Assembly: GCF_046119375.1 (NCBI RefSeq)
Contig: NW_027362772.1
Location: 72,850,001 to 72,914,000, forward strand
Reading direction: 5' to 3'
Origin: Phyllobates terribilis
Lineage: Eukaryota
Length of the DNA stretch: 64,000 nucleotides
Shown here: piece by piece, positions 1-64,000 of the stretch
Layout: each line of letters opens with the position of its first letter
Numbering within the stretch: position 1 is the first letter of the stretch
Notes under the pieces: generated by a model
Seen by the model: the letters and a program-made list of their open reading frames with translations, nothing else
Database searches by the model: none
Told to the model about the DNA's origin: nothing
Program-made: the position numbers and the translations under genes

Positions 1-1895
1 TCTGATCCCGGAGCGACCTCTGGGGAAGAGATGTGAGATGCAGGGAGCAATTTGGAGTCTGGAGAGCTGGAGGATGAGCTTGTGTGAGTCCGTTTCTGAG
101 AACGTGCCCTCGGTCTGCCCTTAGAAGGAGGGGGGCAGGGGTGCCTGCGAATCGTCCGTTGGAACGTTCGGAGCACTGGTGGCCGTGGATAGCATGGGCA
201 AACGTTCTAAGACCTGCACCAGAGATTGAGATACCTTGGTGAGGTCAGAGACAGACTGGGACATAGCAACAGCCCACTCCGGAGGAGGGGGAGTTACCTC
301 GTCCTGGGCGGCAGGGGGGTCTTGGGGTGCCAGCATGGTGGGAGGCTTGCAGGTCGAGCAGAAAACCGTTGTCAGACCCGCGAGCCACTTAGTACTGCAA
401 AGAGTATAGGCGTAATATGTGACTGTGTGAGTGGGACGGACGGAAAGCTCCCTGAGATTGGGCATATGTGCCTAACCAGGAATAATGTAGAGGAGGGAGC
501 CTGTGGGAGTAGGGCCTACCCGGTCTGGAATGGGCACGGTCCCGTATCCCCCATCGGAAAGTCCGGAGCCGCGGAGACAGGAGCAGGGCTGCGATGATGA
601 GGCAGTCACAGAATAATGCTGTCAGAGCGAGACCGAGAGCAGCGTAGAGGGGCGGAGCCAGAGCGGAGCGTGCTGCCCTGAGCAAGCTAGGGGAGCCAGA
701 GCTCCGATAGGCATAAGGGATGGAGGCGGGCTTAAGAACTCGGCCGCTGATAGGGATAAAAGTGGGCGTGACGGAAGAGTCATAATGCTCCTCGGTCCTG
801 ATTGACCGGTTTTTGGGAGGGGTGTATACCCGCCGGAAAGAGTAAAGCCCACCCCGAACCACCCCCCCCCCCCCGACAGAGAACGCGCGGGCAGAAATGC
901 CGTGCAAAAAAGGACAGAGAAACGGGGGGGGGGGGCTGTGGGGGACGCCATGCTATTGTGAGTCCGAGGCCCCCGGTTCGCTTCCTGATGACTGTGAGGA
1001 GAGGGGGCGTGGCCAAGCGCTGCTGTAAGTGAGCGTCGACGGGGAAATGTGATGCCCCCCTTATTATCCCAGGATTTACGAGGCCCGTGCCATAGCTGAG
1101 ATGTGAGGAACCTGGGGCTGAGGAGGCAGCAGGGAGGGATTGTACCTTTCCCGATGACTGTTCTTCCTCTTTCCCTCTGAGGATGGACACAGGAGGTCCT
1201 CCGTGGATAGGGGGGATCCTGGCTCTTCCTCCTTCCCGCAGGGACCGGTCCTGGACAGTGCAGGAGACGGTGTCAACCCCAGAATCAGGGGGAAGGTCAC
1301 CGTAGTGACCACCGTCTCCCTCCCAGGCCGCTCTGAGGAGGGGGCTGGGGTGGGGAATGGGCAAGGACTGGCCACCGAGAATCACCCTGAGACACCCGAA
1401 GGTGACAGGGGATAGGTCCTGGCCAGCGGCTCCGAGAGTGGGCGATGTGGGAAATGCCACACTGCTCTCTCGGTCGCTTGAGAATGGGGATAACAGGGGA
1501 CACAGTGTTCCCTGTTAACCCTGAAGAGCTGTATCTGAAAAATAAAGAAGAAAACATTAATAAAACACAACAGGGTTGGATCAGTAGGATCCAGGTCTAC
1601 CTCCTACAGTCACTAAGCTTAAACTGGTGAGCTTGGTGCCTGTAGGAGGGTGTATACTGCGGAGGAGGAGCTTTTTTCGCCTAGTGTCAACCTCCTAGTG
1701 ACAACAGCATACACCCCATGGTCCTGTGTCCCCCAATGAAGCGATAAAGAAAACTGGTTAGTTATCTCCATGTCAGTGGGTGTAGCCTGCTGGGGAGGAG
1801 TTAGCCTTTTTTTTATTTCTGCCTAGTGTCAGCCTCCTAGTGACAGCAGCATACACCCATGGTTTCCTGTGTCCCCCAATGAATCGATAGAGAAA
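1..1895 (-). mobile_element. DIRS-like (tyrosine-recombinase) retroelement, 5' end and degraded gag region; runs off the window start
   Basis: The minus strand begins TTTCTCTATCGATTCATTGGGGGACACAGG...CATGGGTGTATGCTGCTGTCACTAGGAGGCTGACACTAGG, a terminus I recall from frog DIRS elements. ORF 121-465 has a decayed Cys-knuckle-like segment (YAYTLCS...FCSTCK) followed by PEWAVAMSQSVSDLTKVSQSLVQVLERL, which looks gag-like. No RT or recombinase in the window. Confidence 0.55.
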
Positions 1896-2551
1896 TGACC
1901 TTTTGTTTAAATCAGATTTTTGTATTCAAATGTAGGTTTTCAAAAAAATGTTGGTAATTTTTTTCCCCCATATCACAATCTGTATTAAAAATAAATGTTG
2001 AAATTCTCACTGGCAACTGGGGCTTTTTTTAGATTCTAACTTTCTGTTGTTTCAGGAAACAACACATGTACATTGTTAGCAATGAACACACTCAGATCTT
2101 ATCTTTTGTATTGAAGCTTCTAATGAGCATGTGCAAAGATCATTGTGAAAGGAGGGGGGAGCTGTGACATCGCCTATTGTGAGTATAGAGGTGTTACCTG
2201 TCAGTGTAATCCTACCTCTGCTGATATGGAGCCTGCTGAAAACTCTTCAGAAAGTATAAGGCTAAAAGGAAAAAAAACAACCCAGCGCGAGTGTGAAAAT
2301 TGAAAGATTACTAATTTTGTTTTTAATAAAAAATCATGCTATGAAAAAAATAAAGCAAATAACTCATTTTCTGATGATAGCTTCCCTTTAAATATTGCTG
2401 GCCAATAAAAATAAAAAAACAATGGAATATTTACCAGGATTTTTTTTTTTTTTTTTACAAAAAATGACCAAGGCGTCAGGACTTAACTCAGCATCCTCAT
2501 GCCATGTATGTTACGTGTAAACATTATAGGCATGGTTTTTGGATCACATAA

Positions 2552-2862
2552 TTAAAGACAACCTGTCATTAGACCGTAAAAATGCAGCCAGGTTGGTTTT
2601 ATTCTTTTGGAAAGACGGCCAGGGACTGTATGTCTCGCCCTGAAGCTGCCTTCTCCCCACCCCACAAGAGTTGATTGACAGGTCTTCTTCTCATTCCTGT
2701 CATTTAGAAAGGCGGCCAAGGACTGTATGTCTTGGCTGATGCCGGCTTCTCCCCGCCCCAGTTGATTGACAGGTCTTCTCCTCATTCCTGTCAATCAATT
2801 GCAATTGGGCAGGGAGAAGCCGCCATCACCCAAGACATATAGTCCCAGCCCGGTTTCTTAAA
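2552..2862. mobile_element. TTAA-type (T2/Kolobok-like) MITE with an internally duplicated core
   Basis: Starts TTAAAGACAACCTGTCA. Two ~100-bp direct copies (GGCCAGGGACTGTATGTC...TTGATTGACAGGTCTTC) and an inverted arm (CCTGTCAATCAA...GGGAGAAGCC...CCAAGACATATAGTCCC). Confidence 0.5.
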
Positions 2863-2914
2863 GGTATATTTACCCTAGTGCTGCACAGTGGTTCTGGCAG
2901 CATGAATCTAATCT

Positions 2915-3240
2915 AATGCAAAAAAATGCATATAAAAATGTAAAAATAATGCAGATAAAAAATGTAAAAAATGCATATAAAAATGTACAAATAATGCAGA
3001 TAAAAAATGCAAAAAAATGCATATAAAAATGTAAAAATAATGCAGATAAAAAATGTAAAAAATGCATATAAAAATGTACAAATAATGCAGATAAAAAATG
3101 TAAAAAATATGCATATAAAAATGTAAAAATAATGCAGATACAAGGTGCCAAGAAATAAATATAAAAATGTAAAAAAAAATTCAGATATAAAGTGCCAAAA
3201 AATACATATAAAAAATGTAAAAATTAAAATTGCATAAAAA
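2915..3240. repeat. AT-rich minisatellite, ~45-bp unit
   Basis: TATAAAAATG recurs at 2931, 2976, 3022, 3067 and 3114. Confidence 0.9.
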
Positions 3241-3244
3241 AAGG

Positions 3245-3247
<3 letters not shown>

Positions 3248-3322
<75 letters not shown>
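3248..3322. repeat. (TA)n microsatellite
   Basis: Pure TA run. Confidence 0.98.
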
Positions 3323-3324
<2 letters not shown>

Positions 3325-3760
3325 GATCAAAAAATAGTCATATCTACAGACAAGAGGAAAGAAAACACACAGGCAATAAGTAGAATCAGGCAGAGAAGCT
3401 TACAGGATGGCATTTTAATACAGCTATCAGGAAAAGGAGTTTTTTTTTCTTTTTTAACAAGATCTTACTACCCTGGAGATGAAACCGTGGAGCTGTGTAA
3501 AATCATGCAAAATAAAAATAATAATAATGGTGATATGGGGAAGGAAAATGGGGGATAATGGTGTTAAAAATTAAAAATCCGGCAGAGAATATGGATAATA
3601 AAGCTGCAAATCTGTGAAGCAAAATATATATTTACAAGAGACGACTATTTAAAACGAGAGCGCACAGCAAACGAGTGGCCTGTGCAGGACTATCTAGAAG
3701 TTTTCCGGCTCTGACAGGTCGGTGAGCAGAGGGAGGACGACTTGTCAGGAGTCACATAGA

Positions 3761-3766
3761 TTTATT
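3761..3766 (-). terminator. Candidate polyadenylation signal (AATAAA) of scaf1
   Basis: TTTATT on the plus strand, ~140 nt past the scaf1 stop; position only, no transcript evidence. Confidence 0.35.
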
Positions 3767-3903
3767 TTCTAAAGATAAGTATCTCTAAAGTTCCACAAAT
3801 ATTTGCATAAAAGTTTTTCTTCCTTCTTTTCTTTTTTTTTTTTTTTAATTCATTTAAATTGACAATATTTTGAACAGGTAAAATTATAATTGTCCTCTCC
3901 GGC

Positions 3904-4086
3904 TCAAATTAAAGGTAAAGGGAGCATGGCTTTTTCCAAGCCCCCCGGATCCTTTCCACTACGGTAACTCTCGTCATCGTCCATTTTCTTGCCGTGTTTC
4001 CGGAAGTACTTGTACCGCTGGACGTAGGCTTTCACCAAGTTATTTACTTTCACCGGGTTGATTTCTCCACTTTTGCTATGGCAGAT
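3904..4086 (-). CDS. scaf1: SR-related CTD-associated factor 1, last coding exon ([34 protein letters not shown]...LPLPLI*)
   Basis: Acceptor ttccttacag, phase 0, stop TGA at 3906-3904. Matches the human SCAF1 C-terminal CTD-binding (SRI-like) segment. Confidence 0.96.
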
Positions 4087-4308
4087 CTGTAAGGAACAGA
4101 AAACAATTAGTTACATGACTTCTAAAAATGAAAAGAAATTATGACTCTTGGAAGAAGGGAAGGAAAAAAAAAGGGCAAAAATTAAAAAGGATTTAAAAAG
4201 GGGTTTCGAACAGTATTTACAGCGATTGTTTATTGTTCATTTGTTCCATAAATGCAAAGTTAAGCAAATTTTCTTCTATTTTGCCGCTGCAGGCTACAAA
4301 TAAGTGTG

Positions 4309-4690
4309 TGTACATGAAGGGAAAATAAGCAGAGAATAGAAGCTGTGCTGACAAATTAGCTAATAAGGATGGAAGCATCTTGTGTACATAAAGAGCTCAC
4401 ATCCAGCCTATATTACTGGGAGGGACACTCACACAAAGAGTAAAGGATCAGTGTACATGACAGGAAAATTAGCAGAGGATAGAAGATGTGCTGACATATT
4501 ATCTAATAAAGATGGCAGCACCTTGTGTACATAAAGAGCTCACATCCAGCCTACATTACTGGGAGGGACACTCACACACAAGAATAGAGAATGAGTGTAT
4601 ATGACAGGACAATAAGTACAGTATAGAAGCTGAGCTGACACATAAGCTAATGAACCCTGTATACAACACAGATCACATCCAGCCTGTATT
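4309..4690. repeat. Tandem repeat, ~143-bp unit, about 2.7 copies, in the last scaf1 intron
   Basis: GTGTA(C/T)ATGA at 4309, 4451 and 4595, with a shared AGAGCTCACATCCAGCC...TTACTGGGAGGGACACTCAC. Confidence 0.85.
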
Positions 4691-4945
4691 ACTAGAAGAA
4701 TAAAATCTGAAGCTTGGAACAGGCTGCAAACTGCATATCCAGATGGTCTGAAAATGAATGAAGGAATGAAGATTGCATAGTAAAACTTAGTGAAGGTAAC
4801 AACTAACATGTAGGAATCATTTTTTCATTTCCATAAGCATAGGAGCTTTCTATTGTATCCCTACTCCTGTCAGTGGACACGCTCAGGCAGTAGCAGCGAG
4901 CTCTTGTTTTCCTGAGCATATAATATGTATTATATATATGTATAA

Positions 4946-5100
4946 TCTAGAATGTAAGCCCGCAAGGGCAGGGTCCTCTTCCCTCTACACCAGTCTATCA
5001 TTGTTAGTTCATTCACTGTAAGTGATATCTGTATCTGGTATGTAACCCCTTCTTATGTACAGCACCACGGAATCAATGGCGCTATATAAATAATAATAAT
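4946..5100 (+). mobile_element. L2-clade LINE 3' end fragment
   Basis: TCTAGAATGTAAGCCCGCAAGGGCAGGGTCC...GGCGCTATATAAATAATAATAAT; related to the L2 3' end at 27826-28008 in the opposite orientation. Confidence 0.75.
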
Positions 5101-5252
5101 ATGACATCCCATAAAGGAGTTAATATCTCCATCACTGCGACACAGTGGAATTAAGAGATTAGTTCAGCTGACTACGTCCAGCGAGTCTTGATATAATTAG
5201 ATTATTAGAGTATTTGCACTTACAGAGGGATAAATCGAGCAGATAAACCCAC

Positions 5253-5381
5253 CTTATGTACAGCCTTTCTTAGTATATCTTTATAATCTTCCTTCGTGAT
5301 CTCTTTCCTCTGGTAATATGGCTTAATGGCCAGTTTCACCTCTTCCACGGCTCTCTCCTGTGTATGCAGCTTCTTCAAATA
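5253..5381 (-). CDS. scaf1: scaf1 coding exon 9 of 10 ([43 protein letters not shown])
   Basis: AG/GT flanks, 129 nt, phase 0/0, near-identical to the human SCAF1 exon. Confidence 0.97.
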
Positions 5382-5492
5382 CTGATTGGGAGAAAATAAA
5401 ATAAAAAAATAAATAAAAAGTAAAAAAAAAAAAAAAAAAAAAAAAGACTCTGCCCTATTGAATGGAGCTCACTAACGAGCGCTTCGTACTAC

Positions 5493-5753
5493 CTTGTCCG
5501 TGTCTCCTCTGCCTTCGGAGCTTGTGCTGCCTTCCCGTTTTCCCAGCTCATTGATGGATGTAGTGTTGAAGAAGGAGCTGCAGGTCGGGCCGGGCAATGA
5601 TAGCGAGTTTAGACCTGTGATTCCAGTAGGGGTAGGAGGGCTGGAGCTACTACTGAGGGGTAGACCGCCGAGAAGATATGGAGGCGCCGAATGACCCATG
5701 ACGGGTGGAGGCTGGTTCACCAATGAGGTAGATGGCTTGCTGTGACTGAGGAT
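5493..5753 (-). CDS. scaf1: scaf1 coding exon 8 of 10 (ILSHSKPSTSL...KREGSTSSEGRGDTDK)
   Basis: Acceptor ccccaatag, donor gtagta, 261 nt. ILSH start and EGRGDTDK end as in human SCAF1. Confidence 0.95.
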
Positions 5754-5951
5754 CTATTGGGGAAAAAAATTTTATGCATTTTTTTATTGTCTATAGATAT
5801 ATGTCTTACTTTCTGTATAATATATATATTTTTTGTATATAAAAAAAATATATTAATTATATTTGTATAATATTTTATATATATATATATTATAAGAAAT
5901 AAATAAAAATTGTGTATTTTTTATTATTCTTTACTTTTTTGTATAATATAT

Positions 5952-5982
<31 letters not shown>

Positions 5983-5998
5983 CACACATACACACACA

Positions 5999-6204
5999 CA
6001 GGTGCATCTCACTAAATTATAATATTTACAAAAAGTTAATTTATTTCAGTTCTTCAATACAAAAAGTGAAACTCATATTATATAGAGTCATTACACACAC
6101 AGTGATCTATTTCAAGTGATTATTTCTGTTAATGTTGATGATTATGTCTTACAGAACTGAAATAAATTAACTTTTTGATGTTCTAATTTAGTGAGATGCA
6201 CCTG
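5999..6204. mobile_element. Internally deleted Tc1-type element (MITE-like)
   Basis: Inverted ends CAGGTGCATCTCACTAAATT... / ...AATTTAGTGAGATGCACCTG followed by TA; same family as the fragment at 55307. Confidence 0.8.
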
Positions 6205-6239
6205 TATATTATCAAAAAAAAATAAAAATTATATATATA

Positions 6240-7860
6240 CAGTACAGACCAAAAGTTTGGACACACCTTCTCATTTAAAGATTTCTCTGTATTTTCATGA
6301 CTATGAAAATTGTACATTCACACTGAAGGCATCAAAACTATGAATTAACACATGTGGAATTATATACTTAACAAAAAAGTGTGAAACAACTGAAAATATG
6401 TCTTATATTCTAGGTTCTTCAAAGTAGCCACCTTTTGCTTTGATGACTGCTTTGCACACTCTTGGCATTCTCTTGATGAGCTTCAAGAAGTAGTCACCGG
6501 AAATGGTTTTCATTTCACAGGTGTGCGCTGTCAGGTGTAATAAGTGGGATTTCTTGCCTTATAAATGGGGTTGGGACCATCAGTTGTGTTGTGCAGAAGT
6601 CTGGTGGATACACAGCTGATAGTCCTACTGAATAGACTGTTAGAATTTGTATTATGGCAAGAAAAAAGCAACTAAGTAAAGAAAAACGAGTGGCCATCAT
6701 TACTCTAAGAAATGAAGGTCAGTCAGTCCGAAAAATTAGGAAAACTTTGAAAGTGTCCCAAAGTGCAGTTGCAAAAACCATCAAGTGCTACAAAGAAAGT
6801 GGCTCACATGAGGACCGCCCCAGGAACGGAAGACCAAGAGTCACCTCTGCTTCTGAGGATAAGTTTATCCGAGTCACCAGCCTCAGAAATCGCAGGTTAA
6901 CAGCAGCTCAGATTAGAGACCAGGTCAATGCCACACAGAGTTCTAGCAGCTAACACATCTCTACAACAACTGTTAAGAGGAGACTTTGTGCAGCAGTCCT
7001 TCATGGTAAAATAGCTGCTAGGAAACCACTGCTAAGAACAAGCAACAAGCAGAAGAGACTTGTTTGGGCTAAAGAACACAAGGAATGGACATTAGACCAG
7101 TGGAAATCTGTGCTTTGGTCTGATGAGTCCAAATTTGAGATCTTTGGTTCCAACCACCGTGTCTTTGTGCGACGCAGAAAAGGTGAACGATGGACTCTAC
7201 ATGCTTGGTTCCCACCGTGAAGCATGGAGGAGGAGGTGTGATGGTGTGGGGGTGCTTTGCTGGTGACACTGTTGGGGATTTATTCAAAATTGAAGGCATA
7301 CTGAACCAGCATGGCTACTACAGCATCTTGCAGCAGCATGCTATTCCATCCGGTTTGCGTTTAGTTGGACCATCATTTATTTTTCAATGACCCCAAACAC
7401 ACCTCCAGGCTGTGTAAGGGCTATTTGACCAAGAAGGAGAGTGATGGGGTGCTACGCCAGATGACTTGGCCTCCACAGTCACCAGACCTGAACCCAATCG
7501 AGATGGTTTGGGGTGAGCTGGACCGCAGAGTGAAGGCAAAAGGGCCAACAAGTGCTAAGCATCTCTGGGAACTCCTTCAAGATTGTTGGAAGACCATTTC
7601 CGGTGACTACCTCTTGAAGCTCATCAAGAGAATGCCAAGAGTGTGCAAAGCAGTCATCAAAGCAAAAGGTGGCTACTTTGAAGAACCTAGAATATAAGAC
7701 ATATTTTCAGTTGTTTCACACTTTTTTGTTAAGTATATAATTCCACATGTGTTAATTCATAGTTTTGATGCCTTCAGTGTGAATGTACAATTTTCAAAGT
7801 CATGAAAATACAAAAAAATCTTTAAATGAGAAGGTGTGTCCAAACTGTTGGTCTGTACTG
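6240..7860 (+). mobile_element. Full-length Tc1 (DD34E) transposon, 1621 bp, defective
   Basis: TIRs CAGTACAGACCAAAAGTTTGGACACACCTTCTCATTT at both ends, ~200 bp long, with TA target duplication inside a TA microsatellite. Confidence 0.95.
6654..7697 (+). pseudogene. Disrupted Tc1 transposase
   Basis: MARKKQLSKEKRVAIITLRNEG..., WSDESKF, TVKHGGGGVMVWG, SPDLNPIE. In-frame stop at 6951-6953, a frameshift near 7190, and a short deletion near 7385 that removes the QDN Asp. Confidence 0.92.
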
Positions 7861-8100
7861 TATATATATCTCTATCTATCTATATATACACACACACATC
7901 TATATATCTATCTATATATCTATATATATATCTATATATATATATATATTATACAAAAATATATATATAATTTTTTGTATAATGTACTATATATAATATA
8001 TATATATAAAAAATATATACATATTAATATGGTACATATATACATTATATTATATATATATATATATATACAGACACACGCACGCACGCACACGCTCACT
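7861..8100. repeat. Compound TA/TC/CA microsatellite
   Basis: Direct reading of the sequence. Confidence 0.9.
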
Positions 8101-8196
8101 GACTCACTTTCTATAAGGTACAGTACAAGTACATTTTCCTATAATCCTGTAAAGCCAAAGCACCATACTTTACACTTCCACATGCAGCATCTCTAC

Positions 8197-8279
8197 CTGA
8201 TTGGTAGCTTGGATTAGCTCCTGTGCCTTGGCTCTGCTCGCCATGTTAGCTTCTTCCATCTTGAAGAGCAAAGCCGTCA
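8197..8279 (-). CDS. scaf1: scaf1 coding exon 7 of 10 ((L)[27 protein letters not shown])
   Basis: Acceptor tttttcag, donor gtagag, 83 nt, phase 1/0; near-identical to human. Confidence 0.97.
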
Positions 8280-8742
8280 CTGAAAAAGCAAGACAAAATA
8301 AAATTATTTCATACACACAAAAATCACTACAACCCCCATCATTTCTATATTTTATCATAATCATCAAATACAGAATAAAGTGCTCCGATAATGTAATATT
8401 TGCTCCCTTATCCATAGTTTTTCTTTATTCCCCCCTACAACACTCCTCATTGTGAGAATCCAATTCAGGAGTCTACAAAAGGCAAGAGACGGAACCTGAC
8501 GGCACCGGTACGGAAGCCATATTGTCGTAGAAATCAGCTATAAACATATATAGTTAATGCCGGCCGTACACAGAAGCCAAGTGTCAGCCAGAATGGGCGT
8601 TGATAAACTCATACATAAAACGTATGGGTTACGCCAGCCTTTTGGAGACACTGGCAATAACTTGGACATATTCGCAACCCCTCTAAAAACATATATACAC
8701 AAGATCGATGGTTGGGAACTGGAGTAATGCAAATTAACTTAC

Positions 8743-11700
8743 ATGCCAAAACGCCACTGGTGGCACAGTCCACTCCTGACTGCAGGTTCCACGACATTGG
8801 CGCGGGAGGTGGCGGAGGGGGAGGTGCTGGACGAGGAGTTTCTTCTTTAGGTTCTGAAATACTGTCAACCTCTAGGTCAATACTTCTCTCCGGGTCTGGA
8901 GGGAGCTCCTCCGGCATGAAGGACACATCTGGAGTCTTGCAGCTACTGTCTACAGTCTGCGAGTCAGGAGTAAGCTCCTGCTCGTTGGCCAGTTTGGGAG
9001 GACTGGGGGGCTTCACCTTTATCTCGGTCTTCTCAGTATCAGACCAGATAGGTTCGTCTTTGGCTTCAATCGGGCTCAGGATCTCCTGGCTGCAGCTATC
9101 TGCCTTAGATTTCTTCAGTGAGGCCTTTGTTTTCAGCTTCTTTTTTTTCTTCTCTAGTGTCCCCTTGGTTTTTATCAGAGTTCCTCCGGCTCCCGCGGTC
9201 TTTACTTTCTTCACACCGGTCTTGGTTTTTAAGCCTTTTATTTTCTTTGGCCGTAAGAGAGGTTCTTTTAAGTCTTCAGTTTCAGGCTTGGGCCGAATGC
9301 TCTTGATATCCGCCATCTTTTCTTCTGATTTAAGGAATGGAGAACGGCTCTCTCTATCCCGACTGAATTTCACTCCGATGGATCCGGCCTCTTTCACAGA
9401 GGTTGTACTGCTGACTCCTTCGCGGATCAAAACAGCCACTTTGGACTGAAGTTTGACCTTCCTTGTGGAACTTCCTTTGCCGTCTTTATGACTGGTCTTA
9501 ATTTTCTTTGGAGTCTTATCCTTTTCGGAGCGGACCTTTTCTCTGTCTAGCTTCATAGGCTCCGGTTCTGGGTCAGGGGCATCTTTGAATCGCTTTTTAT
9601 ACCTTTCCCGACTGTCATCAGTGTATGATCTATCCCGCTTCCTATCCCGTTCTTTCGAGATTTTCTGCCTACTGTCTCGATCTACCTCTACCCGCTTCGA
9701 GTCGAACTCCATGGGCAGCCTCCTTTTGCCAGAATCCGATTTCCCCGAATGCCTGTGAAAAGGCCGACTGCATTTACCATCTCTGTCATCAAGAGTTTCG
9801 CGGTCAGAATAGGTTTCAAAGCTTAGCCCTTCGGAATCGTAGAGAACTTCTCTTTTTCCAGACAGCTCAGGCGTGTGAAGCATTTCATCCCTATCCAATT
9901 TTTCTTCGGGGTTGACTGTGATAGTTCGCTTAATAGTAAAAAGATCGGCATTATTGAGCTCCTGTATGGAAGGTGGCACTACTGATCGACTGTCTCGCCG
10001 CCTCCGTTCTAGCAGCGGAGGATTTTCTATCTTGGGTTCATCCAATGAGTGCCTTGATCTTGGCTTCTCTTTATCCTTCCGTTCATTCGAGTGACGTGAA
10101 GACCGTCTGTCTCGATCCCGTTCTCTGGATTTCGAACGTGATCTTTTCTTCTTTTTCTTCGGCTCTGAGCGATGTTTATCCTTGTGTTTATCTTTTCGAG
10201 ACCGATCAGTACTATCAGAATGGGACCACCGATGCCTTTTCTCCTTTGATTTTGACCTGCGGCTTTTCCTCCTTTCAGCGGACGTACGAGAAGACCCTAC
10301 AGCGGATAAGCTGGTGCTAATAGAAGGTGACCAAGAGCGTGATCTCCTCCGATCTCTAGACCGAGATCGAGAAACCTTATTGTTCTTATAGTAAGAGCGT
10401 GATCTAGAACGTTTCCGCTCCTTCACGTCCTTTGCCAGTTTTTTTGTACTCGACCAGGAAGTTGATGTTCTTGGTTCTTTCGATCTTTTCTGTTCTCTTG
10501 ATCGCTTTCTCTCCCGTTTGTTTTTTTTACGACTATGTGAGCTAGAAGGCGAACGCGATTTTGACTGCTTTTTAGGTCTTGAGGGCGACGTTGATTTCTT
10601 ACGATACCTCTCTCTTCGTTGATTTGTGATCTTTCGTCTCAGGTCCAGCCCTTTCCATCGGTTATCCATTTGATTTTCGCCAAAATCGATCTGCAGGGCC
10701 CCTTCCTCATCTGAATCTGCATGCAAAGATAGAAAGTCATCTCCTTCGACCATTCTGAGTGGTCTCTCTATGACACGACAGCGGCTGCGGAACAAACGCA
10801 TTGGACTGAAACAATCTTCATCCGGCTGGACAATTTCTCCTTCTTCGATTTCGGAATCGTATTTCCTATCTGAGTCGTCGTCGCGATCCCTCCTTTCGGA
10901 GGAATGTCTCCGTTTGTGGCGTGATCTCGACTCGCTTCCAAGTTTGGCAATTTTTTCTAACCGTAAGTAGGATTTCATGTCTGGCTTTGCTAAAGACTCT
11001 AGCGATACTTTAATTTCGACCTTAGATTTGGATTCTGCTTCGGACGTGAAGTCTGTATTACGGTTGAAGTCGTTTCCGACGTCTACAGTAAATACTCGTC
11101 TTATTGGCTCCACAGAAGCATCCGGTGGACTGGCTTCGTTCAAGGTCGAATCCGCAGCTGGTGCTTCATCTACAGTATTTTCCTCGGGTACTTTCGGTGA
11201 AGATTCCTTTACCTCCACTTCATCTGTGGTGTCCAAGTCTATGCTGGAGCTAGGACTGTAAGGTTCAAAATCCAGTTTGGAAACGCTTCTGGGAGCCAAG
11301 TCGGAGGAATCTTTGGAAAGCCTTTGCTCATTTTTATTACCGTCCACTTCACTAGCGCCCTCCTCCCCATCAACCGCCTTAAATTTATCACTTTCATCAG
11401 ATTTTGCGCCTTCCTTGTTTTTGTCCATGCCAGGAAATTCTTGGCTTAAGCTATTTTCATTATAAATACCCGCCAGGGCTTCTGATATTCGACCTTCCGG
11501 ATGGGATTCACTGCCTATTTCGTCATCATCATCGTCCTCGTACGGTGAAGGGCTGCGTTCAGAGGAACTTGGATTAGAGCCGGTGGGGTCAAAGGGATCA
11601 TATTTTTGATCCTCCTCCTCTTCCATTTCCTTCTCTGGTGAGTCCTCATAAATGTAATCTCCGTTCACATTCTCCTCATCTGTTGGATGAAAAGGGTCAT

Positions 11701-12303
11701 AAATATCTAGGTCTTGTGATCTATTGGACTGAGCGCCGCCGCTCTCGCCAGCGGAAAGTGCGAGATTCTGAGAGGAGGGCGATGAATAGGCGGAACTTGA
11801 ATCTGTTTTTTCCAAAGAGCCTGCAGGTTGTGAATGTTGGTCGTTGGATGTGGACCCTTCTCCACCGAGTGGCCTTTGTTGTCCGTCAGATGCCCCAGTG
11901 CCATTTCCTAGAGCTAATCCTATAGGATCAGGTTGATTTTTCATAAATTGAGTATTGCTATTAATCAAATTAGTCCTGTTTGAGCAAAGTTTATTCTGAA
12001 CCCTAGACCCGGAGGAGGCATCTGATGGACCTTTGTCGGGCCACAGAAATCCCGCTACTGCAGAAGGACTTTTCAGCTGTAAAGTTCTGCCCAGGTCATT
12101 GCGTTGAACATGCTTTGAGTTCTGTATTTCATCACGTTTTGTGCTCGAGCTGGCTAAGCGCAATGTCCTGGACGTGCAAGATTTTAGTTTTGGAGGGCAT
12201 TTAAGGGGTTCCAGAGTTTCTCCAGTTCTTGGGGGGCTGGATAAGGTCTCTTTGATTGTCGATTGTCCTTCTGTGAGCTGCAGCCCTGAGGTACTTAGGC
12301 ACA
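8743..12303 (-). CDS. scaf1: scaf1 large exon (3561 nt) with acidic, RS-rich and lysine-rich regions
   Basis: Acceptor ttttgcag at 12304-5, donor gtaagt at 8742. Contains SCAF1 motifs DIYDPFHPTDE, QKYDPFDPTGSNPSSS, EIEEGEIVQP, DDFLSLHADSD, REVLYDSEGLS, KVKLQSKVAVLIREGVSSTT, PDSQTVDSSCKTPDVSF and SWNLQSGVDC. Confidence 0.97.
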
Positions 12304-12632
12304 CTGCAAAAAAATAAAAACGATAAGCAAAAATATCAGCAGGATATAAAAAGTAGCACAATACAATAAAACTTTTATAGTCTCTTCCAGGATCACAATA
12401 TTGAAAGCATATACTTATAGGCCATCAATATCAGGGCAGTTAGAACCAAACGCTTGCCGTTTAGTGCGGGCGCTGCGGCCCCTTTATTGTTTGTGTTGCT
12501 GTACAGTACCGCGCAGGGGATTGCAGCGCTGTTCCATTCAATAATAGTTCGAAGCCACCAATAATCGGAAATCAGAAGAGCACTGGAAAGGCCTTTAGTA
12601 AAACCCGTACATATGAAGCATGCCACACGCAC

Positions 12633-12757
12633 CCGATTTTTGGAATCTCCAGTGTCTGTCTCCTCTAAAGATTCCTGCTCGAGTACTTGCATAAGCTTCG
12701 ATGTCTCCGAGTCTGACCTCGGCCACAAATTCGACTTCATCCATTTCCTCCATCGAA
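12633..12757 (-). CDS. scaf1: scaf1 coding exon 5 of 10 (SMEEMDEVEFVAEVRLGDIE...HWRFQKS)
   Basis: Acceptor cctttaag, donor gtgcgt, 125 nt, phase 2/1. EFVAEVRLGD matches human ELVAEVRIGD. Confidence 0.9.
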
Positions 12758-13259
12758 CTTAAAGGGGAGAAAAATAAAGTGAAAAATCAAGTAAAAATTA
12801 CAAAACTCGCAGTATATCATGTGCGTTTTCTTAAGATTAAATGTCAGACTCAGCCTGAATTATAAACCTCTGACGACATATTGGATTCTCGGTGATCCTA
12901 AGACCAAGGATGTCCAAACATCATTTCTGAAGGAAAAACGTTTCCCGATGCGCTGTAAATGTACGTCATACTTCGGGCTCAGGAGCTGAGCAAGCTCCAC
13001 ACACATCTGGTGTTATATATCTGTCTCTCACACAGGGATCGGAGCTACCTCCCAAAGCGGTATTTAAGTGGTACAATCCTGACTGAGTGCAGTTTCAGAT
13101 GGCCACCCCACGGTGCTACTATAGGGTGCAGCCGGATTGCTATTTTTTGCTAAAAAGGTCCTTGTCGCCGCCATCTTGGTACTACTGTAAAGACCAACCC
13201 CAGGTTGCACTACATCATATTTTTCACTATATAGTGTATCAAATGACTGCAGGCTCAAG

Positions 13260-13620
13260 TGCCCCACAGGGGACTAAAAGTAAAAATAAAATTGTTGGAA
13301 TCATCTCGTCCTTTTCCCAGTTTAAAAAAAATAAAAAATCTATTTAAAAAAAATAAAAATAATTGATATCGCCAATTATCAAGATATAAAATGAATTACC
13401 CCCATGTAAAGGCTGTATATATTTTAAAAAAAACATTGAAATTGTCAAAAAGTGTAATAAAAGAAATCAAAACCTGTGTACCCCAAAACGGTATCAATAA
13501 AAACCATCAGCTTACCATGCAAAGAAAAAAAAAAGAACAAGTCCTCAATCAAAAAATAAAAAAGTTATGGCTCTTGAAAGAAGGGTAGGAAGAAAACTAA
13601 AGTGCAAAAACGAAGGAAAA
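13260..13620. mobile_element. Degraded AT-rich DNA-transposon remnant (hAT-like)
   Basis: Shares segments with 22040-22900 (AAAAAATAAAAAAGTTATGGCTC, TGTACCCCAAAACGGTATCAATAAAAAC); superfamily assignment is from memory. Confidence 0.45.
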
Positions 13621-13661
13621 GGTAAAAATGATTAGAACACAAACATCTTATTTAAAGTGAA

Positions 13662-14072
13662 TTAAAGGGAATCTGTGATCAGTTTTTTGCAAAGTAACCT
13701 GATATAGTGACAGAGACCCTGATTCCGGTGATGTATCTCTTAGTTTACCGAGTGCTGCAGTTGTGATACAATCCCGGTTTTCTCTGCTGTAGATCTAGCA
13801 GTGCTCGGAATGCTGAGCCGTGTATAACCCCGCGGCACAACACTGATTGGCTACTTTCTGTGTACACTGTAACAGTGCTGGGGGTGTGGTTGGACTAGGA
13901 GGCAAGAGACACCTAGTCCTGTTTGTGATAATCTCCTGATGATAAAACACAGATTGTATTGAAACAGCAAAAGACAACCTAATAAGTGACACATCGCTGG
14001 AATCAGGGTCTCTGCCCCTCCATAGTGCTGCTCTCGGAATACATAGCAAAAACTTGCTGACACATTCCTTAA
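13662..14072. mobile_element. T2/Kolobok-type MITE
   Basis: TTAA at both ends, AGGGAATCTGT...CACATTCCT termini, and an inverted arm CAGAGACCCTGATTCC / GGAATCAGGGTCTCTG. Confidence 0.8.
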
Positions 14073-14172
14073 AGATATGGAAACAGACAAGCATCATTTT
14101 TATCACCAAAGATTTCCTGCTACAGTAGATCCAGCGGACTTACTCAGGTACAATATGGCCGCGGATACTCAC

Positions 14173-14312
14173 TACAAATCTTCATATTCTAGACTGTCCT
14201 CTACAAAAGACTGGAGACGAGACCCTGGTGCGGCGATTGTACTACAAGTCCTTTCAGCATATTCCAATGCGCTAGACAAACTAAACAGCGGATCTGCCGC
14301 GGGTTCAGGAAC
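14173..14312 (-). CDS. scaf1: scaf1 coding exon 4 of 10 (VPEPAADPLFSLSSALEY...SLEYEDL)
   Basis: Acceptor gtcttttcag, donor gtgagt, 140 nt, phase 0/2. The phases join the neighbouring exons exactly; sequence is only weakly similar to human. Confidence 0.8.
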
Positions 14313-15194
14313 CTGAAAAGACAAAAATAGTGAAAAATGTCACTGCCTTGTTCTCTGCAACAAGGGTTAAAAACTGATAAAGTCCTTGAAATCTATCTAC
14401 TAATGAACAGGAAACCTGGCAGAAAAGGATATATCATTGTGTAAGTAAGAATGCTTACCACTCAGGAGTTGGAAAAGTTGCCTAAAAGTTACAGTTCCAC
14501 CTTCCATTTTGTAGTTATTTTTTAAAAAAATGTATAAATGGTATTAAAGTTGAAAAATGATTAAAAAAAAGTTTTGATATTTTCAACTTTTAAACACTAG
14601 GGGGAGCAGCAGCTGGCATTTGCCATGAAAACCTAGTGTACTGATAGCTCGCATTACGACTGCAGTAAAAGTGGGTGGGATCGGCTTGCGTGTATCTGAT
14701 GTCACTCCTCTCCTCCCCTTCTGGGTGTTTGTAAAAGAATAAGGTAAGATGAAGTTTAGGATCACAGAACGGAGACATTACTGGTGACTGCAAAGTGATA
14801 GTTTTTTATTGTACATCTTTACCAAAAAAAAAATGCAATTCTGGAATTTTTGATTTTTTTTTTGCTTTTGGTATTTCCCGCAGGAAAGAATTAATTTGAT
14901 ATTTTGATAGACCTTTATGGATGCAGCAATGCCACATGTTTCTTTTTCTTGTACATGAGAAAGCTGGTCCGGGGAACAGATACTGGGATCTGCTGCAACA
15001 GGAGGTGTTAAGGAGGGGCAGTTAGGCGGCGCTGTGTTGCCGATCCTTACAGGTATCTGAGCGGAGCAGTCATATCACTGCAGCACTCAGCTCACAGTAA
15101 GTAGACAGTTCAGCGGACTATATCACACATGATAAGATTAGATACACAGCTGTGATCTGAGAGGAGCCATCATGCCATTGCAGCTGCACCGTTC

Positions 15195-15777
15195 ATATCA
15201 CAGTACTTACAGGAGAGCGGTCACCAGGTCGGGGTACCAGGTCTGAAGCGATAATTTCATTCAGTGTCGTGTACTCGCAGCTATGGAAATCCCCTTCACA
15301 GAACTGGTGCCCAGACCTAGTGAGGTCTCATGAGTAATTACTGTGATCAGAGCGGAGCAGCCGCAATGACATGACGGCTCCACTAAGATCACAGTAATTA
15401 CCGGAGAGCACTCACCAGGTCCGGGTACCAGGTCTGCAGCGATAATTTCATACAGTGTCGTGTACCCACAGCTGGATAGATCACCTCCACAGCACTGGTG
15501 CCCGGACCTAGTGAGCTCTCACCAGTAATTACTGTGATCTCAGCAGAGCAGCCGCAATGACATGACGGCTCTGCTAAGATCACAGTAATTACCGGACAGC
15601 ACTCACCAGGTCCGGGTACCAGGTCTGCAGCGATAATTTCATCCAGTGTCGTGTAGTCACAGCTGTAGAAATCCCCTCCACAGCACTGGTGACAGTACCC
15701 AGTGAGCTCTCCCCAGTAATTACTGTCATCTGAGCAAAGCAGCCGCAATGACATGATAGCTCTGCTAAGATCACAGG
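15195..15777. repeat. Three tandem 191-bp units made of alternating inverted arms
   Basis: GGA(G/C)AGC..TCACCAGGTC at 15212, 15403 and 15594; each unit contains a ~55-bp arm and its reverse complement. Confidence 0.9.
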
Positions 15778-16047
15778 TGATAAAAGGAAAATGTAACTGC
15801 AGACGCTCAATTCCTCCAAGGCTCGCTTGGCCTCCATTGGAAGGTAAATGTCGGTGTTTACATCTGATATGTATAGATTAGCCTTACAACACGTGTCGCA
15901 GGTTTCCATTATACATGCACATTGGGAACTTTTTGCACCATATGTGTTTAACGGAAGCAAAAGATGAACCTGAGTCACAAGTCAGGAACTAAATCATGAT
16001 ATAATCTGCAAATAACTATAAAAGCAGAAAGGCCCCATCATACATAC

Positions 16048-16160
16048 AGAGTTTTCATTCTCAGCACGGAGACTATTTGGCTCTTCTGTGTCCACAGGTC
16101 TCTTCGATGGTTTCTTCTTACAAGCCTTTTTCGGTTTTGAACATTTTGATTTTTTTAGGT
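16048..16160 (-). CDS. scaf1: scaf1 coding exon 3 of 10 ((D)LKKSKCSKPKKACKKKPSKR...ENENS)
   Basis: Acceptor ttttgtag, donor gtatgt, 113 nt, phase 1/0, consistent with flanking exons. Confidence 0.82.
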
Positions 16161-16438
16161 CTACAAAATAATTAAAAAAAAAAAAAGTTTTAATACACCT
16201 CTTTACAGTAGAGCATCCGTAGGTAGCAGGTATACAGCAGTATGTCCACGGGTGGGTATTCTAATCCCGCTAGGATGTCATCTTGCAATACTAGACAGTT
16301 ATAGGCCAAACTTTACATGGTTATCCACCCTGTGTCTTCAGTTGGCCCCCTTACTGGATTCCAGGGGTCTACTGTGGGTATTATTGCACTTACAGGACAA
16401 AGGCTAAGAAATTGGTTTAAAAAAAAAACAAAACATAC

Positions 16439-16493
16439 CTGTAACCCTGTGGAGAGACTTCTTGCTTTCACTGACGACTTGCTGCAAAGCTTT
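16439..16493 (-). CDS. scaf1: scaf1 coding exon 2 of 10 (KALQQVVSESKKSLHRVT)
   Basis: Acceptor ttattgcag, donor gtatgt, 55 nt; similar to human RAIQQAVGSS. Confidence 0.85.
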
Positions 16494-16730
16494 CTGCAAT
16501 AAAATAAAGAAAAACTCCTTTACGCTAGATGATCCATGACTATACATCACCATATCAGGGTGAAGACCCCTAACAAGACACATGAACTTCAGAGGTCCCA
16601 GTGCGCTGCTCCTGCTTGTCTTACAATTGGACGGGTGCCATGTAAATATATATTGGGCTATATGTCAGCTGACGGCTGTGGGTGTCAGAAGCTGGTCCAA
16701 AAGTTCTACTTGCACGCTGAGATGACCCCT

Positions 16731-17000
16731 TTAAAAAGGGTTTTCTGGTTTCAGTTTAATTTAAAAGAAAACAAACCTTTGCCTTATTCACCCTCCCCAG
16801 GTCCAGCACTGTCCTGTGTCTATTATTGTCTGCAGCTCTGACGTCATGTCGATAGCTCGCAGATTGGCTGCAGTGCTGTCGACGTAACATCAGAGCTGCA
16901 GGTGATAACAGACACGAGAAGCAGCAGTGGAGACTCAATGTTGGACCGGGGGAGGATGAGTAAGATGATTCTGAAGGTTTTTTCGAAACTGGAAATAAAA
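16731..17000. mobile_element. TTAA-type MITE remnant
   Basis: TTAAAAAGGGTTTTC start; inverted arms CTGCAGCTCTGACGTCA / TAACATCAGAGCTGCAG and TCACCCTCCCCAGGTCC / GGACCGGGGGAGGATGA. Confidence 0.6.
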
Positions 17001-17086
17001 GTGAATGTAAAGCGTTGCAGAATATGATGGCACTATATAAGCAAAGCAAAATAAATAATAATAAGGAATGAGCCGTGTAGGATTAC

Positions 17087-17233
17087 CAGAATAATGTGTC
17101 CGGGGCAGAGCTCTTCGGAAGGATCCTGTTCGGTGACATCGGCGGGGAGCTCGTGTTCATCCTCCAATGTTGCGGGTTCTGTTGTTACCTCCTCTTCCTC
17201 ACTACGTTTCTGTTCCGGGTGGTCTTCTGCCAT
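17087..17233 (-). CDS. scaf1: scaf1 first coding exon (MAEDHPEQKRSEEEEV...CPGHIIL); exon spans 17087-17256 including 5' UTR
   Basis: Acceptor ctgttag at 17257-8, ATG in GTAATGG context, donor gtaatc phase 0. Acidic N-terminus ending HIIL, compare human SAFIL. Confidence 0.88.
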
Positions 17234-17859
17234 TACTGCAGCGTGCAATCACACACCTAACAGGACAGAAAAAAATAAATAAATAAATGGAGGTTACATA
17301 GTGGGATACATCTGCAAACAGAGCAGTGCCCTCCTGGAGATGATGGGAGTTGTAGGTGGAGGGCCACAGGGAATATTCTTGGACGATAGTTAAAGCTGTT
17401 CAGTCTTTGCAAAGTTAAGAATCATTATAATCAACTCCATTACCTTATTTAGCTCGCTTCTCTCAAATACCGTGCAGAAAGTGATGCTTTATCTGCCTAG
17501 TTCAGACTCCGTTAGAAGCTGCTTTTAACTGCTGCTCTAGAAAGAAACACTATATACAAACGTTCCCTGTCTGTATATGATGAGGAAGGCAGCAGAGAAG
17601 GTCACATGGCGAAGTGTTTGTAAATTGTGTTTGAGAAAGGATTCGTTCCAGAGCAGCAATTCAAAGCAGCTTGTAAAGGAGCATGAACTAGTACCAAAAA
17701 AACATACTAATATATTCAGAATATATACGTCCGATCTGCAGATATACTGGTAGTTCCACTTCTGGTCCTCTGCTCGATACAGGAGAGGGTTTCCCGTATC
17801 GTCAGGTCATAGACAACCCCGTTAATGGTCTGTTAATTAATGGCTGCATCTTGAGTTTT

Positions 17860-19130
17860 ACATCACAGTGATCTGGTACATGCCCTCACCCAACCAGGAG
17901 ACGTTATATACATTTCTAGGAGACCATGCATGTAAGACGACCAGCCAAAGCCATCTTCTGAGAAGGTCAGAGATTAGGGTCGTCTCCCACCACCACACGT
18001 TTCCAGAATGAAAGCTCTGCATACAGATCAGACATCTTTGATAGTGCTCGGGGGTTTCGAAACGAGGCGATGTTCTCGGCACCGTCACATTGACTTTAAA
18101 GGGAATGTCATCGGGGTTTCCCTAAAAAAGCTTTGGCGCCGTCAGCTGTATTTTGAGCGATTGTTCTTGGCACCCCCTCTCTGCTTGCCATACACGCCCC
18201 TGCTTCACTGCCACTTCTCACCGGCGGTATCGTCACTTTGTGTAGCTTTGCTTCTGCCGTAATGGAGTAGCGCGGCTGCGGTCCTGAAGCTGACCGAGCG
18301 CTCCAGCAACCCAACTGGCCCCAGACCAAAGCTTATAAGCTCCATTGGGAAGAGTTTGTAAGAGTTGCTCTCCTAGACTTGGTGGTCGGTAACCTCGTAT
18401 GAGCTGTACCTGCAGCCCACTCAGGTTGTACAGGTGGTTCAGCTCCTCCAGTCACAAGGTTTGCTGCATCCCCAGGAAAGTATCAAGAGGGAGGAGCAGA
18501 TATCAGGACATCGGCCGCTAAAAGAAGAGAGCGTCAACCCAACAGCAAGACCAATATCTGCTCCTGTGTGTGAGGGGAAACACGTACAACACGACCTCCA
18601 GTCCAGAACTCCTCACCAAAGTGTCACTCAGAGTCATCGATGGTGGCAGAAGGGCCCGACGTCCTCTAATGGGACCTGTGCAGCCCAATGGCATTCCCCA
18701 GAGAACTCCAGAATTGGAAGCCCTGTTCTGTTCACACGGAGCATGTCACAGTTATGTGGTCAGCAACGTCATCCAGCATGACTGGTTAATCGGTGGATCA
18801 GTGATGGTCTGGGGAGGTCACACAAACCTCCATGATAGGCCAGACCTGGGTTCCTCCTGGTGCAGGACCATGCCCAGCCTTGTGGTCAGCTCCTGGATGG
18901 TGCCATTGACTGGTTCTCACATTACCCAAACCTGAACCCAACGCCACCGCGTAGACGGTTCATGAGCTCACAGATACCTGGCTGCCCCAGGTCTGGGAGG
19001 AGATCACCATCCATGGTCCCATCAGTCTAGCCGTTGTAGGAGGCACGTGGACGCTACACACTACTGACCACATTATGAAAATCATGCAAATAGGATCCGC
19101 CTAAAATTGCAATTTTTCACTTTGATTTTT
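17860..19130 (+). mobile_element. Highly degraded Tc1/mariner-type remnant
   Basis: Residual NVIQHDWLIGGSVMVWGG peptide near 18765-18815; boundaries approximate. Confidence 0.5.
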
Positions 19131-19210
19131 GGGTGATCCGGTTGGTGATTTTACTTTCCACTGGCCATTAATAATGAATGACCCAATTTATATCAAGAAC
19201 GATTTGAACC

Positions 19211-19680
19211 TTAAAAGGGGTTCTCCACTACTAGGACAACCCCTTCTTGATCTAAATGTTTGGCCCCCATAAAATAATAAAGCCTTTACTCACCTCCCGT
19301 GCCGATGCTGTTCCAGCCGTGTCGGCATTCGCGGTACCGGGACTCTCATGCAGTTGTTGTGACACGTGACCCCGGCGCCCAATCAGCACCGGCGTCACTG
19401 TCTCCGCCTTCGCACTTTTTGAACATGAAGAGGAAGTCCGGGCGACAGCTGATCTCTAACTTCCTCTTCATGTCCAATTTGACAGGAGGCGGGGACAGTG
19501 ACGCCCGCGCTGATTGGACGACTATCTCACATGTCACAACAACCATACGAGAGTCCCGGTACAGCGAGTGCCAACACGGAACATCGCTGGCACGGGAGAG
19601 GAGAATAAGCTTTTTTATTTTGTCAGGGCCAAACATTTAGATCAAGAAGGGGCTGTCCTAGTAGTGAACAACCCCTTTAA
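19211..19680. mobile_element. T2/Kolobok-type MITE, almost fully palindromic (470 bp)
   Basis: TTAA at both ends; long arms GGACAACCCCTTCTTGATCTAAATGTTTGGCCC / GGGCCAAACATTTAGATCAAGAAGGGG. ORFs on the two strands give near-identical peptides, which confirms the palindrome. Confidence 0.92.
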
Positions 19681-19829
19681 ATCCTTCAATTATGGAAATT
19701 CAAAGTGTTCCCGTCATCGTAGATCTATACAAAGGCCGAATTCCACCAATTTTCCCTACGGCTGTTGTAATGTGAATGAGCTATATAACACCACATGACA
19801 TATATACATTTCCTATGGGAATCAGCACC

Positions 19830-19920
19830 CAGCTGTTGCAAAACTACAACTCCCAGCATGCCCTACCGGTCTGCACCTGCCCAGGCATGCTGGGAGTTAT
19901 AGTTCCACCCCAGCGGTTGT
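19830..19920. mobile_element. Small hairpin MITE-like element with ACTACAACTCCCAGCATG arms
   Basis: AACTACAACTCCCAGCATG...CATGCTGGGAGTTATAGTT; the arm recurs at 59521. Confidence 0.6.
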
Positions 19921-20158
19921 GCTGTACACTGCCATCACACACAGATGTGCAGTATATCGTATACACCCTGCTGCAGACAGTACGTGGATGCGTGATTGCA
20001 TGTGCAGGCCGCACAGATCTGCCTGCAGCCATCGATTATGATCGCAACGATTGCTATAAATGAGGCGATCAGCTCCATCCCCGGCTGCAGACCCCTCCCA
20101 GCCCCCCGGCCTTCTCCCCCAGTCCTCCTCCGCCGCCTCCTCAGACCCCCCGACTCAC

Positions 20159-20295
20159 ACAGGCGCCTGCCGCTCACAATCCGCCTCTGCTAGGACGGCC
20201 CGCACTGGCCAAGGACGATTTCTGGGTGGATTTCCCAGCTTTTACAACAAAGAGAGCTTCCCCATCTTTCCAGCGGCCGCCATCTTACCCCGCTG
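20159..20295 (-). other. scaf1: Probable non-coding first exon of scaf1
   Basis: CpG-rich; YY1-type AAGATGGCGGC at 20286-20276; candidate donors gtgagt (20158) and gtgagc (20177). TSS not determined. Confidence 0.7.
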
Positions 20296-20640
20296 CCTTC
20301 AGCGGAGTCCTACTGGTTGCACGGCATGCTGGGCGTTGTAGTCCTGTGGCGTAGACGGTCACTGCGTAGGTCGGGAAGCCACAACTCAGTCAAAGACTAC
20401 AAGTTCCAGCGCGCACCGCGGTGGGTCTACGCACTCAAGTCGACTCTCCCTTAGACGAAAGGTACGACGGGAAGTGTAGTTTTCTAGACGCACACAAACA
20501 CTGTTACTAAACAAGGACGAACTCGGTGATCCAGAATGCAAAGCGGCAGAGTGGAAGTGACTCAGAACAAAGCACGGATGGAATGCCGGGAGTTGTAGTC
20601 TATGTGCTCTCCTGCGGCAATTGCGCATTCAGCGTTGTGC
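20276..20640 (-). promoter_or_regulatory. scaf1 CpG-island promoter with a YY1 site and four ACTACA (ZNF143/THAP11-type) motifs
   Basis: ACTACAnnTCCC-like motifs at 20326-20343, 20395-20410, 20469-20483 and 20585-20600; high CpG density. Confidence 0.75.
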
Positions 20641-21010
20641 TGTTGTGGGGGCGCTGGTTATTGAGAGTCTAGTATATTATTTTGGCCCCTATTCACTTTT
20701 ATTTTTTTCCTCCAGCTATAACTTTTTCACTCCATAGAAGTGTATAGGGGATGAGGTTTATTTTTTTTAGCGTCCATTTCTTTGACTAAAAATCAGCGAC
20801 TCAAAATTTAGATCTTATCCCCCTCCTTCCTACTTCTTAGGCTACGTTCACATGATGAGTTTTGATGCTGCATCTTTCAGGCTGCTCTGTCGATGGGGCA
20901 TGACATCTTGTGTCATGCTGATTGACAGCTGGCTCCCCGCAGTTAGGCAGTGGGGAGCCAGCGGTCAATCAGCATGACCTCAACAGAGCAGAAGAGAAGC
21001 CCCTGCTCTG

Positions 21011-22035
21011 TCATAGAATATTAGAGTCGGAAGGGACCTCCAGGGTCATCGTGTCCAACCCCTGCTCAATGCAGGATTCACTAAACCATCTCAGACAGAT
21101 GTCTGTCCAGCCTCTGATTGAAGACGTCCATTGAAGGAGAACTCACCACCTCTCGTGGCCGCCTGTTCCACTCATTGATCACCCTCACTATCAACATTTT
21201 TTTCTAATATCTAATCTGTATCTTCTCTCTTTCAGTTTCATCCCATTGCTTCTCGTGTTTCCATGTGTAAATGAGAATAAGGATGATCCCTCTACACTGT
21301 GACACCCCTTCAGATATTTGTAGACAGCTATTAAGTCTCCTCTTTTTTGCAAGCTAAACATTCCCAGATCCTCTAACCGTTCCTCGTAGGACATAGTTTG
21401 CAGAACGCTCACCATCCTGGTAGCTCTTCTCTGAACTTGCTCCAGTTTTTCAATGTCTTTTTTTTTAAATGTGAAATGGACACAGTATTCCAGATGAGGT
21501 CTGACCAAGGAGGAGTAGAGGGGGATAAATACTTCATGTGATCTAGGCTCTCTGCTTCTCTTAATACATCCCAGGACTGTGCTTGCCTTTTTTGCTGCTG
21601 CATCACATTGTTGACTCCTATGCCGTCTGTGATCTATTACTATATCCAAGTCTTTTTCGCACCAACTGTTGCTTAGTTCTATTCCTCCCATTCTGTGGAT
21701 GTCATTTTAGTTTTTCTTGCCCAGATGTAGAATCTTGCATTTCTCCCTGTTAAATACTATTCTATTAGTTGCTGCCCATTGTTCAATCTTATCTTGATCC
21801 TTCTCAATCCTTTCTCTGTCTACTCTAGTATTAGCTATCCCTCTTAGCTTTGCATCATTTGCAAATTTGATTAGTTTACCTTCAGTTCCCTTATCTAGAT
21901 CATCTATAAAAATGTTGAACAACACTTGGTCCAAGACAGAGCCTTGTGGTACCCCACTTGAAACACTCTTCCAATTAGATGTGCAACCATTCATGACCAC
22001 TCTTTGAGTACGATCACTAAGCTGGTTATGAATCC
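21011..22035 (-). mobile_element. CR1 LINE, 5'-truncated; disrupted C-terminal part of RT/ORF2 and 3' tail
   Basis: SGVPQGSVL...FNIFIDDLD...LIKFAND, PLYSSLVRPHLEYCV, LEQVQRRATRM; 3' end GGTCCCTTCCGACTCTAATATTCTATGA (ATTCTRTG motif). Confidence 0.93.
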
Positions 22036-22039
22036 GGTT

Positions 22040-22900
22040 GTTATATATATGTCAATTATACTGCTCGGTGACCTCCATTAAAAAATAAAAATAATTTAAG
22101 ATTTATTGTTTTTTTTTTCTTTTATTCATGCCTGCTATCAAAAATGAATAAAAAAAAAGATTAAAAAAAAGTCGTATGTTATAGAAAATGGTAGTAGTGA
22201 AAGCTCAAGCTTGTCTCACAAAAAAGAAGCCCTTACACCATTTTGTGTACAGAAAATTAAAAAAAATGATATCAAAATATAATGATTCTCCACTCCCCCC
22301 CAAAGAAAATACTTTTAGTAATTTTTTTTTTGCACTGAAGTGCCAAAACATAAAAAAATATATATATATAAATTTAGTATTTTTTTTTATGATGGTATCG
22401 ACTCACAGAATAAAAATAATAGGATAATTATACCTAACAGTGAACGGAGTTGAAAAAAAAAAATTAAACTTTTTAAGAAATTAAAAAGCGATCAAAAAGT
22501 CGCATGTACCATAAACTGGTTCCAATAAAAACAAGCCATCGTACAACTCCCGTGATGGAAGCTTATGAAACTTAAGGCTACAGAATATGGCAATACAAAA
22601 AATATTGGTTTTTTTTTACAAGTGTTTATTTATTGTAATAAAAAACTAATAATAAAACTATGTATATTAAGTTCTGACCCATAGAATATGATGGACGCAT
22701 TATTTTTGCAGCACAGCGAATAGCTTAAAATTTAAAAGATAAAAAAGTGGTAGAATTGCTGTTTTATGTTCCTCTCCATAAAAGTTTGTTAATAAGTGAA
22801 ATGTAACCCAAAATTATTTCACTGACAAATACAAACTAATACATGAGCTGGGAAGAAGTAGCTTAGGAGGGTGTGTTTTTTTTTTCATGAGTTTTTAGAA
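22040..22900. mobile_element. Degraded AT-rich DNA-transposon remnant (hAT-like)
   Basis: Shares segments with 13260-13620; boundaries approximate. Confidence 0.45.
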
Positions 22901-22965
22901 TAGAAATTCTCAAACTCTCCTATCAAAAATTATGTTCTTTGGAGAGTTTCTGCTCCAAAAACTAA

Positions 22966-23342
22966 GGGCATGTTCACACTTCGTCTTTTCTCTTCGCACT
23001 TTCCTCTGGGAAAATGTTCAGTACTAATAAAACAAGTTAATGTGAAGGCTTTAAAAAAAAAAAAACACCCTAAAATGCCCTGGTTTTCAGGGTATGAGCT
23101 TATGAAAATGCTAGCGCTTTCTTCATTTCTTTTTTAGATTTTTTAGATATAGAAAAAAGTCTGGAACCTGCTAAAAAAAGACGGACACAAATAAAAGCGC
23201 AAATAATAATAAAAAAAAACGGAAAAAAAGACACTTTAGATTTACCAAATGGCACAAAAAAGGAGAGTTTCTTAAAGCGCATTCTGCTTGAAAAATGGAT
23301 ATTTTTGACCGCTGGAAAATAAGACGCAATGTGAATATACCC
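22966..23342. mobile_element. PIF/Harbinger-type MITE
   Basis: TIRs GGGCATGTTCACACTTCGTC / GACGCAATGTGAATATACCC, with a TAA target duplication at 22963-65 and 23343-45. Confidence 0.8.
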
Positions 23343-23844
23343 TAAGTGTAAATCGTCCTCAAAACCACTTGGAAAATTCTTACTATTAATTTCTAAGGGA
23401 AATTCACTTTGCTGTTCATATAAGAAGTACTTTTGAGTGTTTTTTTTTTTCCTGAAGAGCTTTTGAAAAACGAATGGTGGAAAAATGGAAAGTGCGTGTT
23501 AGGACTCGTGCACACAAACGATTTTCTTGTACAATTGTTATTGTGGTTTTTTACGAGTGTTATCATATCCGTTTTTTTTTCTCTCAACATCCGAGAAAAA
23601 CTGTTGGCACTCTGATCAATGAATGATCGGAATAATCGGTCCGTTTTTCTCGTATGTTGAGAAAACGGTCATAACACCCTTCCCTTCTCTGAACTGGATC
23701 CTGATAGAATCCAATACAAACTGGGAAGTGTCCAATCACAAAACACTTTGTGAAAAAAAAACTTTTTCTAAAACTCTTCAGTAAAACAAAAACTGTTTCA
23801 AAAACTCCTGAAAAAAGGATTTTTTTTTTTTTCAAAAAAGTTTA

Positions 23845-25060
23845 GATAGAAGAGATAAATTGATAGATAATAGATAGATATCTGTGAGATATATAATTAG
23901 TGCCTTGTGTGTGTTGGTTACTATAATTGTATTAAGCTAATAAATAAATAAAAAAAATGACATGGAGTCCCCCCCATTTTTGATAACCAGCCAAGGTAAA
24001 GCCGACAGCTGGGGGCTTATATTATCAGGCTGGGAAGGTCCCAGGTTATTGGGCCTTTCCCAGCCTAAAAATACCAGCCTGCAGCCACCCCAGAAGTGGT
24101 GCATCACATTAGATACAGCAATTCTGGCGCTTTGCCTCGGCTCTTCCCGATTGCCCTGGTGTGTTGGCAATCGGGGGTAATAGGGATTGGGGTTCCTGTG
24201 AGCTGTGATTTGTCAAAAATCACAGCTGGCATCAAGCCTTGGGGTTAGTAATGTACAGGTGTCTATCAGACACCCCCATTACTAATACAGTAATAATAAA
24301 AAAAAACACACAAAAAAATACTTTATTTGAATAACCAGTCCCCCACACTTTCCCTGATTCACCAATTTATTTTTAAAAAAAAACATGCAGCTCTGACGTA
24401 GTCCAGGGAATCCGGTGTAGTCCACAAATGGAAACCATAAAAAGAGAGAAATAAAAACAAGACACTGTCCCTCGTTCACCAATTTATTAAAAAAAAGTTC
24501 CCACACAACTCCGATGTAGTCTAGAGATTCCCATGACGTTCCCCGAATCCGGCTCATGCTGCGCTCAGCGAGACCTGGTGACTGTGAAGAGCGGTGATGT
24601 CAGTAATGTTACTGCTATTCCCAGTCCCCCAATAACCAAGGACCTTCCCAGTCTGATAATATCAGCTCACAGCTGTCTGCTTTACCTTTACTGGTTGCAA
24701 AAAATAGAGGGGATATCACTTTTTTTTTCATTCATTTATTTCTTTATTAGCTTAATACATGTACAGTAACCAACACACGCAAGGCACTAATTATATATCT
24801 TATGGATATCTATTATCTATCTATCTATCTATTATCTATCTATTATCTATAGCTATCTATGTATTATCTATCTATTATCCATCCATCTATCTATCTATTA
24901 TCTGTTATATCTATCTATCTCTATCTATTATCTACCTATCTATTATCTATCCATCTATCTATTATCTATCTGTATCTATCTATCTCTATCTATTATCTAT
25001 TAATCTTTCTATCATCTATCTATTATCTATCTATTTATCTATTATCTATCTATTATTTAT
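23845..25060. mobile_element. Inverted-repeat element whose ~90-bp arms run into oppositely oriented GATA/TATC microsatellites
   Basis: Left arm GATATATAATTAGTGCCTTGTGTGTGTTGGTTACT...ATTAAGCTAATAAA; right arm is its reverse complement (24735-24810). TATC array from 24805 to the gap. Confidence 0.7.
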
Positions 25061-25928
25061 NNNNNNNNNNNNNNNNNNNNNNNNNNNNNNNNNNNNNNNN
25101 NNNNNNNNNNNNNNNNNNNNNNNNNNNNNNNNNNNNNNNNNNNNNNNNNNNNNNNNNNNNNNNNNNNNNNNNNNNNNNNNNNNNNNNNNNNNNNNNNNNN
25201 NNNNNNNNNNNNNNNNNNNNNNNNNNNNNNNNNNNNNNNNNNNNNNNNNNNNNNNNNNNNNNNNNNNNNNNNNNNNNNNNNNNNNNNNNNNNNNNNNNNN
25301 NNNNNNNNNNNNNNNNNNNNNNNNNNNNNNNNNNNNNNNNNNNNNNNNNNNNNNNNNNNNNNNNNNNNNNNNNNNNNNNNNNNNNNNNNNNNNNNNNNNN
25401 NNNNNNNNNNNNNNNNNNNNNNNNNNNNNNNNNNNNNNNNNNNNNNNNNNNNNNNNNNNNNNNNNNNNNNNNNNNNNNNNNNNNNNNNNNNNNNNNNNNN
25501 NNNNNNNNNNNNNNNNNNNNNNNNNNNNNNNNNNNNNNNNNNNNNNNNNNNNNNNNNNNNNNNNNNNNNNNNNNNNNNNNNNNNNNNNNNNNNNNNNNNN
25601 NNNNNNNNNNNNNNNNNNNNNNNNNNNNNNNNNNNNNNNNNNNNNNNNNNNNNNNNNNNNNNNNNNNNNNNNNNNNNNNNNNNNNNNNNNNNNNNNNNNN
25701 NNNNNNNNNNNNNNNNNNNNNNNNNNNNNNNNNNNNNNNNNNNNNNNNNNNNNNNNNNNNNNNNNNNNNNNNNNNNNNNNNNNNNNNNNNNNNNNNNNNN
25801 NNNNNNNNNNNNNNNNNNNNNNNNNNNNNNNNNNNNNNNNNNNNNNNNNNNNNNNNNNNNNNNNNNNNNNNNNNNNNNNNNNNNNNNNNNNNNNNNNNNN
25901 NNNNNNNNNNNNNNNNNNNNNNNNNNNN
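25061..25928. other. Assembly gap (868 N)
   Basis: Run of N. Confidence 1.
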
Positions 25929-26371
25929 CTATCTCACGCATACGTTTCTTTAAGCGGACGTGTGAAGAGGCCTTATTTCTCTCCTGTCCGTGGCCACATG
26001 ATCTGATTTCCTTCGGCTCCAAAACCAATAGGAATGTATTATATCTGGAATACATATAGCGAATTATAAACCAATTAACTATTATTATTTTATTTTTCAA
26101 TCTTATTAGTATTAATTAATTTACTAAAACCAGCACAACAATCTTTCCGTGCAAAGTCCAACTCCTTGCATTTTGCATCACTCGTGATCCTGTGTAATAT
26201 TTATTATCTTTATTTATATATGATTTCATTTTGTTTAATAATATTGTGTATTATTGGAAAGTCAGCGATGACTGGTGTGGGGGGGGGAGCGTCATCCATT
26301 GCACCTGCAGTGTCCCAGCCCATGTCCCTTATCATCACACCATGTGTCACAGGAGAACAGCCCCTGCCAGG

Positions 26372-26537
26372 AGCCAATCACCGGGTGCAGCGGCCACAGA
26401 GACTACATGGAGCCTGTAGCATCACTGCCTGCAACTGCATCCACAGACTGTACCATTCTCCGCTGATCAAAGGGGTAGAAGCTTCCAAAAACCCAAATCT
26501 TCACCGAATGTCTGCAGGATTTCTTTAAGAGGACCAG
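26372..26537 (+). promoter_or_regulatory. Candidate promoter and non-coding first exon of the Kir6 gene
   Basis: NF-Y-type AGCCAATCA at 26372-26380 and a consensus donor CAG|GTAAGT at 26537/26538; the Kir6 coding exon has a strong acceptor and so needs an upstream exon. Confidence 0.45.
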
Positions 26538-27049
26538 GTAAGTGGGTCGCTCGCACCAGCCGGATTTTATTTCGCCCCCTTTCCTGAGGTCGATCCTTGT
26601 CTCCAAAGTCTTGCATCTCGGTTAATAATTGATGGCAGTGGAGAGGCCCGGTGTAACTGCACCCCAGCAGCTGACATAAAGGAGGCAAATGAAAGAGCAG
26701 AGCTTTGTCAGTGCAAAAAGGCATCATTTAACCCTTTCCGTCCCGAGAGGCGCTGACCCTGGTGCTGGAAGCAGACGGATCAATGATGCTAATGGTAGAA
26801 CCCGATCCAATGCGCTTAATTACCCTGGCACCGACAGACACCCATTATTAATCCTGCCATTAATGTGATATGAGACACCACTCCTGTCTGTATCTCAGCC
26901 CAACTTGTAGCTTTTCCAGCTGTTGCTAAAACTGCACCTGCTATTTTCAGGGCCATGCTGGAAAACTGTAGCGGTTCAAGGTGTCGTCCAACTTTGGAGA
27001 CTATTTTTTTTTTTTTTTCAATTAAATGTATTAATTAAAATATTTTTTG

Positions 27050-27455
27050 CAATCGGATTTCTTTAAAAAATGAGACACATTCACCTTTGATGTGGTCTTT
27101 GGTCATAAATCAGCTGAGAAAAAGAACGATAAAGGAGTTAGAAACTAACAACGAACTTGCTGAAGGATTCTCAGATAACTCGTTCTATAGAAAGCGCAGC
27201 ACAGGGGCTATAGAAGGCCAACGGTGCAAATTATTTAGTGGATTGAAACCCAATCGGATTTCTTTAAAAAATGTGACACATTCAACTTTGATGTGGTCTG
27301 TGGTCATAAATCAGCTGAGAAAAAGAACGATAAAGGAGTTAGAAACTAACAACGAACTCGCTGAAGGATTCTCAGGTAACTCGTTCTATAGACAGCGCAG
27401 CACAGGGGCTATAGAAGGTAAACAGTGCAAATTATTTAGTGGATTGAAACCCAAT
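27050..27455. repeat. Tandem duplication, 2 x 201 bp
   Basis: CAATCGGATTTCTTTAAAAAATG at 27050 and 27251; copies nearly identical. Confidence 0.95.
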
Positions 27456-28583
27456 TGCAAAAATTTCTAAATTTAAGTAAAATGTGCACAAGGATGGACA
27501 ACCCCTTTAAAGATGGGATTTAACTATTAATATAAGATTCTATTATTATGAAGATGATTATTATTATTTTAGACCGCCATGCAGCCACAGCTTTAATTTC
27601 AATGGTGACATGATAACCATGATGGAAATCTGCTATTACAAAGTCTACAGCATCCCCTCAATTCCATGCAGATTTTTTTTTCCGGCTACATGTGGATGGG
27701 CTTTAGAAAAAACAACTTTAAAATTATATTAATTATTCAATTAAAAATGCCCAGAAATCGTACTATCGGCCACATTAGTAGCCGTCTTAAGATCTGAATG
27801 TTCCTTTAATGGCGTATCAACAAGGTATTATTATTGATTGTTATTATAGCACCATTTATTCCATGGCGCTTTACATGTGAAAAGGGGTCACCAACTAGTA
27901 GAGAAGAGGAGCGAGGACCCTGCCCGCGAGGCCTCACAATCTACAGGGGATGGGTGAGGATACACTAGGTGAGGGTAGAGGAGGTCATGCAGTAATGTGG
28001 TGCAGTGGTGTTATGCACACGCCCGGGCTGAGCGGCGTGTGCGATTGTAGTGATTCCACTGGACCATGAACCGGAGAGTGCCTGGAGGGGCGTGACTAAG
28101 TATCTGGCCGATCCGACCAAGATGGCACGACGGCATACGACGCCAGTGCACCAGGGAGAAACCGGGCAGAGGAACCAGGTGCTACTCCAGGTCAAACTCC
28201 GGACACGGGGGTTGACCCACACAGGGATTACTGGATCAGGCTGGTTAGGCTGGCGCACAGACTGGAGGGTATAGGCAGGCACGACTGGTATGCAGGCAGG
28301 CGGGTAAAGGCAAGCGCAGCTAGAGTGCAGACAGGGAGGCACTAGCAGGTAGGAACACAGGCGGGATAGGACCCAGTACACACTGGGACTCAGGAACAAT
28401 ACAGGTAGAGGGGTACAGGCAAGCACAGCTAGAGTGCAGACAGGGAGGTACTGGCCGAAAGGACGGGCTGGAGCACAGAAAGGTTAAGACCCAGTACAGA
28501 CTGGGTCACAGAACCGCAGATGCGGTAGACAACCACAGCAGAGAGGGAACGCCCGAAGCGGTGGGCAAGAACAGAGCAGGACG

Positions 28584-29030
28584 GGGCTGCCGGAGCAGCG
28601 GGCAGAAGCAGGGCAGGACAGGACTGCCGGAGCAGCGGGCAGAAGCAGGGCAGGACAGGACTGCCGGAGCAGCGGGCAGAAGCAGGGCAGGACAGGACTG
28701 CCGGAGCAGCGGGCAGAAGCAGGGCAGGACAGGACTGCCGGAGCAGCGGGCAGAAGCAGGGCAGGACAGGACTGCCGGAGCAGCGGGCAGAAGCAGGGCA
28801 GGACAGGACTGCCGGAGCAGCGGGCAGAAGCAGGGCAGGACAGAACTGCCGGAGCAGCGGGCAGAAGCAGGGCAGGACAGGACTGCCGGAGCAGCGGGCA
28901 GAAGCAGGGCAGGACAGGACTGCCGGAGCAGCGGGCAGAAGCAGGGCAGGACAGGACTGCCGGAGCAGCGGGCAGAAGCAGGGCAGGACAGGACTGCCGG
29001 AGCAGCGGGCAGAAGCAGGGCAGGACAGGA
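28584..29030. repeat. 37-bp minisatellite, 12 copies, inside the LTR
   Basis: Unit GGACTGCCGGAGCAGCGGGCAGAAGCAGGGCAGGACA, nearly invariant. Confidence 0.97.
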
Positions 29031-29279
29031 CTCTGTTCACACGGAACAGACAGGAAGAGAAAGGCAGAGCCAGATACCAACAGGGTACTTGCAGTGAAGT
29101 AGCGAGTGGACCACAAACTCACAAACGGGAGTACAGAGACAACAAGCAGGAGTTAGGTACGAGTTCAGACTCTGCAGAAAAAGGAAGGGAACGGACATCG
29201 GACATAGAGGCAAAACAGGTAAAGGATAGGAGAGAGTTCAGACTGGAACTGAGTGTACGGAGGAGACCGACACTGCAGA

Positions 29280-29512
29280 GGGATACAGGAGCGGGTCTGG
29301 GAATACGGCCCCCAGAGAGGCGGGACGAACAGGCAAGGAGCGTGTTCAGACAGGACAGACAAGATACAGGAGCGGGTCTAGGTAATCGGCCCCTAGAAGG
29401 CGGGAGGAACAGGCTAGGAGCGTGTTCAGACAGGACAGACAAGATACAGGAGCGGGTCTAGGTAATCGGCCCCTAGAAGGCGGGAGGAACAGGCTAGGAG
29501 CGTGTTCAGACA
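29280..29512. repeat. ~82-bp direct repeat, 3 copies, inside the LTR
   Basis: GATACAGGAGCGGGTCT...GGAGCGTGTTCAGACAGG repeated. Confidence 0.9.
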
Positions 29513-32287
29513 GGCCTGGAAATACAGCCTCCAGGAAAGGCAGACAAGAGAACACAGAACGGGACCTGGCACCTTCAGAGTGCAAGCACACACTGAATGA
29601 AACACTATGCTCAGGCAGGAATAGATGGGAGCAGCTGAGCTATATACCAGGTGACAGACAGCAATAGGCTGAGGACGCACAAGGGGTGTGACCCACAGCA
29701 GGTACAAAAAGCAGGAAGTGATCGGGCGCCGCCCTTAAGCAGCAGAAACAGACACAAACAGACAGCATGGAGGGAAGCCAGAGAGACATTCTGGACAGGA
29801 GATCAAGTGCGCGCTCTTGCACAGTGGGAGATGGACCACTATGTAAGGACGCCGCCAGGTATGTTACAAGTGGTGTTTACTGCAGGTTGTAGGCTTGTCG
29901 GAAGAGGTAGGTCTTCAGGTTTATTTTGAAGGCTTCCATGGTAGGCGAGAGTCTGATGTGTTGGGGTAGAGAGTTCCAGAGTAGGGGCGATGCACGGGAA
30001 AAATCTTGTATACGATTGTGGGAAGAGGAGATAAGAGGGGAGTAGAGCAGGAGATCTTGTGAGGATCGGAGGTTGCGTGCAGGTAAGTACCGGGAGACTA
30101 GGTCACAGATGTATGGAGGAGACAGGTTGTGAATGGCTTTGTATGCCATGGTTAGGGTTTTGAACTGGAGTCTCTGGGTAATGGGCAGCCCGTGCAGAGA
30201 TTGACAGAGAGGAGAGGCCGGGGAATAGCGGGGGGACAGGTGGATTAGTCGGGCAGTAGAGTTTAGGATAGATTGGGGGGGTGCGAGAGTGTTGGAAGGG
30301 AGGCCACAGTGCAGGAGGTTGCAGTAGTCGAGGCGGGAGATGATGAGGGGGTGCAGTAGTGTTTTTGCACATTCTTGAGTAAGGAATGTGCAGATCCAGA
30401 AGATGTTTTTAAGTTTGAGTCGGCAGGAAGTGGAAAGGGCTTGGATATGTGGTTTGGAGGAGAGTTCAGAGTCCAGGGTTACCCCAAGGCAGTGAGCTTG
30501 CGGGGCTGGGGAGAGTGGACAGCCATTGACTTTGACGGATAGGTCAGTTGGGGGGGTTGAGCGAGGTGGGGGAAAGATGATGAATTCTGGTTTGTCCATA
30601 TTTTAGAAGTAGAGAAGAAGGATGAAATAGCAGACAGACATTGTGGGATTCTGGTTAGTAAGGAGGTGATATCAGGTCCAGAGAGGTAGATCTGTGTGTC
30701 ATCAGCATAGAGGTGATACTGGAAGCCGTGAGACTCTATGAGCTGTCCCAGGCCTAAGGTGTAGATGGAGAAGAGCAGGGGTCCTAGAACTGAACCTTGG
30801 GGGACACCAATAGATAGGGGGCGAGATGAGGAGGTGGTATGTGAGTGGGAGACGCTGAATGTCTGGTCTGTTAGGTATGCCATTAATGCCTGGTTGGTGA
30901 AATGGAGAAATTTCCAACGAGAAACTTTGGGCTGGAATAATGGAAGGTGGGATGGCCGATCCCCCTTAAAAAAATTTTTTTAAGGGATTGTCTGGTTTAG
31001 AAACCCCACTTTCCTATATACTATTAAACAATTCTGTGTTATTAAAGGGGGATCCCATGTCCAGGGTTCTCATCTCTTAGATAGAAAAGCGGCACAGGTT
31101 TAGAAGATGACATTCTGCTGCAATGGTTGGGATCGGAGCCAGCTCTGATCCTAGTCTATTAGCCACCTTAGATTCTGAAGTCAGTGGCAATGACAACATC
31201 CATTTGTTGGTAGAGGGAAGGGACTTGATCTGTCCACTCATCGGTGTCCCTATTATGCATTGACATGGCTGTGGGGATCTAATAAAAGCCCAAATAAATG
31301 CCATGGATGTGAGTCTTCTGGTAAGATACTGACTAGTTTATTACACTGTAAGAGTAGCACTTTGACCATTGGGACCCCCAACCATTGCAGAAGGATGCCA
31401 GCTGAATGTTAAAACTGACACCCACTGCTAATTGTGCTGGCACAGCTTTGAAACCTGTGCCATCCCTGCACTACTTGACAAGGGTAAAAGGGTTTCTCTG
31501 ATTTGGACAAACCCTTTTTTAGGTTCTTGAATAGGTATCTGATAACAAAGTGTCCCCCTATTCCGACCCACAAATCTTTCGGAAAACAAGGCAGTAAGGC
31601 CCCGATTCATCATATCTAGGTTTACGTGTATTTTTAAATTAACTTTTCCTTTTAGTCTTGTGGTCTTCATTGCTATTTTTTGAACCTAGTTCATGAATTT
31701 TTACATGGTCAAAAAAGTCTTTATTTTTGTCCTTAACCTTCCAAACGTTTCTGGCGTACATAAAATCACTCCAGGGAGGGAATGGAATACATTTGCTCAA
31801 AAATTTTCCAACTTTTTGAAAAAGTCACTAGTGATGAAGCAGGCGAAAACATCTGGAAAGCCCAAACCCAGCCCACAATGGCAAACATAAGAGAAAACAG
31901 ATGAACATATAAAAAGGTAACTTTTTAAAAAAGGCGCAAATGAAAAGATGAATATGGCGCAAATGAAAAACAGGCGAAAAATGCACAAAATATACAAAAA
32001 TAAAAAGTGCTAAAGGAATGACGAATTGGCCCCTAAGTGTTTCAATTCTACAGGGCAAATAAAGGGTTACAAAGTGCCCAAATGCGTTGTCTGTGAAATG
32101 AAGGACACGTCCTTAGAGGAAGATATATTCTTTAGAACCTTTCTTCAGTCTGGACGGGGGTCCCCTTTATAGAAACAGAACTATTTAATAGTGTATGAAA
32201 ATGGGTTTTCGAAACCTCTTTTTTTGTTATGTGGATTGGTCATCCCAACTTCCTCCATTTTTAAGATTGTATGGAAGACAAGGAGTT

Positions 32288-33098
32288 TTAAAGGGAATCT
32301 GTCAGTAGGATCAACCTTCCTAAGCTGTCTATATGGGCATGTAGGTGATAGGAAACTGAATAAAATGACACCTTGATATCTGTGATCCGATGTATTATTC
32401 CAGAGAAATCCACGTTTTTCCTAATACAACCCCTGGCAAAAATTATGGAATCACCGGGCTCGGAGGATGTTCATTGAGTTGTTTAATATTGTTGAAAAAA
32501 AGCAATTCCATAATTTTTTCCCTCTGCTTGGTCTGAAAAAAATTACCCTTACTGAGTACCACATTTTTAATCTTGATTTCTTTTAGTGTTTCTTAAAGCC
32601 CTAAAGTTGCCATTTGAAATGACCTTAGTTTTGTGCCATGTCTGTGATCTGCTTTTTTTCAACAACATTAAACAACTGAATGAACATCCTCTGAGCCCGG
32701 TGATTCCATAATTTTTGCCAGGGGTTGTATGTAAATGAGCTGTTAAGATCTATGGCCCTGAGATAGATCTCCCTGAGAATCCGTCTCTAGAGCTTATTAT
32801 AAATGAAAGGGTGAGTTATCAATGTGAGACATGTAGATCAGGAGAGCAGACTGTCAGTCACTACATGTCTCACACTGGTTAAGCCCCCTTTCATGTAAAC
32901 TAATCTCTTGATGCATTTAGATCTATGTCCCACCCATAGATCTTAACAGCTAATTTACATATTAAGAAAAACATGCATTTCTCTGGAGTAAGGCATCGGA
33001 TCGCAGATATCAAGGTATCATTTTATTCAGCTTCCTATGCCCTACATGCCCATATAGACTGCCAAGGTGGGTAGATCCTACTGACAGATTCCCTTTAA
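32288..33098. mobile_element. T2/Kolobok-type MITE hosting a nested Tc1-type MITE
   Basis: TTAAAGGGAATCTGTCAGTAGGATC...GATCCTACTGACAGATTCCCTTTAA; arms inverted over more than 150 bp. Confidence 0.92.
32427..32727. mobile_element. Tc1-type MITE nested in the Kolobok MITE
   Basis: TIRs CAACCCCTGGCAAAAATTATGGAATCACC, TA TSD at 32425-26 and 32728-29; the rejoined flanks match the host's opposite arm. Confidence 0.92.
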
Positions 33099-33390
33099 GG
33101 TGCGATTCTTAAGGTCCAAGGATCAGGAAGGGAAGTAAATGATATTTAGTTAGCCAAGTGCTTTTGATACATTAGGTAAAAATAGCTGTTCAAGCTGTCA
33201 GTAACCAATTAGCTCTTTTTTTATCAGTCTTATGAAATGAAATAAAACCCTAGCAGATGTCTCATTGTCCATTACAGAGTATTGCACAAGTGCATCTTTA
33301 GATAAGTTAAAAATTAGGCTTTTTGCACATTGTGCCAGGCATCCGAGAGATGTCCATAATACAATAAATCTTTTTTTTTTTTTTTTGCAG

Positions 33391-33417
33391 ATGAACCACC
33401 ACTTCTCCATAACTTAA
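33391..33417 (+). promoter_or_regulatory. 8-codon uORF (MNHHFSIT*) at the start of the Kir6 coding exon
   Basis: A polypyrimidine acceptor T16GCAG ends at 33390; ATG 33391 to TAA 33417 ends 24 nt before the main ATG. Confidence 0.6.
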
Positions 33418-33441
33418 TAGCGTTTCTTGCATCGTACAACC

Positions 33442-34632
33442 ATGCTCGCTCGGAAGGGGCTGATCCATGATGAATTCTTGTTAACCCGAATTGCAGAAGA
33501 TAAGGATAACCATCCTCAATTTAAGACCAAGACTAGGAAAGCACGATTCGTGTCCAAAAACGGTGCTTGCAACGTGGCCCATAAGAATATTCGAGAGCAG
33601 GGACGTTTCCTCCAGGATGTGTTCACCACCATGGTGGACCTGAAGTGGCAACATAGCTTATTTATCTTCACGATGACATTCATCTGCAGCTGGATGCTGT
33701 TCGCCATGGCCTGGTGGCTTATCGCCTTCGCCCATGGAGATCTAGACCCCAAGCGCAGCTCTTCTATACCATGCGTCACTAACATCCAGTCTTTCACTTC
33801 TGCATTTCTCTTCTCCATCGAGGTCCAGGTGACCATTGGATTTGGAGGTCGTATGGTCACTGAGCAATGCCCACTGGCCATAACAGTCCTCATCATTCAG
33901 AACATATCTGGCTTAATCATCAATGCTGTCATGTTGGGTTGCATCTTCATGAAGACAGCACAGGCAAACCGGAGAGCGGAGACCCTAATCTTCAGTAAGC
34001 ATGCCGTCATAGCCTGCCGGGATGGCAAATATCGCTTTATGTTCCGAGTTGGTGACCTACGCAAGAGTATGATTATCAGCGCTTCAATCAAAATTCAAGT
34101 AGTCAAGAAGACCACAACCAATGAGGGAGAGGTCATTCCAATTTCTCAGGTTGATATCCAGGTGGAGAACCCAGTTGGGGCAAATTCCATTTTTTTAGTC
34201 TCCCCTCTTATTATAAGCCATACGATTGATGAGAAGAGTCCTCTTTTCCATTTTTCGGCCTACGACCTCGGCGACCAAGATCTGGAGGTGGTAGCAATCC
34301 TTGAAGGAGTAGTAGAGACCACCGGGATAACTACTCAGGCGAGGACTTCCTACTTGACCGACGAAATCCTGTGGGGCCGTCGTTTTGTTCCGATTGTGAC
34401 GGAAGAAGAAGGTCGCTATTCTGTGGACTACTCCAAATTTGGAAAAACAGTGAAAATACACGGACCCCAGTGTAGCGCTAAAGACCTGATGGAAGGCAGG
34501 TATAATCTAATTTCCAGGGGTCAACCTTCTAGATCCGCGAAGAAAAGGAAAGGTGACAGCCAACAAGCTTCACTACTAGAAAAGAAAATGGCCACATATG
34601 CACATCCTAATGATTCTTCATCTGATTCCTAA
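33442..34632 (+). CDS. ATP-sensitive inward rectifier K+ channel, Kir6 family (KCNJ11-like; probable Kir6.3/kcnj11l), 396 aa, intronless CDS
   Basis: MLARKG..., [29 protein letters not shown] (the Kir6-specific GFG filter), [50 protein letters not shown]; ATG in ACCATG context. Family certain, orthology inferred. Confidence 0.97.
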
Positions 34633-34912
34633 TGTTTGCCTTTTTTACTGCTAAGCAAATTATGTTTACTTTCCTCTCTTTTATATCATCATGCAAAGTG
34701 ATAACAGAAAAGGGAATATTTTTGTAATTAAGGTACTTTTATTCAGCAGGGGCAAACAATTAATGGCACTGGGAAAGCATCAAATTTGGTTCCAATTTTT
34801 AAGTGTCAACTTTTTCTACTTTGAATGGATATTTAAAATATATATATATCTATTGGTGTACATTAATGTGAAAACTGTTCTTTAATATTTCCTTTGCTAA
34901 TTTGTAATTGTC

Positions 34913-35279
34913 TTAAAGGCACCTGTAATTTTCCATAAATAAGTAATTTTTTTAACCTGGTATTAATGCCGCTGTTCTCCTGAATCCGACAATGTTTTTC
35001 TTGTCTTCCTACGCCTTTCCATTCCAGAGATATAGCCTTCTATAATCAGGCCTTTTTTTTTAGCCAACTGGGCATGGTCTACAAGGAGACCATCGCGGAA
35101 AAGTGTTCAAAATCACGCCTACTTGTATAAAAAAGACTAGATTTACACAATGGAAAGAAGGGGCAATATCTCAGGATTAGAGAGGCGCTGAAACAAAATA
35201 AAAACAACGCTGGATTCAGGAGAACAGCGGCATTTACATCAGATAAAAAAAAAAATGAAATTGGACAATTCCTTTTTAA
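34913..35279. mobile_element. T2/Kolobok-type MITE
   Basis: TTAA ends; arms AATGCCGCTGTTCTCCTGAATCC / GGATTCAGGAGAACAGCGGCATT; same family at 48578-48915. Confidence 0.85.
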
Positions 35280-37257
35280 ATTTAAAATGCTAGGCCCAAA
35301 TCCTGAGGCTGCACCACTGAGAGAATCTGATGACAACATTGTGTGATTTGTTTTAAATGACCAAATACACACATGCCCACACACACATACGCATGTATGT
35401 TCCACTGCTAAAAGGGTGTCTCATGCCTTGAATCCTTGATCCAGAATCCCGAATATGGGATCCCCCCTCTTTGTGTCAGTATAATAATGCTATTATCTCT
35501 GCAGCATGTGTTGCAGGATAAAATTGTAAAGGAACCCAAACAGAAAAGACTCTGATTTTGGTAGGATCGGTGCATGGGTGTGTCCTGACTATTTCCAGAC
35601 ATCTGCCATCAGAAGGATTGGACATGTTCTATTCTAACCTGCCCGATCATTTGTTCTCCTGGGATATAAACCAGTTTATTCCCTATCCTGAGAACACGTG
35701 TATGATCGACTAACATGTAAGTGCATAGAGGATTGGGAAATACCTAAAATACCTATTGAATGGGAAATGGGCACCTGAAGTCTAGACACAGGCACATAAG
35801 ACATTTAGGAAGTATTTTATTATATGAATCCACACAACCCCCCAATCAGAACTCAACAAGGAATAAAGTGCAGCTTCAGGCTTTGGGCCTGCACCATCAA
35901 GTGATAAGAATGTTAATACACACTAAAGCTTCTGTATATTTCTTCTAGTAGGTCTCTTTAAAGAATAAATGTTACTAGGACATAAGTGGCCAGTTTTGAT
36001 CCTAGTTGCAGGTTGTGTAGTCGGACTGTAAATAATTGACAAGCTTCGCTTTCTTTATCACGCTTGTAGAAATGTCTGTCCGATATGCACATTCATATAA
36101 AATCATTGCAGAGTATCAGGAGAAATCGCGATTGATGCTTTCACCAGCGGCCGGTCCGCAATCTTACCTGAATTTGGGACAGTGCAAAACTTTGGGCAAA
36201 ACTGGTGCAGGGTCTGAAGGGGCAGAGCATCACACAGTAACATGGTGCGCCATGCACCGACCCCCTTAGACCCTGCACGGGCCCTTGGTTTGTTTTTTCA
36301 TTGCATTTTTTTCCCCTATGTTCAGTCTTGGTTGCCTTTGTCTACATTGCATTCCTAACACAATTGAGTCTTATGTAAAGATTTCCTGGCCCTAAATTAA
36401 TATAAAAAAAATATTTAAATGCACCATTGATAGCAATAAAGATAGAAAGCAATTTTTAACTAATTGCCCTCATTACTCATATGACCGATCTTGCAAAGGG
36501 GCAACATTGGATTTGCAGGAGGCATCTCATCCACTAAGAGGTGCAGCTGTGCCTATGTTATAACCTATGGACAGGTCAAAGAGCAACTAAATATCGTTAT
36601 TGATTTTTTCATATTTTGCAGGTACTTGAAATGCCTGCAGATCGGTGGTGGTCTGGGTCCTGAGACCCTAACTGATCGAGCGCTAGACCCCCTGAGAAGT
36701 GTGCAGCTCAGCAGATTGGAGCGCACATCCCCTGTCTCATTGTGCACAGATTCATGAGAAAGCATAGGTTATGCTACGCTCCTGCCTGCTGAGGTGCGCA
36801 CTTCCCGGACCCCCTAAATATGAAAAAATCAATAACAAAGTTTAATTACTCGTTTAAGGAAATCTCCTCTTTGCAAAAAAAAAAACCAATATGCAACTAT
36901 TCACAGCAAATATCAAATTCACTATGGAGTAGCAATAACTACTGATCTTTGGGTAACGTGTATTGGAAAATTAAAGGGGGTGTCCAAAAAATAACATATA
37001 TCACAGCATATGTCTAATGATCACAGAACATAGGCGTTAAGTTCCCTGTGTAAATGGTGGAGTAGCAGGAGCATGTGCGATCACTGCCTCTCTCTCTGTG
37101 CGGTGCTCGCACATGCTCACTACTGCTCCAATCAGATTGAATTTGCTCCCTTATCCTTTTCGGCATTGTGAATGAGAGAATACATTTATCATCCATCCTG
37201 TCCTGTGTTATAGTGTTTTTTTTTCCGGGCTCCACATAAATTTCTGTAGCACATTGC

Positions 37258-37500
37258 TGAATCTTGATAGTGTGCATATTGCACACTATCAGGATTCTCA
37301 TTTATTCCTATTTATGGCCTATAGGGTGCAATATGCACACTATCAGGATTCTCATTTATTCCTATTTATCAGGATTCTCATTTATTCCTATTTATGGTTG
37401 ATAGTGTGCAATATGCACACTATCAGGATTCTCATTTATTCCTATTTATGGTTGATAGTGTGCAATACGCACACTATCAGGATTCTCATTTATTCCTATT
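37258..37500. repeat. 54-bp tandem repeat (~4 copies) built on the palindrome GATAGTGTGCA-TA-TGCACACTATC
   Basis: Units at 37266, 37320, 37399 and 37453. Confidence 0.88.
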
Positions 37501-40500
37501 TATTCCCATCTCTAGCAGTTATCACCTGACCACAAGTATGATCTTTATGTTGTTGCAGTCATGTAGCGGATAGCTTCTCAACCGTTTCCACCGATAGAAC
37601 ATTGAGAGAAGCAGAAAAAATGACCGAGCTGGAAATAAAAGGGGAATACTGACAGTGTGCAAAGTTCGGCAATTTGCAACTGCAGAAATTTATGCTCGGC
37701 CTGGAAAACAACTATTTAAGGTCAAATGTTGTTTATGTGACAACCCCTTTAATTCAGAATTTGATCACAGTTACACACGGGAAGTCAAGAATCATGAACC
37801 TTGGTGCAATACTTTTGCTCGTCCCCACCAGGGGACTATGTTAGGACAGATATTAAATGTATTATGTGGACTAAAGATCCATTTTTACAGTGAGGTGTGC
37901 ATTGCAGAAATATGTTTCAATCTGGGTTTAGGTAATTGGTACTGGTAGACCTGGCAAATGCCAACGTATATGCCAAAAAATCTGCACCGGAAGCGGATAG
38001 AACACTTCTAACAATGCACAGTGATACATATCAGTATAGCAGATCCATTGCTGATCCGTGGGAGTCTGAGCTAGAGGTGAGAAAAAGGATTTGCAGAACC
38101 CCACTCAATGGATTTACTCTTCTCTCCAAATCCCAGTAATTCATTTTTACACGTTTAGCACAAATTGCAAAACGCGATGTAAAAAAAAATTATTATTTTT
38201 TCCTCTTTTTTGCTTTACTTTTATATTCCATCCTGAATTTCCCTCGACAGACTGAGCTTTTTATTATAGGTTGTAAGGTCCAAAGTCCTGCCATATCAGT
38301 AACTACCTCATGTGCCCTGCCAGCTTGTTTGCCTTCTTTTTATCTGATTCGGTCATGCGTTGGGTAAAATTTTTATATGTATGTTAAAAAAAAAAAAAAT
38401 TGCATGGTGATCATTGAATGTGGATATGTTTCCTGCGACCAAATAAAATGACCCATGTTTAGATCAATGTTTTGTACAGTCTGAGTAATAACGGTGGCTC
38501 CTATTTCCAGGATATATTACACATAAAAGGGTGGAGCTTAATTGTGCGGGGGAGGGTCTAAATTCGGGGACCGGTAAGTAGGAACAGGCTGGTTGTAAGG
38601 TGGTCAGAGGAAAAAGGGAATCTAGTAGTGACTTACTCCCCAATCAGAAGACATGCATGCTCTGCTGAGTGGAGTGTGAGTGTATGTGAATGGCCAGGCT
38701 CAGGTCAAACTATAAAGTAGTCCACACATTAAAGGGTTTGTGCCAAGGTTTGACATTATACCCTATACGTAGGATAGGGGAAAATTTCTTGGTTGCTCTA
38801 ATTCCGACTGCTGGGACTGCCACGGTCCCAAGAATGGGAAGTCATAGAGCCCCATCTAAGTGGAGAGGAGGTAACGCATGGGCTCTGGAGTATAAGACTG
38901 GTGGAAGGAGACTAGCTGCTGTGATGCATCCTATGTACAGCCCTCATGGATGGATTTCTGCTCTTTATTCTTTAGGATAGAGAGAGAAGCAGCAACAGCA
39001 ACATGGAAAAATTATGAGCTGTGCAGATGTGAATCCATCTTTTAGGTGGTGAAGGAGACTAGCTGCTCTGATGTCTTCTATACACAGCACACAGAGATGG
39101 ATTCCTACTCTTTATTCCTTAATTACAACACAGACAGAAGTAGCAATAACAACATGTAAAAATTATATAGCAGTACTGAGCTGTGGAGATGTGAATCCAG
39201 CTCAGGAGTAAAAGACTTGTTAGAAAGCTGGTGGAAGGAGACTAGCTGCTGTGATGTTTCCTATGTACAACACACAGGGAGGGATTTTTGATCTTTATTC
39301 CTTAGGATATAGAGAAAAGCAGCACAGGCAGCATGGAAAACATTATACAGCAGTACTGAGTTGTGAAGATGTGAATCCATCTCTGGGGACGAGAAGGAGA
39401 CTAACCGCTATGATGTCTCCTATACACAGCACACAGAGATGGATTCCTACTCTATCTTCCTGAGCACACAGACAGAAGCAGCAACAGGAGCATGGTGAAA
39501 ATTATATAACATTACTGAGCTGTGGAGATGTGAATCCAGCTCTGGAGTAAAGGACCTGTTAGAAAGCTGGTGGAAAGAGACTAACTGCTATGATGAATCC
39601 TATGCACAGCTCCCAGGGAGGGATTTCTGATCTTTATTCCTTAGGATAGAGAGAGAGTCAGCAACAGCAGCATGGAAAAAAATATACAGCAGTAGTGAGC
39701 TGTGGAGGTGTGAATCCATCTTTGGGGAGGTAAAGGAGACTAGCTGCCATGATGTCACCTGTACACAGCACACAGATGGATTCCTCCATTCATTCTCTAT
39801 GGAACTGCTGGAGATAGCCAAGCGCTAGAGATGATTCTCAGGACCAGGTCCAGCGGCCACCTCAGGAATCTGTAGCTACCAGACGGGAGCCCAGAAATCC
39901 GCCCCTTACCTTCTGACATCCGTGTATTCCTGTTGTATGGGCTCCATCATGTCCTGTACATATATAGATTATCACACCAACAAATGTGTTATATGGAGCC
40001 GTACTACCCTTACAAAACAGAACATTGTGTAAAAGATGCATATATATGTCTGCAGTCATTAAATTATCGCCGATCGCCAGCTGTTTAATGGTATGTTTAG
40101 ACTGGCCTGCTAGATTTCTATGCGCACAGAACAATCCATCTCTAATTTTAAATTCACTCTGAGCTGGTGGAAGAAGACAAGCTGCTATGATGCTTTTTAT
40201 ACACAGCATATAGAGATGGATTCCTGCTCTTTATTCTTTAATTAGCACACAGAAGCAGCAACAGCAGCATGGAGGATATTATACAGCCGTACTGAGCTGT
40301 GGAGATGTGACTGCATCTCTGAAGTGATGAAGGAGACAAACTGTCATGATGTCTCCTATACACCGCACACAGAGAGGGATTCCTGCTTTTTATTTCATAG
40401 TTAACACACTGACAAAGCAGCAGCATGGAGAAAATTATACAGCAGTACTGAGTTGTGGAGATGTGAATCCATCTTTTAGGCTAGTCAAGGAGACTAGCTG

Positions 40501-40515
40501 CTATGATGTCTCCTA

Positions 40516-42122
<1,607 letters not shown>

Positions 42123-43727
42123 TATATACAGCACACAGAGATGGATTCCTACTCTTTATTGCTTAATTAGTACACACACAGAAGCAGCAACAGCAGCATG
42201 TAGAAAATCATATAGAAGTACTGAGCTGTGGAGATGTGAATCCAGCTCTGGAGTAAAAGTCTTGTTAGAAAGCTGGTGGAAAGAGACTAGCTGCTGTGAT
42301 GTCTCCTGTGCACAGCACACAGGGATGGATTTCTGCTCTTTTCACATTAGGATATAGAGAAAAGCAGCAATAGCAGCATGGAAAGAATTATACAGTGGTA
42401 CTGAGCTGTGGAGATGTGAATCCATCTCTGGGGAGAAGAAGGAGACTAACTGCTATGATGTCTCCTATACACAGCACACAGAGATGGATTCCTACTCTTT
42501 CTTCATTAGCACACAGACAGAAACAGCAACATGGTGAAAATTATATAGCATTACTCAGCTGTGAAGATGTGAATCCAGCTCTGGAGTAAAAGACTTGTTA
42601 GAAAGCTGGTGGAAGGAAATTAGCTGCTATGATGTCTCCTATGCACAGCACATGCGGATTGATTCCTGATTTTTATTCCTTAGTTAGTGTAGAGAGAGAA
42701 GCAGCAATAGCAGCATTGAAAAATTATACAGCAGTACTGAGCTGTGGAGATGTAAATCCTTCTTTGTGGTGGTTGAGGAGACTAATTGCTATGATGTCTC
42801 CTATACAAAGCAAACAGAGATGGATTTGTACTCTATATTCCAACAGCATCATGGAGGATATTATATAGCAGTACTGAGCTGTGAAGATGTGAGTTCAGCT
42901 CTCAAATAAAAGACTTGTTAGAAAGCTGGTGGAAAAAGCTGCCTAGATGTTTCCAAAAAACAGCAAATATGAATGGATTAATGCTCTTTATTATTTAGTT
43001 AGGATAGAGAGAGAAAAGCAGCAACAACAGCATGGAAAAAATTATACAGCAGTACTCCCTGTAATATTGATCTATGCAAAATATGTTGAAAGTCCAGTTC
43101 CTATTTAACAATAATAATCCACAAGGATTTAATGAATAAGCTGCCAGTAGGGAGCAATACAAATAGAAGAAATAAATAATATATACTCTCCCTTTTACTC
43201 ACCTTCATCCCAAGCTCTCTCCAGTGGTCTTCTGTTTAGCTGCAGCCATCACAGCCCATATATCCCAAGTGACCGCTGCACTCAATCACTGAGTCTCTTC
43301 TTAAAAGACATCCATCTTTGTGATAGAGCGCTGATGCTTGTTCCAAATGCACCCAGGCCACCTCCATGTATGCTGATTACGCTAACAACATAGTGCTGGG
43401 CCCATAATTGTTTGGCAATTTTTGGCAAGGGTCCAATTATCATGTACAGGCAGTATGTAGTAAGCTCCCCCTAGTGGTGGCTGTGGCTATCATATATACA
43501 CAGGATACATCCGATATGCAGCTGTTTTTTTTTTCCGGTAGAAAATTACAGTACCGGCATTGTGGGTGTGATTTTAGGAAATATCCTTGAAAAGTCTGCA
43601 GCGGAAAACTTATTCTGCAGCTTTGATCATTGCATTTCATCTGCGGCAAAACCAAAGTGTTTCCACTGCAAAACATGCACAATTTAGTGCAATTGTTTAT
43701 TTTTTTCATTTACACTTTTAGGTTTAA

Positions 43728-44745
43728 TTAAAGGGATTAACTTGGTGTACAAGTCTACAGTCACCCTATATGACTGCAGACTTGTGGATCCTCAGAGCGT
43801 GCACTGTGCGCGTTGTCAGGATTCTCGTGACCGCAAGTATGCAATTTGCATACATGTGGTCATGTGCCGATTAGACGTGAATTGAGTGAGATCCGAAACT
43901 TCTAGTCGGAATGTGGCTGGAAGTATACAAATTGCATACATGTGGTCATGTGCCGACTAGACATGAATTGAGTGAGATCTGACACGTCTAGTCGGAATGT
44001 GGCTGGAAGTATGCAATTTGCATACATGTGGTCATGTGCCGACTAGACGTGAATTGAGTGAGGCTCGACACGTCTAGTCGGAATGTGGCTGGAAGTATGC
44101 AATTTACATACATGTGGTCATGTGCCGACTAGACGTGAATTGTGTAAGGCTCGACACGTCTAGTCGGAATGTGGCTGGAAGTATACAAATTGCATACATG
44201 TGGTCATGTGCCGACTAGACGTGAATTGAGTGAGATCTGACACATCTAGTTGGAATGTGGCTGGAAGTATGCAATTTGCATACATGTGGTCATGTGCCGA
44301 CTAGACGTGAATTGAGTGAGGCTCAACACGTCTAGTCGGAATGTGGCTGGAAGTATGCAATTTGCATACATGTGGTCATGTGCCGACTAGATGTGAATTG
44401 AGTTAGATCCGACACGTCTGGTCAGAATGTGGCTGGAAGTATGCAATTTGCATACATGTGGTCATTTGCTGACTAGACGTGAATTGAGTAAGGCTCGACA
44501 TGTCTAGTCGGAATGTGGCTGGAAGTATGCAATTTGCATACATGGGGTCATGTGCCGACTAGACATGAATTGAGTGATGCTCGACACGTCTAGTCGGAAT
44601 GTGGCTGGAAGTATACAAATCGCATGACCACCCGCTACAGGTGCTGGAGAATCCTCACAGTGTGCACTGTGCACGCTGTGAGGATTCACAAGTCTGCAGT
44701 CACGTAGAGCGACTGTAGATTTGTACCCCAAGCCTGGACAAGTCC
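43728..44745. mobile_element. TTAA-type MITE whose centre has expanded into an 86-bp tandem array
   Basis: Inverted arms GTACAAGTCTACAGTC...GACTGCAGACTTGTG...GGATTCTC at 43748-43826 and 44650-44728. Confidence 0.85.
43835..44625. repeat. 86-bp tandem repeat, 9 copies, each with two hairpins
   Basis: AAGTAT(G/A)CAA at 43835, 43921, 44007, 44093 through 44609; palindromes GTATGCAAATTGCATAC-like and CCGACTAGACGTG / CACGTCTAGTCGG. Confidence 0.97.
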
Positions 44746-45782
44746 TGGCATAATCATTGTCCCCTATTTATGGGCACTAAGCTATTTTACTGTCTCAATC
44801 CTCTACATACAGTGCTGCAGTCCATCGGCTGCCCCTTATCATTACACACGACCTCACTGAACTGATTGCCTGCAGCAATGGGACTACGCAGGATGTGATG
44901 GTCTGGTCCCAGGGCCATTTCTTCTTTCTTATATCTGAAATATTTTCTCTTTCTTATACATCATGTTGATGATATCATGAAACAGCATTTTTTTTTTACT
45001 TTCTATACTTTTTAATTATCATCACTAGCAAGGAGTGGCGCTGTTCTTATAAATGATCACCAGGTGGCAGCACTGAGTCACTGACTCCCCCCATGTCAGT
45101 GAGGATACACCCTGCAGCCAGATGATTTTGCAGGGCTGGTTCATGCATTTTCCTGTAGGTTTCATGATCTGTCATGTCCAGGGCCCAGAGGTAACAGTCA
45201 CAGTTAATAAATTCTATACACGTCTCTGATACTCACTATACACAATTTATCCATCATAATGTGCAATGAAACATTATTGAAAAGACCAAACCACATTTTA
45301 TTTGTTATAGCTATTTAATTCCCTTATTAATCATGCCTAATATTAAAGCATCCCCTTGTGCACCCCATAATATATATAAATGTATTTTGAGGATTTAACC
45401 ATTGTATTCACAGAAAATGCATGGGCTCCAAAGGATCTCTGAAGTCGCCCTGCGGTGTCAGCACCAAGACGTTCGGCGCAGCAGATCCAATAAGTCTGGT
45501 AAGTTGCCGCTTCAATGGATCGGACTTGTTTTTCTTGCGCATTCCGCAAGTGATCGATCTGATATCTGGGGAATTTAGCGGCAAATCATTACCTTTATTA
45601 TTATCCTGCACTGAAATTAGGAAATATCGCTGCCATGAAGGAGGGTACTTGGTTCGTACACCAGTCCTTATGCCCACATTTCCAATATTTTGTGGACAGG
45701 GGGTCTCTACAGGAACACAACCTCATGCACTGGAAGCTGACACCTTTCTATTTATGGCCAACGTTAACCTCTTGGCGACATC

Positions 45783-48581
45783 CAGGAACACCCCACAAGA
45801 CCTGCCATATACTGGGAACACCCCACAAGACCTGCTGTATACTGGGAACAACCTACTAGACCTGCCATATACTGGGAACACCCTACTAGACCTGCCGTAA
45901 GCTGGGAACACCCTACTAGACCTGCTGTATACTGGGAACACCCCACAAGACCTGCTGTATACTGGGAACACCCTACTAGACCTGCCATATACTGGGAACA
46001 CCCCACTACACCTGCCGTATGCTGGGAACACCCCACTAGACCTGCCGTATGCTGGGAACACCCCACTAGACCTACCGTATGCTGGGAACACCCCACTACA
46101 CCTGCCGTATGCTGGGAACACCCCACTAGACCTGCCGTATGCTGGGAACACCCCACAAGACCTGGCGTATACAGAGAACACCCCACAAGACCTGCTGTAT
46201 ACTGGGAACACCCCACTAGACCTGCCATATAACAAGGAACACCCCACAAGATCTGCTGTATACCGGGAACACCCAACAAGATCTGCTGTATATCAGGAAC
46301 ACCCCACAAGATCTGCTGTATATCGGGAACACCCCACAAGACCTGCTCTATACCGGGAACACCCCACAAGACCTGGCGTATACAGAGAACACCCCACAAG
46401 ACCTGCTGTATACCGGGAACACCCCACAAGATCTGCTGTATATCAGGAACACCCCACAAGATCTGCTGTATATCGGGAACACCCCACAAGACCTGCTGTA
46501 TACCGGGAACACCCCATAAGACCTGCCGTATGCCGGGAACACCCCACAAGACCTGTCGTATACAGGAAACACCCCACAAGATCTGCTGGGAACACCCCAC
46601 AAGTCCTGCTGTATACCAGAAACACCCCACAAGACCTGCTGCTTATCGGGAACACCCCACAAGACCTGCCGTATACGGGAAATAACCCACAAGACCTGCT
46701 GTATACCGGGAACAGCCCACAAGACCTGCCGTATACTGGGAACACCCCACAAGATCTGCTGGGAACACCCCACAAGTCCTGCTGTATACCGGGAACACCC
46801 CACAAGACCTGCTGTTTATCGGGAACACCCCACAAGACCTGCCGTATACGGGAAATAACCCACAAGACCTGCTGTATACCGGGAACACCCCACAAGACCT
46901 GCCGTATACTGGGAAATAACCCACAAGACCTGCTGTATACCGGGAACACCCCACAAGACCTGCCGTATACTGGGAACACCCCACAAGACCTGCTGTATAC
47001 TGGGAACACCCCACAAGACCTGCCATATACGGGAAACACGCCACAAGATCTGCTGGGAACACCCCACAAGTCCTGCTGTATACCGGGAACACCCCACACG
47101 ACCTGCTGCTTATTGGGAACACCCCACAAGACCTGCCGTATACTGGGAACACCCCACTAGACCCATCATATACCGGGACCACCCCACAAGATCTGCTGGG
47201 AACACCCCACAAGATCTGCTGAGAACAGCCCACAAGTCCTGCTGTATACCGGGAGCACCCCACAAGACCTGCTGTATACTGGGAACACCCCACAAGACCT
47301 GCTGTTTATTGGGAAAACCCCACAAGATCTGCCGTATATTGGGAACACCCCATAACATCTGTTGGAAACACCCCACAAGTCCTGCTGTATACAGGGAACA
47401 CCCCACAAGGCCTGCTGTATACCAGGAACACCCCACAATACCTGCCATATACTGGGAACACCCCACAAGACCTGCTGTATACAGGGAACACCCCACAAGA
47501 CCTGCTGTATATCGGGAACACCCCACGAGACCTGCCGTATACTGGGAACACCCCACAAGATCTGCTGTATACAGGGAACACCCCACAAGGCCTGCTGTAT
47601 ACCAGGAACACCCCACATTACCTGCCATATACTGGGAACACCCCACAAGACCTGCTGTATACAGGGAACACCCCACAAGACCTGCTGTATACCGGGAACA
47701 CCCCACGAGACCTGCCGTATACTGGGAACACCCCACAAGATCTGCTGTATACAGGGAACACCCTACAAGACCTTCTGTATACCGGGAACACCCCACTAGA
47801 CCCATCGTATACTGGGAACACCCCACAAGACCTGCTGTATACTGGGAACACCCCACAAGACCTTCCTTATACCGGAAACACCCCACAAGACCTGCTGTAT
47901 ACTGGAAACACCCTTCAAGACCTGTTGTATACTGGGAACACCCTACTAGACCTGCCGTATACCAGTAACACCCCACAAGACCTGCTGTATACTGGGAACA
48001 CACTACTAGACCTGCCGTATGCTGGGAACACCCCACAAGACCTGCTGTATACTGGGAAAACTCAAGACCTGCTGTATACTGGGAACACCCTACAAGACCT
48101 GCCGTATACCGGTAACACCCCACAAGACCTGCTGTATACTGGGAACACCCTACTAGACCTGCCGTATGCTGGGAACACCTCACTAGACCTGCCGTATGCT
48201 GGGAACACCCCACTAGACCTGCCGTATGCTGGGAACACCCCACTAGACCTGCCGTATGCTGGGAACACCCCACTACACCTGCCGTATGCTGGGAACACCC
48301 CACTAGACCTGCCGTATGCTGGGAACACCCCACTAGACCTGGCGTATGCTGGGAACACCCCACAAGACCTGCCGTATGCTGAGAACACCCCACTAGACCT
48401 GCCGTATGCTGGGAACACCCCACTAGACCTGCCGTATGCTGAGAACACCCCACTAGACCTGCCGTATGCTGGGAACACCCCACTAGACCTGCCGTATGCT
48501 GAGAACACCCCACTAGACCTGCCGTATGCTGAGAACACCCCACTAGACCTGGCGTATGCTGGGAACACCCCACAAGACCTG
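45783..48581. repeat. 30-bp minisatellite, about 90-95 copies, with variant blocks
   Basis: Consensus GGGAACACCCCACAAGACCTGCTGTATACT; 10-aa periodic ORFs in several frames. Confidence 0.98.
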
Positions 48582-48915
48582 GTGTAAATGCTGCTGTTCT
48601 CCTGAATCCGATGCTGTTTTTCTTATTTTCCTGTGCCTCTCCGTTCCTGAGATATGGCCCCCTCTTCCTAGTCTATAAATGTAGTCTGGTTATTAAAGTG
48701 GGTGTGGTCATCAACTCTTCTTTGTGGGCGTCTTCTTGATGACTCTGCCCACTTGGCTAATAAGACTAGATTTATACACAGGGAAAAGAGGCCGTATCTC
48801 AGGAATGGAGAGGCGTAGAAACAAAAGAAAAACATCACCGGATTCAGGAGAACAGCGGCATTTACACCAGGTAAAAAAAGCGACATATTTATGAAAAAAC
48901 GATGGGTCCTCTTTA
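48578..48915. mobile_element. T2-type MITE lacking its left terminus
   Basis: Arms CCTGGTGTAAATGCTGCTGTTCTCCTGAATCC / GGATTCAGGAGAACAGCGGCATTTACACCAGG; homologous to 34913-35279. Confidence 0.8.
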
Positions 48916-49689
48916 GGATACGGTGTGGTCTACCACTGGACCCCTTGTCTGCACGGTAATATTTGGTGATACTATGGCATTTTGCCAGCGCTGTTCACAT
49001 ACTGTACCATCCTCCTGGCAGCTGAAACTGTTTTTTGGTCTATTAATTTGCAGCAATGAAATTGTATAAAGTCAGGCCCCTAATGAATCTTGATTTCCTA
49101 AGAGGTTTTCCTAATATTACATCAGTCGGGTGGAATTTATTACACCATTCTCTTTATTATTTTAATAGAAAACAGGCACTGGGTATTTTATGTAGAGACT
49201 GATCTACACTAGGAGATAGACGCGGTGCATTATGCTGATCAATGCTAATTATTACTATGGACTTGTGCTTATTATGTCCCATGTTATAATAGTACATATA
49301 TTGTAGAGGGAGCATGGCAAACCTTACCTGCTGAAGCCCCACTGCTATTCTATGTTTAAGGGCATTGACGTCTTGTCTACATGTGACCGAGCAGCAGAGA
49401 GGCGGTGCTGGAGCAGTAGGATATTTTGTTGTTTTGCACCATTACTTCCCTCTACTCCAACTATGCCCAATCTCAGAGGACCCCTTTAATTTTACCTGCC
49501 TCAACCCCTTTCATTTTTTAATGTAATACGTCATTCTTCCATGCTGCACGGGAGTTGAACACATGTTGTTCATCTGGTAGATCACGTCTGATTATGGAGG
49601 ATTTAGCAGCAGTTTATTTTTGTAGCACTTTTTATAATGGCCCCTTGAATTGCTTTCATTCTCTCCTGGCATCGTACCTCTCTCCAGTG

Positions 49690-50520
49690 CAGAACATCTG
49701 TCTGGACAAAATCAGTTTCCTCCCCCCTCTTGCAGCTAACAATATTGGCCCTTCTTGCATCAATTGCAGCTACACTTCCAGTCACCTCTTTCCAGTGCAG
49801 CACAAGTGTCGGTCTGCTCAGGACAGAATCAGTCTCCTTCCCCTTCAGGCAGCTGACAGTGTTGTCATTTCTTACATCACCAGCTGCTATATTGCCAATC
49901 ACCTTTTGTAGGCCTTCTGTGGACAGAATCAGTTTTCTTTCCCCTCTGCAGCTGACAGTACTGTCCCTTCTTACATCACCGGCAGCTATACTACCAACCA
50001 CTTGTAGGTCTGTTCTGGACAGAATCATTTTCCTTCCCCCTCTGGCAGCCGACAGTACTGTCTCTTCTTACATCATCTACAACTATACTGCCAACTACCT
50101 CTCCCCAGTGTGCGATATACTGTATGTAGGCCTGCTCTGGACAGAATTAGTCTCCTTCCCACTCTGGCAGCTGACAGTATTGTCCCTTCTTGTTTCCAAC
50201 CACCTTGCCCCAGAGCAGGAAATCTATAGGCCTACTGTGGACACACTTAGTCTCCTTCTTCTTCTTGCAGCTGACATTATTGTTCCTTCTTATATCACCT
50301 GCAGCTATACTGCCAATAACCTTTCACCAGTGAAAGCTGGACAGAATGATTTTCCTTCTCCCTCTGGCAGCTGACAGTATTGTCTCTTCTTACATCACCT
50401 GCAGCTATATTGCCAACTACCTCTACCCAGCATACGACATCTGTAGGCCTGGACAGAATTAGTCTCCTTCCCACGCTGGCAGCTGACAGTATTTCTTATA
50501 TAGTGCCATGCTACTATCAA
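49690..50520. repeat. Diverged tandem repeat, ~100-120-bp unit, ~8 copies
   Basis: GGACAGAATCAGTCTCCTTCCC...GCAGCTGACAGT recurs near 49704, 49821, 49921, 50018, 50139, 50339 and 50450. Confidence 0.85.
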
Positions 50521-53500
50521 GGCTCTGCTCTTTACCTGACATGCAGGACAGAAATCTATTTCTCTTGTCTGCTCTGCAGAGACCTGACTGTGGGGACTTG
50601 GACTGAGCATGTGCGACCACCAGCACTCAGCTCATTAGGTGGACGTGGACATTGTTATACACTTTAAACACCAGGAGGCGCCATACTTTGTAAGTAAATA
50701 TCATAGCCCTTCACTGTATCATATTATGTGCAGCAAGTAAATGGCTAACATTGTTCATTTGTTCCGATGGATACAATCTAGCAGGTGTAGATGACACAGG
50801 TCCTGACTGATCCTGTGAGGAACTAACATCAATTGATTCATTGTGCCAAGATAAATACTCCCCAGCGCCCGGTTCACTGAACAGATGGCACCCACGCTGT
50901 GTTTGTTCTGAGAGCTGTTGTTACCTGTCCTACATATTTCCGGATGAGGACATGACTCATGTTGTACTTTGTCACCAGACATAGACCTGTCCCATGAATC
51001 GCTATCACTTTTTATTTGTCTATTTCCTGATAAGACTCAGCGAACTGTCTGGAGTGAAAGTGCTGAGTGTAGGGCCCCTGGCTGAGAACTCAAAAAAGTT
51101 TTCTTGATATCTGTCAATTCCAAAGTATGCTCATGCTCAGTAGCACTATGCACAGTGACAGTGCACTCCTTCACCGGCTCTGAAATAACAAATGTAATGA
51201 CAGTTTAATACTTTAACAAATGAAAAATTGTAGAAAATTAAAAGAAAAATAAATAAAAGACAAGCTCCATAAATTGTTACTTCCATCGTGCAAATTCTGT
51301 TGCGTAATTTAATTTTAAATTAAAATCTTTTTTTTTTCTCAGCTCCAAAGCAAAAAAAAACATAAAAAAGGTCCATGTTGTCATTAATTAAATAAGAAGA
51401 GCTCAGAAAAAAAGATAGATGAAAGAATTACATGCTCTCCAATTAGAATCAGCTCACTGACAGATTCTCAGTTAACTCATTTTGCAGCAAACAGAGCAAC
51501 ACAGAGACTAAAGAAGGAAAACGGTGCAAAATTTGTTGCCCTAAAAGAATGTTGAATCCCTTTAACTAGAACAATGGGAAGAAGAAATTGCAGAATTGTA
51601 GCTCTACGGGCCGCATCTATGTGCTCTCGCTGCTTCCTCCGAATACTTTTATGAACTGTTGGTATTTCCTTTGCAGGGTTCATTGAACTTTATCCGCATT
51701 TTAGAGGAGATGTGCATGTGGAAAACTGAGTGTAATGCTGACTTCACATACCATGGATGCCACGATAGTGTCTGCGTTTCTCACAACACCAAATCATCAT
51801 ATATTTTCACAGAAATGTATTAGGTTCACGGCTACATTTCTCTTCGAAGATGTGGTCCTTTTTAGCTGCAGTTGGTTTGGCAATTTCTAGACTGAGGTGC
51901 AGAGTCTTAAAGGGGTCGTCCGAAACTAACATTTATTTCAATCCTAAATGCCTATCTCTTTTCTAATATACTTTAATGAAAAAGTCCCTATTGTTCCCTA
52001 TCTAACTGCTTTATTTTATTTACTAGTTCCTGTTCGATGACACTTTATTTGAGAAGCCCAGTGCATGCTGGGATACTCAAATGAGTCATCATCAGGGGGC
52101 ACGGCCTCTTCCCCTTCCCTAAAACAAAGTGTCATCAGTGACGTCTGTTTCAGTGGCAGGGCTAGTCACTCCTCTACTGAGCAGCAGCGGTTGTCAATTC
52201 CGACATGTGCTCAGTGACAGTGCACTCCCTCACCAGCTCTTATGAGAAGTGACAAGCCGGCAAAAGAGCGCACTGTTAGTGTGCATTCTAAGGAGAATTC
52301 AGGAAAAGCAGAGATCAGCGCCGCAAAAGCAAATGACATCACTTGCGAGGTTGGGGCTGGTCTCTGCTCGCTTGTTGTCTCTTTACAATGCGCTTACTTG
52401 CCAGCTCATTATTTCTCATGACAGCTGGCGAAGGAGTGCACTGTCACTGTGCATATTCCTACTAAGTATACGTTGGAATTGACAGATATCAAGGTATCAC
52501 AGTCAGGATGAAATGTGCAAAACTAGGGGCAAAACTACAGCACCTTCAGGGGGTTACAGTTGCGCATTGGAGCTTAGGGGTTAGTTGAGTCTAAAAGTTC
52601 CCTTTGGCCCATACGAGCAGATAAATACAAAGACCCTTGAAAATTGGGGGCCCTGTTGGAGGTTTTATATCGTAGTCCACGAGCTTTGTGTTACACCACT
52701 GGACATGAGCATAGTCATCAAACAGACTAGTAGTTAACACAGGCGAGCGCTATACTCAGCTTTCTCCAGCAGTCCCATAGACAATGAATGGAGCATGTGG
52801 ACCTCCGCTCCCGGGTTTAAGAACTCCGATCTCGGTTGCACCCTAAACGATCAGTAAATTAGCTCCTTCCCTAAGGAGAGGGGATAATTTTGTATTTTGG
52901 GAATAACCCTTTAATCGTGAAAGGCGCAGTCATCCCATGAACCAATTAGGGCACATAGGTGTCGTGGAAGAGAGGGTCCTCACTCATACACTTCGCCCAC
53001 CATTCTCCTGCTGATGATGGCGAGTCGGTGGACTCCAATCCGTGCCGCACTGCTCCAGGGACACAGTTCACGTGGTGTGGGCGTCTTATTGGAAGAGTAA
53101 TGTGACTTAGCTAAGAGTTAGAAAACTTCTAGGAACAAAGTTCTTGAACTTTCAACATGTGGACGGTCCACAGAGGAGTGGTCACCCATGACTCACTTCC
53201 TGAACACAGCACACACAAGGAATGTGTAGAGTCATGGCTACACCTTCCCTGGGGATTGCACATTGCAGGGGTCCTGCCCTGCTCACTGCTGCAGTCTCCA
53301 CAGCACAGGGATGTACAGATGTAGCAGAGCTGAAAATGTCATTCATCCTCTGCTGCGATGCACTTTTTTCCTCGTTCTATAAACGAACGAAACACAGGTG
53401 GACCCCATAATAATCAATAGCGCCCCTCTGCATCTGTTATGCAATGGAATGTAACATTATTCACTAGGTTTAAAACACAGATACATTGTGATATTGGCAT

Positions 53501-53719
53501 GAAAAGAAAAGGGTTCCTCATTTTTTAGAAAACCCCTGAAGTTTGTTGGAAAAAAACAAACCGTGATTTACTCACCCTCCTCTGGTCCTGCTCTCAGTCT
53601 CCACCACTGCCCCCCCTGTGTCTGTTATTTACTGCAGCGCTGACGTCACATTAAACAGTGCTGCGGCCGATCAGTGAGGTCGGTGGCTGGGGAAGAGTGA
53701 CGACAGTACTGCAGACAAT

Positions 53720-53772
53720 AAGTGGCGTAACTAGAGTCTAAGGGCCCCGATGCAAGATTTGGACCGGGCCCT
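53720..53772 (+). mobile_element. hAT-like MITE left end preceding a minisatellite
   Basis: AGTGGCGTAACTAG...GGGGCCCC start, recalled as a common frog MITE terminus; no matching right end seen. Confidence 0.45.
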
Positions 53773-54932
53773 CCCCATCCTGGTATATATGTCCCTTATC
53801 CTGGGCCTCATCCTGATATTATATGTATATATGTCCCCCATCCTGGTATATATATTCTCAATCTTGGTATATATGTCCCCCATCCTGGTATATATGTCCC
53901 CCATCCTGGTATATATATTCCCCATCCTGGTATATATATCCCTTATCCTGGTATATATATTCCCTATACTGGTATATATATCCCCCATCCTGGTATATAT
54001 GTCCCTTATCCTGGGCCTCATCCTGATATTATATGTATATATGTCCCCCATCCTGGTATATATATCCCCCATCCTGGTATATATGTCCCTTATCCTGGGC
54101 CTCATCCTGATATTATATGTATATATGTCCCCCATCCTGGTATATATATTCCCCATCCTGGTATATATATCTCCCATCCTGGTATATACTTTATATCCCC
54201 CATCCTGGTATATATGTCCCTTATCCTGGGCCCCATCCTGGTATATATATCCCCCATCCTGGTATATATATTCCCCATCCTGGTATATATGTCCCTTATC
54301 CTGGGCCTCATCCTGATATTATATGTATATATGTCCCCCATCCTGGTATATATATTCCCCATCCTGGTATATATGTCCCTTATCCTGGCCCCATCCTGGT
54401 ATATATATCCCCCATCCTAGTATATATATTCCCCCTCCTAGTATATATGTGCCTTATCCTGGGTCCCATCCTGGTATATATATATTCCCCATCATGGTAT
54501 ATATATCCCCCATCATGGTATATATGGCCCCCATCATGGTATATATATCCCCCATCCTTTAATGTATGTTCCCCATCCTGGTATACATCCCCCATCCTGT
54601 TATATGTATATCCCCCATCCTGTTATATATATCCCCCATCCTGGTATATATATTCCCCATCCTGGTATGTATGTTCCCCATCCTGGTATGTATACATATC
54701 CCCCATCCTGGTATATATATATCCCCCATCATGGTATATATATTCCCTATCCTGGTATATATATATCCCCCATCCTGGTATATATATTCCCCATCCTGGT
54801 ATGTATGTTCCCCATCCTGGTATGTATACATATCCTCCATCCTGGTATATACTGTATATATCCCCCATCATGGTATATATATCCCCCATCATTGTATGTA
54901 TGTCCCCCATCCTGGTATATATCCCCCATCCT

Positions 54933-54974
<42 letters not shown>

Positions 54975-55306
54975 ATCCTGGTATATATATCCCCCATCCT
55001 GGTATATATGTTTCCCATCTTGGTATATATATACCCTATCCTGGTATATATATATATCCCTCATCCTGATATATATATATCCCCCATCCTGGTATATATA
55101 TCCCTCATCCTGGTATATATCCCCCATCCAGGTATATATATCCCCCATCCTGATATATATATATCCCATCCTGGTATATATATATCCCCCATCCTGGTAT
55201 ATATATCTCCCATCCTGGTATATATATCCCCCATCCTGGTATATATTCCCCATCCTGGTATGTATGTTCCCCATCCTGGTATATATATTCCTCATCCTGG
55301 GATATA
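53773..55306. repeat. ~19-21-bp minisatellite CCCCATCCTGGTATATATAT with length-variable TA tracts
   Basis: Direct reading of the sequence. Confidence 0.97.
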
Positions 55307-55826
55307 CAGGTCCATCTCCCTAAATTAGAATATCATCAAAAAGTTAATTTATTTCAGTTCTTCAATACAAAAAGTGAAATTCGTATATTATATAGAGTCA
55401 TTACAAACAGAGTGATTTCAAGCTTTTATTTCTGTTAATGTTGATGATTATGGCTTACAGCCAATGAAAACACAAAAGTCATTATCTCAGTAAATTACAA
55501 TAATTAACAAAAAACACCTGCAAAGGCTTCCAAAACGTTTAAAAGGGTCCCTTAGTCTGTTTCAGTAGGCTCCACAATCATGGGGAAGATGGCTGACTTG
55601 ACTGATGTCCAGAAGGCAGTCATTGACACACTCCACAAGGTTCCAGAGTCTGGAGGAAGAGTGGAGAGGCCACAATCCAAGCTGCTGGAGGTCTAGTGTG
55701 AAGTTTCCACAATCAGTGAAGGTTTGGGGAGCCATGTCATCTGCTGGTGTAGGTCCACTATGTTTTATCAAGACCAAAGTCAGCGCAGCCGTCTACCAGG
55801 ACATTTTAGAGCACTTCACGCTTCCC
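55307..55826 (+). mobile_element. Truncated, internally deleted Tc1 element
   Basis: TA|CAGGTCCATCTCCCTAAATTAGAATATCATC left TIR (family of 5999-6204); transposase remnant FPQSVKVWGAMSSAGVGPLCF. Confidence 0.85.
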
Positions 55827-56514
55827 GACAGGTCTCTGCACCATAATACACTTCAGTTGAATGTGCATCCGAGGGACGCACATCCAGTTGAAGATTGTGC
55901 TGGCATCGGCGGTTCTCCACCTGCATGGGCTCGGTCACAACCTTTGCGACCGTGATTGTTACGCCCCTGGCTGCGTTCCCACGATTGAGTTTTTTTACGC
56001 TAACCTATTTTATTTATTGGGTGCAGAAATGGTGCAACATCAAAAACTCACCGAAAACTCATTGTGGGAACGGAGCCCTACAGACACTGCCAAGAATCTG
56101 CCTGAAAAAGAGGCACGAAAAATGTACAGGATGCTATGTCAAAAGGTCATCGGGGTGCACAAATTACTTCTTTTCATTGCTTCAGGATTCGGAAAGAAGT
56201 TACATGTTCATTCTTCGGGCGACAAAGCCATTAGTATGTGGGCAGCCACAAGAGCGATGGCAAAGCCGCCTCAGGAGATTGACCGCCGGAGTTTTCATGA
56301 AGCGGTTTCTATCTGTCGCCTTGTGTGCAGAGCCTTGTAGTGACCTTTCAAAGCAAAAACTCTCCAAATCCTCCTCAAAAAAACTCTTCTCAAAACTTGG
56401 GCGATTTCTGCTCAGTTTCTGCTCCAAAATCTCCTAAAAAAACTCAGTGTGAACACACCTTTAGGAGTCTGTGCACACAGTGATTCAGTTCCAAAGATGG
56501 TGGGGTTGCCGAGG

Positions 56515-57660
56515 TTTTCCGTCAGTCTTTTTCCTTCAGTCTTTTTCCATCAGTTTTTCCTTCAGTCTTTTTCCATCAGTCTTTTTCCTTCAGTCTTTTT
56601 CCGTCAGTTGTACCTTCAGTCTTTTTCCGTCAGTCTTTTTCCTTCAGTCTCTTTTTCCGTCAGTCTTTTTCCTTCAATCTTTTTCCGTCAGTCTTTTGCC
56701 TCCAGTCTTTTTCCTTCAATCTTTTTCCGTCAGTCTTTTGCCTTCAGTCTTTTTCCTTCAATCTTTTTCCTTCAGTCTTTTTCCGTCAGTCCTTTTCCTT
56801 CAGTCTTTTTCCGTCAGTCTTTTTCCTTCAGTCTCTTTTTCCGTCAGTCTTTTTCCTTCAGTCTTTTTCCTTCAGTCTTCTTCCGTCAGTCTTTTTCCTT
56901 CAATCTTTTTCCGTCAGTCTTTTTCCTTCAATCTTTTTCCGTCAGTCTTTTTCCTTCAATCTTTTTCCATCAGTCTATTTCCGTCAGTCTTTCGCCTTCT
57001 GTCTTTTTCCGTCAGTCTTTTTCCTTCAGTCTTTTTCCGCCAGTTTTTCCTTCAGTCTTTTTCCATCAGTCTTTTTCCTTCAATCTTTTTCCGTCAGTCT
57101 ATTTCCGTCAGTCTTTCTCCTTCAGTCTTTTTCCGTCAGTCTTTTTCCGTCAGTCTTTTTCCTTCAGTCTTTTTCCTTCAGTCTTTTTCCGTCTGTTTTT
57201 CCTTCAGTCTTTTTCCGTCAGTCTTTTTCCTTCAGTCTTTTTCCTTCAGTCTTTTTCCGTCAGTCTTTTTCCTTCAGTCTCTTTTTCCGTCAGTCTTTTT
57301 CCTTCATTCTTTTTTCCTATAATCTTTTTCTGTCAGTCTTTTTCCTTTAGTCTTTTTCCTTCAATCTTTTTCGTTCAGTCTTTTTCCTTCAATCTTTTTC
57401 CTTCAATCTTTTCCCGGCAATCTTTTTCCGTCAGTCCTTTTCCGGCAGTCTTTTTCCTTCAATCTTTTTCCGTCAGTCCTTTTCCGGCAGTCCTTTTCCG
57501 GCAGTCTTTTTCCTTCAATCTTTTTCTGGCAGTCTTTTTCCGTCAGTCCTTTTCCGTCAGTCTTTTTCCTTCAGTCTTCTTCGTTCAGTCGTTTTCCTTC
57601 AGTCTTTTTCCTTCAATCTTTTTCCGTCAGTCTTTTTCCGTCAGTTTTTTCTTCAGTCTT
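56515..57660. repeat. 14-bp minisatellite CAGTCTTTTTCC(G/T)T
   Basis: Direct reading; flanked by weak Harbinger-like ends (GTGCACACAG near 56470, TTGTGCACATTCCC near 57900). Confidence 0.97.
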
Positions 57661-58039
57661 TTTCTTGTAGTGAATTCGCTGGCGGTTTTGTCACCATTTC
57701 TTGCGGCGGCTCTGAAGAATGAACATGTTCCTCCTCTTAACCGCTTCACAGTTTCTGAACCCTGATGTGGTTAAAAGAAGCAACAAAAGACTGACTGTGT
57801 GCACAGCAACCTACTTTATTTACATTGCTGTACATTATGTTCATTTTTTGAGGCGTTTTTTGAGACAGATTCTAAGCAGAACTCGCCATTTTGTGCACAT
57901 TCCCTCACACACTCACACTAAGTGCTTTTATGGTCCATTTTTTTACACATTTTTATTTTTAATATATATATTTTTTTAGTAAATGAGGCCTTTCTTGTTA
58001 TCACCGCTTTGCAGGACTATTCATTTGTCAGAAGAGTTC

Positions 58040-58532
<493 letters not shown>

Positions 58533-61188
58533 TGACTGGCACCGACATGGGCACCTGGTGCAGGGTGGTGGATAAAGGGTTAATGCACATCAGATTGTGC
58601 AACAATTATCTGTCCAATCAGAGTTGCATGCATGTTAGAAATATCCAGTCGATCTGATGGAAATCTGTCTTTAATTTTGCATTTACACATTACAGATATC
58701 TGTCCATCAGATCTGATTGATATCAGACTTTTTTTTTTTTTGCCAGATTTTGATCTGATTCAATTAGATTGGTCAAATATCCGTGCGTGTTTTGTTTTTC
58801 TCATCAATGGTCCTGAACAGATATCCAACTGTGATCGTAACGGAGGAGGAAGATGAGACCATCTGACCAATCTCTGTCCAATCGGGCTAAAATTGGACTT
58901 AAATGTTTGATCAAAATCCCCCCCCCCCCCTTCAAAAAAAAAAAAAATAAATAAAAAAATTGATCTGACTTTCAGGAACAATCTGATTGGTCAGAAATCT
59001 TTGCGTATCAATGCATCTTGTCTCCGACCAATTTCATCATCCGGAATGGAAGATTGGGCGGAAATTGGTCAGATATCTGTATGTATAAAGCTGGGCGTCC
59101 AACTTTTTTTTTATTGCATTTTTTTGCTGTGATTTTTGCAAATCCATTTTATTTATTTATTTATTTATTTTTTGTAAAACTTTGTGCAACCCAATAAAAA
59201 AAAAATTGCTTTGATGTCTGCCGGATCGGATCTGACATACAGGGGAGAAAAAAAAAACTGGTCTGCCAATCACAGACGATTCAGTTATAGGGAATAGGAC
59301 GGATCGTAAAAGAGGAAAATGAGGAACCAACTCGGACCAATTTCATCTGTACAATCTGAATTTCCACGCACAGTTTTCTGACCAATCCAATGCAGATCTG
59401 ACGGTCTGTAAAGAATTTGATTGATTATTGATTGGACCAATTTTTTTGGTTGGTCAGAAAAAATTGGAAAGAAATTCCTAAAAAAAAATTGCAGTATAAT
59501 TTTGCAGTCTCCAGTTGTGAAACTACAACTCCCAGCATGGCCCGAAATCAATACATAGTAAAGATATGAGACATTCAGAATCCGGAGGGAACGCGTTTTT
59601 AGACCCTTAAAGGGATTTTTTTCCCATTACGCGCATTTATGGCGTATTCATAGGATGCGCTGCAAATATCGGCGCTTTACATCTATGGTGGCTTTAATTC
59701 TGGTCTGTAATGGATATAGGATATGGGAGAAGTCCAGCTCCGCCCTGCGCGGGGTTAATCACCGTCTTCGCCTGCTGGCTGTACAGGAGCAATGGATTCC
59801 TGCTCCTTTTTCATCCAGTGATTCAGTTTCGGGTGTAATTCAATTATTGCGTAAGCTTCATACCACCGCCATAGGGCACATCTGCTGATTAATGCCGCCC
59901 CCAGCCTCCGCTTAACCCTTTGTTATACGGAAGGTTAGTCTATACATTAAGTTTTTAGACTCTGTTCTCTGCCTAAGAGAAAATGTCGCCCTTAGGGCCA
60001 AGTTCACACAGTGTTTGGTTTTGTTTTTTGTGCAGATTTTCCGCACGTAAAATCTGCAGCATTTGACGATATCAACAAAGTGGATGAATCACTTCATCTC
60101 ATAATCATACTTCCTTTTTTTTTTAATTTCCTTTCTTTATTTTTTATTTTCTTTAATTTTCTTTTCTTTTCTTGTGTTTTCATTTAATTTTATTTTTTTT
60201 CTTTTTTTATTTTATTTTTATTATTTCTATTTATTTTCTTTATGTGAACGCAGCATTTGCGTGGAAATTGGATTTTGTTTTGAATTTTTTTTTAATTTTG
60301 CAGAAAGGCACTTTTTAAAAAAAAAAAAAAAAAATTCTGGGGTGCAGATTTTACCCATTTTATTCAATAGGGGGACACTAAATCAGTAAGGTTAAACTTC
60401 GAGAAGTTTTTGGAGTAGAAACTGAGTGGAAACTCTTCAAATCCTTCTCAAAAAAGCAAAAACTCCTCAAAAACGTAGTTTTCTATACGGTATATGAAAA
60501 AAAAAACTGTGTGCACATAACCACGGAGCAGAAACTGAGCAGAGACTCTCCAAATCCTCCTGGAAAATGTAGCGATTCTGCTCTAAAAAGGCTGCAAAAA
60601 GACTCCGTGTCACCTGGCCACTTTCTGCTCCAAAACTTCCTAAAAAAACTACATCAAAGGTTTTTTTTTTTTCTGGGGGGAGGTGAGGAGTGGTCTTTAT
60701 TGATTTAGTCATTACCTGGCTGCAGGAAAGATGAAATTTGGGGTAAATCCACAGTGAAATCCACATCGGTCGGTGCAGATTTTGCTGCTGAATATATCTT
60801 CCATGTGGTTTTTGCATATCATTCTGATACGCCTTCAAATGGTGGCGGGAGCGCAGCTGATTTATTCAGTGGTCTCCCCATCTTTAAAGGGTGGGCTCAA
60901 TTGAATAAAGAGCAGTGCTGCAAGAAGCCGGATTCATATATATATGCGGAGGGGGGCGCCGCCTATGTTGCATGCTGAGGGGGGCGCCGTGTCTATATTA
61001 ATTTTCAATAGATATTCATGGGGCACGGTGTGTGATTCTTTTTTTTTTTTGCCATGCGTAGGACCATTCAGAGGATTAAAGAGGAGGAGGACCACCTTGT
61101 ATGATATGAAAGGCTAACTCCAAGATAAAAACATAATGAGCTCAATCCCTGCTGTCAGTAAATAATAATAGGACAGATAAATTACATA

Positions 61189-61360
61189 GGGTACTTGGTA
61201 AACACTGTTTTTGATATAAAAAAAGTGTAAAAGCCATCCCACCTCAACAAGGTGAACCCATCTGGTCTTCTCCTTGTGCCTGTCTCGATTGGGTTCACCT
61301 TGTCGTGGTTGGATTGCTTTTACACTTTTTTATATCAAAAACAGTGTTTACTAAGTACCC
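61189..61360. mobile_element. Short hairpin MITE-like element (172 bp)
   Basis: GGGTACTTGGTAAACACTGTTTTTGATATAAAAAAGTGTAAAAGC and its reverse complement, with an inner AACAAGGTGAACCC / GGGTTCACCTTGT pair; no TSD identified. Confidence 0.7.
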
Positions 61361-62006
61361 AGAAATCTAGTGATAGTTCCACCATTTTTTGAGTGAGGGC
61401 TTAGCTGAACTCTTTCAGGATGAGGTAATGGTTTGTCATCACACAGTGGACTCTGCTTACCTTCCAGCCTGAGATTGAGGCTTGGTGATTGGGATAGCAG
61501 GAGGCCTGAGCGCTCCTTATCTCGCCGGCCCCGCCCGCTTACATCTGCTTGTTACCTGAGGGGAGAATTACTGCTGGCTCTAGTCATTCCTTTATCCTCC
61601 AAGATAGATACGTTTCGCAGATCACTTCTGCTCTGCCGGGATTTGGAGATTGCTGCAAGATCTGGGAATTAGCGAGACGTCATTTTAAGGTTTACGATTC
61701 ACACTTTAAAGTATTATGGGATAGCGTAAACGACGATTTCCCAAGACATATTTTATATGGGAATTCCTTACATACGCTGTATTATCCCATAATAGGCACC
61801 GTCATAAGTAAGTGAGGCTGCAGAGGGATGACGACTCTGGAATTGTCACTTGTTGAACTCTCTAAGGCTATGGAGTGCTCCTGAAAAAGCGCTGCGAAAC
61901 CGCTGAAGAAAAATTTACCTAACACACAGCAATTATTATTGTAATGACTGCTCCTTTTGTGTTATCTTCTCCCGTACTATAAGATTTAATCTATGGGAAA
62001 CTTCTC

Positions 62007-62420
62007 TTAAAGAGAACCTTTCACTGGACTTTTATTTATTTTTTATTTAAACTAAGTACATCCTACAATTGCCACTGATTCTAGAACAGTTTTCCTTTTT
62101 CTTCTGTGCCCCTCCGTTGCAAAGTTATTCCTCCTGGAAAGAAAGATGCTCGTTTCGCTTTTCAACCGACTGGGCGTATACCAAAGAAACTTTGTGGGTG
62201 TGGCCATGTTTTGATTGGCCAGCATCAGAGGAGAAAAAGCAAACGCCCATAAGGAAGATCTGTGGAAGGGAAAATTTGCATCCTTATTTTCTGAGGGCTT
62301 AACTTTGGAACGGAGGGTGGCAGAAGAAAAAGAAAAACTGTTCCCGAATCAGTGGAGCAACGGTAATTAGAGGAGGTGCTCCGTTTTAAATTAAAAAATC
62401 CACTAAAAAGTCCCCTTTAA
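62007..62420. mobile_element. T2/Kolobok-type MITE
   Basis: TTAA ends; arms CCACTGATTCTAGAACAGTTTT / AAAACTGTTCCCGAATCAGTGG and CCCTCCGTTGCAAAGTTA / TAACTTTGGAACGGAGGG. Confidence 0.75.
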
Positions 62421-63579
62421 ATAGAACAAACCCAGAAATAAATGCACAAATATAATTAATGTTATCACATGCTTTAATATTTATAAAATAGCATAAAATC
62501 ATAGAAAAAAAACATAAAAACAGACACAAATGTGTGGTCGTGGCCCAATACGTATATGGGAGCATAGATGGAGGAGTGAAACATCTTTTTGATGGTTACA
62601 CAGCTGTACGAAAGTTATTAGGGTCTGTAAAAAAAACAAACAACAAAAAAAAACATTAGAAAATATTTTTTAGTTTTTTTTTTTTTTTTTCTCCTTGATC
62701 TGAGTTTTCTTTGATCTGAGCAATGGTGGTCAAGCTGTGACATGAGAAGGGCAAATGTCAGACGGGTCTGTGAAGGAAGTCTTAAGAGATCAGAGGCCGG
62801 CAATTTTAATGTTCTCAAAGGAGCAGCAGGGTCAAACTACCACGTTTGTCTCAACATATCCTCGAGTACCTGGTGCACATTTCTCAGGTGAGAAGGTGCT
62901 GCTGGATCGACTCTTTTGAGTCTGATATATCTGAAGTTGTCCAAAAAATGTCTGCAATAATATTACAAAAAAATGGCTTTGTCTAACATGCAACAAACAA
63001 AATGCGCCAGTATCGTAGCGCGCGTTACGGGTACAAAGTAGGCCTACGTATAGGTAGTGAATCCGCAACTATTGGGATTTGTTTCAGACCTCATTTGTTT
63101 AAGGCCTCAGTCAGACGTCTGTGAAAAATTGGTCCTTGAGCAGATTGGGTCGTGAGACGCCTGTCCAAACTCAACAGCCTCCTATATACCTGTGGGGCTG
63201 TCAAGTTCTATGAGGAGACTCGCGGCCGGTCTGTACTCTGGATGTCTGAAAAAGGCCATAGCGGTCAGTGTGATAAGCAATATGGCTGCCTTCAATGCTC
63301 GTGTGAACTCCTAAACTCCAAAATGGCTCCTCAGGACTCTCCCATACACAAACGCTTTCTCTGCCAGAGATCTGGCAGATCTCTATGGCCGCATCTTATC
63401 TTGCCGAGAACAAAAGGATCGGCAGTCCGAAATTGGACGTACTGGATTGTTATCTGTCGAGGGAGAGTCTGAGGTGGCCGTACACAATAGACTTTTGGCC
63501 TATGTCGGCAACAGTGGCCGAGATTACTCTGTGTATGAGGGGCTTAAGAAATGTTTCTGGAGATCTGTGATAGTGTCGA

Positions 63580-64000
63580 GAAGGGCCATCCTGGGGGGAG
63601 GCGGGATTGGTGTCGGGAAGGGCCATCCCTGGGAGGCTTGGTTGGTGTCAAGGGGGCCATCCCGGGGGTAGGCTTGGTTGGTGTCAAGGGGGGCCATCCC
63701 GGGGGTAGGCTTGATTGGTGTCAAGGGGGGCCATCCCGGGGGTAGGCTTGGTTGGTATCAAGGGGGGCCATCCCGGGGGTAGGCTTGGTTGCTGTCAAGG
63801 GGGGCCATCCCGGGGGTAGGCTTGGTTGCTGTCAAGGGGGGCCATCCCGGGGGTAGGCTTGGTTGCTGTCAAGGGGGGCCATCCCGGGGGTAGGCTTGGT
63901 TGCTGTCAAGGGGGGCCATCGCGGGGTTGGTGTCGTGGGGGGACGCGGGGTGGGTGCCGCAGAGGGCCATCGCGGGGTGGGTGTCACGGGTGGACATCCT
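63580..64000. repeat. G-rich 37-bp minisatellite (~9 good copies, then degenerate) in rras intron 1
   Basis: CCCGGGGGTAGGCTTGG at 63661, 63698, 63735 and onward; unit GGGGGGCCATCCCGGGGGTAGGCTTGGTTG(G/C)TGTCAA. Confidence 0.95.

What the first reader, a model, noticed from the sequence alone, without database searches (positions are those of the whole stretch)
33442..34632. A third Kir6 gene (Kir6.3-like) kept in a tetrapod, between scaf1 and rras
Seen: an intact, intronless Kir6 ORF flanked by divergent scaf1 and rras. Established: mammals have only KCNJ8 (beside ABCC9, 12p12) and KCNJ11 (beside ABCC8, 11p15); human SCAF1 and RRAS are head-to-head a few kb apart on 19q13.33 with no Kir6 between them; 11p15, 12p12 and 19q13 form a whole-genome-duplication paralogon; zebrafish has an extra member, Kir6.3/kcnj11l. 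The protein is a mosaic: a Kir6.2-length turret ([15 protein letters not shown]) and single-exon CDS, but Kir6.1-like segments ([40 protein letters not shown], no extra His in DLGDQDLEV). Inference: this is the 19q13-paralogon ohnolog lost in mammals, and the locus marks where it was deleted. It would imply a third KATP pore subunit in amphibians.
Basis: partly seen in the sequence, partly recalled or inferred. Interest (0 to 1): 0.82.

Follow-up and report, generated by a model that had tools for sequence, protein, structure and literature searches.

The report
Third KATP pore gene in frogs
This frog keeps an intact, transcribed third ATP-sensitive potassium-channel pore gene of the Kir6.3 lineage between scaf1 and rras; the lineage also occurs in sharks and coelacanth but not in the amniotes checked, so it is old rather than fish-specific.

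Summary
Window 33442-34632 (+) is an intact 396-aa single-exon Kir6 coding sequence. It lies between scaf1 (minus strand, coding exons 17233 to 3907) and rras exon 1 (plus strand, 58401-58502).

- **Phylogeny:** an ML tree gives three gnathostome Kir6 clades. The frog gene falls with other amphibian "KCNJ11-like" genes, coelacanth kcnj11l and chondrichthyan genes (100/99 without the long-branched ray-finned sequences). Adding gar and teleost kcnj11l (Kir6.3) drops support to 87/94. Placing the amphibian genes with Kir6.2 is rejected (AU p=0.008).
- **Synteny:** a sawfish has the same irf3, scaf1(-), Kir6(+) order. In a turtle, RRAS and SCAF1 sit 3 kb apart with no Kir6 remnant.
- **Other Kir6 genes:** this frog species has a separate kcnj8. 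A toad has all three genes, including the abcc8-kcnj11 pair.
- **Function:** the gene is under purifying selection (pN 0.10, pS 0.78) and is transcribed with a spliced 5' UTR. ATP-site, PIP2-site and GFG-filter residues are kept. The RKR ER-retention motif is replaced by KKRK in this frog and in most other frogs and the one salamander sampled.

The gene is already auto-annotated in RefSeq-type records. The only paper found that discusses Kir6.3's origin calls it zebrafish-specific. I class it as a new member of a known kind. Origin by whole-genome duplication is likely but not shown here.

The parts
33442..34632 (+). Single-exon coding sequence (396 aa plus stop) of a third Kir6 paralogue in the kcnj11l / Kir6.3 lineage
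   Evidence: ORF and translation; Pfam IRK + IRK_C; Kir6.2 and Kir6.1 structures at E-175 and E-170; clade placement
33371..33390 (+). Predicted 3' splice acceptor of a 5'-UTR intron: a T run followed by gcAG, with AG at 33389-33390
   Evidence: Sequence. RNA-run contigs carry 100-160 letters upstream of 33396 that do not lie anywhere on 30400-33395. The exact junction cannot be seen because the tool masked 33361-33395.
33391..33441 (+). 5' UTR part of the coding exon. It starts with a short upstream ATG (8 codons, stop at 33415-33417).
   Evidence: Sequence; contig coverage from 33396 onward
34633..36399 (+). 3' UTR covered without a break by contigs of four runs. The contigs run a further 650-910 letters beyond 36399, to about 37.05-37.3 kb.
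   Evidence: table 8 (records 8, 24, 32, 16)
34546..34557 (+). Basic cluster KKRK at the position of the Kir6.1/Kir6.2 RKR ER-retention signal. The protein has no R-x-R anywhere.
3907..17233 (-). scaf1 coding exons (nine blocks; the large exon is about 8726-12364), divergent from the Kir6 gene
58401..58502 (+). rras coding exon 1 (34 codons, donor gtaagg at 58503). It is on the same strand as the Kir6 gene, 23.8 kb downstream of its stop.

Best explanation
This is a functional, transcribed gene for a third Kir6-type pore subunit of ATP-sensitive K+ channels. It belongs to a lineage as old as Kir6.1 and Kir6.2. That lineage is found here in chondrichthyans, coelacanth, amphibians and, probably, as gar and teleost kcnj11l (Kir6.3); it is missing in the amniotes checked. 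Its ancestral position is between scaf1 and rras, the region that corresponds to human 19q13.33. The most likely origin is the early vertebrate genome duplications that also produced abcc8-kcnj11 and abcc9-kcnj8, after which this copy kept no neighbouring SUR gene. From its residues the protein should form a weakly rectifying, PIP2-dependent, ATP-inhibited K+ pore. Its conserved N-terminal peptide suggests it pairs with a SUR subunit encoded elsewhere. In frogs and the salamander sampled, the arginine-based ER-retention signal has become a lysine-rich cluster, so export to the cell surface may depend less on SUR. Shown here: the gene, its clade, its synteny, purifying selection and transcription. 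Inferred: the genome-duplication origin, channel properties, the SUR partner and trafficking. The confidence of 0.8 applies to the shown part, a distinct and expressed third Kir6 lineage at an ancestral locus. I put the genome-duplication origin at about 0.65 and strict orthology to zebrafish Kir6.3 at about 0.75.
For: Identity: the intact ORF carries both Kir domains. Kir6.2 and Kir6.1 are by far the best solved-structure matches. In that alignment the GFG filter, N160, the ATP-site residues N48, R50, I182, K185, R201, Y330, F333, G334 and the PIP2 residues R54, R176, R177, R206 are all identical to Kir6.2. Phylogeny (84 sequences, LG+C20): Kir6.1 100/98, Kir6.2 100/99, amphibian clade 100/99, third clade 87/94. 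Without the long-branched ray-finned sequences, the amphibian + coelacanth + chondrichthyan clade is 100/99. AU tests reject amphibian genes + Kir6.2 (p=0.008). They also reject ray-finned kcnj11l with Kir6.2 (p=0.045), with Kir6.1 (p=0.024) or outside all other Kir6 (p=0.018). Distances: the window protein is 68% identical to toad Kir6.2 and 65% to frog Kir6.1, while toad Kir6.1 and Kir6.2 are 69% identical to each other. Synteny: in Pristis, irf3, scaf1(-), a 25-kb gap, then Kir6(+). SCAF1 and the Kir6 gene carry adjacent locus tags in Eleutherodactylus and Hymenochirus. In the turtle, RRAS(-), 3 kb, SCAF1(+), IRF3, with no Kir6 tblastn hit; none in a lizard SCAF1 locus either. Other paralogues: P. 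terribilis KCNJ8 is on a different chromosome. Bufo kcnj11 follows a 1588-aa ABC gene by about 9 kb. Selection: pN 0.10 against saturated pS 0.78 versus Xenopus. Expression: one contig per run in three runs, and two overlapping contigs in the fourth, cover 33396 to beyond 36399 at depth 30-63. Depth is zero, or about 1.5 in one run, over the unique upstream stretch 31000-31799, and the contigs' upstream letters do not match the genome there.
Against: The third clade including teleost Kir6.3 has only 87/94 support, and the AU p-values are near 0.05. Gar and teleost kcnj11l differ in neighbours (deaf1-like, CD59-like, TRIM) and have five coding exons. The relationships among the three clades and the lamprey gene are unresolved (86/39). 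The paralogon argument (RRAS/RRAS2, SCAF1/SCAF11, 11p15/12p12/19q13) comes from recalled map positions and was not computed here. A separate kcnj11 in this same genome was not found in the lists I could see. The runs are labelled 'RNA?' by guess and no tissue is known. No functional data exist for any amphibian orthologue.
Confidence: 0.8

Rival explanations
1. The lineage is ancient but arose by a single-gene duplication or transposition, for example a retrocopy of the intronless Kir6.2-type gene dropped between scaf1 and rras before the gnathostome radiation, rather than by whole-genome duplication.
For: The coding sequence is a single exon like kcnj11. No SUR-type gene is called within 10 kb in frog, Xenopus, sawfish, gar or smelt. 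The tree weakly groups the third clade with Kir6.2 and lamprey (86/39).
Against: All three lineages are about equally distant (65-69%). The flanking genes have paralogues near the other Kir6 loci in human (RRAS2 at 11p15, SCAF11 on chromosome 12; recalled, not tested). The Pfam family shared by SCAF1 and SCAF11 is seen on the window's scaf1.
Confidence: 0.2
2. The amphibian, coelacanth and shark gene is a third lineage, but teleost and gar kcnj11l (Kir6.3) is not its orthologue. That gene would be a fourth paralogue or a divergent Kir6.2 duplicate drawn in by its long branch.
For: The branch is long (0.54). Support falls from 100/99 to 87/94 when these sequences are added. They have five coding exons against one, different neighbours and an unrelated C-terminal tail.
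Against: Three alternative placements are each rejected at p<0.05. M85 is shared by all third-clade members against L in Kir6.1 and Kir6.2. Gar already has the gene, so it predates the teleost duplication. No ray-finned sequence in the sample groups with the core third clade apart from these.
Confidence: 0.15
3. It is a recent frog-specific duplicate or retrocopy of kcnj11, or the genome's only, translocated, copy of Kir6.2 or Kir6.1.
For: The coding sequence is a single exon. RefSeq-style names call it 'KCNJ11-like', and in Xenopus laevis simply 'channel 11'.
Against: It is 68% identical to toad Kir6.2. AU rejection p=0.008. Orthologues are found in caecilians, a salamander, coelacanth and sharks, at the same locus in a sawfish. 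It has a spliced 5' UTR. Separate KCNJ8 in this species, and KCNJ8 plus an abcc8-kcnj11 pair in Bufo.
Confidence: 0.02

Closest known systems
Zebrafish Kir6.3 (kcnj11l), Zhang et al. 2006, Physiol Genomics 24:290, as cited in PMC5367309
   Same: It falls in the same third Kir6 clade in the ML tree (87/94; alternatives rejected at p 0.018-0.045). It has no SUR gene beside it. It lacks the RKR/RXR signal at the Kir6.2 position. It shares M85.
   Different: The frog gene has a single coding exon, while gar and smelt kcnj11l have five (zebrafish itself was not examined). The neighbours differ (scaf1/rras against deaf1-like and CD59-like in a smelt). The C-terminal tail differs: K[KR]R[KR] and an ending like ...DSSSDS in amphibians, GWGLVRAGRGG...EEMSD in teleosts. 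The ray-finned branch evolves much faster.
Kir6.2 (KCNJ11)
   Same: It has a single-exon coding sequence and a similar length (396 against 390 aa). The N-terminal peptide, ATP-site and PIP2-site residues, GFG filter and N160 are all conserved. It is 68-70% identical.
   Different: It is not beside abcc8, it forms a separate clade (AU p=0.008) and it has no RKR motif. It matches Kir6.1 at 6 of 14 diagnostic columns.
Kir6.1 (KCNJ8)
   Same: It shares segments with Kir6.1 ([40 protein letters not shown]) and is 65-67% identical.
   Different: The Kir6.1 gene in this frog spans 12.4 kb and so has introns, and lies on another chromosome. Kir6.1 has the invariant ...SLRKRNSMRRNNS... tail, which is absent here.

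Membership tests
Inward-rectifier K+ channels (Kir / KCNJ) | IRK transmembrane domain plus IRK_C cytoplasmic domain | tested here: met
   Pfam PF01007 (E 4e-57) and PF17655 (E 1.5e-65), each covering nearly the full profile
Kir6 subfamily (KATP pore subunits) | G-F-G selectivity filter, N at the rectification site (N160), the Kir6.2 ATP-site residues (N48, R50, I182, K185, R201, Y330, F333, G334), and closest similarity to Kir6.x | tested here: met
   All these residues are identical in the alignment to Kir6.2 chain 7tys_A. Kir6.x scores E-175/E-170 against E-116 for the next subfamily. The protein sits inside the Kir6 clade at 100/100.
Kir6 subfamily (KATP pore subunits) | Arginine-based ER-retention signal (RKR) in the distal C-terminus that enforces co-assembly with SUR | tested here: not met
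   The window protein has KKRK at that site and no R-x-R anywhere. 23 of 25 frog and salamander orthologues also lack it at that site. Caecilians, coelacanth and skates keep RKR.
Kir6 subfamily (KATP pore subunits) | Octameric assembly with a SUR (ABCC8/9) subunit, inhibition by ATP and sulfonylurea sensitivity | not testable with these tools
   Only the conserved N-terminal peptide and ATP-site residues point that way.
Kir6 subfamily (KATP pore subunits) | Gene lies immediately downstream of a SUR gene (abcc8-kcnj11, abcc9-kcnj8) | tested here: not met
   The upstream neighbour is scaf1 on the opposite strand. No ABC gene is called within 10 kb in Xenopus, sawfish, gar or smelt. Toad kcnj11, by contrast, has one about 9 kb upstream. 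The intergenic DNA was not scanned for ABC remnants.
Third Kir6 lineage (kcnj11l / Kir6.3) | Monophyly with coelacanth kcnj11l and chondrichthyan 'KCNJ11-like' genes, excluding Kir6.1 and Kir6.2 | tested here: met
   100/99 and present in 100% of bootstrap trees. AU p=0.008 against union with Kir6.2.
Third Kir6 lineage (kcnj11l / Kir6.3) | Monophyly with teleost and gar kcnj11l, the clade that holds the characterised zebrafish Kir6.3 gene (a carp kcnj11l stands in for it in the tree) | tested here: met
   87/94 and 88% of bootstrap trees. Three alternative placements are rejected at p 0.045, 0.024 and 0.018. Support is moderate only.
Third Kir6 lineage (kcnj11l / Kir6.3) | Synteny and exon structure shared with teleost kcnj11l | tested here: not met
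   Smelt and gar neighbours are deaf1-like, CD59-like and TRIM genes, and those genes have five coding exons. The frog-type synteny is shared with a sawfish instead.
2R ohnolog of KCNJ11 and KCNJ8 | Location in a chromosome block paralogous to the abcc8-kcnj11 and abcc9-kcnj8 blocks | not tested
   The locus is orthologous to the amniote IRF3-SCAF1-RRAS block. Its paralogy with 11p15 and 12p12 is recalled knowledge (RRAS/RRAS2, SCAF1/SCAF11, KCNC, KCNA, PTH families), not computed here.
Processed retrocopy | Recent origin from a parent mRNA, with no introns at all, no inherited promoter and lineage-restricted presence | tested here: not met
   Spliced 5' UTR; same locus in a sawfish; deep clade; purifying selection.

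The most novel reading that the evidence does not exclude
In frogs and salamanders the third Kir6 subunit has exchanged the RKR ER-retention signal for a conserved K[KR]R[KR] cluster. It would then reach the surface and work as an ATP- and PIP2-gated K+ pore without a SUR partner, or with a different one. That would be a natural SUR-independent KATP-type channel in a tetrapod, and possibly in teleosts too, whose Kir6.3 also lacks the signal.
Probability: 0.2. Interest if true: 0.7.

Novelty: new member of a known kind. Interest (0 to 1): 0.45.

Why it matters
KATP channels are usually described as two pore genes, each paired with a SUR gene. The only paper found that discusses where Kir6.3 came from calls it unique to zebrafish and probably derived from Kir6.2 (PMC5367309). 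The evidence here makes it an ancestral gnathostome gene that amphibians still express and that the amniotes checked lack at an identifiable spot between RRAS and SCAF1. That gives Xenopus physiologists a third pore subunit to account for in KATP pharmacology and knock-outs. It also offers a natural experiment on the RKR trafficking signal, and it flags misleading names such as 'KCNJ11' for the Xenopus laevis copy. It is an annotation-level and evolutionary result, not a new kind of system.

Tried and rejected
- **Own-genome kcnj11:** I looked for a P. terribilis Kir6.2 in the hit lists and three 90% clusters. None was listed, so a separate kcnj11 is shown only for other anurans (Bufo, Rana, Hyperolius, Pyxicephalus, Nanorana).
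- **Xenopus neighbours:** the Xenopus laevis locus with 10-kb flanks held no scaf1 or rras exon by tblastn.
- **IRF3 in the window:** a tblastx search with the turtle and sawfish IRF3 regions found nothing. It presumably lies beyond the window start.
- **dS:** it could not be estimated because synonymous sites are saturated. Only pN and pS are reported.
- **The 2006 Kir6.3 paper** is not held in the library.
- **Literature:** searches for kcnj11l, 'KCNJ11-like', Kir6 + ohnolog, KCNJ11 + KCNJ8 + paralogon and Kir6 + coelacanth found no paper on a tetrapod Kir6.3.
- **Turret length** as a Kir6.2-like trait was rejected, because frog and coelacanth Kir6.1 are short too.

Full report
**1. What is in the sequence**

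Window 33442-34632 (+) is an uninterrupted 396-codon ORF. It carries both Kir domains: Pfam IRK (E 4e-57) and IRK_C (E 1.5e-65). Its best solved-structure matches are Kir6.2 (E 6e-175, aligned from residue 1 to 357) and Kir6.1 (E 1e-170). The next subfamily, Kir3.2, scores only 5e-116.

In that alignment the following are identical to Kir6.2 (residue roles are from established Kir6.2 literature, recalled):
- the Kir6-specific G-F-G filter;
- N160, the weak-rectification site;
- the ATP-site residues N48, R50, I182, K185, R201, Y330, F333 and G334;
- the PIP2 residues R54, R176, R177 and R206.

The N-terminal peptide ([20 protein letters not shown]) is also conserved.

**2. The genome and the flanking genes**

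The protein is identical to a database entry from a 324-Mb contig. That contig also carries Phyllobates terribilis SCAF1, so the window comes from that dendrobatid frog or a very close relative.

- **scaf1:** the SCAF1 protein maps to nine minus-strand blocks from 17233 (start codon) down to 3907.
- **rras:** exon 1 ([34 protein letters not shown]) lies on the plus strand at 58401-58502, followed by a gtaagg donor. It is 82% identical, including its variable N-terminus, to exon 1 of the turtle Ras gene that lies head-to-head with SCAF1.

Only the first rras exon is inside the window.

**3. Phylogeny**

I built an ML tree (IQ-TREE, LG+C20+F+G4 by PMSF, 84 sequences, 413 columns, 12 non-Kir6 outgroups).

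| Clade | Support (UFboot / SH-aLRT) |
|---|---|
| Kir6.1 | 100/98 |
| Kir6.2 | 100/99 |
| Amphibian "KCNJ11-like" (caecilians, a salamander, anurans) | 100/99 |
| Third clade: amphibians + coelacanth kcnj11l + 11 chondrichthyan genes + gar/teleost kcnj11l | 87/94 |
| Core third clade, without the long-branched ray-finned sequences | 100/99 (100% of bootstrap trees) |

AU tests:

| Constraint tested | p-AU |
|---|---|
| Amphibian genes + Kir6.2 as one clade | 0.008 |
| Ray-finned kcnj11l + Kir6.2 | 0.045 |
| Ray-finned kcnj11l + Kir6.1 | 0.024 |
| Ray-finned kcnj11l outside all other Kir6 | 0.018 |

No amniote sequence appears among the closest hits, although shark orthologues at 71-79% identity do. 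The window protein is 68% identical to toad Kir6.2 and 65% to frog Kir6.1. Toad Kir6.1 and Kir6.2 are 69% identical to each other. At 14 columns that separate Kir6.1 from Kir6.2, the protein matches Kir6.1 at 6 and Kir6.2 at 8. The branching order of the three clades and the lamprey gene is unresolved (86/39).

**4. Synteny**

- **Sawfish (Pristis pectinata):** scaf1 lies at 9,584,990-9,609,656 (-) and the Kir6 gene at 9,634,711-9,635,916 (+) of the same chromosome. An IRF3-type gene lies beyond the scaf1 3' end. This is the same divergent arrangement as in the frog.
- **Other amphibians:** SCAF1 and the Kir6 gene have adjacent locus tags in Eleutherodactylus coqui (011006/011007) and Hymenochirus boettgeri (012324/012325), and nearby ones in Pleurodeles.
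- **Amniotes:** in the green turtle the order is RRAS(-), a 3-kb gap, SCAF1(+), IRF3(-). tblastn with the frog protein finds nothing in that locus or in a wall-lizard SCAF1 locus.

The position is therefore ancestral for jawed vertebrates, and the gene is missing exactly there in the turtle.

**5. The other Kir6 genes**

P. terribilis KCNJ8 is a separate, intron-containing gene (12.4 kb) on a 209.7-Mb chromosome. Bufo bufo has the third gene, KCNJ8 and KCNJ11. Its KCNJ11 lies about 9 kb downstream of a 1588-aa two-NBD ABC gene on the same strand, which is the canonical abcc8-kcnj11 pair. Hyperolius and Nanorana also show all three genes, and Pyxicephalus has the third gene and Kir6.2. A kcnj11 of P. 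terribilis itself was not seen in the lists available to me.

**6. Is it a working gene?**

Against Xenopus laevis, pN is 0.10 while pS is saturated at 0.78. Orthologues stay 76-98% identical across amphibians.

In four public runs of the same organism (kind guessed as RNA for three of them), contigs match 33396 to 36399 with 0-1 differences at depth 30-63: one contig per run in three runs and two overlapping contigs in the fourth. The contigs continue 650-910 letters further. The unique upstream stretch 31000-31799 has zero depth, or about 1.5 in one run. The 100-160 contig letters upstream of 33396 do not lie anywhere on 30400-33395.

A run of T followed by gcAG ends at 33390, 51 nt before the ATG. 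Together these indicate a spliced 5' UTR and a 3' UTR of about 2.4-2.7 kb. The tool masked 33361-33395, so the junction itself was not seen. The tissue is unknown.

**7. The trafficking signal**

An earlier scan note on this same window (s1-204967) observed that RKR reads RKG. I confirm it and extend it:
- RKR is invariant in all 20 Kir6.1 sequences sampled.
- RKR or RRR is present in most sampled Kir6.2-clade sequences; a newt, a lungfish and a truncated gar entry lack it.
- In the third clade it is present in caecilians, coelacanth and skates.
- The window protein has no R-x-R anywhere.
- 23 of 25 anuran and salamander orthologues carry K[KR]R[KR] at that site instead.
- Gar and teleost kcnj11l lack it as well.

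Whether this frees the subunit from SUR-dependent ER exit is untested.

**8. Caveats on "Kir6.3"**

Gar and smelt kcnj11l have five coding exons, against one in frog, sawfish and lamprey. Their neighbours differ (deaf1-like, CD59-like, TRIM). Their branch is long (0.54) and their C-terminal tail is unrelated. Orthology with the characterised zebrafish gene is the best-supported reading, but it rests on the tree alone.

**9. Origin**

It also fits recalled map data: RRAS2 lies near KCNJ11 at 11p15, SCAF11 is on chromosome 12, and the 1/11/12/19 paralogon is known from the KCNA, KCNC and PTH families. I did not compute a paralogon test, so a single ancient duplication remains possible (about 0.2).

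**10. What is known, and the verdict**

The gene is already predicted in many RefSeq-type annotations as "KCNJ11-like". In X. laevis it is named simply "channel 11", and coelacanth has a "kcnj11, like" entry. PMC5367309 states that Kir6.3 is unique to zebrafish and probably derived from Kir6.2. None of the literature searches found a description of a tetrapod Kir6.3 or of its locus.

This is a new, database-visible but apparently undescribed, member of a known kind. Interest is moderate.

Noticed in passing
L003:10001-13443 and L004:10001-15437: Smelt and gar kcnj11l have five coding exons, a long branch (0.54) and a glycine/arginine-rich C-terminal tail. The frog, sawfish and lamprey genes have a single coding exon. 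This means either intron gain in ray-finned fishes or a different origin.
   Followed up: partly
tree (no window coordinates): No chondrichthyan sequence fell in the Kir6.2 clade. All 11 shark, ray and chimaera 'KCNJ11-like' proteins belong to the third clade, so cartilaginous fishes may lack a true Kir6.2.
   Followed up: no
cluster of P0105: Bufo gargarizans has four, and Bufo bufo at least two, Kir6.2-type proteins more than 90% identical on one chromosome. This looks like a local amplification of kcnj11 in toads.
   Followed up: no
window 34546-34632: The third-clade C-terminus ends in a conserved D-S-x-S-D-[SL] motif from skates (..SLSDL) to frogs (..SSSDS). The -SDL form in rays would fit a class I PDZ ligand.
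   Followed up: no
window 33391-33417: If the exon starts at the predicted acceptor, the 5' UTR opens with an 8-codon upstream ORF (MNHHFSIT) in frame with the main ATG and closed 24 nt before it.
   Followed up: no
window 45785-48581, 53825-55306, 56515-57664, 28563-29032: Large minisatellite arrays (30-bp unit x 95 copies, 21/42-bp unit x 35-69, 14-bp unit x 82, 37-bp unit x 13) fill much of the Kir6-rras and scaf1-Kir6 intergenic DNA.
   Followed up: partly
window 41200-41829 (-), 7365-7694 (+), 30482-30883 (-): Transposon debris: a Tc1/Sleeping-Beauty-type transposase HTH domain, a DDE_3 fragment and a reverse-transcriptase fragment. High RNA-contig depth at 30400-31000 and 32200-33200 comes from such repeats.
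   Followed up: partly
window 25061-25928: An assembly gap of 868 N in the scaf1-Kir6 intergenic region. It was left untouched.
   Followed up: no
P0022: The Xenopus laevis member of the third clade is named plain 'ATP-sensitive inward rectifier potassium channel 11'. This is a naming trap for anyone using Xenopus kcnj11 as the Kir6.2 orthologue.
   Followed up: no

What the first reader, a model, noticed from the sequence alone, without database searches (positions are those of the whole stretch)
34546..34554. RKR ER-retention motif reads RKG: possibly a SUR-independent KATP pore
Seen: counting without gaps from the conserved C-terminal Cys (CSAKDL, human CTARQL), positions +25 to +27 are R-K-G (agg aaa ggt), where human Kir6.2 has R369-K370-R371. 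No other RxR lies in the tail. Established: the RKR motif holds Kir6.1 and Kir6.2 in the ER unless SUR co-assembles; mutating or truncating it lets Kir6.2 reach the surface alone. ATP-site residues are kept (N48, R50, E179, I182, K185, R201, Y330, G334 equivalents). Inference: a natural ATP-inhibited channel that traffics without SUR, and so would not respond to sulfonylureas or MgADP in that form.
Basis: partly seen in the sequence, partly recalled or inferred. Interest (0 to 1): 0.72.

Follow-up and report, generated by a model that had tools for sequence, protein, structure and literature searches.

The report
Frog Kir6.3 channel lacking RKR motif
A poison-frog-like genome carries an intact, transcribed third KATP pore gene (Kir6.3) whose usual "stay in the ER until SUR joins" signal reads KKRK instead of RKR, but this is an old trait of nearly all frogs and a salamander, and the rest of the protein still looks built to work with SUR.

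Summary
Window 34546-34554 encodes R369-K370-G371. This lies 25-27 residues after Cys344 of an intact 396-aa Kir6 ORF (33442-34632, +). No R-x-R occurs anywhere in the protein. Four sequencing runs from four studies, including a second species, show the same codons, so it is not an error.

The interpretation needs correcting.
- **Paralog.** The gene is not a Kir6.2 ortholog. It is the third paralog, Kir6.3 (kcnj11-like), which groups with coelacanth, shark and teleost kcnj11l.
- **Register.** The homologous register is K367-K368-R369 against the ancestral R-K-R, which caecilians and coelacanth keep. The first Arg became Lys. The third Arg did not become Gly.
- **Age.** The change is shared by all 26 frog and salamander orthologs examined, and only two of them have regained an R-x-R. 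The four-residue basic cluster stays basic in 103 of 104 cells, inside a fast-evolving disordered tail.
- **SUR coupling.** The SUR-binding N-terminal peptide, M1 helix, Q52 equivalent, ATP site and di-acidic exit motif are all conserved.
- **Precedent.** Mixed Lys/Arg motifs (TASK KRR/KRRK) are known COPI retention signals. From memory, zebrafish Kir6.3 also lacks RKR yet needs SUR1.

SUR-independent trafficking is therefore possible but not the favoured reading. The same scan had already noted this gene as a third Kir6 (s1-204901).

The parts
33391..33441 (+). 5' untranslated start of the coding exon, after a 16-T tract and the predicted acceptor AG at 33389-33390. It contains a short upstream ORF (ATG 33391, stop 33415-33417).
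   Evidence: Sequence. Transcript-like contigs of runs X1, X5 and X14 match from 33396 onward and carry 65-125 unmatched 5' letters. They have zero depth at 33169-33335, where DNA run X13 has depth. The exact junction is hidden by the tool's masked repeat at 33361-33395.
33442..34632 (+). Complete single-exon coding sequence of a Kir6.3 (kcnj11-like) KATP pore subunit, 396 aa plus stop.
   Evidence: ORF. Pfam IRK 4e-57 and IRK_C 1.5e-65. PDB Kir6.2 585 bits and Kir6.1 570 bits. Placed in the Kir6.3 clade.
33442..33501 (+). Codons 1-20, [20 protein letters not shown], equivalent to the Kir6.2 N-terminal peptide that binds SUR.
   Evidence: Near-identical across all three Kir6 paralogs. Mean pairwise identity is 0.82 among 26 batrachian Kir6.3, against 0.48 for residues 21-32.
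34540..34551 (+). Basic cluster K367-K368-R369-K370, the remnant of the ancestral RKR(R) retention signal.
   Evidence: The columns are K25/R1, K19/R7, R25/K1 and K17/R8/Q1 in 26 batrachians. Caecilians have RKRR and coelacanth has LRKR.
34546..34554 (+).
   Evidence: Unchanged in four runs. Position 371 is variable among batrachians (G10, V10, L2, S, R, M, P).
34612..34629 (+). Conserved acidic, serine-rich C-terminal end D-S-S-S-D-S.
   Evidence: Tail alignment. Identity for residues 390-396 is 0.68, against 0.31 for residues 371-389. Function unknown.
34633..37000 (+). 3' untranslated region, at least 2.4 kb.
   Evidence: A single contig of run X1 (3784 letters) lies on 33396-37000 and runs on. 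Contigs of X5 cover the same span.

Best explanation
The window encodes an intact, transcribed ortholog of Kir6.3 (kcnj11-like). This is the third, ancient jawed-vertebrate paralog of the KATP pore subunits, lost in amniotes. The genome is from a hyloid frog very close to Ranitomeya. The ancestral tail signal R-K-R lost its first arginine to lysine before frogs and salamanders split, leaving a conserved K-[K/R]-R-[K/R] cluster in a disordered tail. The protein keeps everything needed to be ATP-inhibited and to dock onto a sulfonylurea receptor: the N-terminal peptide, M1 helix, Q52 equivalent, ATP pocket and di-acidic ER-exit motif. The most likely reading is that it still works as the pore of a SUR-containing octamer. 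Its surface delivery would be governed by assembly with SUR (whose own RKR needs a Kir6 partner to be masked), and possibly by the basic cluster acting as a weaker or non-canonical coat-binding signal. Shown: identity, paralogy, motif state, age of the change, conservation pattern, transcription. Inferred: continued SUR dependence and any function of KKRK.
For: - **Identity.** Pfam IRK and IRK_C domains; best PDB matches are Kir6.2 and Kir6.1.
- **Paralogy.** The nearest proteins are amphibian 'KCNJ11-like' (98% to Ranitomeya imitator). They are distinct from amphibian KCNJ11 (70%) and KCNJ8 (68%).
- **Tree.** The window gene sits inside an amphibian clade (SH-aLRT 99). That clade lies inside a clade with coelacanth kcnj11-like, shark and ray 11-like, and gar plus teleost kcnj11l (SH-aLRT 96), separate from Kir6.1 and Kir6.2. 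The AU test rejects fish kcnj11l joined with Kir6.2 (p 0.022) and a fish-only duplication (p 0.00017). PMC5367309 equates KCNJ11L with Kir6.3.
- **Motif survey.** An R-x-R in the tail occurs in 5 of 5 Kir6.1 and 53 of 57 Kir6.2. At the homologous site it occurs in only 4 of 28 amphibian Kir6.3 and 0 of 15 ray-finned Kir6.3.
- **Conservation.** Pairwise identity is 0.82 for residues 1-20, 0.91 for M1, and 0.31-0.59 for the tail. The cluster is basic in 103 of 104 cells.
- **Functional residues.** ATP-site, PIP2 and GFG residues are kept. E282 of the di-acidic motif is invariant (motif described in PMC5786184).
- **Tail structure.** Residues 357-396 are predicted disordered, with pLDDT below 40.
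- **Transcription and sequence accuracy.** Supported. Three of the four coding differences seen in other samples are synonymous.
- **Precedent for Lys-containing retention motifs.** TASK KRR/KRRK with an essential Lys (PMC4760375); Xenopus GIRK5 KRXY (PMC8016131); a Lys-based internal COPI motif in the delta opioid receptor (PMC6589700).
- **Role of the RKR and of SUR TMD0/M1 contacts.** PMC3047609 and PMC5344670.
Against: - No functional data exist for any amphibian Kir6.3.
- By the canonical rule for arginine-based signals (two Arg separated by one residue; my own knowledge of Zerangue 1999 and Michelsen 2005), KKRK should not retain. A share of SUR-less tetramers may therefore escape the ER.
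- The window's KKRK is not the KRR of TASK channels.
- The zebrafish precedent is cited from memory, and the zebrafish tail is unrelated in sequence to the frog tail.
- No SUR gene lies beside this gene, unlike the Kir6.1 and Kir6.2 loci.
- Short-range synteny with teleost kcnj11l is not shared.
- Conservation of the N-terminus could in principle serve gating rather than SUR binding.
Confidence: 0.6

Rival explanations
1. One reading: because the R-x-R signal is gone, frog Kir6.3 tetramers leave the ER on their own. They would form a natural SUR-less, ATP-inhibited K+ channel that is insensitive to sulfonylureas and MgADP, at least in cells without SUR.
For: No R-x-R anywhere in the protein. 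Removing the RKR of Kir6.2 gives surface channels without SUR1 that remain ATP-sensitive (PMC3047609). The ATP site is intact and the di-acidic exit motif is kept. There is no linked SUR gene. Kir6.3 lost the motif repeatedly (batrachians, ray-finned fish, several sharks), while Kir6.1 and Kir6.2 almost never did. This fits a paralog-specific relaxation of the checkpoint.
Against: The SUR-binding N-terminus and M1 are as conserved as in Kir6.1 and Kir6.2 after roughly 300 million years without the motif (the time estimate is from my own knowledge). The basic cluster is conserved rather than eroded. Lys/Arg clusters can bind COPI. Zebrafish Kir6.3 without RKR reportedly still needs SUR1 for trafficking (memory). 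Bona fide Kir6.2 of a newt and a lungfish also read KRR or KKR, so this variant coexists with an obligate SUR1 partnership. SUR-less Kir6.2 has low open probability.
Confidence: 0.2
2. The KKRK cluster is itself a working, non-canonical retention and retrieval signal of the TASK KRR(K) type. In that case the SUR checkpoint is fully preserved by a different sequence.
For: Charge conservation in 103 of 104 cells, in a predicted disordered tail, at the exact site of the old RKR. Several frogs and the salamander read KRRK, identical to the TASK-3 motif. Lys is essential in the TASK motif.
Against: The window and most hyloid frogs have only one Arg (KKRK), and no experiment shows this retains. TASK motifs sit next to a C-terminal 14-3-3 site that has no counterpart here. 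The cluster could serve another role, such as membrane or PIP2 contact or a kinase docking site.
Confidence: 0.15
3. Artefact or dead gene: the Gly codon or the whole tail is an assembly error, or the gene is a decaying pseudogene.
For: None found.
Against: The ORF is intact. Four runs from four studies, including another species, agree at the site. Spliced transcript-like contigs exist. Identity to orthologs is 84-98%. Three of the four coding differences seen in the other samples are synonymous.
Confidence: 0.01

Closest known systems
Zebrafish Kir6.3 (kcnj11l; Zhang et al. 2006, Physiol Genomics 24:290)
   Same: Same paralog clade. Lacks a canonical RKR in the tail (0 of 15 ray-finned Kir6.3 have R-x-R at the site). 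Conserved N-terminus MLARKG...TRLAED. No SUR gene next door (PMC5367309; Colossoma locus).
   Different: The fish tail is about 40 residues longer and unrelated in sequence (GWGLVRAGRGG...), with no remnant of the motif. The frog tail keeps a KKRK remnant and a DSSSDS end. Flanking genes differ: myosin V, endosulfine and a CD59-like gene in Colossoma, against an SR-rich exon and rras here. Only the fish protein has been tested functionally, and its SUR1 requirement is cited from memory.
Mammalian Kir6.2 (KCNJ11) and Kir6.1 (KCNJ8)
   Same: About 70% identity over residues 1-357. Same domains, GFG filter, ATP-site residues, N-terminal peptide, M1 and di-acidic exit motif.
   Different: Different paralog. 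The RKR at 369-371 is replaced by KKR(K). Not adjacent to a SUR gene. No Ser directly after the motif, so the PKA site of the Kir6.2 RKRS (my own knowledge) has no counterpart.
Engineered Kir6.2 deltaC26/deltaC36 and RKR-to-AAA (Tucker 1997; Zerangue 1999, as summarised in PMC3047609)
   Same: A Kir6 pore without a canonical R-x-R signal and with an intact ATP site.
   Different: Those are truncations or alanine replacements. Here the tail is full length and the site remains strongly basic and conserved.
TASK-1/TASK-3 KRR(K) COPI-dependent retention motif (PMC4760375)
   Same: A mixed Lys/Arg basic cluster in a disordered K+ channel C-terminus. Some frog Kir6.3 read KRRK, exactly as TASK-3 does.
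   Different: The window reads KKRK. It is not at the extreme C-terminus and has no adjacent 14-3-3 mode III site. It is untested.

Membership tests
Kir6 (KATP pore-forming inward rectifier) | IRK transmembrane and IRK_C cytoplasmic domains, with closest similarity to Kir6.x | tested here: met
   Pfam E 4e-57 and 1.5e-65. Kir6.2 585 bits and Kir6.1 570 bits, against 391 bits or less for other Kir.
Kir6 (KATP pore-forming inward rectifier) | G-F-G selectivity filter and ATP-pocket residues (N48, R50, I182, K185, R201, L205, Y330, F333, G334 equivalents) | tested here: met
   All present. Pocket residues as listed in PMC5344670.
Kir6 (KATP pore-forming inward rectifier) | Conserved N-terminal peptide and M1 helix that contact SUR | tested here: met
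   Alignment. Identity 0.82 and 0.91 among batrachian orthologs.
Kir6 (KATP pore-forming inward rectifier) | R-K-R (R-x-R) ER-retention signal in the C-terminal tail | tested here: not met
   No R-x-R in 396 aa. The site reads KKRK.
Kir6 (KATP pore-forming inward rectifier) | Functional dependence on SUR (trafficking, MgADP and sulfonylurea response) | not testable with these tools
   Needs expression and patch-clamp experiments.
Kir6.1/Kir6.2-type locus | SUR (ABCC8/ABCC9) gene immediately upstream | tested here: not met
   No ABC Walker A, signature or Walker B motif in any frame of the 64-kb window. This is a motif-level test only.
Kir6.3 / kcnj11-like clade | Phylogenetic placement with teleost kcnj11l, apart from Kir6.1 and Kir6.2 | tested here: met
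   SH-aLRT 96 for the clade. Alternative placements rejected with p-AU 0.022 and 0.00017. This used a quick tree, and the fish stem branch is long (0.62).
Kir6.3 / kcnj11-like clade | Shared gene neighbourhood with teleost kcnj11l | tested here: not met
   Colossoma locus within 10 kb each side: myosin V, endosulfine, CD59-like. Window: SR-rich exon upstream and a ras-type G1 exon at 58461 downstream. The skate locus is empty within 10 kb.
Arginine-based ER sorting signal ([hydrophobic/R]-R-x-R) | Two arginines separated by one residue in an exposed cytosolic segment | tested here: not met
   Only one Arg in the cluster. The segment is predicted disordered, with pLDDT below 40.
TASK-type KRR COPI motif | K-R-R tripeptide with an essential Lys | tested here: not met
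   The window has K-K-R-K. KRRK occurs in five orthologs (P0004, Gastrophryne, Aquarana, Hyperolius, Pleurodeles).

The most novel reading that the evidence does not exclude
Frogs and salamanders carry a naturally R-x-R-less Kir6 pore (Kir6.3) that can reach the plasma membrane without any sulfonylurea receptor. It would give a drug-insensitive channel gated by ATP alone in some cell types. This would be a natural counterpart of the laboratory construct Kir6.2 deltaC.
Probability: 0.15. Interest if true: 0.65.

Novelty: new member of a known kind. Interest (0 to 1): 0.33.

Why it matters
The RKR checkpoint is the textbook example of stoichiometry control in a hetero-octameric channel. This survey shows that the signal is almost never lost in Kir6.1 and Kir6.2. 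In the third paralog, Kir6.3, it has been lost or softened several times, while the SUR-docking parts stay conserved. That makes amphibian Kir6.3 a cheap natural test of two questions: whether the pore-side signal is dispensable when the SUR-side signal is present, and whether a K-K-R-K cluster can substitute for R-K-R. It also corrects the published view that Kir6.3 is a zebrafish-specific duplicate of Kir6.2. It is not, on present evidence, a demonstrated new type of channel.

Tried and rejected
- **Zhang et al. 2006.** I tried to read the paper by DOI and PubMed id and searched for text describing its trafficking result. It is not held, so its SUR1 requirement is cited from memory only.
- **Michelsen 2005.** PMC1369147 is not held, so the consensus rule for Arg-based signals is also from memory.
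- **Synteny.** A test of orthology with teleost kcnj11l failed to show shared neighbours within 10 kb, and the skate locus was uninformative.
- **Structure model.** The monomer AlphaFold model is poor for the membrane part (mean pLDDT 57). I used it only for the disorder of the tail.
- **Rejected readings.**
  - Sequencing error, rejected.
  - Pseudogene, rejected.
  - A C-terminal KKxx signal, rejected because the two Lys of EKKMATY are 18-19 residues from the end.
  - A PKA site like the RKRS of Kir6.2, rejected because no Ser follows the cluster.

Full report
**What is there**

Window 33442-34632 (+) is an uninterrupted ORF of 396 codons. It carries the Pfam IRK and IRK_C domains (E 4e-57 and 1.5e-65). 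Its best solved relatives are Kir6.2 (585 bits) and Kir6.1 (570 bits), far ahead of other inward rectifiers at 391 bits or less.

The codons at 34546-34554 are AGG AAA GGT, encoding R369-K370-G371. They lie within K367-K368-R369-K370-G371. No R-x-R occurs anywhere in the protein. The equivalents of N48, R50, Q52, E179, I182, K185, R201, L205, Y330, F333 and G334, the two PIP2 arginines and the GFG filter are all present.

**Not an error, and transcribed**

Twenty public runs from eight studies hold the stretch or part of it. I laid four of them on 32000-37000.
- All four cover the tail codons with no difference there. One is a DNA run independent of the likely source sample, and one is from a second species.
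- Three small runs (about 100-120 million letters each) carry long contigs that match continuously from 33396 to 37000.
- Those contigs bear 65-125 unmatched letters at their 5' ends. They leave 33169-33335 at zero depth, whereas the DNA run covers it.
- This is what a spliced transcript looks like. It fits the 16-T tract and the AG at 33389-33390 just upstream of the exon.
- The exact junction is hidden by the tool's masked repeat at 33361-33395.

The 3' UTR is at least 2.4 kb. Of four coding differences seen in the other samples, three are synonymous.

**Which Kir6 it is**

The nearest proteins are amphibian entries annotated 'KCNJ11-like': Ranitomeya imitator at 98%, other hyloids at about 90%, Xenopus at 82%, caecilians at about 77%. 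The same amphibian groups also have a separate KCNJ11 (Bufo, 70%) and KCNJ8 (Phyllobates, 68%).

A 60-protein maximum-likelihood tree places the window gene in the amphibian clade (SH-aLRT 99). That clade sits inside a clade (SH-aLRT 96) that also holds coelacanth 'kcnj11, like', shark and ray '11-like', and gar plus teleost kcnj11l. Kir6.1, Kir6.2 and the lamprey gene are on the other side. AU tests reject joining fish kcnj11l with Kir6.2 (p 0.022) and reject a ray-finned-fish-only duplication (p 0.00017). PMC5367309 equates KCNJ11L with Kir6.3 and calls it unique to zebrafish, and the tree contradicts that uniqueness.

Two caveats apply.
- The tree is a 'quick' one and the fish stem branch is long.
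- Local synteny is not shared. A Colossoma kcnj11l locus is flanked by myosin V, endosulfine and a CD59-like gene. The window has an SR-rich 1250-aa exon at 8609-12361 (-) and a ras-type G1 exon at 58461 (+).

No ABC-transporter motif occurs in any frame of the window. Unlike Kir6.1 and Kir6.2, this gene has no SUR gene beside it.

**History of the motif**

The 29 non-fish Kir6.3 tails align as follows.

| Group | Sequence at the site |
|---|---|
| Coelacanth | L-R-K-R |
| Two caecilians | R-K-R-R |
| Basal frogs (Ascaphus, Discoglossus, Xenopus, Rhinophrynus, Pelobates) | K-K-R-R |
| Salamander Pleurodeles | K-R-R-K |
| Most neobatrachians, including the window | K-K-R-K or K-R-R-K |

The invariant Arg (R369 here) corresponds to the third residue of the old RKR, and the first Arg became Lys. 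This is a one-base change, and it predates the frog-salamander split.

Across the 120 retrieved Kir6 proteins:
- An R-x-R in the tail is present in 5 of 5 Kir6.1 and 53 of 57 Kir6.2.
- At the homologous site it is present in 4 of 28 amphibian Kir6.3 (two caecilians, Pyxicephalus, Spea) and in none of 15 ray-finned Kir6.3.
- Several sharks and rays have lost it too.
- Three of the four Kir6.2 exceptions read K-R-R or K-K-R at the site (a newt, a lungfish, a galaxiid). The fourth is a truncated gar model.

**Is the site decaying?**

It is not. Among 26 frog and salamander orthologs, the four cluster columns are basic in 103 of 104 cells (K25/R1, K19/R7, R25/K1, K17/R8/Q1). The flanking tail is only 0.59 identical (residues 345-366) and 0.31 identical (residues 371-389). 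The tail from 357 is predicted disordered, with pLDDT below 40, so the cluster is exposed as the Kir6.2 RKR is. A second conserved element is the D-S-x-S-D-S end.

**Does the protein still look SUR-dependent?**

| Region | Mean pairwise identity among batrachian Kir6.3 |
|---|---|
| Residues 1-20 (N-terminal peptide) | 0.82 |
| Residues 21-32 (adjacent linker) | 0.48 |
| Residues 33-67 | 0.96 |
| M1 helix | 0.91 |

The first 20 residues are nearly identical across all three paralogs. In Kir6.2 this peptide binds SUR, a role I cite from my own knowledge of later cryo-EM work. M1 is the primary contact with SUR1 TMD0, and Q52 sits under ICL2 of TMD0 (PMC5344670). [quoted passage not shown] After roughly 300 million years without an R-x-R (time estimate from my own knowledge), this pattern is what continued partnership with SUR predicts. 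It is an inference, not a demonstration.

**What the literature allows**

- Both Kir6.2 and SUR1 carry RKR signals that are shielded only in the assembled complex. Deleting the Kir6.2 tail gives SUR-less, ATP-sensitive surface channels (PMC3047609).
- TASK-1 and TASK-3 use a K-R-R (K-R-R-K in TASK-3) COPI-dependent retention motif in which the Lys is essential (PMC4760375).
- Xenopus GIRK5 uses K-R-x-Y (PMC8016131).
- A Lys-based internal motif binds COPI in the delta opioid receptor (PMC6589700).

From memory, Zhang et al. 2006 reported three things about zebrafish Kir6.3. It lacks the RKR. It still needs SUR1 both for current and for reaching the plasma membrane. That dependence maps to its N-terminus. 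I could not retrieve the paper. What I could test is that ray-finned Kir6.3 tails have no R-x-R at the site and share the conserved N-terminus.

**Verdict**

The sequence observation is confirmed and is not an artefact.
- The gene is Kir6.3, not Kir6.2.
- The change is Arg to Lys at the first position, and it is ancient and clade-wide.
- The site remains a conserved basic cluster.
- The SUR-docking elements are conserved.
- The only characterised member of the paralog reportedly still needs SUR1.

I put about 0.6 on a SUR-partnered channel with a softened or replaced pore-side signal. I put about 0.2 on meaningful SUR-independent surface delivery. I put about 0.15 on KKRK being a fully competent non-canonical retention signal. 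This is a new member of a known kind, a Kir6.3 without canonical RKR. It offers a useful natural experiment but no demonstrated new mechanism.

Noticed in passing
window 33391-33417: A short upstream ORF (ATG plus 7 codons, then TAA) lies at the very start of the coding exon, 25 bases before the main ATG. The main ATG has a good context (ACC ATG C).
   Followed up: no
window 34612-34629; tails of P0001-P0028: The extreme C-terminus D-S-x-S-D-S is conserved from caecilians to frogs, and a similar S-x-S-D end occurs in rays. It is acidic and serine-rich, so it may be a casein-kinase-type phosphorylation site. Its function is unknown.
   Followed up: partly
P0096 (Lissotriton KCNJ11), P0042 (Protopterus), P0091 (Aplochiton): Three bona fide Kir6.2-clade proteins read V-K-R-R or V-K-K-R instead of R-x-R at the retention site. 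A Lys at the first position is therefore tolerated even in the paralog that pairs with SUR1.
   Followed up: partly
window 8609-12361 (-): A 1250-aa open exon, very rich in Ser, Arg, Lys and Glu (SR-protein-like). Pfam finds no domain.
   Followed up: partly
window 58461-58478 (+): An exon encoding [21 protein letters not shown], the G1 (P-loop) motif of a Ras-family GTPase.
   Followed up: partly
window 40979-41829 (-) and 7365-7697 (+): Remnants of Tc1/mariner (Sleeping Beauty-like) transposases: HTH_SB and HTH_Tnp_Tc3_2 domains, plus a DDE_3 fragment.
   Followed up: partly
window 28429-29122, 45421-48587, 53731-55328, 56449-57765: Four long tandem-repeat blocks give spurious long ORFs on both strands.
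   Followed up: no
window 32167-33168, 34839-35005, 35173-35339: Read depth in these bins is tens to many thousands of times that of the gene itself (about 13 in DNA run X13, 30-44 in X1 and X5), which marks high-copy interspersed repeats.
   Followed up: no
window about 25060-25950: A run of N (assembly gap or masked stretch).
   Followed up: no
L001 (Colossoma kcnj11l locus); P0041 and P0065: In Colossoma, kcnj11l sits between myosin V/endosulfine and a CD59-like gene. Its contig has the same length as the one carrying KCNJ11, so the two paralogs may be on one chromosome there.
   Followed up: no
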